From assembly GCF_000737315.1 (NCBI RefSeq), contig NZ_JMCB01000028.1, positions 62,001-126,000 on the forward strand: DNA of 64,000 nt, read 5' to 3'. Position 1 is the first letter of the stretch, and each line of letters begins with the position of its first letter. Shown piece after piece: positions 1 to 64,000 of this stretch. Origin of the DNA: Hyalangium minutum (lineage in GTDB: Bacteria; Myxococcota; Myxococcia; Myxococcales; Myxococcaceae). The notes below the pieces were generated by a model. The model was not told the origin of the DNA. It saw only the letters and a program-made list of their open reading frames with translations, and made no database searches. The position numbers and the translations under genes were made by a program.

Positions 1-140
1 TGCTGCTCGCCCGAGGAGACGGGGCCCGCGCTGCACACGTCGCCACTCGCATTGAGGCCAGCCGGGAGTACGTGCCCAAGGCCCTCGCTGCGCAGGTAGC
101 ACAAGCACGTACCCTCGCCCGGGAGCAGTGGGGGCGCTGA
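1..140 (+). CDS. 3' end of a hypothetical protein (partial, enters from left edge)
   Basis: Open frame from base 3 (LLARGDGARAAHVATRIEASREYVPKALAAQVAQARTLAREQWGR) ending in TGA at 138-140. Confidence 0.4.
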   Translation, partial: LLARGDGARAAHVATRIEASREYVPKALAAQVAQARTLAREQWGR

Positions 141-221
141 TCGCCCATCGCATCTCAGGGCTATGGGCTATCCTGCGTTTTATTCGTTTTTCCTGAACTT
201 CGAGTAGATGCTGGACCCTGC

Positions 222-2408
222 ATGAAGCCCCTCGCGGAGCTGCTGCGCTACCTCTCGCACCCGGCGATCACCGAGATCGCCCTGACGACGGGGCGCTGCC
301 CGATGATCAAGAGTGTCAACGGCTATGAGCCGGTGGACAGCTCTGTGCTGACGGACGAGGAGCTGAACCGGACGCTGCTGACGATGGTAGGGCCCGCGCG
401 CGCGGCCTCGGTGACCGAGAAGCCGATGAAGTGGTCCGTGCGCGCCGAGGGCATGGCCACCCTGGCCGTGGTCGCGGTGCGCCGCAGCGAGGGCCTGAGC
501 ATGCGCGTGATGCGCACGGGCGACGCCACGAGCTCGAACCCGGGCAGGCCCTTGGAGACGACGCCCGCGCCGGGCTCGGGAGTCAATACCGCCGCGGCCT
601 CGCGCATCCCCGAGACGACGCCCCGGCCTGGCACCACCTCCGTTCCGCCCGCCGAGCCGCCTCCAGCCGAGGCCTCCGCGGCCAGCGCCCCTCCGGACCC
701 GCGCGACATCCTCCCGCCCACGGTGGCTCCGCTCGTTCCTCCTCCGCGCCGCCCGTCCGTGACAGGCCTGCGGGTGATCAAGGCGTCCTCTTCGGGGACA
801 CAGGAGACCTCGGCCCCGGCCTCCGCCGGAGCGCTGCCGAACTTCCCGAAGACGCTGTCGCCGCTGCCCCCGGCTCCGGCTGCGCTCCTGCCCACGCCGG
901 TCCAGACCGTGGTGCCTTCCAGCACCACGGAGATGCCCACGGCGCCCTACTCCATCCCGCCTCAGTTCGGCCCGGATGCGCTCCCTGTCGTGCCGCCGTC
1001 CTCGGTGGCACAGGCGAGCCCCTCGCCGAAGCAGGCGCCCATGGCTTTCCCGCCGCCCGCCACCACCGAGCGGCCACCGCCCCCCGTTCCCACCCCGCTG
1101 CCCGTCGATCTGGCGCCGCCTCCTTCCATGGAGGACTCCTCGATCGACATCAGCATCCAGGAGCCCGAGCCGGAGCAGGCCGAGGCACCGGCGCAGGCCC
1201 CCGAGCCTGAGAAAGAGGAGCACACCCGCCAGCTCCAGGTCCGCCCGCAGCTGCCGCCGCGCTCCCGGCCCGACTTCTGGAGGGATTTGCCCGCACTGAT
1301 GGAGGAGGCGCGGCGCATCGGCGCGAGCGACCTGCACATCGTCTCGGGGCGGCCCGCGCTGTTCCGGGTCGCGGGCGAACTCAAGCCGGACGGCGAGCCG
1401 CTGCCGCCGAAGCGGGTGGAGCAGATGGTGCTCTCCCAGGTGCCGGCCCGGCTGCGCGCCGCGTTCGACCGCGACGGGAGCTGTGACTTCGCGCTCCAGA
1501 GCGAGGCCCAGGGCCGCTTCCGCGTCAACGTCTGCCGGCAGCGCTCCGGGCTCAAGGGCTCGTTCCGGCTTATCCCCAAGGACCTGCCGTCGCTGGAGTC
1601 GCTGGGGCTGCCCGTGGAGCTCATCCGGGCGACGCGCTACGCGCACGGCCTCGTCTTCATCACAGGCCCATCGGGCCACGGAAAGACGAGCACGCTGGCG
1701 GCCCTGGTGGAGATCCTCAACCGCGAGACGCGGCGGCACATCCTCACGGTGGAGGACCCCGTGGAGTTCGTGCACCCGCGCAAGCGAGGGCTGATCAGCC
1801 AGCGCGAGGTGGGGACGAACACCCGCTCCGTGGCGAGCGCGCTCAAGGCGGCCCTCCGCGAGGACGCGGATGTCATCGTCGTGGGCGAGCTGCGGGACGC
1901 GGAGACAGTGCGCCTGGCGCTTACCGCGAGCGAGACGGGCCGGCTGGTGCTCTGCACGATGAACACTCCGAACTCGGCGAAGACGCTGAGGCGGATCATC
2001 GACCAGTTCCCGGCCTCGGAGCAGGCGCAGGTGCGCTACACGCTGGGCTCCCACCTGCGGCTCATCGTCAGCCAGCGGCTGGTGCCCTCCGCCGCGGGCG
2101 GCAGCCTGGTGGCGGCGGCCGAGGTGCTCCCGGGCTCGGTGGGGTTGAGCCACCTCATCCACGACGACGCGCTGTCCCAGCTCCCCGCGCTCATGCAGCG
2201 CGCCCGGGAGCAGGGGGCCGTCCGCCTGGAGGCCGCGCTGGCGGAGCTGGTCCGCTCCCGGAAGACGACGCTGGAGATCGCCCGGGACTACGCGGAGAGC
2301 CCCGAGGTGCTCGAGGCGCTGGTGTCGGGCACCGCGCCGGAGCTGCCACCCGAGCCGGGCTCGGGCGGACGGAAGCTGGCGCCGCTGATGGACCGCAAGA
2401 GCGCGTGA
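222..2408 (+). CDS. pilT: PilT/PilU-family ATPase with extra degenerate N-domain and long Pro-rich linker
   Basis: ASDLHIVSGRPALFRV, Walker A GPSGHGKTST, EDPVE, Walker B EDADVIVVGELRD; His-box degenerate (TGRLVLCTMNT). Confidence 0.85.
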   Translation: MKPLAELLRYLSHPAITEIALTTGRCPMIKSVNGYEPVDSSVLTDEELNRTLLTMVGPARAASVTEKPMKWSVRAEGMATLAVVAVRRSEGLSMRVMRTGDATSSNPGRPLETTPAPGSGVNTAAASRIPETTPRPGTTSVPPAEPPPAEASAASAPPDPRDILPPTVAPLVPPPRRPSVTGLRVIKASSSGTQETSAPASAGALPNFPKTLSPLPPAPAALLPTPVQTVVPSSTTEMPTAPYSIPPQFGPDALPVVPPSSVAQASPSPKQAPMAFPPPATTERPPPPVPTPLPVDLAPPPSMEDSSIDISIQEPEPEQAEAPAQAPEPEKEEHTRQLQVRPQLPPRSRPDFWRDLPALMEEARRIGASDLHIVSGRPALFRVAGELKPDGEPLPPKRVEQMVLSQVPARLRAAFDRDGSCDFALQSEAQGRFRVNVCRQRSGLKGSFRLIPKDLPSLESLGLPVELIRATRYAHGLVFITGPSGHGKTSTLAALVEILNRETRRHILTVEDPVEFVHPRKRGLISQREVGTNTRSVASALKAALREDADVIVVGELRDAETVRLALTASETGRLVLCTMNTPNSAKTLRRIIDQFPASEQAQVRYTLGSHLRLIVSQRLVPSAAGGSLVAAAEVLPGSVGLSHLIHDDALSQLPALMQRAREQGAVRLEAALAELVRSRKTTLEIARDYAESPEVLEALVSGTAPELPPEPGSGGRKLAPLMDRKSA

Positions 2409-2418
2409 GGCGACGACC

Positions 2419-3519
2419 ATGAGCGCACGCATCTCTCCCCTGTTCGACGCGCTCCTCGCCGAGAAGGGGAGCGATCTGCACCTGAGCATCGGCTACCCGC
2501 CGCTGGGGCGGATCCGCGGCAAGCTGACGCCCCTGCGCGAGGCCCCGCTCACCGCCTCCGAGCTGGAGGGGATGCTGCTGGAGCTGGCCACGCCCGAGCA
2601 GAAGCTGCAGATCACCGAGGAGCTGGACCTGGACTTCGCCTACACGTACGGGACGAAGGCCCGGTTCCGCGCCAACTACTTCTACAAGACGACGGGGCTG
2701 GCGGCCGTCTTCCGCTGCATCCCAAGCAAGGTGCAGTCCCTGGAGGAGCTGAGCGCGCCGGAGGTGATGCGGCAGCTGGCGGAGCGGCGGGGCGGGCTGG
2801 TGCTCGTCACGGGCCCCGCGGGCAGCGGGAAGACCACCACCCTGGCGGCGATGCTGCATCACCTCAACCAGACGCGGTACGCGAGCCTCCTCACGCTCGA
2901 GGATCCGGTGGAGTTTGTGCACGAGCCGGCGAAGGCGCAGGTGACGCACCGGGAGATCGGTCCGCACGCGCCCAGCTTCGCCGCGGGCCTGCGCTCAGCG
3001 GCACGCGAGGACGTGGACGTGGTGCTGGTGAGCGACCTGAGCGCGCCGGACGCCATCCGGGAGGCGCTGCAGCTGGCGAGCTCCGGCGTGCTGGTGCTGG
3101 CCTCGATGTACGCGCTGAGCGTGCAGAGCGCCCTGGAGCGCCTCCTCCACGCGTTCCCGGAGCAGGAGCAGGGGCGGATCCGCGGACTGCTGGCGGACAG
3201 CCTGGCAGGCGTGCTCTCGCAGCAGCTCGTCCGGGCCGCGGACAGCAAGGGCCGGGTGCTGGCACTGGAGGTGCTCCTGGGAGGCGGCTCCGTGGCGGCG
3301 ATGATCCGCCAGGGCCAGGAGGCCCAGCTCGCCGAGCTGATGCGGGCGGCCCAGACCAAGGGGATGCAGACGCTGGACCAGCACCTGGAGCGGCTGGTGT
3401 CGGCCAACGCCATCACCCCCGAGGCGGCGCTGGAGAAGGCACAAGACCGCGAGGCCTTTGCCCTCACGCTGCAGCGCCTGCGGCCGGGCTTCGAGCTGCC
3501 CGAGGACGTCCGGGCCTAA
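2419..3519 (+). CDS. pilT: PilT/PilU-family ATPase, degenerate Walker B and His box
   Basis: GSDLHLSIGYPP, RFRANY, Walker A GPAGSGKTTT, EDPVE, GMQTLDQHL; 10 nt downstream of first paralogue. Confidence 0.85.
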   Translation: MSARISPLFDALLAEKGSDLHLSIGYPPLGRIRGKLTPLREAPLTASELEGMLLELATPEQKLQITEELDLDFAYTYGTKARFRANYFYKTTGLAAVFRCIPSKVQSLEELSAPEVMRQLAERRGGLVLVTGPAGSGKTTTLAAMLHHLNQTRYASLLTLEDPVEFVHEPAKAQVTHREIGPHAPSFAAGLRSAAREDVDVVLVSDLSAPDAIREALQLASSGVLVLASMYALSVQSALERLLHAFPEQEQGRIRGLLADSLAGVLSQQLVRAADSKGRVLALEVLLGGGSVAAMIRQGQEAQLAELMRAAQTKGMQTLDQHLERLVSANAITPEAALEKAQDREAFALTLQRLRPGFELPEDVRA

Positions 3520-3610
3520 CGACTGAAGCACGCCATGAGCACAGGTGAAGGGTTCCTGCGAGCGGGCGGAATGCCGCCTCATCATATCGCCGCCTACCTC
3601 TACACTTTGC

Positions 3611-3626
3611 GCTGATGAACATCAGC
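3611..3626. promoter_or_regulatory. Short inverted repeat GCTGATG-AA-CATCAGC upstream of esterase gene
   Basis: Perfect 7-bp arms in an intergenic region; function unknown. Confidence 0.25.
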
Positions 3627-3712
3627 CTTCCCCATCAGCCCAGATGCAGCGGCTCCATTCCAGGCACCTCCGATAGACTTTCTCCGAGGTCACACGCGAC
3701 GCGGAGAGGTTC

Positions 3713-4672
3713 GTGAGAACAACGAGAAGAGCTTTCCTGGGCCAACCGCTCGCCGGACTCGGCGGCTTGTTTCTGAGCGCCTGTGCCCACAACAACGCGC
3801 GCTCCTCCTCCAGCCGGCGAGCGATCATCCTCGTGCACGGCTCCTGGCATGGCGCCTGGTGCTATTCGAGCATCATCCCGCTGTTGGCGGCCAAGGGGAT
3901 CTCCGGCTTCGCGTTGGATCTGCCAGGCCACGGGCTCCTGGCCCGCTTCCCGCAGGTCTATCTCCAGCGTCCCTCGGACCCTTCCCAGTTCCGCGAGGCT
4001 TTCTCGAAAGAGCCTTCGCCTCTGGCCGACATCACCTTGGCGCAATACGTCGACAGCATCACCACTGCGATCGACCAGCTGCTTGCCGCGGGCTACGGCC
4101 CGCTCACCTTGTTGGGTCACAGCATGGGAGGCGTTCCGATCACCGCTGCGGCCGAGCAGCGTGCCTCCAAGCTCCAGAAGTTGATCTACCTGACGGCGTA
4201 CATGCCCGTTGCGGGGAAGATCGCCCTCCACGAGGACTATCGAGACACGAGCAGTCTGGTGGCAAAGATTTTCGAGAAGAGCGGCAACGACTCCAGCAAG
4301 CTGAAAGTGTCTCGCTTCGATCCGCGCAGCCCGGACCGCGACTTCGTGAAGCTCGTCAAAGACGCCTTCTACGGTGACGTGCGAGACGATCAGGCGGAAG
4401 CGGCGGTCAACCTGCTCACACCGGATGATCCCTTGCTACCGCTCCTGGAGCCCACGGGTGCTACCCGGGAGCGCTGGGGCAGGATCCCGCGCAGCTACAT
4501 CCGATGCCTGCAGGATCGGGCGCTCACTCCCAAGGTCCAGGATCGCATCATCGCGGATGCCGACACCTTCGCCTCAAATGCCACGGAGGTTCGGGACCTC
4601 AACACCAGCCACTCGCCTTTCCTCTCCAAGCCCCAGGAACTTGCGGACCTGATCGCGACGCTGGCCGCCTGA
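3713..4672 (+). CDS. Alpha/beta-hydrolase esterase (SABP2/methylesterase-like), probable Tat lipoprotein
   Basis: TRRAFL twin-Arg motif, LSAC lipobox, VHGSWHGAWC, GHSMGG nucleophile, QDRAL Asp, SHSPF His. Confidence 0.85.
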   Translation: MRTTRRAFLGQPLAGLGGLFLSACAHNNARSSSSRRAIILVHGSWHGAWCYSSIIPLLAAKGISGFALDLPGHGLLARFPQVYLQRPSDPSQFREAFSKEPSPLADITLAQYVDSITTAIDQLLAAGYGPLTLLGHSMGGVPITAAAEQRASKLQKLIYLTAYMPVAGKIALHEDYRDTSSLVAKIFEKSGNDSSKLKVSRFDPRSPDRDFVKLVKDAFYGDVRDDQAEAAVNLLTPDDPLLPLLEPTGATRERWGRIPRSYIRCLQDRALTPKVQDRIIADADTFASNATEVRDLNTSHSPFLSKPQELADLIATLAA

Positions 4673-4675
4673 CCT

Positions 4676-6811
4676 GTGCTCCTTCGAATGGCTGAATGCG
4701 GCAGTGGATGGCGGCTCGGCGCCATTTTCGGACTGTGCTGGCTGCTCCTGGCCGGAAGCGCCGAGGCCACCCCACCCGACACCGAAGCGGAAGCCCCCGC
4801 CGCCGAGAGTTCCACGGCCGACGAGCCCGTGGTCGCCCAGGGCACCGTCGTCACCGCCACGCGGCTGCCACGGCCCGTGCGCGATGTGCCCGCGACCGTC
4901 ACCGTCATCCCTCGCTCCGAGATCGACCGCAGCCCCACGCTGACCCAGGACAGCCTGCTCCGCACCTTGCCCTCGGCCGCCACGTTCCGCAGGACCTCGA
5001 GCCTCGTGTCCGATCCCACCGCCCAAGGCCTCAACCTGCGCGGGCTGGCACCTTCCGGTGTGTCTCGCAGCCTGGTGCTCGTGGACGGGCTGCCCGCGAA
5101 TGATCCCTTCGGCGGCTGGGTGTACTGGCGCGCCCTGCCCCGCCTGGGACTGGAGCGCATCGAAGTCGTTCCCAGCGGCGGCTCGGCGCTCTATGGCAGC
5201 GCGGCGCTTGGCGGCGTGGTCCAGCTCTTCTCCCGTCCGATTACCGGTCCCAGCCTCGAGGCAGACGCCGCCTATGGCTTGCTTGGCACGGGACAACTGG
5301 CGGCTCGTGGTTCGGAACGCTGGGGCCCCGTGGGTGCGGCCCTCGAAACCGAGTTGCTCACCACTGAGGGCCATTCGGTCGTTGCTCCTGGTCAGCGTGG
5401 CGCTATCGATCAGCGGGCTCCCAGCAACCACGCCACCTTGAATGGCCGCGTGGAAGTGGAAGCCAGTCCCTCGCTCCACCTGGGCGCTCGCCTGGGCCTC
5501 TTCCGCGAGAACCAGAACGGGGGTACCACCTTCACCACCGCTCGTGCGGAGTCCGCTCTCCTCGGAGCCAACGCCCGGCTTTCCACGGAGGCGGCTGGGA
5601 ACTTCGAACTCCTCCTCTTTGGCCGCAGGGTGAGCTTTGAGCAGCGCCGCGCTCGCGTTGCCTCGGATCGCTCGTCCGAGGTGCTCGCGGCCATCCAGGA
5701 CGTCCCAGCGGAGGAGGAGGGAGGCTCTCTCGTGTGGACGAGCCCCACGTGGGCACTCGGCGGCTCGCACGTGCTCGGAGCAGGCGTGGATCTGAGGAGG
5801 GTCTCAGGCACGTCGGACGAGCGGCTCTTTCCGCCCACGGCCAGCCCCACGTCCACGGCCCTCCGCCGCACGGGCGGGGCGCAGCGCTTCAGCGGTCTCT
5901 TCGTGCAGGACCTCTACACCGTGACGCCCGCCGTAGAGCTGATGGCGGCGCTCCGCTGGGACACCTGGCGCAACGTGGAGGGCACTCGCCGGGTCGAGCA
6001 GGCCAATGGCGCGGCCGAGACCACCACCTTCGAGGACCGCAGCGAGCAGCAGCTCAGCCCTCGCCTGGGCGTGCGCGTCAGTCCTCGGGAGTGGCTCACC
6101 CTGCGAGCCTCGGGCTACCGCGCCTTCCGTGCGCCCACCCTCAATGAGCTTTACCGCCCCTTCCAGGTCGGCACCGTGCTCACCTCCGCCAATGAGGCCC
6201 TGCGCGCTGAGCGGCTCGTGGGCGGCGAGGCGGGCTTCGAGACCCTGCCCTTTCCCGGGATGACCGCTCGGGTGACGGGCTTCTGGAACGAGTTGGAAGA
6301 GCCCATCACCAACGTCACCCTGGAAGCACCGCTGCCCGATGGCTCGCAGCGCCAGCGCCAGAACCTGGGCCGCGCGCGCGTGCGAGGCCTGGAGGCCGGC
6401 GTGGACTGGCGCGTGTCACGCCAGTGGACGGCGCTGCTCGCGTATACCTTCGTAGACTCAGAAGTCCGTGAGGCCCCGGGTGCCCTGGAGCTCGTGGGAA
6501 AACAGCTCGCGCAGGATCCGGCGCACCGGGGCACCGCCATCGTCACCTTCCACGAGCCCTCGCTCCTCACCGCCACGGTGCAACTGCGTGTCACCGGCCC
6601 CCAGTTCGAGGACGATCTCAATGAGCGCGGCATGGGTGGCTATGCCGTGGTCGATGCCTTCGTGAGCCGTCAGCTCGTTCAAAGGCTGGAGCTCTTCGCC
6701 GCCGTGGAGAACCTCTTCAACCGGCGCTACCTCGTCGGCCGCGCGGGAATCGACACCATTGGCCAACCCCTGATGCTGCGCGTGGGCTTGCGTCTGCGCT
6801 CGGCCCCGTGA
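4676..6811 (+). CDS. TonB-dependent receptor
   Basis: Signal peptide, plug motif VVTATRLP...NLRG...LVLVDG, GAVENLFNRRY-type motif near the C-terminus (AAVENLFNRRY), terminal amphipathic strand; start may be ATG 4688. Confidence 0.9.
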   Translation: MLLRMAECGSGWRLGAIFGLCWLLLAGSAEATPPDTEAEAPAAESSTADEPVVAQGTVVTATRLPRPVRDVPATVTVIPRSEIDRSPTLTQDSLLRTLPSAATFRRTSSLVSDPTAQGLNLRGLAPSGVSRSLVLVDGLPANDPFGGWVYWRALPRLGLERIEVVPSGGSALYGSAALGGVVQLFSRPITGPSLEADAAYGLLGTGQLAARGSERWGPVGAALETELLTTEGHSVVAPGQRGAIDQRAPSNHATLNGRVEVEASPSLHLGARLGLFRENQNGGTTFTTARAESALLGANARLSTEAAGNFELLLFGRRVSFEQRRARVASDRSSEVLAAIQDVPAEEEGGSLVWTSPTWALGGSHVLGAGVDLRRVSGTSDERLFPPTASPTSTALRRTGGAQRFSGLFVQDLYTVTPAVELMAALRWDTWRNVEGTRRVEQANGAAETTTFEDRSEQQLSPRLGVRVSPREWLTLRASGYRAFRAPTLNELYRPFQVGTVLTSANEALRAERLVGGEAGFETLPFPGMTARVTGFWNELEEPITNVTLEAPLPDGSQRQRQNLGRARVRGLEAGVDWRVSRQWTALLAYTFVDSEVREAPGALELVGKQLAQDPAHRGTAIVTFHEPSLLTATVQLRVTGPQFEDDLNERGMGGYAVVDAFVSRQLVQRLELFAAVENLFNRRYLVGRAGIDTIGQPLMLRVGLRLRSAP

Positions 6812-6832
6812 CACCGAGGCCGGAGGCCCCCG

Positions 6833-8806
6833 TCAATTCGTGTCCCCGTGGAACCAGTCCTGCAGCTCGTCCATGCTGTCCACGCGCCGCGCCTTCGGCA
6901 GGCTCTCGAGGAATGCCCGGCCGTACGGCTTCGTCACGATGCGCCGGTCCAACAGCGCCACCGCGCCCCGGTCCTGCTGCGTTCGGATGAGCCGCCCGAA
7001 GCCCTGGCGCAGTGCCAGCGTCGCCTGCGGAAGCTGGTACTGCTCGAAGGCCTCTTCACCGCGCGACTCGAGCTGCCGGATGCGCGCCGCTACCAGCGGA
7101 TCTCCCGGCGAGGCGAACGGCAACCGATCGATGATCAGCAGGCTCAGCGCGTCGCCGGGCACGTCCACTCCCTCCCAGAAGCTGTGCGCCGCGAAGAGCA
7201 CGCTGGGCATCTCGCGGAACGCCTCCAGCAGCTGCTGCTTGGGCCGCTCGCCCTGCTTGAGCACCTGGTAGGGCAGCCGATTCTTCGTCAGCTCGTGCGC
7301 CCGCTCCATGTTGCGCAGGCTCGTGAAGAGCACGAAGGCCCGGCCCCCGGATACCTCACACAACCGGAGGATCTCCTCCGACGCCGCCTCGATGAAGCCG
7401 GGCACCGCTGGGTCTGGCAGGTGCGTGGGCAGGTAGAGCGCCGCCTGCTGCTCGAAGTCGAACGGGCTCGCCACCGCCAGCGTCCGCACCTCCGCCACCG
7501 GCACGCCCTCGTCGTCGTACAGGCCCATGCGCCGCGCGAAGTAGTCGAAGCGGCCATCGGCCGCCATCGTCGCCGACGTGAACACCACCGTGTCCACCCC
7601 GCCGTAGAGGCGCCCGCGCAGCTCCTTCGCCACGTCGATGGGGCTCGCCCGCAGGAATACACCGCGCCCGCGCTGCTCCGCCCAGTACACGTGGTCCGAG
7701 GACTCCGCCTTCTCCAGGAAGGTCAGCTCCTCGGCCATCTCCCCGCTCCGGCGCGCCAGGGCCAGCAGCTCCGGCTCGCGCTCGCTCGCGGTGAAGGAGC
7801 CCAGCGCCAGCAACCCCTGGCGTAGCTGCTCCATCGGGTTCGCGAGCTGGGCCATGCGGTCCGCCTTCAGCGCCACGCCGCCCTCGGCCCCCGCCAACCC
7901 CAGCACCCGAGGCGCCTGCGTGAAGAACACCTCTGCGTGGGTGCGCACCCGCGCCGCCAGCGCCCGCACCGTGGTGAAGCGCGAGTCCGTCTCCGGCAGC
8001 GACGCCACCGCGTCCCGCGACAGCTCCTCCAGCCGGTGGTTGGACACGCTGCACCCGAAGTACCCGCTCGCCGCGTCCTCCAGCGCATGCGCCTCGTCGA
8101 AGATGACGGACTCGTAGAGCGGCAGCACGCCCTCGTTGCGCCGCCCGCCCGCCCCGCGCAGCGACAGGTCCGCGAAGAACAGATGGTGGTTCACCACCAG
8201 CAAGTCCGCGGACTCGGCCTCGCGCCGCATCCGCGTTACGAAGCAGTTTTCATACAGCGGGCACTTCGTCCCCACGCACGTGTCCGCCGTCGCCGACAGC
8301 CGCGACCACGCGCTGAAGTTCTCCGGCAGCTCCAGCTCGGCCCGGTCGCCCGTCTCCGTGCGCCCGGCCCACGTCTGGATCATCGGCCAGTAGCCGACCT
8401 CTTCGCGCGAGCCGAACGTCGGATCCTTCGTGAAGGCGTTGAAGCGCTGCAGGCACAGGTAGTTGCCCCGGCCCTTGAGGTACGCGGCCTCGAACTTCAG
8501 GTCCATGCGGTCCCTCAGCAGCGGCAGATCCTTGAAGAAGATCTGGTCCTGCAGGGTCTTCGTCGCTGTGGACACCACCACCCGCCGCCCCGACAGCAAC
8601 GCGGGCACCAGGTAGGCGAGCGTCTTGCCCGTGCCAGTGCCGGCCTCGGCCAGGAGGTAGCTGCGCTCGTTGAAGGCCCGCTCCACGGCGCGCGCCATCT
8701 GCAGCTGCTCTGGACGGTGCTCGTACGCAGGCAGCGCGGCCTGGAGCGCGCCTCCTGGGCCGAGCAGGTTATCGACGTTGAACGAGCGGACGAGCGTAAG
8801 GGCCAT
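6833..8806 (-). CDS. dinG: ATP-dependent DNA helicase, DinG/YoaA family
   Basis: EAGTGTGKT, Fe-S cysteines (NYLC, TC..CPLYENCF), DEAH, SFWEGVD, QGFGRLIR; start placed at MALTLV (8806). Confidence 0.92.
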   Translation of the reverse strand: MALTLVRSFNVDNLLGPGGALQAALPAYEHRPEQLQMARAVERAFNERSYLLAEAGTGTGKTLAYLVPALLSGRRVVVSTATKTLQDQIFFKDLPLLRDRMDLKFEAAYLKGRGNYLCLQRFNAFTKDPTFGSREEVGYWPMIQTWAGRTETGDRAELELPENFSAWSRLSATADTCVGTKCPLYENCFVTRMRREAESADLLVVNHHLFFADLSLRGAGGRRNEGVLPLYESVIFDEAHALEDAASGYFGCSVSNHRLEELSRDAVASLPETDSRFTTVRALAARVRTHAEVFFTQAPRVLGLAGAEGGVALKADRMAQLANPMEQLRQGLLALGSFTASEREPELLALARRSGEMAEELTFLEKAESSDHVYWAEQRGRGVFLRASPIDVAKELRGRLYGGVDTVVFTSATMAADGRFDYFARRMGLYDDEGVPVAEVRTLAVASPFDFEQQAALYLPTHLPDPAVPGFIEAASEEILRLCEVSGGRAFVLFTSLRNMERAHELTKNRLPYQVLKQGERPKQQLLEAFREMPSVLFAAHSFWEGVDVPGDALSLLIIDRLPFASPGDPLVAARIRQLESRGEEAFEQYQLPQATLALRQGFGRLIRTQQDRGAVALLDRRIVTKPYGRAFLESLPKARRVDSMDELQDWFHGDTN

Positions 8807-9081
8807 CGGAGCAAGCCTCGATCCATTGAGGCGGTGGAACAAGATAACAGCCCGTCATGCCTGGGAGATCGCGTCATTTGCGCTCCCCCATCGCTCCCCT
8901 GCCCGGTTGCTGCCAGAGCGAGGCAACCCACGTGCAGCCACAACCCACCTCCCCCCATGCTGGCGCGCATGTGCCTTACTCAGTAGGTTGGGCATGGCCA
9001 ACCCATAGATGGGGCCTTTGATGCGATAAGCGTGAAAAGCTAGGAATCAGTGAATGCGCCTGCGACTCTAGAGCCCTCGGG

Positions 9082-9738
9082 ATGCGACCTCTGGCGAGCC
9101 TGCTGCTGATGATGGGGTGGAACGTGCTGGGCTGTGCCAGCGCGTCCCTTTTGCCCAGCAACGGCGCCAGCGCGGGCGAGGCGCAAGACTACGGCGTCCT
9201 GGACAATGGCTTTGTCTGGGTCCGCGGGCCATGGGGGGTCATTCAGCCTTCGGGCGACATCGATGAGGTCATCGATCAGCTCTGCCCCGCCGTCATGGCA
9301 CTCCCGCGCGCCGACTGGAAGGACTATGGACAGGAATATTGCGGTGCCATCTACACCCTGGGTGATGGGGCCTTCTACGCCAGCAAACCCTCCCCGCTGG
9401 GCAAGACCGAGGCGATCGGCCCCGCGCAGCGCAAGAACTGCTACCCCCCTCGCTACATCGTCGATGAGCGAGGCCGTACTTCCACCCAGCTCGACTACCA
9501 CAGTCATCCCTGGCCAGGGTCGCGCATGTCGGAACGGGATCGACAGGCTCGCACGCAGATCTGGCCGCTGCGCATCCAGTTCGACACGCGATGCACCATC
9601 CAGAAGCTGGTCCCCAATCTGGACACGTCCCTTCCTGGAGAAGTCTACGAGCGCCGCGGCCAGAGCTGGGTGCGCGTGGGCATCATCCCTGCAGAAGACA
9701 AGCCTTTTGGCTATGTGACCCCTCTCCCAGAACCGTGA
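9082..9738 (+). CDS. Lipoprotein with JAB/MPN-like motif (toxin-like)
   Basis: VLGC lipobox; QEYCGAIY...DYHSHP...MSERD matches the E..HxH..SxxD JAB signature. Confidence 0.65.
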   Translation: MRPLASLLLMMGWNVLGCASASLLPSNGASAGEAQDYGVLDNGFVWVRGPWGVIQPSGDIDEVIDQLCPAVMALPRADWKDYGQEYCGAIYTLGDGAFYASKPSPLGKTEAIGPAQRKNCYPPRYIVDERGRTSTQLDYHSHPWPGSRMSERDRQARTQIWPLRIQFDTRCTIQKLVPNLDTSLPGEVYERRGQSWVRVGIIPAEDKPFGYVTPLPEP

Positions 9739-9803
9739 GACCCGACCGGCTCCATCGCCGCGCCCCGAGCGCCTTCCGTCATGCCGCCCCCGCAGGAGGA
9801 GCC

Positions 9804-10217
9804 ATGCGCCTCTCATTGCCAATCCTTCTGGGCAGTGCCCTCGTGGCCTGTGTCCATGCGCCCCGGAGCGCCTACGTCCCGCCCGAAGAGGCCGCCTGGT
9901 TCAAGTTCCCCGAGGAACTCCCAGCCACGGGACAGAAGACCCTCTCTGGCACCCTGGCAGCAGCCATCCAACTGGCCATGGATGACTTCCTGCCCAGAGG
10001 CAGGGAGCCCGGCCGCGGCGCGAGCGCGCAGGACATCTGTCTGGCACAGCGGCAGTCCTATGACATCTCAGCGTTCCCGGGACGTGGCGAGCTTGTCTGG
10101 GTGATCATCTCACCGGCCACCGGTGCATGCACCTGGGGGCCCACGTTCCTGGACGGAGGAGCGGCGTACGCGGTCGACACAGTTCGCTGGCGCATCCTGG
10201 CGGCGCGCGCCCCGTGA
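9804..10217 (+). CDS. Small myxobacterial lipoprotein (paralogue of the next gene)
   Basis: GGAGG RBS before ATG 9804; LVAC lipobox; AAIQLAMDDFLP motif. Confidence 0.7.
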   Translation: MRLSLPILLGSALVACVHAPRSAYVPPEEAAWFKFPEELPATGQKTLSGTLAAAIQLAMDDFLPRGREPGRGASAQDICLAQRQSYDISAFPGRGELVWVIISPATGACTWGPTFLDGGAAYAVDTVRWRILAARAP

Positions 10218-10237
10218 GCCGGTTCAAACAAACCCAC

Positions 10238-10774
10238 ATGAGAGACTTCGTCCTTTCTTTCCTGCTCTGCGGTGCACTCTGCTCTTGTAGCCCCTCGCTG
10301 CGGCAGATCCCGCATGCTTCCGCGGCGGAAGCGGAAGCGGTGGAATTTCCGGGCCTCGCACTTCCGTCCGAGGGGCTCCAGCGCCTCGATGGGAACATGG
10401 CCGCCTCGATTCAGCTCGCCATGGATGAATTCTTGCCGTGGGACGCGCCCCCCAGCAGCTCGCCCATTGCCGAGGAGCAGTGCCTGCATCGCCGTGAGTC
10501 CTACAACGTGACCGCTGCGCCGACCACCGAGGGCATCATGTTGGTGCGCTTCGACCTGAACACCGAGGCCTGCCAGTCATCGGATCAGCTCGTCAACGTC
10601 ACCACCTATGCGATCGACATCCGGACGATGCGCATCCTCTCTCGCGCGATGCGTACGCGGCCCAACCCGGCACGCCTCCAGCCACTGCAGCCCCTTCCTG
10701 ACGTGGCCTCTCCTCCAGAGCAAGCCCTGCCCCCGACGAGTGGCGCGGAAGGGACACCCCGGCCAGCTCCTTGA
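10238..10774 (+). CDS. Small myxobacterial lipoprotein (paralogue of the previous gene)
   Basis: LCSC lipobox; ASIQLAMDEFLP motif; alternative GTG start at 10214 overlaps the upstream stop (GTGA). Confidence 0.7.
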   Translation: MRDFVLSFLLCGALCSCSPSLRQIPHASAAEAEAVEFPGLALPSEGLQRLDGNMAASIQLAMDEFLPWDAPPSSSPIAEEQCLHRRESYNVTAAPTTEGIMLVRFDLNTEACQSSDQLVNVTTYAIDIRTMRILSRAMRTRPNPARLQPLQPLPDVASPPEQALPPTSGAEGTPRPAP

Positions 10775-10808
10775 AGCTGTCCTGTCCCTCCGGAAACGCT
10801 TCCTGGGC

Positions 10809-11366
10809 CTATTGCTGCGGTGGGTACTTCTGCAGCTTGCGCTGGAGGGAACGCCGGTGGAGCCCTAGCCGCCGAGCCGCCTCCGAAATGTTACCCGCGC
10901 AGTCGGCCAGCACCCGCTGGATGTGCTCCCACTCGGCGCGTGCCAGCGAAGGCGCCTGGACGTCCTCACCCACCGCGGGGCTCGGCTCCCCCATCCCTCG
11001 GGCCAGGGCCACCAGCAGATCATCCACATCCGCGGGCTTCGGCACGTAGTTGAGCGCCCCGAGCCGCACCGCCTCCACCGCCGTGGCGATGCTGCCGTAG
11101 CCCGTGAGCACCAGGATGCGCGTGGAGGCATCCAGCGCCCGCAGCTCGCGGACCAGCTCCAGCCCGCCGCGCCCCGGCATCCGCAGGTCCACCACCGCCA
11201 GCTCCGGAGAGTCCTGCCGCGCGGCCACCAGCGCCTCGTCCACCGAGCCCGCCATCACCACTTCGTAGCCCCGCTCGCGGAAGGCGCGCCCCAGCCGCTC
11301 GCGGAACACCACGTCGTCGTCTACCAGCAGCAGGGAAGGGGCGTGGGAGACTTTCGAAGGCACCAT
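10809..11366 (-). CDS. regA: RegA/PrrA/ActR-family response regulator
   Basis: REC domain (VDDD, VVDLRMP) plus EWEHIQRVL..CAGNISEAARRLGLHRRSLQRKL Fis-like HTH. Confidence 0.92.
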   Translation of the reverse strand: MVPSKVSHAPSLLLVDDDVVFRERLGRAFRERGYEVVMAGSVDEALVAARQDSPELAVVDLRMPGRGGLELVRELRALDASTRILVLTGYGSIATAVEAVRLGALNYVPKPADVDDLLVALARGMGEPSPAVGEDVQAPSLARAEWEHIQRVLADCAGNISEAARRLGLHRRSLQRKLQKYPPQQ

Positions 11367-11379
11367 GGAGGGCCCGGGC

Positions 11380-12699
11380 TCAAGCAACCGGAGACCGGAG
11401 GCTCGCCCCACCCGCCTCCGAGGACAACCGGGCAAATTGTCGCAGGCGCTCGGCCGGCCACGTCAGCTCCACCCGCGTCCCATTCCCCGGTGCCGATCGC
11501 ACCTCCAGCTGCCCTCCGAGCTGGTCCAGCACCGCGCGTGCCAGGAACAGCCCCAGCCCCATGCCCTCCCCGGGCGGCTTCGTGGTGAAGAAGGGCTCTC
11601 CCGCGCGTGCCAGCACCTCCGCCGGCATGCCCACGCCCTCGTCCTCCACCGACAGCCGCCAGCCCGCTTCATCGCGCCTCAGTCCCAGCCGCACTGGCGC
11701 CGTCTCCGCCGAGGCCTGGAGCGCGTTCTTCACCACGCCTCGAATCGCATGCGTCAGGGCCCGCGCGGGCAGGGACACCGGCTCCTCCCGGCAGCGCCCA
11801 TCCGCCTCCACCTTCACGCGCTCCCGGCCCCGCAGCCCCTCGAGCGCCTGCTCCACCAGGGCCGCGGGCGCCACCGAGACGAAGGCCTCACCCCGGCTGG
11901 CCCCCGCATCGGCCGCCATCTGCGCGAGGATGTCGCGGCACCGGCCCACCTGCTGGCGAATGAGCTCCGCGTCCTCCCGGCCCTCGGGAGAGAGCTCCGC
12001 CCGCCGCGCCAGCTCCTTGGCCACCACCGCGATGGTCGACAGCGGCGTGGACAGCTCGTGCGCCGCGCCCGCCGCCAGTGTGGCCAGCGCCGCCAGCTTC
12101 TCGTTCCGAGCCGTCACCGCGCGCGCGGCCACCAGCTCGGCCTCGCGCTCGGCCAGCGCCCGCGTCACCCGCTGCACGAAGTAGACGATGAAGCCCGAGG
12201 CCAGCCCGAACGCCACCCACATCCCTTCCAGGTGCAGCGGCACATCATCGATGTGGTGATGCCCGCTCCCAGCCTGTCGGCCGGGGATCCACAGGTGCCG
12301 GACGAACAACGCCCCGAAGCACCCCAGCGCCAGCGCCGTCAGTGCCCACGTCCACCGCGCGTGCAGCACCACCGCCGCCAGCGCGATGTGCACCAGGTAC
12401 AACGTGCTGAACGGGTTGAACGGACCGCCGCTCAAGTCCAGCAGCACCGTGAGCAGCACCACATCCAGCGCCATCACCGCACAGAGCATCCACTCCTGGA
12501 TGTCCCTCTGCCGGCGGGCCCACAGCCCCAGCGCCATGTTGCTCGCCGCCGCCACGCCCACGGTGGCGAACAGCGGCACCAGCGGCAGCGGCATGCCCAG
12601 CCCCAGGTGCGCCAGCAGCACCAGCGCCCCCTGCCCGACCACCTGCCCCCACCGCAGCCTCAGCAGCCACGAGAGGTTGATGGCGTGGGCGTCGCGCAC
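11380..12699 (-). CDS. regB: RegB/PrrB/ActS-family sensor histidine kinase
   Basis: Six TM segments, GGPFNPF quinone-binding motif, AHELSTPL H-box, RCRDIL redox Cys, HATPase. Confidence 0.92.
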   Translation of the reverse strand: MRDAHAINLSWLLRLRWGQVVGQGALVLLAHLGLGMPLPLVPLFATVGVAAASNMALGLWARRQRDIQEWMLCAVMALDVVLLTVLLDLSGGPFNPFSTLYLVHIALAAVVLHARWTWALTALALGCFGALFVRHLWIPGRQAGSGHHHIDDVPLHLEGMWVAFGLASGFIVYFVQRVTRALAEREAELVAARAVTARNEKLAALATLAAGAAHELSTPLSTIAVVAKELARRAELSPEGREDAELIRQQVGRCRDILAQMAADAGASRGEAFVSVAPAALVEQALEGLRGRERVKVEADGRCREEPVSLPARALTHAIRGVVKNALQASAETAPVRLGLRRDEAGWRLSVEDEGVGMPAEVLARAGEPFFTTKPPGEGMGLGLFLARAVLDQLGGQLEVRSAPGNGTRVELTWPAERLRQFARLSSEAGGASLRSPVA

Positions 12700-12701
12700 C
12701 T

Positions 12702-13445
12702 TCAGTCCCCCCCGCCGAACGACATCTGGAACTGGCGGAACAGGTAGAAGCCCAGCACCAGCAGCGTGATGAAGAGGAGCACCGCCGCCACCACCTGCGC
12801 CTTGTTCGACCCGGCGGGCGGGGGCGCCGCCTTGAAGGCCACGGGCGAGGCGGAGGCCACTCGCACCACCTCGTCCCGCCCCCGCTGCGCGTAGAGATCA
12901 TCCGGCGCCTGCGCCAGCCGGAGACGGTACAGGCGGCCCGCCGCGGCCAGCTCGCCCCGCCCCAGCGCCAGCGACACCAGCCGGTCATGCGCGTCGCGAT
13001 CGTCCCACCGCTCCAGCACCGACAGCCACGCGGCCCGCAGCTCCTCGGACGGCCGCTGCTCGTTGGGATCGAAGTTCGAGTACACCAGCCCGCACGCGGC
13101 GCACGACTCCGCGCCCTCCTTGCGCACCGCGATGCACTTGGGACAGAAGCCCGGAGGCACCGCGAACGGATCCTCCGAGCGCGCCAGCGCCGCCGCCTCG
13201 CGCACCCGCTCCTCCGAGGGCCGCAGCGCCACCACCTTCAGCGCCGGCGCGGTGTTGCTCCGAGGCGCGGGGACCGCGGCAGGGGACTCGGCGTTCGTCT
13301 CCGCCACGGCCGCCACCAGCGCCTCCTCGGGGCGCGCACGCGTCTCCTGGCCACAGCGCGCGCAGGTGATCACCAGCACGTTCAGCTCCACCCGGAAGGC
13401 CGCCGGGGGCGCGAGCCGCTCGCACGCATCGCAGAGGTACCTCAT
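12702..13445 (-). CDS. Hypothetical protein with two CxxC pairs/zinc ribbons and C-terminal TM helix
   Basis: MRYLCDACE...CARCG, CPKC...CAACG, C-terminal hydrophobic helix; start overlaps upstream stop (ATGA). Confidence 0.75.
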   Translation of the reverse strand: MRYLCDACERLAPPAAFRVELNVLVITCARCGQETRARPEEALVAAVAETNAESPAAVPAPRSNTAPALKVVALRPSEERVREAAALARSEDPFAVPPGFCPKCIAVRKEGAESCAACGLVYSNFDPNEQRPSEELRAAWLSVLERWDDRDAHDRLVSLALGRGELAAAGRLYRLRLAQAPDDLYAQRGRDEVVRVASASPVAFKAAPPPAGSNKAQVVAAVLLFITLLVLGFYLFRQFQMSFGGGD

Positions 13446-14425
13446 GAGAACACCTGCCGCAGAGGAACGGGCATGGCACAGCCGATCAGCGCCACGAAGC
13501 ACAGAGCGCAGATCCACTTGCGTCCCCGGCTCAGGGGCGCCTGCGGCTCCACCACCTCGGGGTGCCCAAAGCCCACCAGCTTGCTCGCCACCAGCAGCCA
13601 CACCGCCCAGAAGGCGGAGATGAACACCACCACGAAGAGCAGCACCAGCGCGAAGGCCTTGCCCACCCACTGCGCGCGCGGCCCGAACAGCGCGAACGTC
13701 AGGTGGCCCCCGTCCAGCTGACCGATGGGCATCAGGTTGAGCAGGGTGACGAGCAGCCCGAACCACCCGGCGATCACCACCGGGTGCACCAGCACGTCCT
13801 TGCCCTCCGGCAGCGGGCCCACCGCCAGCCACGTCAGCCCCTGCATCAACAGGCTGTCGCCAAAGATGATGTGCGCCTGCTTGACGGGCTCCAGCTCCGC
13901 CGCGGGCGCCGCGTGCGTGAGCGTCTCCATGGCCCACGCGAAGAGCTTCTGGAGCAGCACCCACAAGGAGCCCTCGCCCGGAAAGGAGGTGCTCGCCAGG
14001 GACGGCGAGTCCACCACCTGTGAGTGGCCCAGCCCCCAGAAGAGCAGCGGCAGCGCGACGGCCAGCCCCGCCAGAGGCCCCGCCGCCCCGATGTCCACCA
14101 GCGCGTTGCGGTGGGGAATCCGCCCGCGGATCCGAATCACCGCCCCCAGCGTCCCCGCGCCCACGATGGGCATGGGGATGAAGTAGGGCAGGCTCGTGTC
14201 CACCTTATGGATCCGCGCCAGCACGTAGTGGCCCATCTCGTGCGAGCCCAGAATGGCCATCAGCGCCAGACTGAACGCCAGCGAGCCCGAGTTCCACCAC
14301 CCCAGGTCTCCCTCGCCTGCGGACAGTTGGCCCATCGCGCTGAAGTAGGTGGTGACCACCGTCAGCGCGAAGAGCAGCAGGTGCAGCCAGAGCCGCGAGG
14401 CGGGACGGACCGTGACAGTCTCCAT
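13442..14425 (-). CDS. Site-2 protease (M50 family) membrane metalloprotease
   Basis: SHEMGH (HExxH), AAGPLAG, NLMPIGQLDGGH, multiple TMs. Confidence 0.92.
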   Translation of the reverse strand: METVTVRPASRLWLHLLLFALTVVTTYFSAMGQLSAGEGDLGWWNSGSLAFSLALMAILGSHEMGHYVLARIHKVDTSLPYFIPMPIVGAGTLGAVIRIRGRIPHRNALVDIGAAGPLAGLAVALPLLFWGLGHSQVVDSPSLASTSFPGEGSLWVLLQKLFAWAMETLTHAAPAAELEPVKQAHIIFGDSLLMQGLTWLAVGPLPEGKDVLVHPVVIAGWFGLLVTLLNLMPIGQLDGGHLTFALFGPRAQWVGKAFALVLLFVVVFISAFWAVWLLVASKLVGFGHPEVVEPQAPLSRGRKWICALCFVALIGCAMPVPLRQVFS

Positions 14426-14516
14426 GAGGTGCCTACACGGTGGGTACCAAGGGGCTCCTGCCTTTGCAACGCGCGCACCGGACCCGGGAAAAAGGGGAAT
14501 CTGTTCTGAACTGATC

Positions 14517-14544
14517 TTGACTCTCTGCGAGCATCTGCTACGAA
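14517..14544 (+). promoter_or_regulatory. Putative sigma70-type promoter for the 14635 lipoprotein gene
   Basis: TTGACT-16 nt-TACGAA. Confidence 0.4.
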
Positions 14545-14634
14545 CGCGCCGCGCTTGAGGGGCAACCACTCAACAGTGGGCTCGCACTGTCGGTCCCACA
14601 GCTTCACAAGCCATCATTCCGGGAGGGAATACAC

Positions 14635-14985
14635 ATGAAGAAGGCCATTCTGTCCGCCGTTGCCGCGTCCAGCCTCGTCGCTTGCACCAGCGTCGAGAGC
14701 GCCGTTGTCTCGGGCGCCGAGATTGCCGCCAACGGTGGCGAGGCCGTTGCCGTGGTCCAGGCGAACGCCCTGGGCCTGACCGCCATCTTCCACATCGTCG
14801 ACCTGGTCCAGAGCGACCTCGACACCGTGGTGAACAAGCTCCTGGTGGCCGAGGCCAAGGCCATGGGCGCTTCCAAGCTGGACCTGAAGGGCGCCGGCAC
14901 GACCCCGCGTCACGGCCTGTACGCCCTGGCCGGCGGCATCATCGGCGTGACCCAGTCCTCCGCGGTGGGCGTCGCCGTCAAGTAA
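14635..14985 (+). CDS. Small lipoprotein, unknown function
   Basis: GGAGGG RBS, LVAC lipobox, strongly biased codon usage, own terminator. Confidence 0.8.
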   Translation: MKKAILSAVAASSLVACTSVESAVVSGAEIAANGGEAVAVVQANALGLTAIFHIVDLVQSDLDTVVNKLLVAEAKAMGASKLDLKGAGTTPRHGLYALAGGIIGVTQSSAVGVAVK

Positions 14986-15010
14986 GCCCGTTCGCAGCAA
15001 CGGACTGTTC

Positions 15011-15048
15011 AGAAGGCCCCCTGGCGACAGTGGGGCCTTCTTTCTTTT
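15011..15048 (+). terminator. Rho-independent terminator
   Basis: AGAAGGCCCC/GGGGCCTTCT stem followed by TTCTTTT. Confidence 0.8.
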
Positions 15049-15076
15049 CCACCTCCTGCTTCCCCGGCCCCTCCGC

Positions 15077-15856
15077 ATGCGCACCCGCCTCCTGCTCCTC
15101 ACCCTGGCCGTCCTCGCGGGCTGCAGCAAGCAGCAGGACTCCACCCACCTCGTGAACGAGGTGAAGCAGCGCCTCTCCGAGCGCGATGCCCGGCTGAGGA
15201 GCTACCGGCTGGAGGGGCGCATGAGCGAGGTGGGCGCCGAGCCGTTGTCCTTCCGCTTCGCCTACCGCGCGCCGCAAAAGATGCTGGGCTCGCTGGGCGC
15301 CCCCTTCTCGCGCACCTTCTCGTGGGACGGCGAGCGCCTCTTCGAGCAGAGCGACGCGGACAAGCGCTTCACCACCTTCAAGAACGAGCTGGCCCCCGAG
15401 CAGCGCGCCGGCTTCCTCACGGAGACGTTCGCGCCCTTCTCCCCCGAGGGCTTCCGCGCCCCGCTGCTGCCCGTGGAGCTGAGCGCGAAGCGGGCCTCGC
15501 ACCCGCGCGCTCCGGAGGCCGTGGAGGTGACGGGCAAGGTGGCGCAGTCACCCACGGAGAGCCTGCAGGTGACGTACACCCTGCGCTGGCCCACCCTGGA
15601 CTTCCTCGGCCGCCAGGCCCGCCTGCCCGACGGCACGGTGATCGAGACCCGCGTGGAGGAGGAGCACTGCGACGAGGCGCTCAAGCTCTGCGTCCCCCAG
15701 AAGCTCACACGCTGGGTGAAGGGGGAGAAGGCCGGCGAGACGACGCTCTCGAAGGTCGAACTCAACCCCGCCCTGCCCAACGACACGTTCACCCTCGCTG
15801 CCCCCGAGGGTTACGACGTGCAGACGAAGACACTGGTGAACTCCGAGCAGAAGTAG
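15077..15856 (+). CDS. Lipoprotein with LolA/outer-membrane lipoprotein carrier-like fold
   Basis: LAGC lipobox; YRAPQKM, WDGERL, and LNPALPNDTFTLAAPEG C-terminus typical of LolA-like proteins. Confidence 0.65.
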   Translation: MRTRLLLLTLAVLAGCSKQQDSTHLVNEVKQRLSERDARLRSYRLEGRMSEVGAEPLSFRFAYRAPQKMLGSLGAPFSRTFSWDGERLFEQSDADKRFTTFKNELAPEQRAGFLTETFAPFSPEGFRAPLLPVELSAKRASHPRAPEAVEVTGKVAQSPTESLQVTYTLRWPTLDFLGRQARLPDGTVIETRVEEEHCDEALKLCVPQKLTRWVKGEKAGETTLSKVELNPALPNDTFTLAAPEGYDVQTKTLVNSEQK

Positions 15857-15916
15857 CGCTCTGCCTTGCCTGCCGGGCCGCCCGTTCCCACCTTCCGTGG
15901 GCGGAGGTACGGCGGC

Positions 15917-16633
15917 ATGGTGCAGAACGTCATCTTTGACGTGGATGGGACGCTGGTGGACTCGGTGGATGAGCATGCCGAGGCCTGGCGCAGGGCGTTT
16001 CTCGAGTTCGGCAGGGATGTGCCCTTCGCGCACGTGCGCAGCCAGATTGGCAAGGGCGCGGATCAGCTGATCCCCGTCTTCTTCAACGACGAGGAGCTGG
16101 AGCGCTTCGGCAAGGAGCTGGACACGTACCGCTCCGAGCTGTTCCTCAAGGACTTCCTCCCGAAGATCCGCTCCTTCCCCAAGGTGCGCGAGCTCTTCCA
16201 GCGGCTGCGCAAGGAGGGCGTCAAGGTGGCCCTGGCCTCCAGCGCCAAGGCGGAGGAGCTGAAGCACTACGTGAAGATCTGCCGCATCGAGGGCCTCTAC
16301 GAGGAGGCCACCTCCAAGGACGATGCGGAGAAGAGCAAGCCGCACCCGGACATCTTCGAGGCGGCGATGAAGCGGCTCGGCAAGCCGGACGTGAACGCCA
16401 CCGTGGTGGTGGGCGACACGCCCTATGACGCGCTGGCCGCTGGCAAGATCCACCTGCCCACCGTGGGCGTGCTGTGCGGGGGCTTCCCCGCGGATGACCT
16501 GCGCGCGGCAGGCTGCCGGGTGCTGCTGAAGGATCCGGCGGAGCTGCTCGCCCGCCTCGAGGCTTCTCCCCGCAACTGGCCCTGGGGCCAGGAGGGGCTG
16601 CCCGCGGTGCCCGAGGACGAGGAGTCTCGCTGA
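15917..16633 (+). CDS. HAD-family hydrolase
   Basis: IFDVDGTLVDS, SKPHPDIF, VGDTPYD; GGAGG RBS. Confidence 0.92.
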   Translation: MVQNVIFDVDGTLVDSVDEHAEAWRRAFLEFGRDVPFAHVRSQIGKGADQLIPVFFNDEELERFGKELDTYRSELFLKDFLPKIRSFPKVRELFQRLRKEGVKVALASSAKAEELKHYVKICRIEGLYEEATSKDDAEKSKPHPDIFEAAMKRLGKPDVNATVVVGDTPYDALAAGKIHLPTVGVLCGGFPADDLRAAGCRVLLKDPAELLARLEASPRNWPWGQEGLPAVPEDEESR

Positions 16634-16709
16634 GAGAGGGCCCGGTAGGGAGGCATGCGGCCCTGCCTCCCCTGGGTCCCCTGTCCTCACTCGCCAAGCG
16701 TGCGCATCT

Positions 16710-17726
16710 TTGGCGCGGGAAGAGGAGGGAGCTTCACTGGAAACCGCTTTGATCGCGCCGCCGCGGCGCCGCGCCCTGGAAGAGGGGCCGGCCGTGCTGG
16801 TGGTGAACACCAAGTCTCGGACGGGCAAGGAGGCCTTCGAGGAGGCCCGGGCGGCGCTCACTGCTCGCGGTGTGCCGCTGCTCTCCACCCACGCGTTGTC
16901 CCAGCTCCGTCACCTGAAGAGGGTGCTGGATGAGGCGGTGTCCCAGGGCGCCCGGCGCATCCTGGTAGGCGGGGGCGATGGCACGGTGAGCTGTGCCGTG
17001 AGCCATCTGCTGGGCCGGGATGTGACGCTCGGGGTGGTGCCGCTCGGTACCGGCAACGACTTCGCGCGCTCGCTGGGCATTCCCGCCTCGGTGGAGGAGG
17101 CCTGCGACGTCATCGTCCAGGGCTATACGGCCCGGGTGGACGTGGGGCTGGCCAACGGGCGACCCTTCCTCAATGCGGCGAGCCTCGGGCTGGCCACGGC
17201 CATCGCCAAGCGGCTGACCCAGCGCCTCAAGCAGAAGATGGGCAAGCTTGCCTATCCCGTGGCTGCCGCCACGCAGCTGCTCGAGCACCAACCGTTCCAC
17301 GTGCGGCTCAAGACCGACGAGCAGGCGCTGGAGCTGGATGTGCTGCAGCTCGTGGTGGGCAACGGGCGCTACCACGGTGCGGGCAACATGGTGGCGCCGG
17401 ATGCGGCGCTCGATGATCGCCGCCTGCACGTGTACGCCATCACCGCGCCCTCGGCGGACTCGGGGCGCGAGGGCACCGGGCTGGGACAGCTCGCGGATGT
17501 GGCCACGCTGGCGCGTGTGGCGCTATCGCTGCGCAGCGGCCATCACGTGGATCACCCGGCGGTGACGTACCTGCGGACCTCGCGGCTCGAGGTGGATGCC
17601 GAGCCCGTCCAGGAGGTGAACGCGGACGGCGAGCTCATCGGCCATACACCGATGCGCTTCGAGGTCGTCCCCTCCGCACTCCGCGTGTACGCGCCCGCGC
17701 TCGTGCCGGAAACGCCGGCGCACTGA
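16710..17726 (+). CDS. YegS/DAGK-family lipid kinase
   Basis: VVNTKSR, GGGDGT, PLGTGNDFAR, NADGE; start codon uncertain. Confidence 0.9.
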   Translation: MAREEEGASLETALIAPPRRRALEEGPAVLVVNTKSRTGKEAFEEARAALTARGVPLLSTHALSQLRHLKRVLDEAVSQGARRILVGGGDGTVSCAVSHLLGRDVTLGVVPLGTGNDFARSLGIPASVEEACDVIVQGYTARVDVGLANGRPFLNAASLGLATAIAKRLTQRLKQKMGKLAYPVAAATQLLEHQPFHVRLKTDEQALELDVLQLVVGNGRYHGAGNMVAPDAALDDRRLHVYAITAPSADSGREGTGLGQLADVATLARVALSLRSGHHVDHPAVTYLRTSRLEVDAEPVQEVNADGELIGHTPMRFEVVPSALRVYAPALVPETPAH

Positions 17727-17820
17727 AAGGGCGCACTTCCATTTCGAGGTTCGGCCTTCTCGGCCTACGCTCTGGCTCCAACCGGTCCCCCACCGGCCGC
17801 AGCCTGGAGAGTGAAGCGCC

Positions 17821-20688
17821 GTGTCCAACCGTTCTCGCTCCCCCCTCGTCCTCGCGCTCATCCTGGGGATTGTGGCCGCGCTGCTGCTCTGGTGGCGACC
17901 CAAGCACGCTGCTGACGCCCCAGAGGCGCATGCGTCCGCCCCCAGCGCCTCGGTCCCCTCCTCTTCTGGAAGCTCCCGCGCCTCCGGCTCCTCGGCCCCG
18001 GGCGCCACACAGCCCCTGGAGACTCCAGCGGCTCCCTCGGAGGGTGCCTTCCGCGTGCGCGTGGTGGCCTCGAACCAGCCAGTCACAGGGGCTCGCGTCC
18101 AGACCTACCTGCGCGAGGCGGAGGATGGAACGGGACAGCCGGCCTGGCGCCGGGCGAGCGAAGGAACCACGGGCCAAGACGGCTCGGTGCGGCTGCCCGC
18201 GTCTCCCGGCGTCTATCTGATCAGCGCCTCCGCGCAGGGCCATGCCGCCGCGCGCCGGGAGGTGGCCCGGCCGTCGGGCGAGGCGGAGACGCTCGTGGAG
18301 CTCACGCTCCCAGCAGGGGCAGAGCTTCGGGGAAGAGTCATTGCCGCGGGCCGAGGCGAGCCCGTGCCGCTCGCGGAGCTCTCCCTCCATCCTTATATGG
18401 AGGCTGTGTGGGCCGGCTCTCAGGCCGTGACGCTTCCAGAAGAAACGGCGCTCGTCACGAGCGATCCCCAGGGCCGCTTCACCTTCTCCGGTCTGGCACC
18501 GGGCCGCTACGCGCTCACGGCTTCGGCGGTGGGGTTCAGCAAGCGCTCGATGCGCATCGTGACGGTGCCCTCGCCGGGTGAGCTGGAGGTCCAGCTGTGG
18601 GCCTCGAGCTTCCTCGAGGGCTTCGTGGTGGGCGAGGACGGTCAGCCCGTCACGGGCGCGGAGGTGCTGGCCCAGGGTGGCCACACGGTCCCTCGCACCA
18701 CCACGGGCTCCGGGGGCGGCTTCTCGCTGGAGGTGTCCAACGGCACCTATGTCCTGGCGGCCCGGCAGGGAGAGCGCCTGGGGCGCCTCCCCCACGTCCT
18801 CCAGGTGGCCCCCGGCGAGACGTTGAAGGACCTGCGCATCACCCTGGGAGCTCGAAGTGGCCTGCTGGGAACGGTGACGGCCACACCAGAGGGAACCCCC
18901 GTGGCAGGTGCACGGCTGACAGCCAGTCCCTCGAATCAGGCGGGCGAAGTGGGCTCGGCCACCACGGGCTCGGATGGGCGGTACTCGCTGGAACTGCCAC
19001 CGGGTGACTATGACGTGGTGGTGGTGGCTCCGGGCCGCACGAGCGCGCTGCGCGAGGCGCTCGTCATCGCTCCAAGCCAACAGCTCACGGTGGACTTCCA
19101 GCTAGACGGAACCGGCGTGGTGGAGGGCCGGGTGACCGACCTGGAGGCCCGGCCCATCGCGGGAGCCTACGTGAAGGCTTCTCGGATGCGCGGCCTCTCG
19201 GGGCTGGAGCGCTCCACCCGCACGGACGCGAATGGGTCATACCGGCTCGAAGGGCTGGAGCTGGGCGCGACGGTGGTGGCGGCCCGGCGAGAGCAGACCG
19301 AGCACTGGATAAAGAAACCTGCGGACGTGAAGCCGAGCTCGGCGGCACAGGTGGACTTCTCCCTGGCGGAGACGGGCATCGTGCAGGGACAGGTCCGGCA
19401 GGCCTCCGGCGCTCCTCTGACGCAGCCCGCGCTGGTGCGCGCCGAGTCCAAGAGCGGCAGCTTCGGGGAGTTCACCTATACGGACACGGACGCGGAGGGC
19501 CGCTACCAGCTCGAGCTGCCCGCGGGCGTCTACCGCCTCGTGGCGGTGAACCCGGGCGCCCGCTACGTCTTCTCGCACGAGGACGACCTGTCGGTGACGG
19601 TGCCCGTGGGTGCGGCGGTGGTACAGGACCTGTCGCTTTCGGATGATCAGGGCGTGCGGGGCACGGTGTTGGAGCCCTCTGGCGCCCCGAGCCCCTACGC
19701 CACGACAGTTGCGATCCAGCGCGGAGACTTCGCCATGGCCCTTCCCGTCGAAGCCGACGAGGAAGGCCACTTCATCTTCCCACCACGCGGGCCCAACGCG
19801 GCTCCGCTGGACCTGATCGCGCACAACGCGGGCCGGGTGGGCGAGCTGTCTGGAGCCCGCGAAGACACCGAGGTCACCGTCCACCTGCGCCCGGCGGCCA
19901 CGCTCCGAGGCCGGGTGGTGGCTCGCAGCGGAGCGGCGCCCACGGGCTTCTCGCTCCAGCTGCTCCAGGCGGATGGCTCGGTGCTGCCGTGGCTGGAGCG
20001 CGGCAACCCGGAGCGCACCTTCTCAGGCACCACCTTCGCGCTGTACGACGCCCCGGCCCTGCCCCTGCGCGTGAGCGTTCGCACCACGGACGGGCGCACG
20101 GGCGAGGCACAGGTGACGCTATCGCCCGGCCAGAGCACGGAGCTCGAAGTGCCGCTCACGGGCGGCTCCGCCTCCATCACCGGGCGCGCGGTGTGGAGCG
20201 GCAGCAACACCCCGGCCGAGGGCGTCTCCATCTACCTGGACAAGCAGCTCTCCGGGAGCAGCGACGCCCAGACCGGGCCGGACGGACGCTTCCTCTTAAA
20301 GGATGTGAAGCCCGGACCGCACACCGTGCGGGCGTGGGCCTCGGCGGATGGCCAGCCGGTGACGCGAACGGTGAAGACGGCCTCGGGTGAGGCGGTGGAC
20401 CTGGGAGACGTTCTGGTGACGGCGCGCAAGACCGCGTCCGGGACCATCGGCGCGAGCTTCAGCGAGGAGCGCGGCTGGGTGTCCGTGGCGTGGGTGAAGG
20501 CGGATGGCCCGGCAGCCCATGCCGGAGTGCGCGTGGGAGACCGGCTGCTGGCGGTGGATGGACTGGTGATTCGCAGCCGGCAGGAGGCCGAGCAGCGCAC
20601 GAAGGGCGCCCCAGGCTCCCCTGTGCAGCTCCGCCTCCAACGCTCGGATGGGCAGGAGCAGCAGCTCCAGCTCACCCGAGCGGACTGA
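17821..20688 (+). CDS. Membrane-anchored protein with carboxypeptidase-regulatory-like (transthyretin/Ig) repeats and C-terminal PDZ domain
   Basis: N-terminal TM, repeated GRV..G.P..GA.V / TD..GRF motifs, GPAAHAGVRVGDRLLAVDG PDZ. Confidence 0.8.
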   Translation: MSNRSRSPLVLALILGIVAALLLWWRPKHAADAPEAHASAPSASVPSSSGSSRASGSSAPGATQPLETPAAPSEGAFRVRVVASNQPVTGARVQTYLREAEDGTGQPAWRRASEGTTGQDGSVRLPASPGVYLISASAQGHAAARREVARPSGEAETLVELTLPAGAELRGRVIAAGRGEPVPLAELSLHPYMEAVWAGSQAVTLPEETALVTSDPQGRFTFSGLAPGRYALTASAVGFSKRSMRIVTVPSPGELEVQLWASSFLEGFVVGEDGQPVTGAEVLAQGGHTVPRTTTGSGGGFSLEVSNGTYVLAARQGERLGRLPHVLQVAPGETLKDLRITLGARSGLLGTVTATPEGTPVAGARLTASPSNQAGEVGSATTGSDGRYSLELPPGDYDVVVVAPGRTSALREALVIAPSQQLTVDFQLDGTGVVEGRVTDLEARPIAGAYVKASRMRGLSGLERSTRTDANGSYRLEGLELGATVVAARREQTEHWIKKPADVKPSSAAQVDFSLAETGIVQGQVRQASGAPLTQPALVRAESKSGSFGEFTYTDTDAEGRYQLELPAGVYRLVAVNPGARYVFSHEDDLSVTVPVGAAVVQDLSLSDDQGVRGTVLEPSGAPSPYATTVAIQRGDFAMALPVEADEEGHFIFPPRGPNAAPLDLIAHNAGRVGELSGAREDTEVTVHLRPAATLRGRVVARSGAAPTGFSLQLLQADGSVLPWLERGNPERTFSGTTFALYDAPALPLRVSVRTTDGRTGEAQVTLSPGQSTELEVPLTGGSASITGRAVWSGSNTPAEGVSIYLDKQLSGSSDAQTGPDGRFLLKDVKPGPHTVRAWASADGQPVTRTVKTASGEAVDLGDVLVTARKTASGTIGASFSEERGWVSVAWVKADGPAAHAGVRVGDRLLAVDGLVIRSRQEAEQRTKGAPGSPVQLRLQRSDGQEQQLQLTRAD

Positions 20689-23641
<2,953 letters not shown>

Positions 23642-23643
23642 CG

Positions 23644-24351
23644 TCAACCTCCTGGGCAAGGGTGGTCGTTTGCTTGATCCGGCCACTGTCCATCACGCAT
23701 GCAGAGATCCATGCATGACTGACACTGGCTCTCTCCCCACACGCGGCGCTGTTTCTCTCCTGCGAAGAACTCTTTGCATGCCACGTAGTGATCCCTACAG
23801 GTCTGGCGCCAGCGCTGCTTTTCCTCTGGCGAGGGAATCGGCGGGGAAACCGGCTCCGGGCTTCCCTTGGGGTCGGGTTGTTTCTTGAGGTTGGGCTTTC
23901 GATTCGCCGAGGGCCTCGCACGTTCACGGGATGCCCTCTGCTCGTACGCATCCAACCCCTCTTTGACGGCAATCGCCACCATCACGGTGCCAATAACAAT
24001 CACCGCTCCAGCTACGATTGCTGGCGACGCAAAGACGCAGAGCCCTACGCCCATCGTCGCGGCAGCCGCACCCGCAGAGGCGACAGCGCATTTTCCTGTA
24101 ACATCGCGGAACTTGACCCTGTCATGGTCGAGAACGTGAAAGCACTGCTCCGCCAGGACAGGCCATTCGTTGGAGGCTTCTCGCACCACGCAATGCCCGT
24201 CATCCGTCCAGGGGTACTGCGCCGCCCGCTGAAGGTTGGTGAGTCTCGGGCTCGGGTCCTCCACCTCTCCCGGGACCGGATCCATCGTTGCGCAGGCCGA
24301 GAGAAGGAGCAGGTGCAGGAGTGCGTCGAAAGTTCGGAAACGCATGGCCAT
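23644..24351 (-). CDS. Polymorphic lipoprotein toxin-like protein (DUF6310-type N-terminus, Cys-rich C-terminus)
   Basis: LSAC lipobox; NLQRAAQYPWTDDGHCVVREASNEWPVLAEQCFH, hydrophobic segment, Pro/Lys linker, six-Cys tip. Confidence 0.7.
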   Translation of the reverse strand: MAMRFRTFDALLHLLLLSACATMDPVPGEVEDPSPRLTNLQRAAQYPWTDDGHCVVREASNEWPVLAEQCFHVLDHDRVKFRDVTGKCAVASAGAAAATMGVGLCVFASPAIVAGAVIVIGTVMVAIAVKEGLDAYEQRASRERARPSANRKPNLKKQPDPKGSPEPVSPPIPSPEEKQRWRQTCRDHYVACKEFFAGEKQRRVWGESQCQSCMDLCMRDGQWPDQANDHPCPGG

Positions 24352-24387
24352 GTCCTTTCAAGTAAGCGAGGTGCGGCGGGTAAAGCG

Positions 24388-25425
24388 TCACCCGAAGAGC
24401 CATCCGAGCTCTCGCGCCGCGACAACCGTGCGGTTCTTCGGCTTGCGGGCCATTGCGCCAACCATCGTGGAGCGAACGTCTTCGACGGGCAGCAAGGGGG
24501 CAGCCCATTCCAGCGCCTCGTACTCCTCCGGCCGTTCCGGCGGTGTGTGCCCTGCCGGGACCCACTGATACAACTGGTAGCTGCGGTACCTGAGCAGCCG
24601 ACACACCTCGTCACTGGTATCAGTCAGCTTGGCAATGAAGGCAGGGGTCATGCAGATGTTGGGCAAGGCCGTGTAGGCGTCTGCGTCCAGGCTGGCGGCA
24701 TAGACATGATTGAACTGTGTATCCCGCCCGCGCCGGTTGAGGCCGTTGGCCCATAGGAAGGCGTCGGTGGGACTCTTGTTGTCGTCCAAGAGGACCCTTC
24801 GTCCTTCGTGCTCATCAATCTGGCCGACGCGCCTTGGATTGCGGATCGCCGGGAAGAGCGCCTTGCCTCCCGTCTGACGGACCGTCTGAGGGTGCGAGAA
24901 GAGGCTCAGCGAGGCGACCGCCTGTGCCACGGTTCGGTACTGCGAACTCGCGATGATCGCCTCAAGCGCTGTGTGACCGTCGAGACGAAAGTCTACGAGG
25001 GTCCGTGGACCCACGCGTGGCTCCAGGGCCTTGGGCTCGGTTCGTCGTGGGGGCCACGATTCAGAAGCGGCGGCAGCGGCAAGTAGAGGCGAGGCGGTAC
25101 TTGGCTGCGATGGTGAAGTAGACGAGGGCGCAACCGTGCCGCTGCCCCGGAACCGGCGGTACCAAAGGACAGCGCTCTTATAGGAGGCAAGGTTGTTCCG
25201 GACGTTGCCGATGAACGGGAGCTTTGACGGATTCGGACGACCGCGACGCTGGTCCTCCGTCGAATAGGTCAGCTGCTCGATCAGGGTTTCCATCCGGTCA
25301 CTGTCATAGTGGCCATCGAGCTCGCCGTAGTGCTCCTCAACTCGCGCGACGCGGTAGAGCTGGTTGTTGATCGTGCCATCGTCATAGCCCTGACTCCGCA
25401 ACCAGTCCCTGTAATCGCGCCTCAC
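24388..25425 (-). CDS. Hypothetical nuclease-like protein (candidate defence gene)
   Basis: GGAGG RBS and GTG at 25425; atypical codon usage; C-terminal DDN..P...FNHVY...LPNI..TP HNH-like motif. Confidence 0.6.
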   Translation of the reverse strand: MRRDYRDWLRSQGYDDGTINNQLYRVARVEEHYGELDGHYDSDRMETLIEQLTYSTEDQRRGRPNPSKLPFIGNVRNNLASYKSAVLWYRRFRGSGTVAPSSTSPSQPSTASPLLAAAAASESWPPRRTEPKALEPRVGPRTLVDFRLDGHTALEAIIASSQYRTVAQAVASLSLFSHPQTVRQTGGKALFPAIRNPRRVGQIDEHEGRRVLLDDNKSPTDAFLWANGLNRRGRDTQFNHVYAASLDADAYTALPNICMTPAFIAKLTDTSDEVCRLLRYRSYQLYQWVPAGHTPPERPEEYEALEWAAPLLPVEDVRSTMVGAMARKPKNRTVVAARELGWLFG

Positions 25426-25722
25426 GAACCCTCCACTACCTGAAACGGGCGGCCCAGGTGAGCCTGCCGCCGCCGACAAATCAAGGCCAGCCCCTCGCCT
25501 GTGGAGCGCGCATATGGGTCGCAGCGGTGCCCATCTGCATGCCCGCTCTGTTGGCCGATGCGGGAGGGGCATTGCATGTGCCCCCAGTGTGACCCTCCAG
25601 CGGGGAATTGAGCGGGACGAGATGGGACGAGACGGGGACGGAGCGAGGGAACGATGCGGTGTGAGCTCAAGTCGTTAGCTGGTAACAGCGAGACCTGCTT
25701 GGGTTTTGCTTCCGCCTTGATA

Positions 25723-25745
25723 CGGGTTCGATTCCCGCCGCCTCC
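25723..25745 (+). mobile_element. tmRNA (ssrA) 3'-end-like fragment, probable att site remnant
   Basis: CGGGTTCGATTCCCGCCGCCTCC matches the T-arm/acceptor end of tmRNA without the rest of the gene or ACCA; GGGACG repeats lie upstream at 25613-25650. Confidence 0.6.
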
Positions 25746-25834
25746 CTCCCGAGTGCGATCTTGGGAAGGAAGCGGCTTTCCCCTCTGGCAGTTCAGTCCT
25801 CTTCCGGAGCAGAGCCGGGAGCCGACAGGCGGCC

Positions 25835-25854
25835 AAGTCTCACCAGTGAGACTT
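25835..25854. promoter_or_regulatory. Inverted repeat AAGTCTCAC-CA-GTGAGACTT
   Basis: Perfect 9-bp arms; related half-site AAGACTCAC at ~25891. Confidence 0.35.
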
Positions 25855-25967
25855 TTGAAACGGCGGTGCATGGGCCCATCGTGTGCGGCGAAGACTCACA
25901 CTTGTCGATTCAAGGGGTTGGCCGCATGTCCGACGCGCCCCTGCCCGCACGAGCCTCGAACTGACAC

Positions 25968-27005
25968 TCAGCTCTGCTCCAGCACCCGCGAGAGCACCTG
26001 GGCGGTGAAGTTCACCAGGGGAATGATGCGCTGGTAGTTCATGCGCGTGGGGCCGATGACGCCCACCGTGCCGAGCACCGCCTCGCGGCTGCCGTACGGG
26101 CTGGCAATCACGGTCAGCTCGCCCGGCGCGGAGAACTCGCTCTCGGCGCCGATGAAGATCTGCATCTCCCGGGCGCGCTGCACCCGGTCCAGCAGCAACA
26201 GCAGCTTGTGCTTCTCGTCCAGCGTCCGGAACAGCGCGCGCATGCGCTCCACGTCCGCGAACTCGGGCTGCTCCAGGAACGAGCCCGTGCCTTCAATCCG
26301 CACGCGCCCGGACTCGGACGTCTGCAGATCCGTGGCGGCCGCGCCCAGCTTGAGCGCCTTGGCCGTCAGCGCGTTGTAGAGCGCCTGCTCCTGGTCCATC
26401 TCCTGGCGGATGCGCTCGCGGGCCTCCTCCAGCGGCACCTCGCGCAGCAGCTCCGAGAGGTAGTTGGACGCCTTGAGCAGCTCGTCCGAGGTGATGGGGA
26501 AGTCCACCGTGATGACCTTGTTCTGCACCTGGCCATTGGGCCCCACCAGCACCGCCAGCACCCGGTCCTCTCGCAGCCGGACGAACTCCACGCGGTAGAA
26601 CACCGCGGCCTCCGGGCGCGGCGTGAGCACCACGCTGGCATGCCGGGTGAGCGAGTGCAGAATCCGGCTGGCCTCGTGGAGGATGTCCCCGAGGTTGCTC
26701 TCCTGGACGAGCCCCGCGTGAATGAGCTCACGATCCTTGGGTGCCGGATCCTTCAGGCGCACCATCGTGTCCACGTAGAACCGGTAGCCCCGGTCCGTGG
26801 GGACGCGGCCCGCGGAGGTGTGGGGCTTCTCCAGGAAGCCGAGCTCCTCCAGGTCCGCCAGCACGTTGCGCAGCGTGGCCGAGGAGACATCGAACTCGGC
26901 CTTGCGGCTCAAGTGCTGGCTGCCAACAGGGCCGCCCGTGGTGATGTACTCCTGCACGACCGCTCGCAGGACTTCCTTTTCGCGCTCGCCTAGCTCTTCC
27001 GACAT
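25968..27005 (-). CDS. hrcA: Heat-inducible transcription repressor HrcA
   Basis: VLRAVVQEYITTGGPVGS, SSATLRN.LADLEELGFLEKPHTSAGRVPTDRGYRFYVD, GVIGPTRMNY. Confidence 0.96.
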   Translation of the reverse strand: MSEELGEREKEVLRAVVQEYITTGGPVGSQHLSRKAEFDVSSATLRNVLADLEELGFLEKPHTSAGRVPTDRGYRFYVDTMVRLKDPAPKDRELIHAGLVQESNLGDILHEASRILHSLTRHASVVLTPRPEAAVFYRVEFVRLREDRVLAVLVGPNGQVQNKVITVDFPITSDELLKASNYLSELLREVPLEEARERIRQEMDQEQALYNALTAKALKLGAAATDLQTSESGRVRIEGTGSFLEQPEFADVERMRALFRTLDEKHKLLLLLDRVQRAREMQIFIGAESEFSAPGELTVIASPYGSREAVLGTVGVIGPTRMNYQRIIPLVNFTAQVLSRVLEQS

Positions 27006-27180
27006 CCGTTGATCACGCTCCAGGAATCCTCCAAAAGTCTAAGGAGGTCTCCAGGGCGGTTCAATCCCGGTTCGCAGGGCAGGCAGCCAGCCGCCCGGAG
27101 GACCTACAACAGGCCCCCTGCCCCTCCTCCGGGCTCTCCACGATTGAACACCCGGCGCAGGTGGCATGAGATGGGGGTCC

Positions 27181-27657
27181 ATGTACGACGACGCCTTCGA
27201 GATCCGCCACATCGCGGAGTCCTTGCTGTACCGGTACGCCACGTGTCTGGACGACGGGCCGCTGGAGCACTGGCCCCGCTGCTTCACCGACACGGGCCAG
27301 TACCGGCTCATCCCCCGGGAGAACCTCGTGCAGAACGTGCCGGTGGCACTGATGCACTGCACCTCGCGCGGCCAGTTGGAGGAGTGCGTCACCACCCTGA
27401 TGCGGACCCACGCCACGGTGCCGTACGCCTGCCGTCACCTGTACACGAACGTCCAGGTGGAGCTGCCCCGAGGGGGCCGCGCGCTCGTCCGGGCCAACTA
27501 CGCCATCTACCACATGGTGGAAGAGGGCGAGGTGGACCTGCTCAGCATGGGCCGCGTGGAGGCTCGCGTGCTCCTGGAGCCCCAGCCCCTCTTCGAGCGC
27601 ATGGACGTCATCTACGAGATGTGCCGGCTGTCCGGGCTGAAGATCTACCCGCTCTAG
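27181..27657 (+). CDS. Aromatic ring-hydroxylating oxygenase small (beta) subunit-like, NTF2 fold
   Basis: LLYRYATCLDD..LE.W..CFT..G.YRLIPREN...RHL.TN...ANY...IYPL, resembling AntB/NagH-type subunits. Confidence 0.8.
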   Translation: MYDDAFEIRHIAESLLYRYATCLDDGPLEHWPRCFTDTGQYRLIPRENLVQNVPVALMHCTSRGQLEECVTTLMRTHATVPYACRHLYTNVQVELPRGGRALVRANYAIYHMVEEGEVDLLSMGRVEARVLLEPQPLFERMDVIYEMCRLSGLKIYPL

Positions 27658-27761
27658 GGAGGCCGCACGCCTGCTGTGCTGGCCACGCCGGAGCGGCACT
27701 GTGCTCTAGGACAGGCGCACACATCGCACAGAAGGATCGGACACGTTAGAAGAGCCGCGCC

Positions 27762-28730
27762 GTGTCCTCGACCGCTCCCTCACTGACCGCCGCGCTCCAC
27801 GCCGAGTCCACTCCTGCGGACCCGCGTAAGGGCTGGATCGTCTTCTGTCTCTTCGCGCTGTACGTCATCTGGGGCTCCACGTACCTGGCCATCCGCTGGA
27901 CGCTCGTGGGCGGCTTCACCCCGCTGATGATGGGCGGCCTGCGCTTCACGGTGGCAGGCACCATCCTCTACGCGGTGTTGCGGCTGCGGGGCATGGCGGC
28001 GCCCACGCGGGAGCAGTGGAAGGCGGGGGCGTTCACCGGGCTGCTGCTGCTCGTCATCGGCAACGGGTGCGTGGCGTTCGCGCAGCAGTCGGTGCCCTCG
28101 GGCGTCGCGGCGCTGGTGGTGGGCAGCATGCCGCTGTGGGCGGCGCTCTTTGGCGGCCTCTCCGACGGCCAGTGGCCAGGCCGCGCCGAGCGCTGGGGCC
28201 TAGGGCTGGGTTTCTTCGGCATCGTCCTGCTGAACCAGGGCGGTGAGCTGGGCCACCAGGGGCTGCCCGTGCTCGCGCTCCTGTTCGCGCCGTTGAGCTG
28301 GGCGTACGGCTCCGTCTGGGGCCGGCGCAGCCCCTCCATGCCACCGGGGCTGATGACCACCGCGACGCAGATGATCTGCGCGGGGGTCATGCTGGTGGGG
28401 CTGAGCTTCGCCGTAGGCGAGCGGATGACGCACCTGCCCGATACCCGCGCCCTGCTCTCCTTCGTGTACCTCATTGGCTTCGGCTCGCTCGTGGCGTTCA
28501 GCGCGTATGGCTACCTGCTGCGCAACGCGCGCCCGGCGATCGCCACCAGCTACGCCTACGTGAACCCCCTGGTGGCGATGCTGCTCGGCCTGGGCCTGGG
28601 CGGCGAGACGCCGGGGCCCCATGCCTTCTTGGCCATGACGGCCATCCTCGCGGCGGTGGTGCTCATCACGCGCAAGGCCTCCAAGCCACGGCGCGCGGAA
28701 GCGGCGGCGACTGGCATCTCGACCTCCTGA
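27762..28730 (+). CDS. yedA: EamA/DMT drug-metabolite exporter (YedA-like)
   Basis: LYVIWGSTYLAIR, ten TMs, FGSLVAFSAYGYLL, TSYAYVNPLVA. Confidence 0.9.
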   Translation: MSSTAPSLTAALHAESTPADPRKGWIVFCLFALYVIWGSTYLAIRWTLVGGFTPLMMGGLRFTVAGTILYAVLRLRGMAAPTREQWKAGAFTGLLLLVIGNGCVAFAQQSVPSGVAALVVGSMPLWAALFGGLSDGQWPGRAERWGLGLGFFGIVLLNQGGELGHQGLPVLALLFAPLSWAYGSVWGRRSPSMPPGLMTTATQMICAGVMLVGLSFAVGERMTHLPDTRALLSFVYLIGFGSLVAFSAYGYLLRNARPAIATSYAYVNPLVAMLLGLGLGGETPGPHAFLAMTAILAAVVLITRKASKPRRAEAAATGISTS

Positions 28731-28754
28731 GGCTTGAGCTCCAGTCCGAGTGCC

Positions 28755-29579
28755 TCACTGAACGATCTTGGGGGGCGCGATGGGCCTGCGCTCCGTCAGG
28801 CTGAAGCGATCGTCGCGGCCCAGCACGTGGACCCGCGCGTCGTGGATGGTGAAGATGCGCTCGGCCTTCTGCCGGTCGGAGAGGTTCGTGTAGCGGATGG
28901 TCGAGCCGTCGATGACGTACACCGCGCCCGAGCCCAGCACGACGAACTCCTCGTCATTCGTCACGTGGATGGCGGTGTCCTCATCGATGCCGATGCCCAG
29001 GTTGTGAGGGTTCTGCGCCACGGCGCCCATCAACCGCCCGAAGCGTCCGCGCTCGGCGAAGTGCGAATCCACCACGACACCTTCCAACAGCCCCAGTCCT
29101 GGAGCCATGGCCAGCGTGGCGAGGCACGACTTGTTGGTGGGACCACCGATCAGCATCGTCTCGGACATGGCCGCCGCGCCCGCCGAGGTGCCGACGATGG
29201 CGGTGCCGGACTTGTGCAGCGCGAGGATGCGCTCCAACAGCGGCGAGCCTCCAATCTGACTGGTGATGCGCAGCTGGTCGCCACCCGTGAAGAACATCAC
29301 CGCGGCCTCCTCGACCTTCTGGAGGTTGGCGGGATCGTAGGCCTGCTCCCGCGTGCGGATGTCGAGCACCTCCAGCCGATTCGCGCCCAGCCGCCCGAAG
29401 GCCGCCCGGTAGGTCTCCTCCATGGCCTCAGGCTCCGAGGAGGCCACGGTGAGCAGGAGGATGTGGCCCTGGGTGCCCGCCTGCTTCGCCGCGTACGCGA
29501 GGATGGCACGGTCCTCATCGGACTCCTTCTGCTCGCTGCCGCCAATCACGAGAAGGTCGCCCGCGTGCTTCTTCCTCAT
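28755..29579 (-). CDS. cphB: Cyanophycinase (S51 serine peptidase)
   Basis: LVIGGSE, FFTGGDQLR, GTSAGA (Ser), DSHFAERGRFGRL (His), GIDEDTA (Glu). Confidence 0.93.
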   Translation of the reverse strand: MRKKHAGDLLVIGGSEQKESDEDRAILAYAAKQAGTQGHILLLTVASSEPEAMEETYRAAFGRLGANRLEVLDIRTREQAYDPANLQKVEEAAVMFFTGGDQLRITSQIGGSPLLERILALHKSGTAIVGTSAGAAAMSETMLIGGPTNKSCLATLAMAPGLGLLEGVVVDSHFAERGRFGRLMGAVAQNPHNLGIGIDEDTAIHVTNDEEFVVLGSGAVYVIDGSTIRYTNLSDRQKAERIFTIHDARVHVLGRDDRFSLTERRPIAPPKIVQ

Positions 29580-30691
29580 ACGCCCCCGTCTCCTTGCGCC
29601 ACGACGATCTGTCCGTCCCCCACCCGGTGCTGGCCTCGCGTGAAGACGTGGAGCAGTTCCAGGGTGTCCTCCTTCATCACCAGAACATCTGCATCGGCCC
29701 CCAGGGCGAGCCGCCCTTTCCGGGGGAGCTTCAGGGCAGTCGCGGGGTTGCTCGTGAAGAAGGGCAGCACTCGATCGAGCGCGAAGCCATGCTCGCGCAC
29801 AGTAGAAATCAGCTCTTCGAGCAGGCGGGCAGGCGACGCGCCCGCGGTGTGCGCATCCGAGGAGACGGTGAGCTGGCCCGGCGCGCCGCCGTGGTCCAGG
29901 TAGTAGCGGATCCACGGGCCCAGCCCTGGGTCCACCGTGTCCAGGTCCACGAAGGCACCCCGGCGAGCCAAGGCGATGGCGTCGTCCATGAGCGCCTCGG
30001 TCCGGTTGGCGTGGGTGACGTAGAGGGACTCCGGCAGCACCTCGTACCCATCCAGCAGCGCATGGAGCATCGCGAGCCGTGCGCGCCCAGGCCCCGCGTG
30101 GAAGTGCGTCACCCCCGCCTTGCCCGCCGTCCTCCCGCCCACCAGCGCCGAGGACACCAAGCGCGCCAGCTCGTCCACCGTGGGCTGGCTGGAGCGGACA
30201 TCCGAGATGGCCACCTCGCCCACGCCGATCATGCAGTCGATGAAGGTCAGGTCATCTTCCACGGAGCCGGTGAGCGTGCGCGGCGGGAGATGAAAACCAC
30301 CCGTATAAAGGAGGGCCGTCACGCCCTGCTCCGTGAGCTGCCGGGCCTTGCCGACCAGCGCGCCCAGGTGCCGCGTGGAGCTGTCCGTCCCCAAACACCC
30401 CACCACGGTGGTGATGCCCGCGAGCAGCAGCTGCTCCACCCGCACCTCCGGCATGCGGCTGGAGAACCCCTTCTCTCCCCCCGCACCGATGATGTGCTCG
30501 TGCGGATCCACCAGTCCGGGGATGACAAGACAGCCGCTCGCGTCCACCACCTCGAAGGGCAGCCCGAGCGCGGACAGCGCGGACTCCTCCACCGGCCCGA
30601 GCCGGGCGATCCGGTCCCCCACGAGCAGCAGGGACTGGACGCCGGCAGGCGCCGGAATGAGCAGGGTCCCGTTCCGGATGAGGGTGAGCAT
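29576..30691 (-). CDS. iadA: Isoaspartyl dipeptidase (beta-aspartyl peptidase, amidohydrolase fold)
   Basis: PGLVDPHEHIIGAGGEKGF, AGITTVVGCLGTD, GVGEVAISD, HFHAG, THANRT, SSD; stop overlaps the cphB start. Confidence 0.88.
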   Translation of the reverse strand: MLTLIRNGTLLIPAPAGVQSLLLVGDRIARLGPVEESALSALGLPFEVVDASGCLVIPGLVDPHEHIIGAGGEKGFSSRMPEVRVEQLLLAGITTVVGCLGTDSSTRHLGALVGKARQLTEQGVTALLYTGGFHLPPRTLTGSVEDDLTFIDCMIGVGEVAISDVRSSQPTVDELARLVSSALVGGRTAGKAGVTHFHAGPGRARLAMLHALLDGYEVLPESLYVTHANRTEALMDDAIALARRGAFVDLDTVDPGLGPWIRYYLDHGGAPGQLTVSSDAHTAGASPARLLEELISTVREHGFALDRVLPFFTSNPATALKLPRKGRLALGADADVLVMKEDTLELLHVFTRGQHRVGDGQIVVAQGDGGV

Positions 30692-30702
30692 GGAGCCCGT
30701 CC

Positions 30703-33354
30703 CTACTCGAACACCCGCTCGACCGGGTTCTCGCACGCAGCGTCTTCATCCACCTCGGCCAGGGCCTCGAGGACCTCCAGCGCCTCGTGCACGATGTCGG
30801 CGATGATGACCATCCGATCCCCGGTGCGGGTCTGCTGGAAGGCGCGGAGGATGGCCTCGCGCTGATCCTTGGCGAAGTGGAAGGGCGTGCCCGGAGGCAG
30901 GCAGCTCTTCATCATCTGGGGAATCTCGAGCGCGGCGCGGTCCCGGCGGTCCTTCAAGTCATACAGCACGTACTCGTCCACGAAGGACAGCGTTTCCTGG
31001 AAGGTGGCCAGGATGTCTTCATCCCGCCTGTCTCCGGGGAGGCCAATGGCCATGAGGGTCCGCCGGCCCTCGGTGCGGGGCAGCGCCTCGCCCAGCGCCT
31101 TCATGGCGCCCACGTTGTGCCCGTAGTCCAGGATGACCTGCCGCTCCGCCAGCCCGAAGAGGTTGAAGCGGCCCGGCGTCGTCCTCATGTCGGTGCGGAA
31201 GGTCGTCAGGGCCCGGACGATGAGGGCCGGGTTGAGCCCCGAGGCCCATGCCGCAGCGGTGGCGGCCAGCGCGTTCTCGAGCTGGAAGCGGAGGGTGCCG
31301 CCCGCGGTGAACGTGACGCGCTCCAGCTCCACGAGCATCTGCCGGATGTGCCCCTGAGCCGTGACGATGATGTTGTTCTCCACGAAGACGCAGCTGCCGC
31401 CTTGGAGCATGTGCGCTTGGAGGATGGGGTTCTCCGGGCTGCGGCCGAAGTAGACGACCTTGCCCTTGGAAGCCGCGGCCATCTCCGCCACCCGTGGGTC
31501 ATCCGCGTTGAGCACGGCGGCACCCTCCTCGGCTACGGACTCGACGACGACCTGCTTCACGCGGGCCAGCTGCTCCATCGTGTCGATGCCGCCGACGCCG
31601 AGATGATCCGAGCTGAGGTTGGTAACCACGCCTACGCTGCACCAGTCGAAGCCGAGCCCCTCGCGGAGGATGCCCCCGCGCGCCACCTCGAGCACGGCGG
31701 CCTCCACTCGGGGATGCAGCAGCACGGCTTGGGCGCTCTTGGGCCCGGAACAGTCTCCTTCGAGGATGCGCTCGCCCCGGATGTACGTGCCCTCGGTGCT
31801 GGTGAAGCCGACCCTGCGGCGCGCGGTCTCGAACATGTGCGCCACGAGCCGGACCACCGTCGTCTTCCCGTTGGTGCCCGTGACAGCGACGATGGGGATG
31901 CGCGACGGCGTGCCCGGTGGATACAACATGTCGATGATGGGGCCCCCCACGTCGCGCGGCACGCCGCTGGTGGGCTGGATGTGCATGCGCAGGCCTGGGG
32001 CCGCGTTCACCTCGACGATGGCTCCACCCTGCTCCGCCAGCGGGCGGCGGATGTCCTTGCACAGCAGGTCGATGCCCGCGATGTCCAGGTTCAGCATCTG
32101 CGCGGCGAGTTCGGCCAGGCGGGCGTTGCTCGGGTGCACCACGTCCGTGACATCGGCAGCGGTGCCTCCGGTGGACAGGTTGCAGTTCTGCCGCAGCTTC
32201 ACGGCCTGCCCGGCCGCGGGCACGGAGTCCCCGGTGAACCCCTGCTGCTGGAGCACCACTTGGGCAGCATCATCCAGCCGGATGCGCGTCAGGCTGCTGC
32301 TGTGTCCCGGGCGGCGGCGCGGATCCCGGTTCGCCACCTCGACGAGCTGCGCGATGGTGCTCTTGCCATCGCCCATCACCTGGGCAGGGTCTCTGCGCGC
32401 GGCGGCCACCATCTTCCCGTCCACGACGAGCAGGCGGTAGTCATCACCTTCGATGTGGCGCTCGACCAGTACATCCCCGCGGTACTGAGAGGCCACCGCG
32501 TAGGCGGCGCGGACCTCGGCCTCCGAGCGCAGGTTGACCATCACGCCCTTGCCCTGATTTCCAGCCTCGGGCTTGAGGATGACGGGCAGGCCCAGATCCT
32601 GCGCCACATCCCAGGCCTCGTCGGCGGACTTCACGGTGCGGCCCTCGGGCACGGAGATGCCCACGGCGCGCAGGATGGTGTTGGTGAGCGGCTTCTCCTG
32701 GCAGATGTCCACGGCGATGGCGGACGTGTCCGACGTCTGCGAGGCCATGATGCGCTTCTGGTACACACCATAGCCGAGCTGCACGAGGCTCCCAGTGGGC
32801 GTGAGCCTCTTCACCGGGATGCGGCGCTTGCGCGCCGCGTCCACGATGGCCTTGGTGCTGGGCCCGAGCCGGTACTCATCCGCCAAGTCCTTCAGCCGCT
32901 CGATGGCCGCGGGCGCGTCGTAGGGCTCATCGAACATGGCGGCCAGCGTCATCTCGAGCGCCACCCGGAAGGCCTCGCGCGCGGGCTCCTCCTCCTGATA
33001 CGCGACGACGACGGTGTAGACGCCGGGCTCGCCAGTGCCGCGGGCGCGGCCGTAGCCCACATCGAAGCCCATCTCGTTCTGGAGCGCGATGGTGACGTGC
33101 TCGGTGATGTGAGCCAGATAGGTGCCACGATGCAGGCGCTCGACGAAGCCCCCGGGGCGTCCGACACTGCACTCGTGCCGGTGCAAGCCCGGGAGCCATG
33201 ACGTCAGGCGCTCGACAAAGCCGGGGAAGGAATTGCTCGGGCGCTCCTCCAAGGGGCCAATGTCGAGCTCGACGCGCAGCACTGTCTTGTACGCGTACAG
33301 GTTGGGCCCCCGCAGGGCCTGAATCTTTCGAACCGTGACGCCATGCGCTGTCAT
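30703..33354 (-). CDS. cphA: Cyanophycin synthetase CphA1 (883 aa)
   Basis: N-domain (GPN, HECS, HITEH), ATP-grasp (LGPST, LVQLGYG, NLSTGG, EVNAAPG), Mur-ligase (VTGTNGKTT, ARGGILREGL, PGRFN, DYGHN). Confidence 0.96.
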   Translation of the reverse strand: MTAHGVTVRKIQALRGPNLYAYKTVLRVELDIGPLEERPSNSFPGFVERLTSWLPGLHRHECSVGRPGGFVERLHRGTYLAHITEHVTIALQNEMGFDVGYGRARGTGEPGVYTVVVAYQEEEPAREAFRVALEMTLAAMFDEPYDAPAAIERLKDLADEYRLGPSTKAIVDAARKRRIPVKRLTPTGSLVQLGYGVYQKRIMASQTSDTSAIAVDICQEKPLTNTILRAVGISVPEGRTVKSADEAWDVAQDLGLPVILKPEAGNQGKGVMVNLRSEAEVRAAYAVASQYRGDVLVERHIEGDDYRLLVVDGKMVAAARRDPAQVMGDGKSTIAQLVEVANRDPRRRPGHSSSLTRIRLDDAAQVVLQQQGFTGDSVPAAGQAVKLRQNCNLSTGGTAADVTDVVHPSNARLAELAAQMLNLDIAGIDLLCKDIRRPLAEQGGAIVEVNAAPGLRMHIQPTSGVPRDVGGPIIDMLYPPGTPSRIPIVAVTGTNGKTTVVRLVAHMFETARRRVGFTSTEGTYIRGERILEGDCSGPKSAQAVLLHPRVEAAVLEVARGGILREGLGFDWCSVGVVTNLSSDHLGVGGIDTMEQLARVKQVVVESVAEEGAAVLNADDPRVAEMAAASKGKVVYFGRSPENPILQAHMLQGGSCVFVENNIIVTAQGHIRQMLVELERVTFTAGGTLRFQLENALAATAAAWASGLNPALIVRALTTFRTDMRTTPGRFNLFGLAERQVILDYGHNVGAMKALGEALPRTEGRRTLMAIGLPGDRRDEDILATFQETLSFVDEYVLYDLKDRRDRAALEIPQMMKSCLPPGTPFHFAKDQREAILRAFQQTRTGDRMVIIADIVHEALEVLEALAEVDEDAACENPVERVFE

Positions 33355-33485
33355 GGGCTGCCTGCTCCGTAGGTCTGCACCTAGGAGTAGGAATGCGTGC
33401 GAAACCCAGCAAGGCGCCCATGCCAGGCAGTGCAGCGTTCTGAATGAAGCGCGGCCCCCAGGTGAGCGGGGGCCCTCCTGAATGC

Positions 33486-35474
33486 TCAGCCCGCCGAAAC
33501 TTGGGGCTCGGGAGAGTTGGCGTGAGCCACGGCTGGGGAGGCGCTCGCCTGCACCGCCTCGCGAGGCAGCCAGACATGGAAGGTCGAGCCCTCCCCCGCC
33601 ACGCCCAGCGACTCCACCCAGATGCGTCCACCGTGCTGCTCGACGATGCCTTGGCTGATCGTCAATCCCAGCCCGAGCCCGCCGTACTTGGAGCCGTGCG
33701 CGCGGCCAAAGCGCTCGAAGATGAGCCCCTGCTTCTCCGGCGGCACGCCCACGCCCCGATCCTTCACCGTCAGGTGTACCCCGCCGCTCTCCTCCACCAG
33801 CCTCACCATCACCTCGCCGCCCTGGGGCGAGTAGCGGATGGCGTTGGACACCAGGTTCGTGAGCACCTGATCCAGGCGCCCGCGATCCCACAGGCCCTCC
33901 GCTTGCTCTGGCGCCTCCACCCGCAGCGGGTGCGCCTGCGAGAGCACGGCCATGCGGTCGCACGTCTCGCGCACCAGCCCGCCCAGATCGAAGCGCTCCA
34001 GTTCCAGCGAGAGGCGCCCGGCCTGGAGCCGGCTGATGTCCAGCAGCTCTTCGACCAGCTTCGTCATCCGGTCGATCTGCCGGTTGATGATGGTCAGCGA
34101 CTTGCCGGGCCCCTGGTCCGCCGGCCCGCCCAGCTTGAGCATGGCCAGGTGGGCATGGCCCTTGGCCGCCGCCAGCGGGGTGCGCAGTTCGTGGCTGGCC
34201 GCGGCGAGGAAGGCATCCTTGGCCTCATTCGCCAGCCGCAGGGCCGCCTCCGCTCGCTGGCGCTCGGTGATGTCGCGGGCCACGGAGACGAAGCGCCCCT
34301 GGCCCTCGCCCGATGCCACGTACTGGAGCACCACCTCGACGGGCACCTCGGAGCCATCCCGCCGCCGGTGCGTGGTGGAGTACGTCTGGCTCGGCAGCGT
34401 GCCGCTCACCAGGGGCGCCAGCAGCTTGCGGAAGCCCTCCTCGTCGAAGGCGCTCTCCACCCGCAGCAAGCTGCTGCCCACCAGTTCCTCCACCGACGTG
34501 CCCAGCTGCCGGGCCGCGCCCGCGTTGGCGTAGGTGAGCGACAGTCGCTCGGCGTCGAACATGAGGACGCAGTCGAGCGTGGCATCCAGCGTGGCCTTGA
34601 AGCGAGCCAGCGCATCCTCCGCGCGCTTCTTGTCGTCAATGTCCGTCGCCACACAGATGAAGCCGGTGACCAGGCCCGCCTCATCCCGCTCGGGCGTGGC
34701 CCGCCCCAGGTGCCAGCGCCACGCGCCGTCCTTGTTCCGCATGCGGAACTCGAACTCCAGCCGCGTGCCCTTCTCCACCGCTTCCTTCCACTGGCTGACC
34801 ATCAGCTCCCGGTCCGCTGGGTGGAAGTACTCCAGGAAGAACTGGGTGGTGATCTCATCGGTGGTCTGCCCGGTGTAGGTCCGCCACGCCTCATTGGCGT
34901 AGTAGAGCATCCCATCCCGGCGCGTGGCCCACATGGTCTCCGGCAGTGAGTCCAGCAGCCGCCGGTAGCGCAGCTCGCTCTGCCGCTCCAGCGCCTCGCG
35001 CTCCTTCTGGCGAAGCAGTGCGGCCTGACGCTGGAGCTGCTGTTCCTTGAGGAACAGGTCCACGAAGACGCTGACCTTGGAGCGGAGGATCTCCGGGTCG
35101 AACGGCTTGAGCAGGTAGTCCACCGCGCCGTGCGCGTAGCCCTTGAAGATGTGGGCCGCGTCCCGGCTGAGCGCGGTGAGGAAGATGATGGGGATGGTGC
35201 GGGTGCGCTCGCGCTGCTTGATGAGCGCCGCCGTCTGGAAGCCATCCAGCCCGGGCATCTGCACGTCCATGAGGATGACGGCAAAGTCCCTCTGCAGGAG
35301 GCACTTGAGGGCCTCCTCTCCGCTGGTGGCCTTCACCAGTTCCTGCCCCAGCGGCTCGAGGATGGCCTCGAGCGCCAACAGGTTGGACGGGTGATCGTCC
35401 ACCATGAGGATGCTCGCGCGCTGACGCGGAGCAACCTCGGGGGCGCGATCGGGAGTGGCTTCAGTGGGAATCAT
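33486..35474 (-). CDS. Hybrid sensor kinase REC-PAS-PAS-HisKA-HATPase, soluble
   Basis: VDDHPSN, MDVQMP, two PAS/PAC units, [14 protein letters not shown]; no TM. Confidence 0.92.
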   Translation of the reverse strand: MIPTEATPDRAPEVAPRQRASILMVDDHPSNLLALEAILEPLGQELVKATSGEEALKCLLQRDFAVILMDVQMPGLDGFQTAALIKQRERTRTIPIIFLTALSRDAAHIFKGYAHGAVDYLLKPFDPEILRSKVSVFVDLFLKEQQLQRQAALLRQKEREALERQSELRYRRLLDSLPETMWATRRDGMLYYANEAWRTYTGQTTDEITTQFFLEYFHPADRELMVSQWKEAVEKGTRLEFEFRMRNKDGAWRWHLGRATPERDEAGLVTGFICVATDIDDKKRAEDALARFKATLDATLDCVLMFDAERLSLTYANAGAARQLGTSVEELVGSSLLRVESAFDEEGFRKLLAPLVSGTLPSQTYSTTHRRRDGSEVPVEVVLQYVASGEGQGRFVSVARDITERQRAEAALRLANEAKDAFLAAASHELRTPLAAAKGHAHLAMLKLGGPADQGPGKSLTIINRQIDRMTKLVEELLDISRLQAGRLSLELERFDLGGLVRETCDRMAVLSQAHPLRVEAPEQAEGLWDRGRLDQVLTNLVSNAIRYSPQGGEVMVRLVEESGGVHLTVKDRGVGVPPEKQGLIFERFGRAHGSKYGGLGLGLTISQGIVEQHGGRIWVESLGVAGEGSTFHVWLPREAVQASASPAVAHANSPEPQVSAG

Positions 35475-35567
35475 GCTGAGCAAGCGGGTGCCCGGGGGTA
35501 AAAGGAAAGCTAGGTCCGCTGCCCTCCAAACAGAAGGGAGGAGGGAGCGAGACGTGCGCTATCCAAC

Positions 35568-38500
35568 TCAGGCGTTCACCCACAAACGGATGAGTTCGAT
35601 GAGCTTGTCCGTATCCACCGGCTTGGGCAGGTAGTCACTGGCGCCAGCCGCCATACACTTCTCCCGGTCGTCCTTCAGGGCCTTGGCGGTGACGGCGATG
35701 ATGGGGAGCCGGGACAGCCGCAAGTCCTGTCGGATGGCCCTCATGGTCTCGTAGCCGTCCATCTCCGGCATCATGATGTCCATCAGCACCACGTCCACGT
35801 CGGGCTGCTTCTTGAGCGACTCGATGGCTGCCCGGCCATTCTCCGCGAAGGAGACCTGCAGGCCGTGGTTCTCCAGGACGCTGGTGAGCGCGAAGATGTT
35901 GCGCATGTCGTCGTCCACGACGAGCACCTTGCGGCCGGCCAGGTCTCCATTGTGGTTGCCGTCTCTCTCGGCCAGCGCCTGACGGGCCCGGGGTGGCAGG
36001 TTCTGGTCCAGGCGGTGCAGGAAGAGCGCCGTGTCCCCCAGGAGCTGGTCCGGGCTCTTGGGCCCACTCTTGAGGATGACGCTGCCGGTGTAGCGCTTGA
36101 GGCGCGCCTCGTCCTTGGACGTCAGCTCCTTGCCGGTGTAGACGACGATGGGCAAGTCCCTGAAGCGCTGCTGCGTCTTCACCTCCTCCACCAGCTTCAC
36201 GCCGTCCATGTCCGGCAGCAGCAGGTCGATGACGAGGCAGTCGAACTCCCCCTTCTCCAGGGAGCGCAGGGCCTCCTGGCCCGAGGGCACCGCCGCCACC
36301 GCCACGTCGTCGCCCTCGCCCAGCAGCTTGGAGAGGGTGTCGCGCTGCACGTCGTCGTCCTCGACGATGAGCAGCCGCCGCTCCTTGCGCTCCAGGAAGC
36401 GGGCCAGCTGTCCAAAGACGAGCTCCAGGCCCTCCTTGCTCACGGGCTTGGTGAGGTAGCCGAACGCGCCCTGGGTGTTGCCCTGGTGCTTGTCCATCAC
36501 GCTGATGATGTGGACGGGGATGTGGCGCGTGCGGGGGTTGCGCTTGAGGCGCTCCAGCACGCTCCAGCCGTCCACCACCGGCAGCTGGATGTCCAGGGTG
36601 ATGGCGTGCGGCAGGTACTCGTTGGCCATGGAGAGGCCGCTGTCGCCGCGGCTGGCCACCAGGACCTTGAAGCCCTTCTCGCGGGCCATCTGCGCCATGA
36701 TGCGGGCGAACTTCAGGTCATCCTCGATGATGAGGAGGACGTGGTCCCCCTCGCGGATGTGCTCCCGGTCATCCTCCACCGCGAGCGGCCCCAGCACCAT
36801 GTCCGCCGGGGGCGGCAGCGCCGCGTCCAGCACGTGCCCGTTGTCCGCCACGGGCGGGGGTGTCGGGAAGTTCGCCATGGGCGGGGGCAGTTCCTCCCGC
36901 TCCGAGCGGACGGACTCCGATGAGGCCGGGCGGACCACTACCGGGGACGCCGAGCGGCCCGAGGACACCGGGCTGAGCGGCATGGGCGGCGTGGACGGCG
37001 TGGACGGCGGCTTGGACGAGGACGGCGTGCTGCCCTCATCCTCGGGCCCCACGTACTCGGGCGGCATGTACAGCGTGAAGGTGCTGCCCTTGCCCGGCTC
37101 GCTGTCCACGTGGATCTCTCCCCCCAGCAGCTTGGCGATCTCGCGCGAGATGGACAGGCCCAGGCCGGTGCCACCGTACTTGCGCGCGGTGGAGCCGTCC
37201 GCCTGCTGGAACGCCTCGAAGATGAGCTTCTGCTTGTCCTTGGGGATGCCGATGCCGGTGTCCGTCACCGCGAAGGCGATGACGCGCTTGGCCTTGCGCA
37301 ACACCTCGTGGTCCAGCCGGACGTTCTTCTCCGCCGGCTTCACCACCATCTTCACGCTCCCGGAGTCGGTGAACTTGAAGGCGTTGGAGAGCAGGTTCTT
37401 GAGGATCTGCTGCAGCCGCTGCGGATCCGTGCGGATGGTGCGCGGCGTGTTGGGCGCCAGCTCCACGGTGAACGTCAGGTTCTTCTGGTCGGCCACCGGG
37501 CGGAACGAGCGGTCCACGAACTGGTTGAGCTCGGTCAGGAGGATGTCCCGAGGCTCCACCTGCATCTTGCCGGCCTCTACCTTGGACAGGTCGAGGATCT
37601 CGTTGATGAGGCTGAGCAAGTCCCCGCCGCTGGCGTAGATGGTGTTGGCGTACTCCACCTGCTTGCCGCTGAGGTTGCCGTCCTTGTTGTCGGACAGGAG
37701 CTTGGCGAGGATGAGCAGCGAGTTGAGCGGGGTGCGCAGCTCGTGGCTCATGTTGGCCAGGAACTCGCTCTTGTACTTGGAGATGATGGTGAGCTGCTCG
37801 GCCTTCTCCTCCAGGCTGGCGCGGGCCAGCTCCACCTCGCGGTTCTTCTCCTCGACGGCGGTGTTCTGCTCCTTGAGCTGCTTGGCTTTCTCTTCCAGCT
37901 CGAGCGCCTGGGCCTCCAGCTCCACGTTGGTGCGCTTGAGCTCGTCCTGCTGCTGGGTGAGCTCCTTGGACTTGCTCTGCAGCTCCTGAGTGATGCTCTG
38001 CGACTGCTGGAGCAGCTCCTCGGTGCGCATGTTGGCCATGATCATGTTCAGCACCACGCCAATGCTCTCGGTGAGCTGATCCAGGAAGATCTGGTGGATG
38101 GCGCTGAACGGGTGGAAGCTGGCCAGCTCAATCACGGCCTTCACCTCGCCCTCGAAGAGGACGGGCAGGACGATGATGTTGAGCGGGGTGGACTCGCCCA
38201 GGCCGGACGAGATGGTGATGTAGTCCGCCGGCACCCGGGTGAGCAGGATGGTCTTCTTCTCCAAGGCGCACTGGCCGACCAGGCCCTCGCCGAGGCGGAA
38301 GCGGTTGGCGACGTTCTTGCGCTCACGGTAGGCGTAGGTGCTGGTGAGCTTGAGGACGGGCTGGGGGCCCTCCTGCTCCGCCAGGAAGAAGGCGCCGTGG
38401 TGGGCGCCGACCAGCGGCGTCAGCTCGCTCATGATGAGGCGGCTGACGGCCTCGAGGTTCTTCTGGCCCTGCATCATGCCGGAGAACTTCGCCAGGTTCG

Positions 38501-41500
38501 TCTTGAGCCAGTCCTGCTCCTGGTTCTTCTGCGTGGTCTCACGCAGGTTGTAGATCATCTGGTTGATGTTGTCCTTCAGCGCGGCCACTTCGCCCTCGGC
38601 GACGACCGTGATGCTGCGGGTCAGGTCGCCCTTGGTCACCGCGGTGGCCACATCGGAGATGGCGCGCAGCTGAGAGGTGAGCGTGCCGGCCAGCTGGTTC
38701 ACGTTGTCCGTGAGCTGGCGCCACGTGCCGCGAGCGCCGGGCACGCGGGCCTGGCCGCCCAGCTTTCCTTCGATACCCACCTCGCGGGCCACCGTCGTCA
38801 CCTGCTCGGCGAAGGTGCCCAGCGTGTCCGTCATGCTGTTGATGGTCTCCGCGAGCGCGGCGACCTCGCCCTTGGCATCCACCACCAGCTTCTGGCCCAG
38901 GTCACCATTGGCGACGGCCGTCACCACCTTGACGATGCCTCGCACCTGCGTGGTGAGGTTGGACGCCATGAAGTTCACGTTGTCCGTGAGGTCCTTCCAC
39001 GTGCCCGCGACACCGGGCACACGGGCCTGGCCGCCCAGCTTCCCCTCGACGCCCACTTCACGGGCCACCGTGGAGACCTGCTCGGCGAAGGTGCCCAGCG
39101 TGTCGGTCATGTTGTTGATGGTCTCCGCGAGCGCGGCGACCTCGCCCTTGGCGTCCACCACCAGCTTCTGCTTCAGGTCGCCATTGGCGACCGCGGTCAC
39201 CACCTTGACGATGCCGCGCACCTGAGTCGTCAGGTTGCGGGCCATGCTGTTCACGTTGTCCGTGAGGTCCTTCCAGGTGCCGGACACGCCGCGCACTTCG
39301 GCCTGGCCGCCCAGCTTTCCTTCCGTACCCACTTCCTTGGCGACGCGGGTCACTTCCGAGGCAAACGAGTTCAGCTGATCCACCATCGTGTTGATGGTGT
39401 TCTTCAGCTCCAGAATCTCGCCCTTCACGTCGACGGTGATCTTCTTGGACAGGTCGCCGTTGGCCACCGCCGTGGTCACCAGGGCGATGTTGCGCACCTG
39501 GGCGGTGAGGTTGGAGGCCATGGAGTTCACGTTGTCCGTGAGGTTCTTCCACGTGCCGGCGACTCCCGGCACCTCGGCCTGGCCGCCCAGCTTTCCTTCC
39601 GTACCCACTTCCTTGGCGACGCGCGTCACTTCCGAGGCGAAGGCGCGCAGCTGATCCACCATCGTGTTGATGGTGCTCTTCAGCTCCAGGATTTCGCCGC
39701 GGGCCTCGACCGAGATCTTCTGCGACAGGTCGCCGTTCGCGACGGCCGTCGTGACCTTGGCGATGTTGCGCACCTGGTCCGTCAGGTTGCCGGCGAGGAC
39801 GTTCACGTTGTCCGTCAGGTCCTTCCACACACCGGACACGCCCTTCACGTCGGCCTGGCCGCCCAGCTTTCCTTCCGTGCCCACTTCCTTGGCGACGCGG
39901 GTCACTTCCGAGGCGAACGCGCGCAGCTGGTCCACCATCGTGTTGATGGTGTTCTTCAGCTCCAGCACCTCGCCCTTCACGCTGACGGTGATCTTCTGGG
40001 ACAGGTCACCATTGGCGACGGCGGTCGTCACCTTGGCGATGTTGCGCACCTGGTCCGTCAGGTTGCCGGTCAGGGCGTTCACGTTGTCCGTCAGGTCCTT
40101 CCAGACGCCGGACACGCCCTTCACCTCGGCCTGGCCGCCCAGCTTGCCCTCGGTACCCACTTCCTTGGCGACGCGGGTCACTTCCGAGGCGAACGCGCGG
40201 AGCTGATCCACCATCGTGTTGATGGTGTCCTTCAGCTGGAGCACCTCGCCCTTCGCATCCACCGTGATCTTCTTGGACAGGTCGCCGTTGGCGACGGCCG
40301 TGGAGACCTCGGCGATGTTTCGCACCTGGGCGGTGAGGTTGTTGGCCAGCAGGTTCACGTTGTTCGTGAGGTCCTTCCACGTGCCGGCGACGCCCGGCAC
40401 CTCGGCCTGGGCGCCCAGCTTCCCTTCCACACCCACCGTGCGGGCGACATCCGTCACCTGCTGCGCGAAGATGGAGAGCGTCTGGGTCATCGCGTTGATC
40501 GTGTCCGCGAGGGCGGCAATCTCACCCTTCGCTTCCACGATCAGCTTCTGGCTCAGGTCACCGTTGGCGACGGCCGTCACCACCTTGACGATGCCGCGCA
40601 CCTGCGTGGTGAGGTTGGAGGCCATGAAGTTCACGTTGTCCGTGAGGTCCTTCCACACACCGGACACTCCGGGCACCACGGCCTGGCCGCCCAGCTTTCC
40701 TTCCGTACCCACTTCCTTGGCGACGCGGGTCACTTCCGAGGCGAAGGCGCGCAGCTGATCCACCATCGTGTTGATGGTGTTCTTCAGCTCCATCACCTCG
40801 CCCTTCGCGTCGACGGTGATCTTGCGGGACAGGTCACCCTTGGCGACCGCCGTCGTCACCTCGGCGATGTTACGAACCTGGTCGGTCAGGTTGTTCGCGA
40901 GCAGGTTCACGTTGTTCGTGAGGTCCTTCCACGTACCGGCCACACCGGGCACCACGGCCTGGGCACCCAGCTTGCCCTCGACGCCCACCGTGCGGGCCAC
41001 GTCGGTCACCTGCTGCGCGAAGATGGAGAGCGTCTCCGTCATCGCGTTGATGGTGTCGGCCAGCTCGGCCACCTCACCCTTGGCGTCCACCTTCAGGCGC
41101 TGGGTCAGGTCGCCGTTGGCGACCGCAGTCACCACCTTGGCGATGCCTCGCACCTGGGTGGTGAGGTTGGAGGCCATGATGTTCACGTTGTCCGTGAGGT
41201 CCTTCCACGTACCGGCAACGCCCTTCACCTCGGCCTGACCACCCAGCTTGCCGTGCGTACCCACCTCGCGAGCGACGCGGGTCACCTCGGCGGCGAAGCT
41301 GTTGAGCTGGTCCACCATCGTGTTGATGGTGTTCTTCAGCTCCAGCACCTCGCCGCGAGCGTCGACGGAGATCTTCTTGGACAGGTCACCCTTCGCGACC
41401 GCCGTCGTCACCAAGGCGATGTTTCGCACCTGGGTGGTGAGGTTGGAGGCCATGAAGTTCACGTTGTCCGTGAGGTCCTTCCACGTACCGGCAACGCCCT

Positions 41501-43451
41501 TCACCTCGGCCTGACCGCCCAGCTTGCCGTCCGTACCCACTTCCTTGGCGACGCGCGTCACTTCGGCGGCGAACGAGTTGAGCTGGTCCACCATCGTGTT
41601 GATGGTGTTCTTCAGCTCCAGCACCTCGCCCTTCACGTCCACGGTGATCTTCTTGGACAGGTCACCCTTGGCCACCGAGGTCGTCACCTCGGCGATGTTT
41701 CGCACCTGGGCGGTGAGGTTGTTCGCCATCAGGTTCACGTTGTCCGTGAGGTCCTTCCACGTCCCTGCGGCACCGGGCACCTGCGCCTGCGCACCCAGCT
41801 TGCCCTCGACACCCACCGTGCGGGCGACGCTGGTCACCTGCTGGGCGAAGACGTTCAGGGTGTCCGTCATGTTGTTCAGCGTGGCGCCCAGGGCCGCAAT
41901 CTCGCCCTGCGACGGCACCTGCAGCTTCTGGCTCAGGTCACCATTGGCGACGGCCGTCACCACCTTGACGATGCCGCGCACCTGGGTGGTGAGGTTGGAG
42001 GCCATGAAGTTCACGTTGTCCGTGAGGTCCTTCCACACACCGGACACGCCCTTCACCTCGGCCTGGCCACCCAGCTTGCCCTCGGTGCCCACTTCCTTGG
42101 CGACGCGGGTCACCTCGGCGGCGAAGCTGTTGAGCTGGTCCACCATCGTGTTGATGGTGTTCTTCAGCTCCAGCACCTCGCCCTTGGCGTCCACCGTGAT
42201 CTTCCGGGACAGGTCGCCCCGAGCTACCGCCGTGGAGACCTCCGCGATGTTTCGAACTTGCGTGGTGAGGTTGGAGGCCATGAAGTTCACGTTGTCCGTG
42301 AGGTCCTTCCACGTACCGGCAACGCCCTTCACATCGGCCTGGCCACCCAGCTTGCCGTCGCTGCCCACTTCCTTCGCGACGCGCGTCACTTCGGCGGCGA
42401 ACGAGTTCAGCTGATCCACCATCGTGTTGATGGTGTCCTTCAGCTGGAGCACCTCGCCCTTGGCGTCCACCGTGATCTTCTTGGACAGGTCACCCTTGGC
42501 CACCGCCGTGGACACCTCGGCGATGTTGCGCACCTGGGCCGTCAGGTTGCTGGCCATGATGTTCACGTTGTCCGTGAGGTCCTTCCACGTACCCGCGACA
42601 CCCTTCACATCGGCCTGGCCACCCAGCTTGCCGTCGCTGCCCACTTCCTTCGCGACGCGCGTCACTTCCGAGGCGAATGCGCGGAGCTGGTCCACCATCG
42701 TGTTCACGGTGGTACCGATGCGGAGGAACTCGCCCTTCACCGACTGGCCGTCGATCTCGAGGGCCATCTTCTGGGTCAGGTCGCCCTCGGCCACCGCCAC
42801 CAGCACGCGGGCCACTTCCGTGGTCGGCAGCACCAGGTCGCCGATCAGCGCGTTGATGGAGTTGACGCTGGTGGCCCAGCCCCCGCGCACGTCTCCGAGG
42901 TTGACGCGCTCACCCATGCGGCCCTCGCGGCCGACCACGCGCTCGACGCGGACCATCTCATCCGTGAAGGTGGCGTTGCGGCCCACCAGCGCGTTGAAGG
43001 CCTGGGCGATCTCGTCCAGCACCGGGTTGCCCGAGGCCTCCGGCAGCCGGACGCTGAAGTCACCGGACTCGGCGGACAGGAGGGCCGTCAGCAGCGGATA
43101 GAGCGGCTCGCCCGGCTTGACCCGCCGCGAAGCTCCCAGCTGGGTACCCCCGATGACGCCCCTGCCGTGGCCATCGCCGTTGCGCTTGGTGCCGTTGCCG
43201 TTGCGCTTGCCATGAGGGCTCGCGGCGGACTCGGCCGCCAGCTCAGCGACAGGCTTGTCCTCGGCCAGCCGGGCCCGGACCCGGTTGCCGGGCTTGGAAC
43301 CGGCCGGGGGAGTCTCGCCTCCAGCGGCGGGTTCCTTACGGCGGGCACCGCGCTTCTTGCCATCGGAGGGTGAGTTGTCGTTCGAGTCCAAGGAGATGAA
43401 CCTCAGCTGAAAATGAAAAAGACGCGCCTCCACGAAGGGGCGCGCGCTCAA
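35568..43451 (-). CDS. Giant poly-HAMP hybrid histidine kinase (NIK1/Os-1/OsaA-like): poly-HAMP, GAF, HisKA, HATPase, three REC
   Basis: 15 GKLG(G/A)QA 92-aa units plus one degenerate unit, [16 protein letters not shown], three receiver domains; true start may be TTG 43391. Confidence 0.93.
38560..42960 (-). repeat. Intragenic 276-bp tandem repeat (92-aa poly-HAMP units)
   Basis: Recurrent GTTCACGTTGTCCGTGAGGTCCTTCCAC blocks at 276-bp period. Confidence 0.92.
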
Positions 43452-43593
43452 CTGCCCAGTACTAGAGGAGTTCCGAGAGTTGTCGACTGCTGAGCGGTGC
43501 CGCCCAGGTCAACGGTTCAGAACTCAACCTCATTCGATCGAGGGCCCATGCTCCGGGTGAACCCAAGGAGCCATGGGCTTGGGTAGTAACGCA

Positions 43594-44478
43594 TCAGGGC
43601 CTCGGAGCCGTGCACGGAAGTCCGTCGCAGCCCTGGACGTAGAGCGCCAGCCCGGAGAGCCGCCGTGCGGGCGTCCGGAAGCGGTGGGGCGCCTCAGCCC
43701 GCTCCCCCGTCCTGAGATCCAGCGTGAGCGCTTGCCCCTGTCCCGGCCCACAGGCGAGCAGGACGCGCTCAGGCGTGTCCAGCCACCAGAGGACCTCGAC
43801 CTGGCAGGGGGCCTCGGCGCGAAGGGGGGTGAGGGTGCGCGCCTCGTAGGCCACCACCCCGCCGCTCACCACCACGGCCGCCACAGCTCCGCCCGGGCCT
43901 ACGGTGAGTGCCCCCACTGCGGGCAGCCGAGCCTGCCCCAGCACCTCCCCCTGGGGGGAGATGGAGAGCAACTGGCCCTCGGCGTCCAGGGCGATCACCC
44001 CCGCTGCATGGCCGGCGAGGGCCACGGGGGCAAAGTCCCCCACGGGCAGGAGCTGATCCGCCTCCTGGCGCAGCAGGTGCTCGCCTGTCGCCACCCAGAG
44101 CCGCCCGTCACCATCGAAGGTGATGGCAGCGGCGCCGGGCGCGGCGAACACGGTGGCAGGGCCCTCCTTGCGGCACAGGGCCACGGCGCGAGCCCCAAAC
44201 GTCGCCGCCCGTGAGGCATCAGGCGCCACGGCCCAGCCCAGCCGGGGGCCCTGGAGCGCCCCCGTGAGACAGTGGTTGAGCGCACCGAAGTGGGGATCCG
44301 TGGTGGGCGAGGAGACGAGGTACGGCAGGCTCGTGGTGGCCACTGCGACGAGGAGGCCGAGGGCTGCGGCGGTGATGAGCGAGAGCGCCCACGAGCGGGG
44401 GGCCAGCGCGCGGGCGAGCCGGCCCCGGAAGCGGAGTCCCCTCCTGCCGGTCGTCAGGATGCCGTCGCGGTCGCGCAA
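43594..44478 (-). CDS. Membrane-anchored hypothetical protein with partial beta-propeller character
   Basis: N-terminal TM (LITAAALGLLVAVA), FDGDGRLWVAT-type blades; start uncertain. Confidence 0.6.
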   Translation of the reverse strand: MRDRDGILTTGRRGLRFRGRLARALAPRSWALSLITAAALGLLVAVATTSLPYLVSSPTTDPHFGALNHCLTGALQGPRLGWAVAPDASRAATFGARAVALCRKEGPATVFAAPGAAAITFDGDGRLWVATGEHLLRQEADQLLPVGDFAPVALAGHAAGVIALDAEGQLLSISPQGEVLGQARLPAVGALTVGPGGAVAAVVVSGGVVAYEARTLTPLRAEAPCQVEVLWWLDTPERVLLACGPGQGQALTLDLRTGERAEAPHRFRTPARRLSGLALYVQGCDGLPCTAPRP

Positions 44479-44567
44479 GGTCAGACCTTGTTATCGAACC
44501 TGGCCCCCTTTCGCACCTCCCCCCGGCCACACGAGGATTGGCCCCAGCCATGCACTGAAGCCTGGGC

Positions 44568-44969
44568 ATGGGTCTCTGGAGGCACATCCGGCGGTTTCTG
44601 TGGGTGGCGGGCATCACCTGCGTGTTGCTGCTGGCCACGGTGGAGTGTCTCTACCGGGCCGCACTCACGCGGCTCCCGCTGCTGCCCTCCAGCGTGAGCG
44701 GAATGGCCGTGCCCACGGTGCTGATGCGTGCCACGTGGGAGGAGGAGGGCCCGGCGGTGCTCCGGGTCCGGAGCCTGATGCCGTGGACGCTGCTCAAGGT
44801 ACTGACGGCGGTGCTCCGCGCGCGCAAGCGGCCCACGTCCTCGCTCGAGGGCTTCGCGCTGGCGAACCACTCGGCCCGCCGCTGGCTCCACCTGCTGGAC
44901 GCCCAGGCCCCGCGGCGCTACCCGGGCTTCGAGATGCTCCTGCCGGGCCGTGAGGTGCTGCGGGCCTGA
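44568..44969 (+). CDS. Hypothetical membrane-anchored protein, possibly a truncated transglycosylase-domain gene
   Basis: N-terminal TM; resembles, from recall, the N-half of myxobacterial transglycosylase-domain proteins; abrupt end. Confidence 0.4.
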   Translation: MGLWRHIRRFLWVAGITCVLLLATVECLYRAALTRLPLLPSSVSGMAVPTVLMRATWEEEGPAVLRVRSLMPWTLLKVLTAVLRARKRPTSSLEGFALANHSARRWLHLLDAQAPRRYPGFEMLLPGREVLRA

Positions 44970-44977
44970 GGAGCGAC

Positions 44978-45202
44978 TCAGGGCTTGCGCGGCTTGGACG
45001 ACTCGGACTTCTGCTGGAGCCGCTCGGAGAAGCGGCTCTTGCCCGTGGGAGGCAGCACCTCCGCCGCGATGCGCTCCCGCTTCGCCTGCGCCAGGGGGCT
45101 GGCCGGATCTCCCTCTTGCGCCTCCTTCTCGTAGCGATCCTGGCCACTGAGGACGCGGCCCACGGCCTGAGATCGAATGGTGCGGCGGTTCGTATCCACC
45201 AT
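44978..45202 (-). CDS. Small hypothetical protein (74 aa)
   Basis: ATG start, high-GC3 codon usage, fills the space between genes. Confidence 0.5.
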   Translation of the reverse strand: MVDTNRRTIRSQAVGRVLSGQDRYEKEAQEGDPASPLAQAKRERIAAEVLPPTGKSRFSERLQQKSESSKPRKP

Positions 45203-45388
45203 GGTGCGGTGCGGACCTCCGAAGAAGAGGGCCCTCTTCTACCGCGAATGGCACGGCCGCGCCTGCAACGGAGGAAGCAGGCCGTCCCCTCCTGAACGGG
45301 ATGCTGGGACTGCGGTCCAGGGCTCTGGCGGCCGCGATCCCGATCCGCCACCCTTCTCCCCCAAGCCGCTTTTTTTGTGTCTATCGCT

Positions 45389-45417
45389 TTGACCCCAATG
45401 GAAAAATGCGCTACTTA
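45389..45417 (+). promoter_or_regulatory. Putative sigma70 promoter of the prenyltransferase fusion gene
   Basis: TTGACC-17 nt-TACTTA preceded by a T-tract. Confidence 0.5.
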
Positions 45418-45538
45418 TCGAATCCATCAAGGCGCACTGCGGCTCATGGAGACCTCAGCACGCCCAGACGCGGTGGGGGGTAGCGAAACGAGAGCACCCG
45501 CACACGTTCGGGGCACGGTTTTCTAGAGAGGGAGCGCA

Positions 45539-47368
45539 ATGAAGAAGGTCTTGGGACATTTGGAGGAGCAGCAACAGGGCTTCGCGGTTTCTCCCTTCGT
45601 GACCTTCTTGATGGACCCGTGTTTCGCGCCGCAAGACCGGCTCCGGTTCTTGCCGTGTGTGGCGCCGCTGATGATGGGCTCCTCGGAGCTGGCCAGCAGC
45701 CTTCAGGGCGAGGACAACCCCGTGGAGACGGGGACGACGCCTCCCGAGAGCCCGTACTGGGCGCCGTTCCTGAAGGATCTGCAGCTGCTGGATCTGCACG
45801 CGTTCTCCGACTTCAACTCGATGCTGCAGTTGCTGTGGGGCGAGAACTGCGCCCCGGTGCGCGAGGTGCTCTACGACTTCATCGCGCTGGCGCGCTCGGC
45901 CACCCCGCTGCGGCGGCAGATCCTTCTCATGGCGCTGCAGTCGGTGGGCCAGGTGGCCTTGATTGCGATGGAGCAGGTGGCGCGCGAGCTGGAGGCCAGC
46001 ACCCGCAAGCACCTGAGGACCGTCGACTCGCTGCGCGGCCAGGTGCAGATGCGGCTGCTGGGCGAGGAGCTCCTCGGCGTGGAGATGACCGCCGAGGAGG
46101 AGCAGCAGGCCCTCCGCGACGTCAACCAGGTGTTCTCGCTGGTGGATGAGCTGACCGACTACCTGCTGGAGCACGTGCAGGAGTGGTTCGCCGGCCAGCA
46201 GAAGCCCTCGCGGCAGGCCATCATGGCCGAGCAGATCGCCAAGATGAGCTTCCGGGACTTCGGCAACACGCGCATCGCCTCGCTGTGCAAGTCGGCCGGC
46301 TTCACCTCGGCGGATACCCAGAAGGTGCAGCAGTACTTCACCTTCATGACGGACTCGTGGAGCTCGCGGCTGGTGGGCGAGCACTCTCCTTGGAAGTCCG
46401 ACATCTCGGACGACCACACCCCCTTCGAGCTCTCCATCGCACTGGAGGGCAGCCGCCCCGAGATTCGCTTCCTCATCGAGGCGCAGAACCACCCCACCAC
46501 CCTGCAGACCAGCTGGGATGACGGGCTGGCGCTCAACGAGCGGCTCAACAAGGAGTTCGGCCTCTCGCTGGACCACTTCAACAAGGTGAAGGACCTGTTC
46601 GAGCCGCACAACCCCCAGGCGCGCTTCTCCCTGTGGCACGCCTTCTGCCTCAAGCCGGACCGGGGCGCGGAGATCAAGGTCTACCTCAACCCGCAGGCGC
46701 GCGGCCCCGAGCACGCCAACGCGATTGTGGAGGAGGCGCTGTCTCGGCTGGGCTTCGCCCATGCGTGGCGCTTCCTGTCCCAGGTGGTGATGAAGCGCGG
46801 CGCCCAAGACCAGGTGCTCTACTTCTCCCTGGACATGGGCGGGCAGGCGGTCTCCCGCGTGAAGATTTACGTGGCGCACCGGGATGCGGCCCCCGAGGAC
46901 ATCGAGGCGGCCATGGCCCAGGCCAAGGAGTATGTGGCTGGCGAGGCGCGGGCCTTCTGCGAGGCCATCCAGGGCGATGACAACAAGTTCTCGGCGCCGC
47001 GCTCGACGCTGACGTGCTGGGCGTTCACCTCGGACGACGACGACAAGCCCTACAGCGCCACGCTGCACTGCCCCATCCGCTGCTACGCGGACAACGACCG
47101 GGATGCGCTGCGCCGCGTCCGCGCGGTGCTCGACCCCAAGAGCCACGCGGTGCTGGACCGGTGCGTGTGGGCACTGGCCAACCGGCCGCTGGAGGCCGGC
47201 GTGGGGCTGATTCAGTGGGCCTCCATGCGGCGCGAAGGTGGCCGGGTGCGCACCACCTTCTACCTGGCCACCGAGGCCTACGGCACCGTGGCGCCTCGCA
47301 AGTCCACCTCGCACCGCGTCCACGTGCCGGACCTGATGAACGCCGAGATCTTCCAGCTCAGCGCTTGA
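45539..47368 (+). CDS. Fusion: degenerate heme-oxygenase-like (AetD-like) domain plus tryptophan dimethylallyltransferase (ABBA/DMATS)
   Basis: C-half SDDHTPFELS, IRFLIE, IKVYLNP, LYFSLD, RVKIY, RTTFYLATEAY; N-half MKKVL...F...D...P.DRL..LPC.A...W..FL.DL.LL helical pattern. Confidence 0.82.
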   Translation: MKKVLGHLEEQQQGFAVSPFVTFLMDPCFAPQDRLRFLPCVAPLMMGSSELASSLQGEDNPVETGTTPPESPYWAPFLKDLQLLDLHAFSDFNSMLQLLWGENCAPVREVLYDFIALARSATPLRRQILLMALQSVGQVALIAMEQVARELEASTRKHLRTVDSLRGQVQMRLLGEELLGVEMTAEEEQQALRDVNQVFSLVDELTDYLLEHVQEWFAGQQKPSRQAIMAEQIAKMSFRDFGNTRIASLCKSAGFTSADTQKVQQYFTFMTDSWSSRLVGEHSPWKSDISDDHTPFELSIALEGSRPEIRFLIEAQNHPTTLQTSWDDGLALNERLNKEFGLSLDHFNKVKDLFEPHNPQARFSLWHAFCLKPDRGAEIKVYLNPQARGPEHANAIVEEALSRLGFAHAWRFLSQVVMKRGAQDQVLYFSLDMGGQAVSRVKIYVAHRDAAPEDIEAAMAQAKEYVAGEARAFCEAIQGDDNKFSAPRSTLTCWAFTSDDDDKPYSATLHCPIRCYADNDRDALRRVRAVLDPKSHAVLDRCVWALANRPLEAGVGLIQWASMRREGGRVRTTFYLATEAYGTVAPRKSTSHRVHVPDLMNAEIFQLSA

Positions 47369-47536
47369 ATGCTCGCCGGGAGCACCTCCTCGCGACGCCC
47401 ACCTGCCGGGTCGGTTCTCAGCATCTCATGATCTGAGAATCCGCCGCACCCGCGGGGGGCTATCGCGTTGTTCCGCTTTTGCGAGGATACTCAGCACGTA
47501 AGGCGCTCGCTCCCGGGCACAGGAGTCATCCCCTTC

Positions 47537-50500
47537 ATGCATATGTCCAGGTTCCCTCTGTCGGCGCTGCTCGCCGCTGTCTGCGCGCTGCTGACTGCCT
47601 GCGGTCAGACCTCCCCTGATACGTCCACTCCCGTCCATCAGGAGTTCGCCCTGCCAGGTTCGGACGGCGATCTGACGCTCTCGGACGGCTTCACCGTGGT
47701 GAATCAGTACGCCGTCCTCGCGGCGGACGCGAGCGCGGGTGCCAGCAGCATCCAGGTGACAGACATCACCCAACTGACGTCGCCCCGGTCGGGCCCGCTG
47801 GAGGGTGGAGATCTCGTCTTCATCATCCAGATGCAGGGCGCCACCATCGACACCTCGAACAGCCCCACGTACGGCGCCATCACCAGCCTCAACAGCGCGG
47901 GCTTCCATGAGTTCGCGGTGGTCCGCCGCGTGGAGGGCAACACCATCCACCTGGCCTGCGCTGGACTGCAGCACAGCTACGCCACCGCGGGCCGGACCCA
48001 GGTGGTGCGCGTGCCGCAGTTCAACAACCTCACCATCGAGAACGGCGCCTTCGTCCAGGCGCGGCCCTGGGACGGGCAGCGCGGCGGCGTCGTGGTGGTG
48101 CACGTCAACGGCGTCACCACGCTGGATGGAACCATCACCACCACCGGCCAGGGCTTCCGGGGAGGCGCCGTCGAGAACGCCTCGCGCACCGCTCCGGCGC
48201 AGGTCACCCTTTATCTCTCGGGCGATGCACGGGATGGCGCCGAGAAGGGCGAGAGCATCGCCGGCGATACCACCGTCTATGACGCCCTGGGCGGACGCTA
48301 TGGCCGCGGTGCCCCAGCCAACGGCGGCGGCGGCGGCAACAGCCACAACGCGGGCGGCGGCGGCGGCGCCAACGGCAACAACGGCCGGCCCTGGAGTGGC
48401 CAGGGCGTCATGAATGCCTCGGTGGCAGGGGCCTCCGCGTGGCAGCTCGATCCGGGCTACATCGCCAATGGCAACGCGCTGACGGACTCCTCCGGTGGCG
48501 GACGCGGCGGCTACAGCGCCGCCATCTCCAACCAGAACGCGCTCACCGTGGGTCCCAACAACGCCGCGTGGGGTGGCGACTACCGCGCGGAGGCCGGCGG
48601 CCTGGGAGGGCGGCCGCTCAACAATGACGTCACCTCTCGGCTGTTCCTCGGCGGTGGTGGCGGCGCGGGCGACGCGAACAACAGCGCGGCGAACCCCGGC
48701 GGCAACGGCGGCGGTCTCGTGTACCTCGTCTCGCCCACCGTGGTGGGCAGTGGAACCATCGAGGCCAACGGCGAAAACGCCGGCAGCACCCTGCCCGCGC
48801 ACAATGATGCGCCGGGCGGCGGCGGCGGTGGCGGCACCGTCGTGGTCCTCAGCGACGACCTGTCGAGCATTGCCGTGGAGGCCTTCGGTGGCCAGGGCGG
48901 CAACCAGCTCTCCATCACCACCGAGGCCGAGGGCCCCGGCGGCGGTGGTGGCGGCGGCTTCATCGCGGTGAGCGCGGGCGCTCCGCCGCTGTTCGCCCAC
49001 GGAGGACTGTCGGGAACCACCGGCTCGTCGTTGCTGACCGAGTTCCCTGCCAACGGCGCCACCTATGGGGCCAGTGGCCAAACGGTGCGCGTCCCCAACC
49101 CGGATCCGTCCTGGCTCACGTGCGCGCCGCTGGATCTCGCGGTGACGATCACCGACGGGCAAACCACCACCCTTCCGGGAGCCACCGTCACCTATACGGT
49201 GACCGTCACCAACGGCGGCCCCTCGAACGCGACGAATGCTCCTGTCTCCGTGCCGCTGCCCACCCAGGCCTCGGGCGGCAGCTGGACGTGCGCGGGCGCT
49301 GGAGGCGCCACCTGTCAGGCGGCCAGTGGCACCGGGGGCATCTCGACGAACGTCTCCGTCCCCGTCGGCGGCACGGTGACCTTCACCTTCACCGTCAACG
49401 TGAGCCTCTCCGCCACCGGCACGCTCGTGGCGACGGCCACCGTCTCCGAACCGGCCACGCTGACGGATGCCAACCTCGCGAACAACACCGCTACCGACAC
49501 GGACACGATCCTCCCCGTGGCGGATCTCTCGGTGACCCTGACGGACTCGGCGGATCCTTCTCCGGAGCGGAGCCCGGTCGTCTACACCGTCCAGGTGGGC
49601 AACGGCGGCCCCAACACCGCCAACTCCGTCACTGTCACGTTCCCGGTCCCGGCCAGCACCACCTTCACCAGCGCGACGGGCGCGGGGTGGAGCTGCTCGC
49701 AGGCCGCGGGCACGGTCACCTGCACCCTTCCGACCCTGGCACCGGGCAACGCCCCGGCCATCGCCATCACCGTGCAGCCCACCATCACCAGCGGGACGAT
49801 CAACGCCTCGGTCTCCGTGAGCTCGCCGACGATCGATCAGGTCCAGGCCAACAACTCCGACACGGAGACCACGGCGATCGTCGCGGTGAACGATGCCCCC
49901 GTGAACACCGTTCCCGGGCCCCAGACCACGGCCGAGGACACCTCGCTCGTCTTCTCCTCCGCGAGGGGCAATGCGCTCTCCATCTTCGACGAGGATGCGG
50001 GCAGCCAGCCCGTCAAGGTGACCCTCACCGTGACGCACGGCACCCTCACCCTGGGCAGCACCGTGGGGCTGAGCTTCTCGGCGGGCGATGGCTCGGTGGA
50101 CGCGACGATGACCTTCACGGGCTCACAGGCCGATATCAACGCCGCGATCGCGAGCGTCACCTACGCTCCGGACGCCAACTACTACGGCAGCGCCACCCTC
50201 ACGATCACCACGGACGACCAGGGCAACACCGGTAGCGGCGGACCGAAGAGTGACACGGACACCGTGGCCATCACCGTCACCCCAGTGAACGATCCGCCCA
50301 CCGCCGTGGATGACGCGGTCACGATGACGACCATTACGACGGCACGGCCCATCGACGTGCTGGCCAATGACTCGGCGGCGCCTGACGACGGAGAGACCCT
50401 CACGGTCATCACCGTGACGCAGGGCAGCCGGGGTGGCACTGTGACCATCATCGAAGGGGGCGCTCGCGTCACCTACCAGCACACGCCCAACTTCAGCGGC

Positions 50501-52828
50501 ATCGAGACCTTCACCTACACCATCAGCGACGGGAAGGGCGGCACGGCGACCGCCACCGTCACGGTCACCGTGCGCGGAGACCGCGATGGCGACGGGCTGC
50601 CGGATGACGACGAGCCGGGCCACGGCACCGACCCGAACAATCCGGACACGGATGGTGACGGCATCCCGGACGGCACCGAAGTCCACACGGGCACCGACCC
50701 GACCAAGCCCGACACCGATGGCGACGGCCTGCCCGACGGCAAGGAGGACGAAAACCACAACGGCGTGGTCGACCCGGGCGAGACCGACCCGCGCAACCCC
50801 GACACCGACGGCGGTGGCTTCAATGATGGGGAAGAGGAGGATCGCGGCACGGATCCGCTGAACCCGAACGACGACGTGGAGCGCCGCGTGGTCGGCAGTG
50901 GCTGCAGCAGCTCGGGCAACAGCGGCCTGACGGGCCTCGCGGGGATGATGCTCGCCCTGGTGTTCCTGACGCGCCGGAGCCGCCCGGCGCTCTCCATGGG
51001 CCGCTCGCGGAGCCTCCGCTCCCTGGTGACGCTCGGAGCCGTGGGGGCGCTGACCGCCTCCGGCGCCTCGTGGGCGCAGGGCACCTCGGCCGCCATCGAC
51101 GTGCAGCAGTTCCGGCCCGCCCCGGGCAAGGCCGACGTGCTCGGCCTGCACAGCCCGGGAGTGCAGGGGCACTTGAACTGGCAAGCAGGGCTCTTCTTCA
51201 ACTACGCCCACGAGCCGCTCGTCGTCATCAACCCGGCCAACGCCGACCGGCTGCAGCACCTGGTGCGCAACCAGCTCGGCTTCGACCTGATCGGCTCCAT
51301 CGGCCTGGGCGAGCGCTTCGAGCTGGGCCTCGTGGCCCCGCTCAAGATCGAGCGCGGTGAGTTCGGCGAGCTGCCCACCGGCAACCTGGAGCAGTCGTGG
51401 AAGGGCGGCCTGGGTGACCTCCGGCTCGTCCCCAAGGTGTTACTTCTAGAACGCGACACCCTGCGGCTGGGGCTCGCGGCGCCGATGGTGATGCCCACGG
51501 CGGGCGCCTCGGAGCTTCAGGGCCAGAAGGGGTTTGGGGTGCAGCCGCGGCTCGCGGCGGACTACGCCTTCGAGAGCGGCACCCGGCTGCTGGCCAACCT
51601 GGGCCTCAACGTGCGCAGCCGCCAGGAGCTGAGCAACCTCTCGGTGGGCAATGAGCTGAGCTACAGCGTGGGCGCCGCCATTCCTTTCGAGGTGAAGGAG
51701 CACCCGTTCACCGGCCTCGCCTCGCTGGGCGGTGCCCTGGGCCTGGGCGCCACGGGCGGAGCCAATGAGGAGGAGCGGCCGCTCGAGTTTCAGGCGGGGC
51801 TCCAGACGCGGGTGAGCAAGTCCATCGTGGCCTCGCTGGGCATGGGCAAGGGCCTCACGCTGGGCTACGGCATGCCCGTGTTCCGCGTGTTCACCGGCTT
51901 CTCGTATGCCTTCGAGCAGCCGCCCCGCCCCAAGGACACGGACGACGACGGCTTCCCCGACATCAGCGACGCCTGCCCCCTCGACGCCGAGGACAAGGAC
52001 GGCTTCCAGGACGAGGACGGCTGCCCGGACCTCGACAATGATCAGGACGGTGTCCCCGACACGGCGGACAAGTGCCCGAACGTGCCCGAGGACAAGGACG
52101 GCTTCCAGGACGAGGACGGCTGCCCCGACCCCGACAATGACGGGGACGGCATCGTGGACGGCCAGGACACGTGCGTGCTGGAGGCCGAGGACAAGGACGG
52201 CTTCCAGGACGAGGACGGCTGCCCGGACCTCGACAATGACCAGGACGGCGTCCCCGACGGCTCGGACAAGTGCCCCAACGCGGCCGAGGACAAGGACGGC
52301 TTCCAGGACGAGGACGGCTGCCCCGACCCCGACAACGACCGCGATGGCGTGCCCGACGCGGACGACCTGTGCCCCACGGAGCAGGAGACCATCAACGGCG
52401 TGGAGGACGAGGACGGCTGCCCGGACAAGGGCGAGAGCAAGGTCCAGGTCACCAGCCAGAAGATCGTCATCAAGGAGAAGGTCTACTTCGACACCAACAA
52501 GGACGTGGTGCTGGAGCGCTCCTTCCCGCTGCTGAAGCAGGTGGCCCTGGTGCTCAAGGCCAACCCGCAGCTGAAGAAGGTCCGCATCGAGGGCCACACC
52601 GATGACCGGGCGGATGACGCCTTCAACCTGGACCTGTCCCAACGCCGCGCGGGCAGCGTGCTCAAGTACCTGGTGGAGGTTGCAGGCATCGACCCGAACC
52701 GCCTCATCTCCGAGGGCTTCGGCGAGACACGCCCGGTGGACACCAACAAGACGGCCGCGGGCCGCGAGAACAACCGCCGCGTCGAGTTCGTCATCATCGA
52801 AGTCGAAGGCGACAGCTCGCCGCAGTGA
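47537..52828 (+). CDS. Large surface lipoprotein/adhesin fused to an OmpA-family (TraB-like) module via an internal MYXO-CTERM-like motif
   Basis: LTAC lipobox, Gly-rich domain, two DUF11-like repeats, cadherin-like VND.P repeats, DxDGDG repeats, GSGCSSS-TM-RRSR, barrel, TSP3 repeats, IEGHTD...LSQRRA...NRRVEF. Confidence 0.88.
51934..52430 (+). repeat. Five TSP type-3 Ca-binding repeats (99-bp period)
   Basis: GAGGACAAGGACGGCTTCCAGGACGAGGACGGCTGCCC at 51989, 52088, 52187 and 52286, plus a divergent fifth unit. Confidence 0.9.
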
Positions 52829-52847
52829 GTCATCTCAGCGGATGAGA

Positions 52848-52875
52848 GACGACAGTCACCATGGTGACTGTCGTC
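52848..52875. repeat. Perfect 28-bp palindrome
   Basis: GACGACAGTCACCA|TGGTGACTGTCGTC with no spacer. Confidence 0.85.
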
Positions 52876-52912
52876 ACCACCCCTACCTGGTGGCTGTAGT
52901 CACCACCTCTGA

Positions 52913-52938
52913 CGAGGGTTTTTCCTCTCAAACCCTCG
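52913..52938. terminator. Hairpin CGAGGGTTT-N8-AAACCCTCG (possible terminator or operator)
   Basis: 9-bp arms in the intergenic region; no clear U-tract. Confidence 0.35.
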
Positions 52939-53055
52939 GAATCATTCAGACTTACCTTGCCCGCATGCCTCCTTCATTTCATGGCATGCGGGCTGCAGTA
53001 GGGGTCCAGCACACAGCGCGGCCAACTCTGGCCGGCTTCTGCAAGGACCCCCGCC

Positions 53056-53754
53056 ATGCGCGTCAACGCTCTCTCCACCCCGGTTGCCTCCCGCCCCACT
53101 GAGACCCAGTCCCTCGTCGCGCAGAAGCCCGCGGTGGAGGCCAAGCCGGCCGAGATTCGCCAGCTGCCCGGCCGCCCGGTGGACAGCTTCTTCGACCCGA
53201 GCCTGCTCAAGCGCCCCGACGCCCAGACGCGCGCCACCCAGGGTGACCAGCTGCACGACATCGCCGACGGCGTGCGCAACGGCTCGCTCACGGAGCAGGA
53301 GGCCCAGAAGCTGCTGGCCGAGCAGCAGAAGATCGCCGACGCCCAGAAGGAGGCCATGGCGGACGGCAAGCTGACGCTGGGCGAGCGCCTCAAGCTGGCC
53401 ATGATGCAGGGCCGCGCCGGGCAGAACATCGACAGCGCCAAGGGCAACTCGGACCGCGACGTGTTCGCCCGCTTCGACAAGGACGCGCAGCGCCAGGCCG
53501 GTCAGATTGACCAGCTGGCCAACGGCCGCACCAGCGGCAACATCACCCACTCCGAGGCCGGGAAGCTGATCGGCCAGCAGGCGGAGATCGCCGGCGCCCG
53601 TAACAACCAGGGGGCACTCTCGGAGCTGGTGACCGGCATGAAGCAGAGCGAGGCGCAGAAGGACCTGGACCGCCACAGCAAGCCGGGCACGCAGTTCGAC
53701 TTCGACATCAAGAACCTTCCGCCGTTCTACATGAAGGCCGCCATCAACGGGTAA
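53056..53754 (+). CDS. Hypothetical helical protein with internally repeated QxxIAxGxxxGxLTxxEA unit
   Basis: QLHDIADGVRNGSLTEQEAQKL and QIDQLANGRTSGNITHSEAGKL; no signal peptide. Confidence 0.7.
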   Translation: MRVNALSTPVASRPTETQSLVAQKPAVEAKPAEIRQLPGRPVDSFFDPSLLKRPDAQTRATQGDQLHDIADGVRNGSLTEQEAQKLLAEQQKIADAQKEAMADGKLTLGERLKLAMMQGRAGQNIDSAKGNSDRDVFARFDKDAQRQAGQIDQLANGRTSGNITHSEAGKLIGQQAEIAGARNNQGALSELVTGMKQSEAQKDLDRHSKPGTQFDFDIKNLPPFYMKAAING

Positions 53755-53811
53755 AGCGGTGGCAGTCCCCGCCGGTTCGCGCCAAGGTGACTCCATCGAC
53801 CAGGAGCCACC

Positions 53812-55071
53812 ATGCCGACCCGGAAGCCCGAGGACTCCACCGCGCCCGTCGCGCCGCCCTCCGACGAAGAGCAGCGAAGGCTCGCCCAGAGCAACAATGC
53901 CTTCGCCGTGGAGCTCTGGCGCCAGGTGAATGGAAGTCCCGGCAACCTCGCGCTCTCGCCCGCGAGCATCACCCTGGCGCTCGCGATGGCCTGGGGCGGT
54001 GCCCGCGGTGAGACCGCGAGCGAGATGAAGCAGGTGCTCCACTTCCAGGGCAGCGCCGATGAAGTCATGGCCTCGGCGGGCCAGCTGCTCCAGGCGTGGA
54101 ACACGAGCACCGGGAACACCGTGCTGCGCGTGGTGAACCGGCTGTTCGGCTCGAAGAGCTACACCTTCGAGCAGCCCTACCTGGACAAGACGAAGGCCAC
54201 CTTCAACGCCCCGCTCGAGCCGGTGGACTTCGACAACGACATCGAGGCCACGCGCGAGTCCATCAACGCCTGGGTGGCGCGGCAGACGGAGGACCGCATC
54301 CAGGGCCTGCTGCCCGAGCGGAGCCTGAGGCCCCGTCTGACGAAGCTCGTGCTCGTCAATGCGGTCTACTTCAAGGCGGTCTGGGCCCACCTCTTCTCGG
54401 AGGACCAGACCGTGAGCGAGCCGTTCTTCGTCACGTCCACGGTGAAGAAGGACGCGGACCTGATGCGCCGCACGGGCAGCTACGCCTATGCCGAGCAGGA
54501 TGGCGTGAAGGTGCTGGAGCTCCCCTATCGGGACGGGGCGTGGTCGATGATCTTCGCCCTGCCGGACGCAGTGGATGGGCTCGCGGAGGTGGAGCGGAAC
54601 CTGTCGAGCGAGGTGCTCAACGACTGGGTCACCGCGCTGCGCACCGAGACCGTGAACGTCGCGCTGCCGCGCTTCGAGGTCAACCCGGAGGCGCCAGTGG
54701 AGCTGGGAGACGCCCTGATGAACCTGGGCATGGCGCGGGCCTTCGACGCGCAGCGGGCGGACTTCACGGCGATGGCGAACCCTCCCAACTCCAGCGAGCG
54801 CCTCCATATCAGCAAGGTCTTCCACAAGGCCTTCGTGAAGGTGAACGAGCAGGGCACCGAGGCCGCCGCCGCCACCGCCGTCGTGATGATGGCGCGGAGT
54901 GCGATGGGCCGGCAGCGCGAGCCTAAGGACTTCCGCGCGGACCACCCGTTCCTCTTCTTCCTGCGCGACAAGGCCTCGGGGATGATCCTCTTCATGGGGC
55001 GCGTCTCCGAGCCGCCGGTCTCCACCGCTCCCAAGCGGAGTGAGCCCAACCTCGCTGGACGGGGGGAATGA
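53812..55071 (+). CDS. Serpin (serine protease inhibitor)
   Basis: NNAFA, NLALSPASI, LVLVNAVYFKAVW, HKAFVKVNEQGTEAAAAT, FRADHPFLFFLRD..SG.ILFMGRV. Confidence 0.95.
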   Translation: MPTRKPEDSTAPVAPPSDEEQRRLAQSNNAFAVELWRQVNGSPGNLALSPASITLALAMAWGGARGETASEMKQVLHFQGSADEVMASAGQLLQAWNTSTGNTVLRVVNRLFGSKSYTFEQPYLDKTKATFNAPLEPVDFDNDIEATRESINAWVARQTEDRIQGLLPERSLRPRLTKLVLVNAVYFKAVWAHLFSEDQTVSEPFFVTSTVKKDADLMRRTGSYAYAEQDGVKVLELPYRDGAWSMIFALPDAVDGLAEVERNLSSEVLNDWVTALRTETVNVALPRFEVNPEAPVELGDALMNLGMARAFDAQRADFTAMANPPNSSERLHISKVFHKAFVKVNEQGTEAAAATAVVMMARSAMGRQREPKDFRADHPFLFFLRDKASGMILFMGRVSEPPVSTAPKRSEPNLAGRGE

Positions 55072-55283
55072 AGGATCCGCGCGACTTCCTCCCCGACGTG
55101 CGTGACGGGCTCACGCGCGCCGAGCGCATCATCCTCCACACCCTGCACCAACTGCAGCAGGAGCGCGGCGAGCGCGGTGTTCCCACGGCCATGCTCTACG
55201 GGCACGTCGTCGAGCACATCAACCTGAGCCCCGCCGAGTTCCAGGAGATCCTCGCTCGGCTCGTGGGCCGAGGGAGCCCGTGA
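55068..55283 (+). CDS. 71-aa protein resembling the GyrA/ParC N-terminal winged-helix region
   Basis: LPDVRDGLTRAERIILHTL versus GyrA LPDVRDGLKPVHRR.LYAM; ATGA overlap with the serpin stop. Confidence 0.7.
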   Translation: MKDPRDFLPDVRDGLTRAERIILHTLHQLQQERGERGVPTAMLYGHVVEHINLSPAEFQEILARLVGRGSP

Positions 55284-55286
55284 GGC

Positions 55287-56375
55287 TCAAGCCGCGCGCA
55301 GCGTGATGACGGCCAGCTCCGGCGGAGCGCCCAGGCGCACCGGAGGCCCCGTGGTGCCCACGCCCCGGTTCACGTAGAGCCACGAGCGCCCTTGCCGGTA
55401 CAGCCCGGCAGTCCAGCGGGTGATCAGCCGCGCCAGCGAGAGCCGGCGAACTCCCGGCACGCCGAGTTGCCCCCCGTGCGTGTGGCCTGAGAGCGTCAGC
55501 TCGACGCCACGGGCCTGCGCCTGCGGAAACAAGTCCGGGTCATGCGCGAGCAGCACGGTGGGCACGCCCTCGGGACGGCCCGCGAGCGCGCGCTCCACGT
55601 CATCGCGCGAGGTCCACGTGTCATCCACGCCGGCGACGTACAGGCGGCCCGCCCCGCGCTTCACCACCACGCCTCGATTGCGCAGCACGGTGAGCCCCTC
55701 GTGCTCCAGGGAGCGGACGATGTGCTCGCCGTCGGTGAAGTAGTCATGATTGCCCATGCAGGCGAATGCGCCGTCCTTCGCGCGCAGGCCTCCGAGCGCC
55801 CGCGCGACGGCCTCGACGTGCGAGGACCCATGGGTGATGAGGTCTCCCGTGACGGTCACCAGATCCAGGTTCAGTGCGTTGAGCCGGGCGACCCAGGAAG
55901 CGACGCGCTCCTCGGGGACATTCGGTCCGCAGTGCACGTCGGAGATCTGGCCGATGCGGTAGCCCTCCAGTTCGGGCGGGAGTCCGGGCACCCGCACCAC
56001 CCGCTTCCGAAGCCGGGGCCGGCCCAGGACGGCATCCACGCCCATGGCGATCGCGATGGCTCCCGCCAGCCCCCAGGCCAAGCCTGTGGGCGCACCAGCG
56101 CGGACAGCCAGCCAAGCAGGAAGCATGAGCAGGTCGAACACCAGACAGGCGGACCACCACCCCAGCGCCAGGTAGGTCGACAACGCGGGCGGCGTGGAGT
56201 GCCAGGGGCTCTGGAGCTGGCGCAGGTACGGTGAGGACACCAGCAGCGCGAAAACCCCAGGCACCGGCGTGTGCGTGAGCCAGGAGAGCACCAGCACCAC
56301 GGGGAGCTGGACGACTGTCACGAGGAGGGCCGCCAGCAGCTGGAAGCGGCTCCGAATGGGGGTTCGTCGGGACAT
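55287..56375 (-). CDS. Membrane-anchored metallophosphoesterase (YkuE/YaeI-like)
   Basis: SDVH, TGDL, GNHD, GHTHGGQ, N-terminal TMs. Confidence 0.9.
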   Translation of the reverse strand: MSRRTPIRSRFQLLAALLVTVVQLPVVLVLSWLTHTPVPGVFALLVSSPYLRQLQSPWHSTPPALSTYLALGWWSACLVFDLLMLPAWLAVRAGAPTGLAWGLAGAIAIAMGVDAVLGRPRLRKRVVRVPGLPPELEGYRIGQISDVHCGPNVPEERVASWVARLNALNLDLVTVTGDLITHGSSHVEAVARALGGLRAKDGAFACMGNHDYFTDGEHIVRSLEHEGLTVLRNRGVVVKRGAGRLYVAGVDDTWTSRDDVERALAGRPEGVPTVLLAHDPDLFPQAQARGVELTLSGHTHGGQLGVPGVRRLSLARLITRWTAGLYRQGRSWLYVNRGVGTTGPPVRLGAPPELAVITLRAA

Positions 56376-56448
56376 GCGAACAGGGATTTAACTCGCTCGC
56401 ATGCCGCTCGCTTTCATCAATGGAGCGGGCCCGCCCGCCCCCTGAGAC

Positions 56449-57420
56449 TCAGGCGTACTGCCGCAGCTCGCGGACGAGCCGATAGGCCCCGAACCCCAGC
56501 GTCGTCACTACGGCGATGCGCCGCACCCACTGCTTGGAGCGCCCGTGGTAACCACCATGCACCGATGTCCCGTGGGAGACAGGGTGGTACAGGTTGCCCT
56601 CGGTCACCGCCTGAGGCGCTTCCTTCAAGTGGGACTTGGCTTGCTTGCGCATCATGCGATCGAAGGTGGCAGGTGCGACGTGGCGGATGGCCCCAAACAA
56701 CGGCGCGGTGGCGCCCACGTAGATCTCCGCCTGCGGCCTCACGAGCATGTCTAGGATGACACCCGCCACCTTCTCGGGTGAATACACGGGTTCGGGCGCC
56801 TTGGCCTCCTTCCCCGTGTAGTTCGCGGCGTGCTCGAAGAGCGGCGTGTCGATGCCCGCGGGCATGACGTTGGAGACGCGCACAGCCGTATCGAGGAGCT
56901 CCTGCCGGACGGCGGAGGAGAATCCGCGCACGGCGTGCTTGCTGGCTGTGTACGCGGAGGCCAGGGCGACGCTGACGTTCGATGCCTCCGAAGAAACGTT
57001 GACGATCACCCCTCCCCGCTCCTGGGTCTTCATCTGCGCAGCCGCCGCGCGGGTGCCGTGGACGACCCCGAAGTAGTTGACGTCCATCAACCGCCGGTAG
57101 ACGTGGATGGGCGTCTTCTCCAGAGAGCCCAGCGCGTAGACGCCCGCGTTGTTCACCCAGCCATCGATGCGCCCAAACGCCTGCACAGCCTGAGTGGCCA
57201 GGGCACTGACTTCATCCTCGTTGGCGACATCGGTCGGGACAACGAGGCACTGAGCGCCTGCCTGCTCGCACTCTTCTTGGAGAGAGCGCAGCGGATCCTC
57301 CCTGCGGGCGGCGAGCACCAGGCGGGCGCCAGCCTTGGCGAGCTGAAGCGCGGTCTCGCGGCCAATTCCACTCGAAGCACCGGTTATGACGATGACTGCG
57401 TCTTTGAGCTTCTTGCGCAT
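56449..57420 (-). CDS. SDR-family oxidoreductase
   Basis: TGASSGIG, NNAG, YTASK. Confidence 0.92.
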   Translation of the reverse strand: MRKKLKDAVIVITGASSGIGRETALQLAKAGARLVLAARREDPLRSLQEECEQAGAQCLVVPTDVANEDEVSALATQAVQAFGRIDGWVNNAGVYALGSLEKTPIHVYRRLMDVNYFGVVHGTRAAAAQMKTQERGGVIVNVSSEASNVSVALASAYTASKHAVRGFSSAVRQELLDTAVRVSNVMPAGIDTPLFEHAANYTGKEAKAPEPVYSPEKVAGVILDMLVRPQAEIYVGATAPLFGAIRHVAPATFDRMMRKQAKSHLKEAPQAVTEGNLYHPVSHGTSVHGGYHGRSKQWVRRIAVVTTLGFGAYRLVRELRQYA

Positions 57421-57482
57421 CACGGTTCCTCACGGAAATTTGCTCAAAGCTGGGGTGCCATGGGTCCACTGGTGAGGGAGGC

Positions 57483-58004
57483 TTGCCACCCTGTCTGCCT
57501 TCTCTTCGAAGGAAAGAGCCCTCGCTCTCGGTCATCCGAGCTCCGGCGAACGGTGCTCCTGTCTCCTTTCCGGGCCGAACTTCCCTAAGGGCATGGCAAC
57601 CACCTCGGCGCGGAGCCCAAGACGAGCTTCACGGTGAATTCCGCATCGACGGGCCCGCCCAGGGGGAGAGCAGCTTCGAACCCACCAGTGGCACGGGGGT
57701 GCAGCAGCCGGGATGGGTTGAGGGCGCTGAAGAGAACTCGCCCGAGAAGATGATCGAGCAGCTGGGCCAGGCGCTCGGCGAGCTGGTCTCCACGCTGGAG
57801 TCGCTGCTCGGCAACAACAGCGCCGCCAACAGCAACGAGGAGGTGTCCGCGGAGAGCGGGGCGTCCGCCAGCGAGCAGGGTGATCCGCTGCAGCAGGTGT
57901 TCGAGATCCTCAAGCAGCTGCTGGGCTCGATCGAGCAGTTCCAGCAGGGCCAGGGCACCGCCTCTGGCACCGGCGCCCTGACCTCGGGGCTCAGCGAGTT
58001 CTGA
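57483..58004 (+). CDS. Low-complexity Gly/Ser/Glu/Gln-rich hypothetical protein (harpin-like C-terminus)
   Basis: GGGAGG RBS before TTG; amphipathic MIEQLGQALGELVSTLESLL and PLQQVFEILKQLL helices; 5' half uncertain. Confidence 0.5.
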   Translation: MPPCLPSLRRKEPSLSVIRAPANGAPVSFPGRTSLRAWQPPRRGAQDELHGEFRIDGPAQGESSFEPTSGTGVQQPGWVEGAEENSPEKMIEQLGQALGELVSTLESLLGNNSAANSNEEVSAESGASASEQGDPLQQVFEILKQLLGSIEQFQQGQGTASGTGALTSGLSEF

Positions 58005-58020
58005 GAGCCTGCATCCTTCG

Positions 58021-58056
58021 TCGCCGCGCTGGGCAAGCTCGCTCCCAGCGCGGCGA
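58021..58056. terminator. Hairpin between convergent genes
   Basis: TCGCCGCGCTGGG/CCCAGCGCGGCGA 13-bp stem. Confidence 0.6.
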
Positions 58057-58069
58057 AGCCGTCACATGC

Positions 58070-59077
58070 TCAGCCGCAGGTCAGATCCGTCTGGCACGTC
58101 TGCCCGCCTGGGCACTGGGAGTCGTCGCTGCAGGAGACGAGCCCCGGAATTTCAACCGCGTGCTCCACCTCAGAGGAGACGATGAGGTCCACGCGCCCAG
58201 GAACGATCGTCGTGGAGCCCACCGCCTTGCGCGTCACGACGACGCTCGGATAGCCCGCGACCCCGAGGTTGAGCAGCTGGGTGACCAGCGCGGCAGGCAG
58301 CTGCAGGGAGCCGGTGTCCGCCGCATCGCACTCGAGCATGCCCCGAGTGCCTCCGTGATGGCTGATGTCCAGCTTGACGTGGATCTTCGACAGGTCCGCC
58401 TGGCCGGGCGCCGTCCAGCTCAGGTTCACCGGCTGGTCCTGCTGCAGGGTGATGGTGTCATTGAGGAGCTGGAGCGGAGCAATGCCCCGGGCCTGCAGGG
58501 AGAAGGCGGAGTAGACGCCGCCCGCAGCGTCGAACCGGATCGTGCCTCCCTCGCTGAAGGCCGGGTAGGGCAGCTCCGCGCTCACCGGGGGCTGGTAGTT
58601 GTTGACGACCGGATCCCTCGAGAACTCGGTGGCTCCCGCCGCCGTGCGAACACCCTGCACTTGAACGGTGCCGACGCTCTGCGACTTCGGATAGGCCTGG
58701 CACGTGTCGTTCTCGACGCAGACGGCGCTCCCGCCACAGGGCGTGTTGCAGAAGGGAACTCGCGGGGTCAGCAGCTGGCAGTCCCCAGACTGAGCCGCCT
58801 TCTCCCAGAGGAGCTGCGAGGGCGAGGCACCGTCGTAGACCTTGCCCACCACCGCCGTGTAGCCCGGCGTCCCCGACGCGGGCACGGGTGGCACCAGCCG
58901 CACCTGGAAGGAACCGGCCAGGATGTTGGGGTCACCCGGGGGATCCGTCACGCCCGCATCCGGGTCAGGCGTCTCTTCCTCCGAGGAAGAGGAACACCCC
59001 GCCAAGAGGAGTCCCAGGGTCACCAGAACCGCAGTGGTGGCAGGAAGCGGGCAGCGAAAGGCACGAGAAGTGCTCAT
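58070..59077 (-). CDS. Cys-rich myxobacterial lipoprotein
   Basis: LAGC lipobox, CNTPCGGSAVCVENDTC, C-terminal CSDDSQCPGGQTCQTDLTC. Confidence 0.8.
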   Translation of the reverse strand: MSTSRAFRCPLPATTAVLVTLGLLLAGCSSSSEEETPDPDAGVTDPPGDPNILAGSFQVRLVPPVPASGTPGYTAVVGKVYDGASPSQLLWEKAAQSGDCQLLTPRVPFCNTPCGGSAVCVENDTCQAYPKSQSVGTVQVQGVRTAAGATEFSRDPVVNNYQPPVSAELPYPAFSEGGTIRFDAAGGVYSAFSLQARGIAPLQLLNDTITLQQDQPVNLSWTAPGQADLSKIHVKLDISHHGGTRGMLECDAADTGSLQLPAALVTQLLNLGVAGYPSVVVTRKAVGSTTIVPGRVDLIVSSEVEHAVEIPGLVSCSDDSQCPGGQTCQTDLTCG

Positions 59078-59159
59078 CGCGCCAAGACTTCGCCTCAGTC
59101 CTTAACCATTCATGAAGCGTTGATTTCGAAGGATTACGAGAGGACGCCACCCAGGCGGC

Positions 59160-59543
59160 TCAGCCCGCGGTGTTGGGGAAGTGCGGGTTCTCGATGATGC
59201 CAAGCACGTTTCCAAACGGATCCTTCACCGTGGCCACGCGGATGCCGCCGCCCACGTCTCGCACCTCGCTGACGGCCGTGGCGCCCTGCTCCAGCAGGCG
59301 GGCCCAGGCCCGGTCCGCGTTCTCCACGCCCCAGTAGGCCACGCCTCCCTCGGCGCCCGGCGGCTGGGCCGAGGTGTCCGGATCCAAGCCCAGCTCGAAG
59401 CCGCCCACGTTGAAGCCCACATAGAAAGGCTCATCGAAGTAGGGCGCGGCTCCCAGCACCGTGCTGTACCAGGACTTGGCTTTTGCCAGGTCCTTCACCG
59501 GGTAGATGACAGTCCGCAGGCCGAGGAAGTGTGGAGTGCTCAT
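59160..59543 (-). CDS. VOC/glyoxalase-family protein
   Basis: YPVKDLAKAKSWYS, YWGVENAD, DVGGGIRVATVKDPFGNVLGIIE. Confidence 0.9.
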   Translation of the reverse strand: MSTPHFLGLRTVIYPVKDLAKAKSWYSTVLGAAPYFDEPFYVGFNVGGFELGLDPDTSAQPPGAEGGVAYWGVENADRAWARLLEQGATAVSEVRDVGGGIRVATVKDPFGNVLGIIENPHFPNTAG

Positions 59544-59703
59544 AGGTCTGCCCTGTCTATCTCACTGGGGCGGACCCGACCCAGGGGGTTCGGCATCAAT
59601 ATAGAGCCCTCCCCGAAAGGGCGCCTGTACGCACGCGAAGTGAATCTGCCATCATCTTGAGATACCTGAATACCTCGCAACCGAGGACCAAGGAGGAAGG
59701 CTG

Positions 59704-62700
59704 ATGCTCACGCCCCTGCGAATCACCGCCATCCTGATGGGGATGTGCGGACTCCTCTCCGCGTGCGAGGCGCGCCTCGAACCCGGCGCCGCACAGGTAC
59801 CGCAGGAGGGCACTCAATCCGCGGCGCTCGCTGCGCCACAGGGTTCGTCCTCCAAGCTCCTCAAGGCGAAAGAACACGGCATCCCCGGCCGGTACATCGT
59901 CGTGCTCGAGGACAAGGGCACCCGCAACCTCCAGGGCGCGCCGATGGAGGTTCGCAAGGTCTCGGATGTGCTGGCCCGCGCGCACGGCGGCTCCGTGCGG
60001 CGCGTCTACGCGCACGCGCTCCGGGCCTTCACCGTGTCGATGACAGAAGAGGAGGCTCAGCGCATGAGCGAGGATCCGAGCGTGCGCTACGTGGAGCAGG
60101 AGCGCATCTTCAAGGTCAGCGGCGTGCAGCAGTTCCCCATCTCGTGGGGCCTGGACCGCGTGGATCAGCGTCCCCCCACGCTGGATGACCTCTACACCTA
60201 CGAGTACACGGGCGCCGGCGTTCACGCGTACATCGTCGATACGGGCATCCGCAGCACTCACCAGGAGTTCGCCGGCCGCATGGGCAATGGCTTCGACGCC
60301 GTCGGCGACGGCCTGGGCACCGAGGACTGCCGAGGCCACGGCACCCACGTCGCCGGCACGGTGGGCGGCACCCTCTCGGGCGTGGCCAAGGAGGTCACCC
60401 TCCACTCGGTGCGCGTCATCACGTGCTCGGGCGAGGGCACGCTGGAGCAGGTCATCGCGGGCATCGACTGGATCTCCGCGAACCACGTGAAGCCGGCCGT
60501 GGTCAACATGAGCATCGGCTCCGAGGCGGACCAGGCCGTGGATGACGCGGTGACAGGCTCCATCGGCTACGGCCTCACCTACGTCGTCGCCGCAGGCAAC
60601 GAGTCCGTGAATGCCTGCATCCGCTCTCCGGCGCGCACGCCGCTGGCCATCACCGTCGGCGCGATCAGCGAGCTCGACTCCATGTCGTTCTTCTCCAACT
60701 ACGGCGGCTGCGTGGACCTGTTCGCGCCCGGCGAGACGATCACCTCCGCCTGGTACACCGGCGACAGTGAGTTCTACGATCTGGACGGCACCTCGATGGC
60801 CACCCCCCACGTCTCGGGAGCCGTCGCCCTCTTCCTCGAAGGCCACCCCAACGCCACGCCGGACGAGGTGGCGGAGGAGATCGTCGCCCGCGGCACGCGC
60901 AACCTGCTGACCGACCTGGGCAATGGCTCGCCGAACGTGCTGCTCCACACCGCGTGCATGGGCTCCACGGACTCGGTGCCGCCCCGGGTGGAGCTCACCG
61001 CCCCGGCCGAGGGCGCCACGCTCTCCGGCCTCGTGCAGCTTCAGGCCATCGCGAGCGACAACCTGGGCGTCTCCAAGGTGGAGTTCTACTTGAACGGAAA
61101 GCTCATCGGCACGGCCTCGGCCGCGCCCTTCGAGATCACCTGGGACAGCACCGAGGAGGACAACGGCCCCTCCACCCTCAGCGTGCGTGCCTTCGACAAC
61201 GGCTGCAACAGCCAGGAGGCGTCTATCGCCGTCACCCTCCACAACGCGGGCAAGGCGAGCTTCGACCCGAACCTGCTGGCGCCCGTCTGCCTCGGCACGG
61301 GCACCCAGTGCGACTCCGGCACGCTGCTCAACGGCCGCGGCCCTCTGATGGGCCCCGAGCTGAACACGCCCAACACCCTGGGCGGAAGCTGCCCGGACGG
61401 TCTGGAGGGCTGGTACCAGATCGATCCGTCCATCGAGCGCATCCGGATCGTCCATGACGGCGGCTCGCTGCTCTCGCCGGGCAAGCAGGTGCGCGTCGAG
61501 GTCAGCTTCTTCGCGAGCTACGAGCCCTTCTTCGAGCGGCTGGACCTCTTCTCCGCCTCCGACGCGCGGAACCCGGTGTGGGCGCAGTTCGCCAGCCTCG
61601 TGCCCAAGGACATTGGCGCGAACCTGATGTCCACCTCCTTCATCATTCCCGCAGGGAGCAGCCTTCAGGCGGTCCGCGCCGTCTACCGGTTCGGAGGCAG
61701 CCCCTCCGCGTGCCCGATGGGCAACATCGATGAGGCGGATGACCTCGCCTTCACCGTGATCGAGGAGACAGACACCGCGCCGCCCACCGCCACGCTGACC
61801 TCGCCGGCAGCGGGCTCGAGCGTCAAGGGCACTGTCACGCTCGTCGGCACGGCGAGCGACAACTTCGCGGTCACGCGCGTCGAGTTCTACGACGGAGACA
61901 CGCTGGTGGGGACGGACTCCTCGGTCCCCTACAGCACGACGTGGGATACGAAGGCGACACAGAACGGAAGCCACTCGCTGACCGCCCGAGCCTACGACTC
62001 GGCGGGCTTCGTGGGGGTCTCCCCGGCGGTGAGCGTCACGGTGAACAACGACGTGACGCCGCCCACCGTGGCCTTCGCCGCGCCGGCCGCGGGCGCCACC
62101 GTGTCGGGCACCCTCACCCTCAACGTGACGGCGACCGACAACGTGGGCGTCACCAAGGTGGAGTTCTATGACGGCGCCACCCTGCTGGCCACGGATGCCA
62201 CCTCGCCGTACACCTTCTCGTGGGCCACGCGAACGGTGCCCAATGGCACCCACGTCCTCACCGCGAAGGGCTACGACAGCTCGGGCAACGTCGGCACGGT
62301 GGAGCGGACGGTGACGATCGACAACGACTTCACCCCGCCCACGGCCACCGTCACCGCTCCGGCCGAGGGCGCCTCGGTGAGCGGAACGGTGGCGTTCACG
62401 GCCACGGCCACGGACGACCGGTCCACCCTCTCCAGGGTGGAGTTCTACCTGGACGGCACCCTGCTCGGCACCGACACCTCGGCGCCGTTCAGCATCAACT
62501 ACAACACCCGGCTCCAGGCCAACGGCGTCAAGGTGCTCACCGCCAAGGCCTATGATTCGTGGAGCAACGTGGGCACCTCGGCCCCGGTGAGTGTCACGTT
62601 CGACAACGACTTCACCCCGCCCACCGTCACGCTCACCGCGCCCACCGAGGGCACCTCGCTGATCGGCACGATCATCCTCTCGGCCACGGCCGCGGATGAA

Positions 62701-64000
62701 CGGTCGGCCATGTCACGGGTGGAGTTCTACCTGGGCACCACCCTGATCGGCTCCGACAGCTCGGCGCCGTACAGCATCAACTACAACACCCGCCAACAGG
62801 CCAACGGCGCCAAGGTGCTCACCGCCAAGGCCTATGATGCGGTGGGCAACGCCGGTACCTCCGTGCCGGTGAACGTGGTGATCGACAACGACTACGCCGC
62901 GCCCACCGTGGCGGTCACGGGCCTCGCGGAGGGAGCGGCGCTGACGGGCACCCTCACGTTCACGGCTACGGCCACGGATGAGCGGTCGACCCTGTCCCGG
63001 GTGGACTTCTACGCGGACACCACGCTGATCGGCTCCGACACCACCTCGCCGTACAGCATCAGCTACAACACCCGCCAGCTGGCCAACGGCGCCAAGGTGA
63101 TCACCGCGAAGGCCTATGACACGTGGAACAACGTGGGGACTTCCGCGCCGGTGAACGTGACGTTCGACAATGACTTCGCAGCACCCACGGTGGCACTCAC
63201 CAGCCCCACCGACGGGGCCCCCGTGAGCGACACCCTCACCCTCTCGGCCACCGCCAGCGACGACCGGAGCACCGTCTCCAAGGTGGAGTTCTACGTGGGC
63301 AACACCTTGATCGGCTACGACACCACGTCGCCGTACAGCCTCAGCTACAACACGCGCCTCCAGACAACCAACGGCGCCAAGGTGCTCACCGCCAAGGCCT
63401 ATGACTCATGGAACAACGTGAGCATCTCGGCGCCGGTGAACGTGACGTTCGACAATGACTTCGTCGCCCCCGCGGTGACGCTCACCCTCCCTGCCGAGGG
63501 CTCCACGGTGAGCGAGACGCTCACCCTCTCGGCCACGGCCAGCGACGACAAGACCGCCATCTCCAAGGTGGAGTTCTACGTGGGCACGAGCCGGCTGGCG
63601 ACCGTCACCACGCCCCCGTACACGTACAGCTACAACACGCGCCTGCTCGCCAACGGCGCCAAGGTGCTCACCGCCAAGGCCTATGACGCGTGGAACAATG
63701 TGGGTACCTCGGCGGCGGTCAACGTCACGTTCGACAACGACTTCACCGGACCTACGGTGGCGCTCACCGAGCCATCTGAAGGAGCCACACTGCGCGACAC
63801 GGTCACCTTCTCGGCCACGGCCAGCGACGACAGGACCGCCGTCTCCAAGGTGGAGTTCTACGTGGGCACGAGCCGGCTGGCGACCGTCACCACGGCCCCC
63901 TACACCTACAGCTACAACACCCGCCTGCTCGCCAATGGCGCCAAGGTGCTCACCGCCAAGGCCTATGACGCGTGGAACAACGTGACGACCTCGGCGGCGG
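59704..64000 (+). CDS. Subtilase (S8) lipoprotein with I9 propeptide and many Ig-like (Big_7-type) repeats; partial, runs off the window
   Basis: AGGAGG RBS, LSAC lipobox, IPGRYIVVL, AYIVDTGI (Asp), GHGTHVAG (His), GTSMATPHV (Ser); no stop before 64000, hence absent from the ORF track. Confidence 0.92.
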   Translation, partial: MLTPLRITAILMGMCGLLSACEARLEPGAAQVPQEGTQSAALAAPQGSSSKLLKAKEHGIPGRYIVVLEDKGTRNLQGAPMEVRKVSDVLARAHGGSVRRVYAHALRAFTVSMTEEEAQRMSEDPSVRYVEQERIFKVSGVQQFPISWGLDRVDQRPPTLDDLYTYEYTGAGVHAYIVDTGIRSTHQEFAGRMGNGFDAVGDGLGTEDCRGHGTHVAGTVGGTLSGVAKEVTLHSVRVITCSGEGTLEQVIAGIDWISANHVKPAVVNMSIGSEADQAVDDAVTGSIGYGLTYVVAAGNESVNACIRSPARTPLAITVGAISELDSMSFFSNYGGCVDLFAPGETITSAWYTGDSEFYDLDGTSMATPHVSGAVALFLEGHPNATPDEVAEEIVARGTRNLLTDLGNGSPNVLLHTACMGSTDSVPPRVELTAPAEGATLSGLVQLQAIASDNLGVSKVEFYLNGKLIGTASAAPFEITWDSTEEDNGPSTLSVRAFDNGCNSQEASIAVTLHNAGKASFDPNLLAPVCLGTGTQCDSGTLLNGRGPLMGPELNTPNTLGGSCPDGLEGWYQIDPSIERIRIVHDGGSLLSPGKQVRVEVSFFASYEPFFERLDLFSASDARNPVWAQFASLVPKDIGANLMSTSFIIPAGSSLQAVRAVYRFGGSPSACPMGNIDEADDLAFTVIEETDTAPPTATLTSPAAGSSVKGTVTLVGTASDNFAVTRVEFYDGDTLVGTDSSVPYSTTWDTKATQNGSHSLTARAYDSAGFVGVSPAVSVTVNNDVTPPTVAFAAPAAGATVSGTLTLNVTATDNVGVTKVEFYDGATLLATDATSPYTFSWATRTVPNGTHVLTAKGYDSSGNVGTVERTVTIDNDFTPPTATVTAPAEGASVSGTVAFTATATDDRSTLSRVEFYLDGTLLGTDTSAPFSINYNTRLQANGVKVLTAKAYDSWSNVGTSAPVSVTFDNDFTPPTVTLTAPTEGTSLIGTIILSATAADERSAMSRVEFYLGTTLIGSDSSAPYSINYNTRQQANGAKVLTAKAYDAVGNAGTSVPVNVVIDNDYAAPTVAVTGLAEGAALTGTLTFTATATDERSTLSRVDFYADTTLIGSDTTSPYSISYNTRQLANGAKVITAKAYDTWNNVGTSAPVNVTFDNDFAAPTVALTSPTDGAPVSDTLTLSATASDDRSTVSKVEFYVGNTLIGYDTTSPYSLSYNTRLQTTNGAKVLTAKAYDSWNNVSISAPVNVTFDNDFVAPAVTLTLPAEGSTVSETLTLSATASDDKTAISKVEFYVGTSRLATVTTPPYTYSYNTRLLANGAKVLTAKAYDAWNNVGTSAAVNVTFDNDFTGPTVALTEPSEGATLRDTVTFSATASDDRTAVSKVEFYVGTSRLATVTTAPYTYSYNTRLLANGAKVLTAKAYDAWNNVTTSAA
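61771..64000 (+). repeat. Tandem Ig-like repeats of ~94 aa (~282 bp), at least 8 here plus one at ~60975
   Basis: Recurring ND...PTV.LT.P.EG...ATA.DD...KVEFY...NGAKVLTAKAYD; the last two units are nearly identical at DNA level. Confidence 0.88.

Follow-up and report, generated by a model that had tools for sequence, protein, structure and literature searches.

The diiron enzyme AetD, which acts as nitrile synthase in the aetokthonotoxin pathway, and its homologue SktA, a skatole synthase, adopt a seven-helix heme-oxygenase-like (HO-like) bundle (AetD structures 8ji2 and 8twn) and are stand-alone proteins that work with halogenases. Enzymes of this type were recognised only in 2023-2025, and nearly all of their homologues are reported to have no known function. 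In AetD, which is a dimer, iron is held by D76, H79, E140, H172, E176 and H179, Fe1, H79, H172 and Y167 fix the amino-acid portion of the substrate, and the indole is contacted by F44, F48, I146 and S214, with F44 and F48 clamping or stacking on it; substrate can also be bound without iron. The aet cluster combines a ring-decorating enzyme with the tryptophanase AetE, AetD and the P450 AetB. The solved bacterial tryptophan prenyltransferases of the DMATS type, 6-DMATS from Micromonospora (6zrx/6zry), PriB (5inj), IptA (7w8u) and 5-DMATS SCO7467 (6zrz), are single-domain enzymes of 360-400 aa.

Here we analysed a gene of Hyalangium minutum in which these two kinds of enzyme are joined, within a 64-kb window (the whole stretch of DNA analysed, 64,000 nt). 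The gene is an intact ORF with an ATG start and identical limits in the assembly's gene call, and it encodes 609 aa in which an additional 220-aa AetD-like domain precedes the prenyltransferase domain (Table 1). This two-domain architecture, put forward in an original prediction made from the sequence, was confirmed by PDB phmmer, hhalign, Foldseek and Pfam, and all peptide strings quoted there are found in the protein sequence (TPPESPYW at aa 66-74, MALQS at 131-135, DSLRGQVQMR at 163-172 and DDHTPFELS at 291-299, with IRF, KVY, YFSLD, RVKIY and RTTFY..EAY located C-terminally). The C-terminal tail ends ...NAEIFQLSA and is conserved within the clade. Public annotation names the family only 'tryptophan dimethylallyltransferase family protein', a DMATS-only name that leaves the second domain invisible.

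Table 1 Features of the fusion gene and its upstream region (positions in the 64-kb window).
Feature	Position	Strand	Basis or description
Upstream block TTTGACC-N17-TACTTA, with AGAAAAATGCG in the spacer	45388..45425	+	Conserved in seven clade-A upstream regions
Shine-Dalgarno-like GAGAGGGAG with its end 4 nt upstream of the ATG	45526..45534	+	Sequence
Whole CDS	45539..47368	+	609 aa and a stop codon, spanning the dead AetD-like domain, the linker, the DMATS domain and a short tail
AetD-like heme-oxygenase-like domain, aa 1-~220, predicted all-helical, diiron site dismantled	45539..46198	+	phmmer, hhalign, AF2/Foldseek
E70..Y73 codons, equivalent to AetD core-helix-1 ligands D76 and H79 (ESPY vs DAKH)	45746..45757	+	Alignments
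Q134 codon, equivalent to AetD Fe2 ligand E140	45938..45940	+	Alignments
R166..L173 codons, remodelled core helix 3 (AetD H172-x3-E176-x2-H179)	46034..46057	+	Alignments
Interdomain linker, aa ~221-234	46199..46240	+	Helical in AF2 model; alignments to solved DMATS enzymes start at aa 235
DMATS-type alpha-beta-beta-alpha prenyltransferase domain, aa 235-590	46241..47308	+	PF11991, PDB matches, Foldseek
Low-confidence C-terminal tail, aa 591-609	47309..47365	+	pLDDT <50 for aa 595-609

A phmmer search of the PDB (177,635 sequences) matched aa 1-210 to the AetD chains 8ji2, 8zvg and 8twn at E 8e-16, which is far beyond chance among that number of sequences, and hhalign of the N-domain against intact AetD-like proteins gave a probability of 100% (E 4.9e-52, 217 aligned columns). 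The homology put forward in the original prediction was thereby substantiated; it surfaced only through the PDB sequence search, the N-domain being recognised by neither Pfam nor NCBIfam. An AF2 model of the N-domain (pLDDT 75.6, pTM 0.73) is predicted to form the seven-helix HO-like bundle of AetD and SktA, and Foldseek returned AetD alone at ranks 1-21 in the PDB (prob 1.0, TM 0.68-0.77), followed by TenA, HamA, PolF, BesC, UndA and PqqC. The residues shared with AetD, R34, L35, P39, C40, W74 (W80 in AetD), D80-L81, W100, R108 and P123, are structural residues found family-wide.

The C-terminal half matched solved bacterial DMATS enzymes over aa 235-596 at E 2e-47 to 3e-29 in the PDB search (6zry, 5inj and 7w8u at E 2e-47 to 3e-41), with ~30% identity; its nearest solved relatives were the C6 enzymes 6-DMATS, IptA and PriB, then the C5 enzyme. 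Pfam Trp_DMAT (PF11991) scored 55.8 bits against a cut-off of 25, whereas the NCBIfam DMATS subfamily TIGR03429 remained below threshold (100.1 against 163.85 bits), which we count against the explanation preferred below. The AF2 model, with pLDDT mostly 80-95 in this domain, showed the same barrel as the solved enzymes (TM ~0.9, rmsd 2.2-2.8 A; for 6zry, Foldseek E 1e-25, target TM 0.91, rmsd 2.3 A), in agreement with the alpha-beta-beta-alpha identity originally proposed. The DDHTP-x-E glutamate and the Arg/Lys/Tyr diphosphate cage are likewise common to both. Catalytic Glu297 lies within DDHTPFELS, which the alignment pairs with DDHTPVEFS in 6-DMATS and PriB, and corresponds to the catalytic Glu106 of TleC, and the set of diphosphate and 'tyrosine shield' residues comprises R310, K380, R440, K442, Y444, H510, R571 and Y575, spaced within 1-2 residues of TleC R119, K187, R248, Y252, R378 and Y382. 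In 23 homologues, E297 and all members of this set were invariant, except for the nearly invariant H510 (90% or more), and PriB shares a His at this shield-Tyr position. The catalytic residues are thus intact, as had been claimed, and by sequence and predicted fold the C-domain is a complete DMATS-type aromatic prenyltransferase.

The diiron site has fared differently. Profile-profile alignment and hmmalign mapped the six AetD ligands to E70, Y73, Q134, R166, Q170 and L173, so that five of the six are replaced in the window copy, which does not have the six-ligand diiron set; the conservative D76->E70 leaves a single ligand-type residue. The loss of metal ligands asserted earlier is therefore upheld with one refinement, namely that E70 is still ligand-like. 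Pairwise phmmer instead placed L165/V169/R172 opposite AetD H172/E176/H179, and MAFFT opened a 16-residue gap at the core-helix-3 ligand segment, but none of the alignments of the N-domain to AetD recovered an H-x3-E-x2-H motif. This core-helix-3 motif was absent from 43/43 full-length family members (the query and 42 relatives from databases), and R166, at the AetD H172 position, is Arg in 37/42. The canonical ligand set was kept in 115 of ~160 AetD-like domains found in a representative library of 1.84 billion proteins. Ligand loss together with the family-wide missing motif makes the N-domain a pseudo-oxidase, predicted from these alignments to be incapable of AetD/SktA-type O2 chemistry.

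Could the domain nevertheless still be an enzyme, using a mononuclear metal at E/D70-H73-E/H134(-D/E170) or metal-free chemistry? Many relatives retain E/D70, His73 (27/42 family members), Glu/His134 and Asp/Glu170, and the distant fold matches include HO-like proteins with mononuclear iron (HamA) or with no metal (TenA and PqqC). The window copy, however, belongs to those whose ligand positions have decayed furthest: its Y73, Q134 and Q170 leave at most one carboxylate, and the first and second of these stand where many relatives keep His and Glu/His, respectively, a degeneracy that also counts against the explanation we prefer below. None of the retained positions is invariant, and the family-wide Arg at the H172 position argues for a site that is filled rather than metal-binding. 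We consider residual catalysis by the N-domain very improbable.

Considering that AetD can bind substrate without iron, and that the helical bundle with its substrate cavity is predicted to be retained, the N-domain might instead still bind Trp or the prenylated product and act as a sensor, an allosteric switch or a cup for substrate delivery. Clade-B relatives retain F44 and F48, the residues of the indole clamp in AetD. Yet in the window copy the indole contacts F44, F48, I146 and S214 have become L44, S48, A140 and V202, and the holders of the amino-acid end, H79, H172 and Y167, are replaced by Y73, R166 (or L165) and T161 (or R160). A ligand-binding role of this kind therefore appears unlikely, if still worth considering.

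Members of the fusion family occur only in Hyalangium and related myxobacteria and fall into two paralogous clades. In neighbour-joining trees the dead N-domains formed one clade on a long stem, with a myxobacterial group of intact AetD-like proteins as its sister, and the DMATS domains nested with those of an unfused operon and of Archangium DMATS-AetD-like fusions. At loci L019/L020 the operon encodes the DMATS P0063 together with an AetD-like protein of 236 aa that matches AetD at E 5e-45. The fusions of Archangium lipolyticum and A. violaceum (WP_257453784 and WP_204226527) and the metagenomic P0057, P0059 and P0103 carry the DMATS domain first, in reversed order relative to the window gene. 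In these fusions and in the operon both domains come from the same two lineages as in the window gene, the DMATS portion is 53-57% identical to its C-domain, the hosts and Hyalangium minutum belong to one bacterial family, and PilZ and 'hyp141' are again found as neighbours. Unlike the window N-domain, their AetD-like portions have all six ligands as well as F48, H72 and Y167, so that these proteins look truly bifunctional.

These relatives also bear on the proposed history. The idea of an ancestor that coupled Trp prenylation to oxidation holds in spirit, given the intact operon and the six-ligand fusions, but not as decay of the same fusion: the fusions with intact ligands have the reversed order, so the dead N-domain is not simply the decayed form of the same fusion. 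The trees place the dead-N-domain fusions as a separate lineage with a single origin. The N-domain itself probably descends from the AetD-type diiron Trp oxidase that accompanies this prenyltransferase in related myxobacteria.

In most family members the fusion gene is clustered with other genes. The typical cluster of the relatives contains a PilZ gene followed by genes for one of two enzymes, tryptophanase or intact AetD-like oxidase, for a P450 and for a flavoprotein of the styrene/indole-monooxygenase type, and such tailoring genes surround the fusion at loci L001, L002/L015, L009, L011, L013, L014, L017 and L018. Tryptophanase and AetD-like oxidase are alternatives between clusters and do not occur together. 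At L001, L009, L011 and L014 the fusion has an intact, stand-alone AetD-like gene 0.1-1.4 kb away, and these neighbouring homologues keep all six iron ligands. Two cluster proteins, 'hyp141' and 'hyp198/201', had no Pfam match; the latter gave a weak H-NOX-like match in the PDB (E 0.06). Like the aet cluster, these clusters bring together an enzyme that decorates Trp, a P450 and either tryptophanase or an intact oxidase of the AetD type, but they prenylate where the aet cluster halogenates, and they add the flavoprotein and the PilZ protein.

The window gene has none of these partners. No partner oxidase, tryptophanase, P450, Smoa-type monooxygenase or PilZ gene, and no aet-like tailoring gene, was present anywhere in the 64 kb, and the PilZ neighbour is otherwise universal. 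The absence of biosynthetic neighbours, as originally described, thus extends throughout the window, and the gene is an orphan copy; the description as a stand-alone gene fits this copy and a few close orthologues, but not most of the family. A profile search with intact AetD-like proteins gave no match named for Hyalangium minutum (the search was word-indexed and most matches were nameless), so the missing partner oxidase speaks weakly against the explanation preferred below. Horizontal transfer was considered for the orphan position and rejected, since codon usage is native, with a GC3 of 0.94 like that of the neighbours, and the locus of an 88% orthologue (L023) shows synteny for the giant surface-protein gene downstream.

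The conserved upstream block lies about 115-150 nt 5' of the ATG, and GAGGGAG within the Shine-Dalgarno region is conserved among orthologues. Between positions 44900 and 47600, consensus scans returned 0 sigma-70 promoters and 0 intrinsic terminators, and an Rfam scan of 44400-47600 (E<=1) detected no riboswitch or leader. The gene's own sigma70-like promoter, as first proposed, was therefore unconfirmed by consensus, the conserved block being the only support for it; conservation suggests that TTTGACC-N17-TACTTA is a candidate promoter or operator.

An orphan copy with a dead domain could be a drifting one, in which the N-domain is baggage, kept since its deletion would destabilise or mis-start the prenyltransferase. 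Loss of all cluster partners, PilZ included, and extra decay at the ligand positions of the window copy would fit this, as would the rate of evolution: N-domain dN/dS was 0.27-0.73 (0.36-0.73 for window pairs), compared with 0.07-0.32 for the C-domain, so that the N-domain evolves 2-4 times faster, a finding that counts against our preferred explanation. The N-domain ratio nevertheless stays below 1 and, the GC3 bias being strong, dS is probably deflated and dN/dS inflated; purifying selection on the N-domain is weaker but real. The ORF is intact in 15/15 genomic homologues, and the N-domain is retained in these 15 genomic copies and in about 50 database relatives, across both clades. At only 35-41% N-domain identity between the clades, 24 N-domain residues are invariant, and the motifs L165-R166 and E180-L-D are conserved specifically in the dead family. 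Against this retention, we regard mere baggage as an improbable account.

The explanation that we prefer, and hold to be somewhat more probable than not, is an active Trp prenyltransferase carrying a non-catalytic module derived from AetD, with a structural, docking or binding role. On this explanation the C-terminal DMATS would be the single working active site of the two-domain protein and would most likely use DMAPP to dimethylallylate L-tryptophan, or an indole compound closely similar to it, on the indole ring. In the disarmed N-domain the family-conserved Arg166 occupies the position of AetD H172, and the domain would most likely be kept as a structural, dimerisation or docking partner, which may help to arrange the prenyltransferase itself or may link it to tailoring enzymes that act downstream. 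The idea of a structural partner draws on the dimeric state of AetD and on the recurrence of paired 'intact + degenerate' AetD-like proteins; in nine tandem AetD-like proteins, the first copy is intact and the second degenerate. The intact AetD-like genes close to the fusion at L001, L009, L011 and L014 speak for it as well. Tryptophanase-type clusters without an obvious AetD-type docking partner count against docking, and the full-length AF2 model reached a pTM of only 0.61, which weighs against the explanation as a whole. In most relatives the fusion gene would head a small prenyl-indole cluster, and the expected product of the orphan window copy would simply be dimethylallyl-tryptophan.

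A more specific version, which we think rather unlikely, is that the dead domain serves as a dedicated pseudo-subunit that pairs through the AetD dimer interface with an intact AetD-like oxidase or with itself, physically coupling ring prenylation to oxidation or cleavage of the Trp side chain. If so, the Hyalangium and Archangium loci would lead to unknown prenylated indole nitriles or skatole-/indole-type metabolites, and the conserved PilZ neighbour might connect them with c-di-GMP signalling.

In the literature that we searched, nothing relevant was found on AetD with a prenyltransferase, on HO-like/prenyltransferase fusions or on prenyl-indoles of Hyalangium, and no description of the dead-AetD/prenyltransferase combination was found. 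The present family points to a myxobacterial AetD lineage partnered with a prenyltransferase and not with a halogenase, in three forms, namely separate genes in one operon, a fusion that looks bifunctional and a fusion whose oxidase half is disarmed. These forms offer a natural series for what an HO-like scaffold does after metal loss. For Hyalangium and Archangium they also offer concrete entry points for mining genomes for prenylated indole, nitrile or skatole natural products, and in related genomes the fusion may mark small gene clusters for unknown prenylated indole compounds.

The N-terminal domain of the fusion protein had been likened to AetD, the diiron nitrile synthase of aetokthonotoxin biosynthesis, and our sequence, profile and model comparisons proved this likeness correct; the peptide strings quoted in the original prediction were also all found in the translation. 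Pfam and NCBIfam gave no match within the N-terminal region. A search of all PDB sequences matched aa 1-210 to AetD (E 8e-16), and when profiles were compared, one built from 14 N-domains matched one built from 11 intact AetD-like proteins with 100% probability (E 4.9e-52). An AF2 model of the N-domain alone was all-helical (pLDDT 75.6, pTM 0.73), and its best 21 PDB structure matches were AetD entries only (TM 0.68-0.77), followed by TenA, HamA, PolF, BesC, UndA, PqqC and heme oxygenase at E ~0.1 or weaker and TM <=0.56.

According to two structural papers, AetD coordinates Fe1 through H79, H172 and E176, and Fe2 through D76, E140, E176 and H179. The residues corresponding to D76, H79 and E140 in the fusion protein are E70, Y73 and Q134, while H172, E176 and H179 correspond to R166, Q170 and L173 in profile and hmmalign alignments, to L165, V169 and R172 in a pairwise alignment, and to a gap of 16 residues with MAFFT; the His/Glu/His of core helix 3 was absent under every alignment tried. 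Of 42 family members, 37 have Arg at position 166, most have Pro at 173, 34 have an acidic residue (Glu or Asp) at 70, and 27 have His at 73; position 134 is Glu, His, Gln or Lys. These residues indicated that the core-helix-3 ligands are gone from the entire family, and that two further ligands are gone in the window copy. At the positions of the AetD substrate contacts (F44, F48, I146, Y167 and S214), the window copy carries L44, S48, A140, T161 or R160, and V202, all replaced. The N-domain profile found only 355 relatives among 1.84 billion representative proteins, and of the ~160 domains in the best 150 of these, 115 keep one of the canonical ligand combinations, DHEHEH, EHEHEH or DHEHDH.

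The C-terminal domain looks like a functional prenyltransferase, for which we infer substrate and regiochemistry. Residues ~235-590 matched Pfam Trp_DMAT at 55.8 bits (cut-off 25), the score for a narrower NCBIfam DMATS subfamily model falling under its cut-off, and solved bacterial Trp prenyltransferases were matched in the order 6-DMATS (6zry/6zrx, E 2e-47), PriB (3e-43), IptA (3e-41) and 5-DMATS (2e-36), with further matches to TleC, MpnD and CymD. The full-protein AF2 model (mean pLDDT 77.3, C-domain largely 80-95) superposed on 6-DMATS (TM 0.91, rmsd 2.3 A). The catalytic Glu E297, within DDHTPFELS, and the diphosphate/tyrosine-shield residues R310, K380, R440, K442, Y444, R571 and Y575 were invariant across 23 homologues, and TleC Glu106, R119, K187, R248, Y252, R378 and Y382 have the same spacing as this catalytic set. 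As in PriB, one shield Tyr is replaced by His (His510).

About 50 full-length relatives (603-618 aa) were found, every one of them in a genome or metagenome of Hyalangium, Archangiaceae or "Myxococcaceae". They fell into clade A (65-90% identical to the window protein) and clade B (about 50%), with one copy of each in six genomes. The closest DMATS domains outside the family (53-61% identity) formed three groups: (i) stand-alone DMATS, one of which (P0063) is encoded with a 4-nt overlap with a 236-aa gene matching AetD (E 5e-45) and keeping all ligands; (ii) 608-aa fusions in the reverse order, DMATS then AetD-like, from Archangium lipolyticum, A. violaceum and metagenomes, which keep all six ligands as well as F48, H72 and Y167; and (iii) remoter DMATS-AetD-like and DMATS-PF14518 fusions. 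Neighbour-joining trees, which are distance trees without support values, recovered a single long-stemmed clade for all the dead N-domains, with the myxobacterial intact AetD-like group as its sister, and nested the family DMATS domains with groups (i) and (ii). The simplest history would be a single rearrangement or duplication inside a myxobacterial DMATS and AetD-like pair, followed by metal-site loss.

Other fusions were also observed. DMATS-PF14518 (Haem_oxygenas_2) fusions of 588-630 aa (P0067, P0075, P0079, P0080, P0083, P0092 and P0096) carry typical E...H / E..H motifs and have no sequence-level relation to the AetD lineage. Nine proteins of 500-630 aa (P0152, P0177, P0178, P0198, P0205, P0212, P0237, P0241 and P0242) carry two AetD-like copies in tandem. 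Copy one has all or almost all of the ligands (DHEHEA in P0177) and copy two is degenerate (LHEHHL, LHEHVV, LHE--- and similar), so that the pairing of an intact with a disarmed domain is seen here independently. P0143/P0252, an 891-aa protein from Logan assemblies, joins an intact AetD-like domain to a Pyr_redox_3/FMO-like flavoprotein and may thus combine an oxidase with a flavin-dependent Trp-modifying enzyme.

The fusion gene has GAGAGGGAG directly 5' of its ATG, is native in codon usage (GC3 of 0.94, resembling adjoining genes), and is called identically in the public assembly GCA_000737315.1 (contig JMCB01000028.1); the closest named relatives of its product are from Hyalangium throughout. 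Its disordered C-terminal tail shares the clade-A end motif ...VHVPD..NAEIFQLSA, and many clade-B members end in ..QLSA or ..RLNA; this conserved motif may serve as a tag for docking or degradation. For the clade-A protein of H. versicolor, P0017, the public annotation (564 aa) starts too late and cuts into the N-domain, since the ORF at its locus begins with the conserved MKRV and encodes 608 aa. On the ENA contig of P0003/P0008, the gene is split into frameshifted 202-aa and 402-aa pieces, either an assembly error or a pseudogene.

Coordinates of the fusion gene, its surroundings and cluster genes of relatives (L-numbers, genomic loci of relatives)
Feature	Position	Strand	Remark
Fusion ORF, 609 aa	window 45539-47368	+	ATG start
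Disordered C-terminal tail	window 47309-47365
Conserved upstream block	window 45388-45425
Hybrid histidine kinase, 2627 aa	window 35568-43451	-	divergent, upstream of fusion gene
Predicted surface protein, 1786 aa	window 47468-52828	+	downstream of fusion gene
Bacterial serpin	window 53812-55071	+	Pfam E 2.5e-111
Serpin, 84% orthologue contig	L006 3773-4993
Cyanophycin synthetase-like gene	window 30703-33963	-
PAS/response-regulator histidine kinase	window 33486-35483
ORF of P0017	L008 10001-11824
PilZ genes upstream of fusion	L001 9518-9823; L002 9126-9470; L007-L018 about 9100-9700
Duplicated PilZ genes	L023 860-1198 and 1887-2240
Coiled-coil-PilZ protein, 295 aa	L019/L020 9927-10814		downstream in unfused operon
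Intact AetD-like oxidase	L009 11948-12622; L014 9859-10533	-	downstream slot
Tryptophanase	L013, L015, L017, L018 about 11850-13250	-	downstream slot
Conserved ~200-aa protein	L002 13473-14078
141-aa protein	L001 11897-12322; L011 11927-12349; L003 4480-4905

A sigma70-like promoter had been proposed for the gene, and the consensus does not confirm it: a scan of 44900-47600 found no sigma-70-like sites or terminators, whereas alignment of seven clade-A upstream regions revealed a conserved block of TTGACC, a 17-nt spacer with AGAAAAATGCG and TACTTA, followed by a conserved G-rich/GAAAC stretch and then the SD. The block is plausibly a promoter or operator, its -35 being good and its -10 poor. 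Rfam gave no match in 44400-47600 at E <=1.

Three small ORFs separate the fusion gene from the poly-HAMP kinase, which has at least 16 HAMP/HAMP_2 repeats, GAF, HisKA/HATPase and three receiver domains. The surface protein carries DUF11, CARDB, cadherin-like, Big_9 and bacterial TSP3 repeats with a C-terminal OmpA, and is followed by a hypothetical gene, the serpin, a metallophosphoesterase and an SDR; the serpin is syntenic with the fusion gene on the 84% orthologue contig. The cyanophycin synthetase-like gene (N-terminal Cyanophycin_syn, ATP-grasp and Mur ligase domains) adjoins the PAS/response-regulator kinase gene. No tryptophanase, P450, flavin monooxygenase, AetD-like or PilZ gene was found within the 64-kb window, so that the description as a stand-alone gene holds for the window copy, which is an exception, most relatives being clustered.

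Upstream sequence is available for 14 further distinct loci, and in 13 of them a PilZ gene (100-114 aa) directly precedes the fusion. PilZ, a c-di-GMP receptor, occurs upstream of the fusion in both clades, in some loci duplicated, and its gene adjoins the DMATS/AetD-like pair in three architectures; the pathway may be tied to c-di-GMP signalling. Immediately downstream lies a tryptophanase (in L013, L017, L018 and L015, the last being identical with L002) or a separate AetD-like gene with intact ligands (L009 and L014; slightly further off in L001 and L011). The two share one opposite-strand slot in different genomes and look like interchangeable Trp side-chain processing enzymes. P450s are frequent in these clusters, which also contain a styrene/indole-monooxygenase family flavoprotein and the ~200-aa protein (weak H-NOX-like match, E 0.06). 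The 141-aa protein, without a match in a family search, lies downstream of the dead-domain fusion and upstream of the Archangium-type DMATS-AetD-like fusion (73% identical). L023, an 88% orthologue, has PilZ-CAP-PilZ upstream and, as in the window, the giant surface-protein gene downstream (78% identical), a context indicating that the subclade of the window copy has left the cluster and that the window copy alone has also lost PilZ.

The dead domain has been kept. The ORF was intact in 15 of 15 genomic copies examined, and N-domain dN/dS was 0.27-0.73, 2-4 times the C-domain value among orthologues (0.07-0.32) yet <1, ratios that are probably inflated because strong GC3 bias deflates dS. Across two clades with just 35-41% N-domain identity, 24 N-domain residues are invariant, and L165-R166 and E180-L-D are motifs specific to the dead family. 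This pattern points to a constraint that is relaxed yet real.

These comparisons show that the protein has one intact catalytic centre, the prenyltransferase, and one dismantled, the AetD-type diiron site, in a retained domain of single origin with a pathway context in relatives. The fusion protein would make dimethylallyl-tryptophan, which would become a prenyl-indole in relatives with tryptophanase, and a nitrile or SktA-like skatole-type product in those with an intact AetD-like oxidase, the P450 and flavoprotein probably acting last. For the N-domain, we favour a non-catalytic role that would be structural or in dimerisation or docking, because AetD is a dimer, the first copy is intact and the second degenerate in nine unrelated tandem proteins, and intact AetD-like genes adjoin the fusion in four loci. 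Counting against such a role are the tryptophanase-type clusters without an AetD-like partner and, for the window copy's genome, the failure to find a partner in the 64 kb or among the named hits of a profile search. Three rival readings, in falling order of probability, would make the N-domain a ligand sensor, a relic, or the seat of an alternative catalysis.

Our literature search found no paper linking AetD or HO-like oxidases to prenyltransferase fusions, or Hyalangium to prenyl-indoles. The SktA study describes AetD homologues as essentially all of unknown function and leaves prenyltransferases unmentioned, and databases name the fusion-family proteins DMATS-family only. Both constituent families were already known; the novelty lies in how they are varied here, in the fusion, in an oxidase domain that has been disarmed and in the types of cluster, and does not amount to a system of a new kind. 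The pseudoenzyme fusion is well supported and useful for genome mining.

What the first reader, a model, noticed from the sequence alone, without database searches (positions are those of the whole stretch)
50881..51080. Internal MYXO-CTERM plus a second signal peptide: an adhesin and its TraB-like anchor encoded as one polyprotein
Seen: within one 5.3-kb ORF, the adhesin part ends in [30 protein letters not shown] (Cys, TM, Arg cluster). It is followed immediately by [28 protein letters not shown] (basic-hydrophobic, with an SPase I-like site; in-frame ATG at 50996) and then barrel, TSP3 repeats and an OmpA domain. The N-terminus also has a lipobox. Established: TraA ends in MYXO-CTERM, and its partner TraB is barrel-TSP3-OmpA, normally encoded as two genes. 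Inference: double membrane processing releases a surface adhesin and its dedicated outer-membrane partner in 1:1 ratio, giving a TraAB-parallel adhesion or recognition system. Similar fusions may have been noted before, so novelty needs checking.
Basis: partly seen in the sequence, partly recalled or inferred. Interest (0 to 1): 0.75.

Follow-up and report, generated by a model that had tools for sequence, protein, structure and literature searches.

The report
Adhesin fused to its TraB-like anchor
One myxobacterial gene encodes a large surface adhesin and a TraB-like outer-membrane anchor, joined by an internal sorting tag and a second signal peptide; the design is real and widespread, but it was already described in 2025 for a Myxococcus xanthus relative.

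Summary
Window 47537-52828 (+) is one uninterrupted 1763-codon frame. It contains GSGC, a hydrophobic helix and RRSR (a MYXO-CTERM, which passes the NCBIfam cut-offs). A 16-residue loop of net charge +6 follows, then a signal-peptide-like segment ending SWA|Q. After that come a 12-stranded barrel, TSP3 repeats and an OmpA domain.

It is not an artefact. The same junction occurs in 167 of 216 related proteins and in 53 of 75 resolvable genome loci. Only about 10% have a Met at the junction, and 91% keep a small-x-Ala|Gln/Asp/Glu site. Relatives also exist as two genes, in either order, or as a barrel gene alone. In those, the second hydrophobic segment is the ordinary N-terminal signal peptide.

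The C-terminal half aligns with TraB along its whole length but scores below the TraB cut-off. The N-terminus is a lipoprotein with an AgmC_N-like domain, also below cut-off. The protein is therefore a paralog of AgmC/MXAN_5598.

Guo, Haft and Wall (mBio 2025) already described MXAN_5598 as an adhesin, internal MYXO-CTERM, barrel and OmpA protein resembling TraA plus TraB.

Best explanation: a Sec-exported polyprotein forms an inner-membrane helical hairpin, which myxosortase and signal peptidase I cut. Cleavage itself is untested. This is a new member of a known kind.

The parts
47537..52828 (+). Whole gene: 1763 codons plus stop, encoding an AgmC-family adhesin fused to a TraB-like module
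   Evidence: Single ORF; third-position GC 0.90; full-length homologs at 45-66% identity
47537..47602 (+). N-terminal lipoprotein signal peptide with lipobox L-T-A-C (Cys22)
   Evidence: Sequence; a lipobox is present in nearly all homolog N-termini; weak match to a lipoprotein signal model
47642..49216 (+). Conserved N-terminal domain, AgmC_N-like and Gly-rich, about 535 residues
   Evidence: NF047640 at 182-195 bits, below the cut-off of 275; 50-79% identical across 119 homologs; AlphaFold2 confident only for about residues 20-185
49133..50569 (+). Variable adhesin repeats: CARDB, two DUF11 domains, Big_9/cadherin-like
   Evidence: Pfam
50645..50875 (+). Bacterial TSP3 (Asp-rich, calcium-type) repeats just before the sorting tag
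   Evidence: PF18884 with 3 stretches; CglD-like match
50894..50983 (+). Internal MYXO-CTERM: GSGC (Cys1123), helix H1 [15 protein letters not shown] (50927-50971), then RRSR
   Evidence: TIGR03901 at 21.1 bits against cut-off 20; TIGR03382 at 19.3 against 15.85; H1 mean Kyte-Doolittle hydropathy 2.08
50972..51019 (+). Arg-rich loop [16 protein letters not shown], net charge +6, predicted cytoplasmic; contains the non-conserved ATG 50996
   Evidence: Family median loop is 6 residues with net charge +4; a Met is present in 17 of 167
51020..51076 (+). Second signal-peptide-like segment [19 protein letters not shown]; predicted signal peptidase I cut after Ala1180 (51076|51077), leaving Gln1181 at the new N-terminus
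   Evidence: [AVST]xA|[QDE] in 152 of 167 fused homologs; the same segment is the N-terminal signal peptide in unfused relatives
51080..51916 (+). 12-stranded outer-membrane beta-barrel of the TraB / FapF / COG4313 type
   Evidence: TraB HMM positions 18-291, E 1e-25; PF13557 at 31.8 bits against cut-off 22; AlphaFold2 pLDDT 87; Foldseek matches FapF (E 7.5e-11, TM 0.62-0.67) and 4rl8
51917..52483 (+). Asp-rich TSP3-type repeat linker (repeated [13 protein letters not shown] units)
   Evidence: Sequence; falls within TraB HMM positions 316-506
52484..52777 (+). OmpA-like peptidoglycan-binding domain
   Evidence: PF00691 at 76.8 bits

Best explanation
The gene encodes an envelope polyprotein, a paralog of the Myxococcus xanthus gliding-motility protein AgmC (MXAN_5598). 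All the steps below are inferred; none has been shown directly.

1. The N-terminal lipoprotein signal peptide sends the chain through Sec, and the roughly 1100-residue adhesin reaches the periplasm.
2. H1, the helix of the MYXO-CTERM tag, stops transfer. The Arg-rich loop stays in the cytoplasm.
3. H2 restarts translocation. H1 and H2 therefore form a helical hairpin in the inner membrane.
4. Signal peptidase I cuts after SWA and frees the barrel-TSP3-OmpA half. That half inserts into the outer membrane through BAM and binds peptidoglycan.
5. Myxosortase (MrtX) cuts the MYXO-CTERM tag at or near the lipidated Cys. The adhesin goes to the cell surface, by analogy with TraA through the type II secretion system.
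6. The two products then associate as TraA and TraB do, giving a wall-anchored surface adhesin. The 1:1 ratio is fixed by translation.
For: - Continuous frame, with all motifs present.
- The junction is conserved. It scored in 167 of 216 related proteins; the loop median is 6 residues with net charge +4; a signal-peptidase-type site is present in 152 of 167.
- 114 of the top 150 hits from a barrel-only profile search carry a long upstream region.
- 53 of 75 resolvable genome loci are fused.
- A Met occurs at the junction in only 17 of 167, and not in the closest relatives P0011, P0005 and P0123. Separate translation is therefore not the conserved route.
- The barrel's conserved first motif starts 5-10 residues after the AxA site. 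An uncleaved chain could not reach the outer membrane (inference).
- In unfused relatives H2 is the N-terminal signal peptide. Corallococcus loci L048, L051 and L062 compared with fused L050 and L061 show this, as do the stand-alone proteins.
- The two halves also occur as two genes: adhesin then barrel in L040, L047 and L052, and barrel then adhesin in L002.
- TraA and TraB form a 1:1 complex, and AlphaFold places the C-terminal head of TraA on the TraB barrel (PMC12045341).
- MrtX cleaves MYXO-CTERM (PMC11980579).
- Sorting tags that are not at the C-terminus can be processed (Abdul Halim 2017, cited).
- MXAN_5598 was detected in outer-membrane and vesicle proteomes (PMC4158809).
Against: - There is no direct evidence of either cleavage for this protein or for any family member.
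- No dedicated signal-peptide or topology predictor was available. H2 has only moderate hydrophobicity (mean Kyte-Doolittle 1.21).
- It is unknown whether MrtX accepts a tag that is followed by a second helix.
- No myxosortase gene lies in the window, so its presence in this genome is assumed.
- The adhesin would carry a lipid at both ends, which has no studied precedent.
Confidence: 0.7

Rival explanations
1. The barrel half is translated on its own from the internal ATG at 50996, so the locus behaves as two overlapping cistrons and the fusion is incidental.
For: An in-frame ATG lies exactly at the start of the signal-peptide-like segment. A GGAG sits upstream at 50976-50979.
Against: The adhesin frame has no stop, so the full chain is made in any case. 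The GGAG lies 16 nt from the ATG, which is too far for a typical ribosome-binding site. A Met is present at the junction in only 17 of 167 fused homologs, and is absent from the closest relatives and from the AgmC ortholog L016.
Confidence: 0.08
2. The barrel is the adhesin's own export pore, like an autotransporter or the FapF amyloid secretion channel, and is not mainly an anchor.
For: The best structural matches are the polypeptide transporter FapF (E 7.5e-11) and other 12-stranded barrels, including the autotransporter BrkA beta-domain. The order, passenger first and barrel last, resembles type V secretion.
Against: An inner-membrane hairpin between passenger and barrel is incompatible with autotransporter threading. 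MYXO-CTERM proteins use the type II secretion system (PMC11980579). TraA and TraB reach the outer membrane independently of each other (PMC12045341). Stand-alone barrel genes with no adjacent adhesin exist (L053, L054). The match to FapF is at the level of fold only, with 14-16% identity.
Confidence: 0.12
3. Sequencing or assembly artefact, or a recent pseudogene: a lost stop codon or a frameshift has merged two genes.
For: traA and traB overlap by only 4 bases, so a small change could fuse such a pair.
Against: The same in-frame junction is found in dozens of independent genomes and metagenomes across several genera. Third-position GC is high along the whole frame. The junction features are conserved while the sequence diverges.
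Confidence: 0.01
4. The chain is not cut at H2. It stays as one protein tethered in the inner membrane by the hairpin and spans the envelope.
For: No cleavage data exist. H2 is only moderately hydrophobic.
Against: Only about 5 residues separate the AxA site from the barrel's first conserved motif, so a barrel still tethered to the inner membrane could not insert into the outer membrane. The AxA|Q site is conserved. The equivalent segment is a cleavable N-terminal signal peptide in unfused relatives.
Confidence: 0.05

Closest known systems
MXAN_5598 of Myxococcus xanthus (named AgmC by NCBIfam NF047640), as described by Guo, Haft and Wall, mBio 2025 (PMC11980579)
   Same: Large N-terminal adhesin, internal MYXO-CTERM, then an outer-membrane barrel and an OmpA domain in a single ORF. 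The authors proposed that the N-terminal part is processed and surface-anchored, and compared the layout with TraA plus TraB. The ortholog in Myxococcus sp. Y35 (L016) has the same junction and the same N-terminal domain.
   Different: The window protein scores below the AgmC_N cut-off (195 against 275). It does not lie between ftsA and ftsZ; its neighbours are a DMATS-like prenyltransferase gene and a serpin gene. It is shorter (1763 against about 2750 residues) and has a different repeat content, so it is a paralog. The text passages retrieved from the paper call internal tags rare and do not mention the second signal peptide.
TraA/TraB outer-membrane exchange system of M. xanthus
   Same: A MYXO-CTERM surface protein paired with a partner built as signal peptide, barrel, TSP3 repeats and OmpA. 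The partner is homologous to the window's C-terminal half along its full length. The complex is 1:1.
   Different: TraA and TraB are two genes that overlap by 4 bases. TraA has a PA14-like variable domain, Cys-rich repeats and an ordinary signal peptide; the window protein has none of these domains and carries a lipobox. The TraB model scores 278 bits against a cut-off of 700.
Non-C-terminal sorting tags processed by sortase-like enzymes (Haloferax volcanii ArtA substrate, Abdul Halim et al. 2017; LPXTG, Navarre and Schneewind 1994)
   Same: A three-part tag (motif, helix, basic cluster) that still works when more protein follows it (cited).
   Different: These are different enzymes and organisms. 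In the window protein the downstream part is a complete second secreted protein with its own signal peptide.
Bradyrhizobium japonicum FbcH cytochrome b/c1 precursor (recalled from memory, not checked here)
   Same: A bacterial membrane polyprotein split at an internal signal peptide, which gives two subunits in a fixed ratio.
   Different: It is an inner-membrane respiratory complex. No second sorting tag, outer-membrane barrel or surface adhesin is involved.
FapF and COG4313 (Pput2725) 12-stranded outer-membrane barrels
   Same: Best fold matches to the barrel (E 7.5e-11, TM 0.62-0.67). The Pfam family PF13557 is matched.
   Different: Sequence identity is 14-16%. Neither has TSP3 or OmpA domains, and there is no evidence that the window barrel transports anything.

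Membership tests
MYXO-CTERM sorting signal (TIGR03901 / TIGR03382) | HMM score above the curated cut-off | tested here: met
   The trimmed segment scores 21.1 against 20 and 19.3 against 15.85. With long flanks, TIGR03901 falls just below at 18.9. 36 of 42 homolog junctions match.
MYXO-CTERM sorting signal (TIGR03901 / TIGR03382) | Invariant Cys in a Gly-rich motif, then a transmembrane helix, then an Arg cluster | tested here: met
   [19 protein letters not shown] and RRSR. Gly and Cys are invariant in alignment A3.
MYXO-CTERM sorting signal (TIGR03901 / TIGR03382) | Location at the extreme C-terminus of the protein | tested here: not met
   About 614 residues follow the RRSR cluster. This is the atypical internal arrangement noted for MXAN_5598.
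MYXO-CTERM sorting signal (TIGR03901 / TIGR03382) | N-terminal signal peptide on the same protein | tested here: met
   Lipoprotein-type signal with lipobox LTAC.
MYXO-CTERM sorting signal (TIGR03901 / TIGR03382) | The genome encodes myxosortase MrtX, and the tag is cleaved by it | not testable with these tools
   No CPBP-family gene was found among the window ORFs scanned. The rest of the genome was not available.
TraB (NF033763, outer membrane exchange protein) | Score at or above the curated cut-off of 700 bits | tested here: not met
   278 bits for the C-terminal half.
TraB (NF033763, outer membrane exchange protein) | Architecture of signal peptide, barrel, TSP3 repeats and OmpA, colinear with TraB | tested here: met
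   Barrel matches HMM positions 18-291. TSP3 and OmpA match positions 316-506. The literature description of TraB agrees.
TraB (NF033763, outer membrane exchange protein) | Encoded next to traA and required for outer-membrane exchange | tested here: not met
   The upstream part is an AgmC_N-type adhesin with no PA14 domain or Cys-rich stalk. The exchange function itself cannot be tested here.
AgmC (NF047640 N-terminal domain; MXAN_5598 orthologs) | AgmC_N score at or above 275 bits | tested here: not met
   182-195 bits. The true ortholog L016 scores 403.
AgmC (NF047640 N-terminal domain; MXAN_5598 orthologs) | Position between ftsA and ftsZ | tested here: not met
   The neighbours are a DMATS-like gene and a serpin gene. 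L016 is flanked by ftsA and ftsZ.
AgmC (NF047640 N-terminal domain; MXAN_5598 orthologs) | Overall design: lipoprotein signal, AgmC_N domain, repeats, internal MYXO-CTERM, signal peptide, barrel, TSP3, OmpA | tested here: met
   The window protein belongs to the wider family as a paralog.
Type Va autotransporter | Passenger joined directly to a C-terminal 12-stranded barrel, with no membrane segments in between | tested here: not met
   Two hydrophobic helices and an Arg-rich loop separate the two parts. BrkA is only a weak fold match.

The most novel reading that the evidence does not exclude
The internal MYXO-CTERM plus signal-peptide hairpin is a general, modular polyprotein joint of Myxococcota and not a rare accident. 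In the barrel-only search it precedes the barrel in about three quarters of the top 150 clusters (50% identity) of this TraB-like barrel family. The same joint links very different adhesins, with whole proteins running from under 1000 to about 6300 residues, to a wall-bound barrel. It has been gained and lost repeatedly. It is cut by two different membrane proteases, which gives strictly 1:1 surface complexes. The adhesin is lipid-anchored at both ends. If correct, this would be the first bacterial outer-membrane complex made by signal-peptidase processing of a polyprotein.
Probability: 0.5. Interest if true: 0.6.

Novelty: new member of a known kind. Interest (0 to 1): 0.42.

Why it matters
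Bacteria seldom make envelope complexes from polyproteins. Here, one translation product would yield a surface adhesin and its peptidoglycan-anchored partner in a fixed 1:1 ratio, the ratio measured for TraA and TraB. The family gives a natural test of two questions: whether myxosortase accepts tags that are not at the C-terminus, and whether an internal signal peptide can restart Sec export. It also links the little-studied gliding-motility gene agmC to the TraAB type of surface machine. Finally, internal tags are the usual state for this barrel family, not the rare case they were reported to be. Each genome holds only one to three copies, so they remain a small fraction of all MYXO-CTERM proteins in a genome.

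Tried and rejected
- The diverse barrel alignment A1 could not be used to scan genomes. A closer alignment, A2, worked.
- A literature search for 'AgmC' with 'Myxococcus' found nothing. The AgmC link therefore rests on the NCBIfam model name and on the ftsA/ftsZ context of L016.
- Haft's myxosortase preprint does not mention internal tags or OmpA fusions.
- My first junction patterns miscounted in both directions. The counts I report come from the rule-based scan and the locus scan, where I reclassified L072 as unfused by eye.
- The AlphaFold2 model of the N-terminal domain was poor (pLDDT 64). Its matches to phage tailspike depolymerases have TM scores of only 0.13-0.15, so I draw no functional conclusion from them.
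- The unfused homolog P0052 has no barrel gene nearby, so linkage of the two halves is common but not universal.
- I considered and rejected an assembly artefact, a classical autotransporter, and membership of TraA, of TraB proper and of AgmC proper. The reasons are given under the rival explanations and the membership tests.

Full report
**Observation.**
The window holds one open frame from 47468 to 52828 on the + strand. The likely start is ATG 47537 (MHMSRF...). The translation has no stop before 52826. Residues 1120-1181 read [61 protein letters not shown]|Q, and the in-frame ATG is at 50996.

The trimmed internal segment passes both NCBIfam MYXO-CTERM models. TIGR03901 scores 21.1 against a cut-off of 20, and TIGR03382 scores 19.3 against 15.85. 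With long flanks the scores were 18.9 and 16.9. A strict pattern for the whole junction occurs once in the six-frame translation of the window and in none of 5000 shuffles of the protein. The only strongly hydrophobic stretches in the 1763 residues are the N-terminal signal peptide, H1 and H2.

**Anatomy of the protein.**
- The N-terminus is a lipoprotein signal peptide with lipobox L-T-A-C. A lipobox is present in nearly all homologs.
- A domain of about 535 residues follows. It matches the NCBIfam model for the N-terminus of the gliding-motility protein AgmC, but at 182-195 bits it falls below the cut-off of 275. This domain is 50-79% identical in all 119 homologs checked.
- Next come CARDB, DUF11 and Big_9/cadherin-like repeats, then TSP3 repeats, and then the junction.
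- After the junction lies a barrel. Its AlphaFold2 model has pLDDT 87 and pTM 0.83. Its best structural matches are the 12-stranded barrels FapF and COG4313, and it passes Pfam PF13557.
- Asp-rich TSP3-type repeats and an OmpA domain complete the protein.
- The barrel alone matches TraB model positions 18-291 (E 1e-25). The TSP3 and OmpA part matches positions 316-506. The C-terminal half is therefore colinear with TraB, but its total of 278 bits is far below the TraB cut-off of 700.

**Is the fusion real?**
A protein search returned many full-length relatives that carry both adhesin domains and an OmpA domain. They come from Hyalangium, Stigmatella, Archangium, Vitiosangium, Cystobacter and uncultured Myxococcota. 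In 78 of the top 120 hits, the barrel is preceded by the same GxGC, helix, RRRR, helix, AxA|Q junction.

A profile built from the barrel alone is blind to what lies upstream. It found 9041 cluster representatives at E ≤ 0.001 and 2160 at E ≤ 1e-30. Of the top 150, 114 have a long upstream region and 36 are stand-alone or fragments.

Across both sets, 167 of 216 proteins with an intact barrel start scored automatically as fused, and most of the 13 not scored also look fused by eye. The loop has a median length of 6 residues and a net charge of +4. H2 has a median length of 20 residues. AxA|Q occurs in 117 of the 167, and the broader [AVST]xA|[QDE] site in 152. A Met occurs in the loop in only 17.

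In one-genome-per-species DNA, 53 loci are fused, 22 are unfused and 2 are cut off by contig ends (I reclassified L072 as unfused by eye). Genomes hold one to three copies. An artefact is excluded.

**Split forms.**
- In Myxococcus sp. Y35, Myxococcus sp. 1LA and M. vastator (L040, L047, L052), an adhesin of 2600-2800 residues ends in a MYXO-CTERM followed by a stop. About 120 nt downstream, a separate barrel gene starts with its own signal peptide.
- At the same locus, M. xanthus AM003 and Myxococcus sp. CA023 have only the barrel gene.
- In a metagenome contig (L002) the barrel-TSP3-OmpA gene lies immediately upstream of the MYXO-CTERM adhesin gene.
- In Corallococcus, fused loci (L050, L061, L034) have unfused counterparts (L048, L051, L062, L063). 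These retain remnants of the lost half, and the same hydrophobic segment now serves as the N-terminal signal peptide.

This is the strongest available evidence that H2 is a signal peptide and that the two halves work as separate polypeptides.

**Mechanism.**
All steps here are inferred. The lipoprotein signal peptide starts Sec export. H1 stops transfer, the Arg-rich loop stays in the cytoplasm, and H2 restarts export, which creates a hairpin in the inner membrane. Signal peptidase I cuts after SWA. The barrel's first conserved motif (AIDVQ) begins only about five residues later, so the barrel could not reach the outer membrane without this cut. Myxosortase removes the MYXO-CTERM helix, and the adhesin goes to the surface.

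The literature supports the parts:
- MrtX cleaves MYXO-CTERM, and these proteins use the type II secretion system (PMC11980579).
- traA and traB overlap by 4 bases (PMC3325183).
- TraA and TraB form a 1:1 complex, the TraA C-terminal head is predicted to sit on the TraB barrel, and TraB ties the complex to peptidoglycan (PMC12045341).
- Sorting tags that are not at the C-terminus can be processed (references 45 and 46).

**Comparison with what is known.**
Guo, Haft and Wall (2025) wrote that MXAN_5598 has an internal MYXO-CTERM, an N-terminal adhesin and a C-terminal barrel plus OmpA domain. They noted that it resembles TraA and TraB combined, that the N-terminal part is probably processed and surface-anchored, and that the gene lies between ftsA and ftsZ.

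I found the ortholog in Myxococcus sp. Y35 (L016). It lies between ftsA and ftsZ and passes the AgmC_N cut-off with 403 bits, so MXAN_5598 is what NCBIfam calls AgmC. MXAN_5598 has also been seen in outer-membrane and vesicle proteomes.

The window gene is not in the cell-division cluster. Its neighbours are a DMATS-like prenyltransferase gene and a serpin gene. It is a paralog, probably from a relative of Hyalangium: the best match is H. minutum P0011, at 77% identity over the best local alignment (37% of the query) and 87% in the barrel.

This analysis adds the following to the published note:
- the second signal peptide and the hairpin logic;
- the fact that fusion is the majority state of this barrel family;
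- repeated switching between fused and split forms;
- the FapF/COG4313-type fold of the barrel;
- the conserved N-terminal lipobox.

Nothing supports a role in kin recognition or membrane exchange. The adhesin has no TraA-type domains, and genetic screens found only TraAB for exchange (cited).

**Verdict.**
The novelty is low to moderate, because the core idea is already published for a paralog.

Noticed in passing
window 35568-43451 (-): A hybrid histidine kinase of 2627 residues with at least 15 HAMP and 11 HAMP_2 matches, a GAF domain, HisKA and HATPase domains and three receiver domains. This is an unusually long poly-HAMP array.
   Followed up: no
window 53812-55071 (+) and 59704-63999 (+): A bacterial serpin (PF00079, 373 bits) lies 1 kb downstream of the adhesin gene. 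Further on is an S8 subtilase with an I9 propeptide and nine Big_7 repeats, which runs off the end of the window. They may form a protease-inhibitor pair.
   Followed up: no
window 45539-47368 (+): A DMATS-type aromatic prenyltransferase-like protein directly upstream. It passes Pfam PF11991 but scores below the TIGR03429 cut-off. It has an N-terminal extension of about 245 residues with no match.
   Followed up: no
homologs P0077-P0120, aligned to window 47609-49216: Blastocatellia (Acidobacteriota) proteins share the N-terminal domain of about 535 residues at about 50% identity, but they have no barrel. All end in a conserved ...HKLTL...IPVFPPSCQ tail, which may be a different C-terminal sorting signal.
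   Followed up: partly
window 47609-49216 (N-terminal domain): The AlphaFold2 model is confident only for about residues 20-185 (overall pLDDT 64). It gives weak fold matches to phage tailspike depolymerases and polysaccharide lyases (E 2.5e-5, but TM 0.13-0.15). This hints at a beta-helix that binds carbohydrate, but it is not reliable.
   Followed up: partly
L040, L047, L052 compared with L053, L054: The same locus, downstream of a histidine kinase and a sigma-54 response regulator, holds either a barrel gene alone or a MYXO-CTERM adhesin gene of 2600-2800 residues followed by the barrel gene. The adhesin gene is therefore present in some strains and absent in others.
   Followed up: partly
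L048, L051, L062, L063, L043 compared with L050, L061, L034: Corallococcus loci in which the adhesin half seems to have been deleted. Fragments remain ahead of the retained signal peptide, such as TSP3-like 'DGEEDVNHD' and 'VPFPGRRRR'.
   Followed up: partly
L010: A record titled 'Comamonas sp. KCTC 72670' carries a Myxococcus-type fused gene with a 2746-codon frame. The organism label is probably wrong.
   Followed up: no
homologs P0070, P0076, P0085, P0087, P0090, P0097: A divergent subfamily uses the same internal MYXO-CTERM and signal-peptide joint (…RRRR…VPA|SADKLAISIF). Its barrel is more distant and was missed by BLAST, and it is again followed by TSP3 repeats and an OmpA-like end.
   Followed up: partly
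window 222-3519 (+): Two adjacent genes for secretion ATPases of the type II/IV (T2SSE) family.
   Followed up: no
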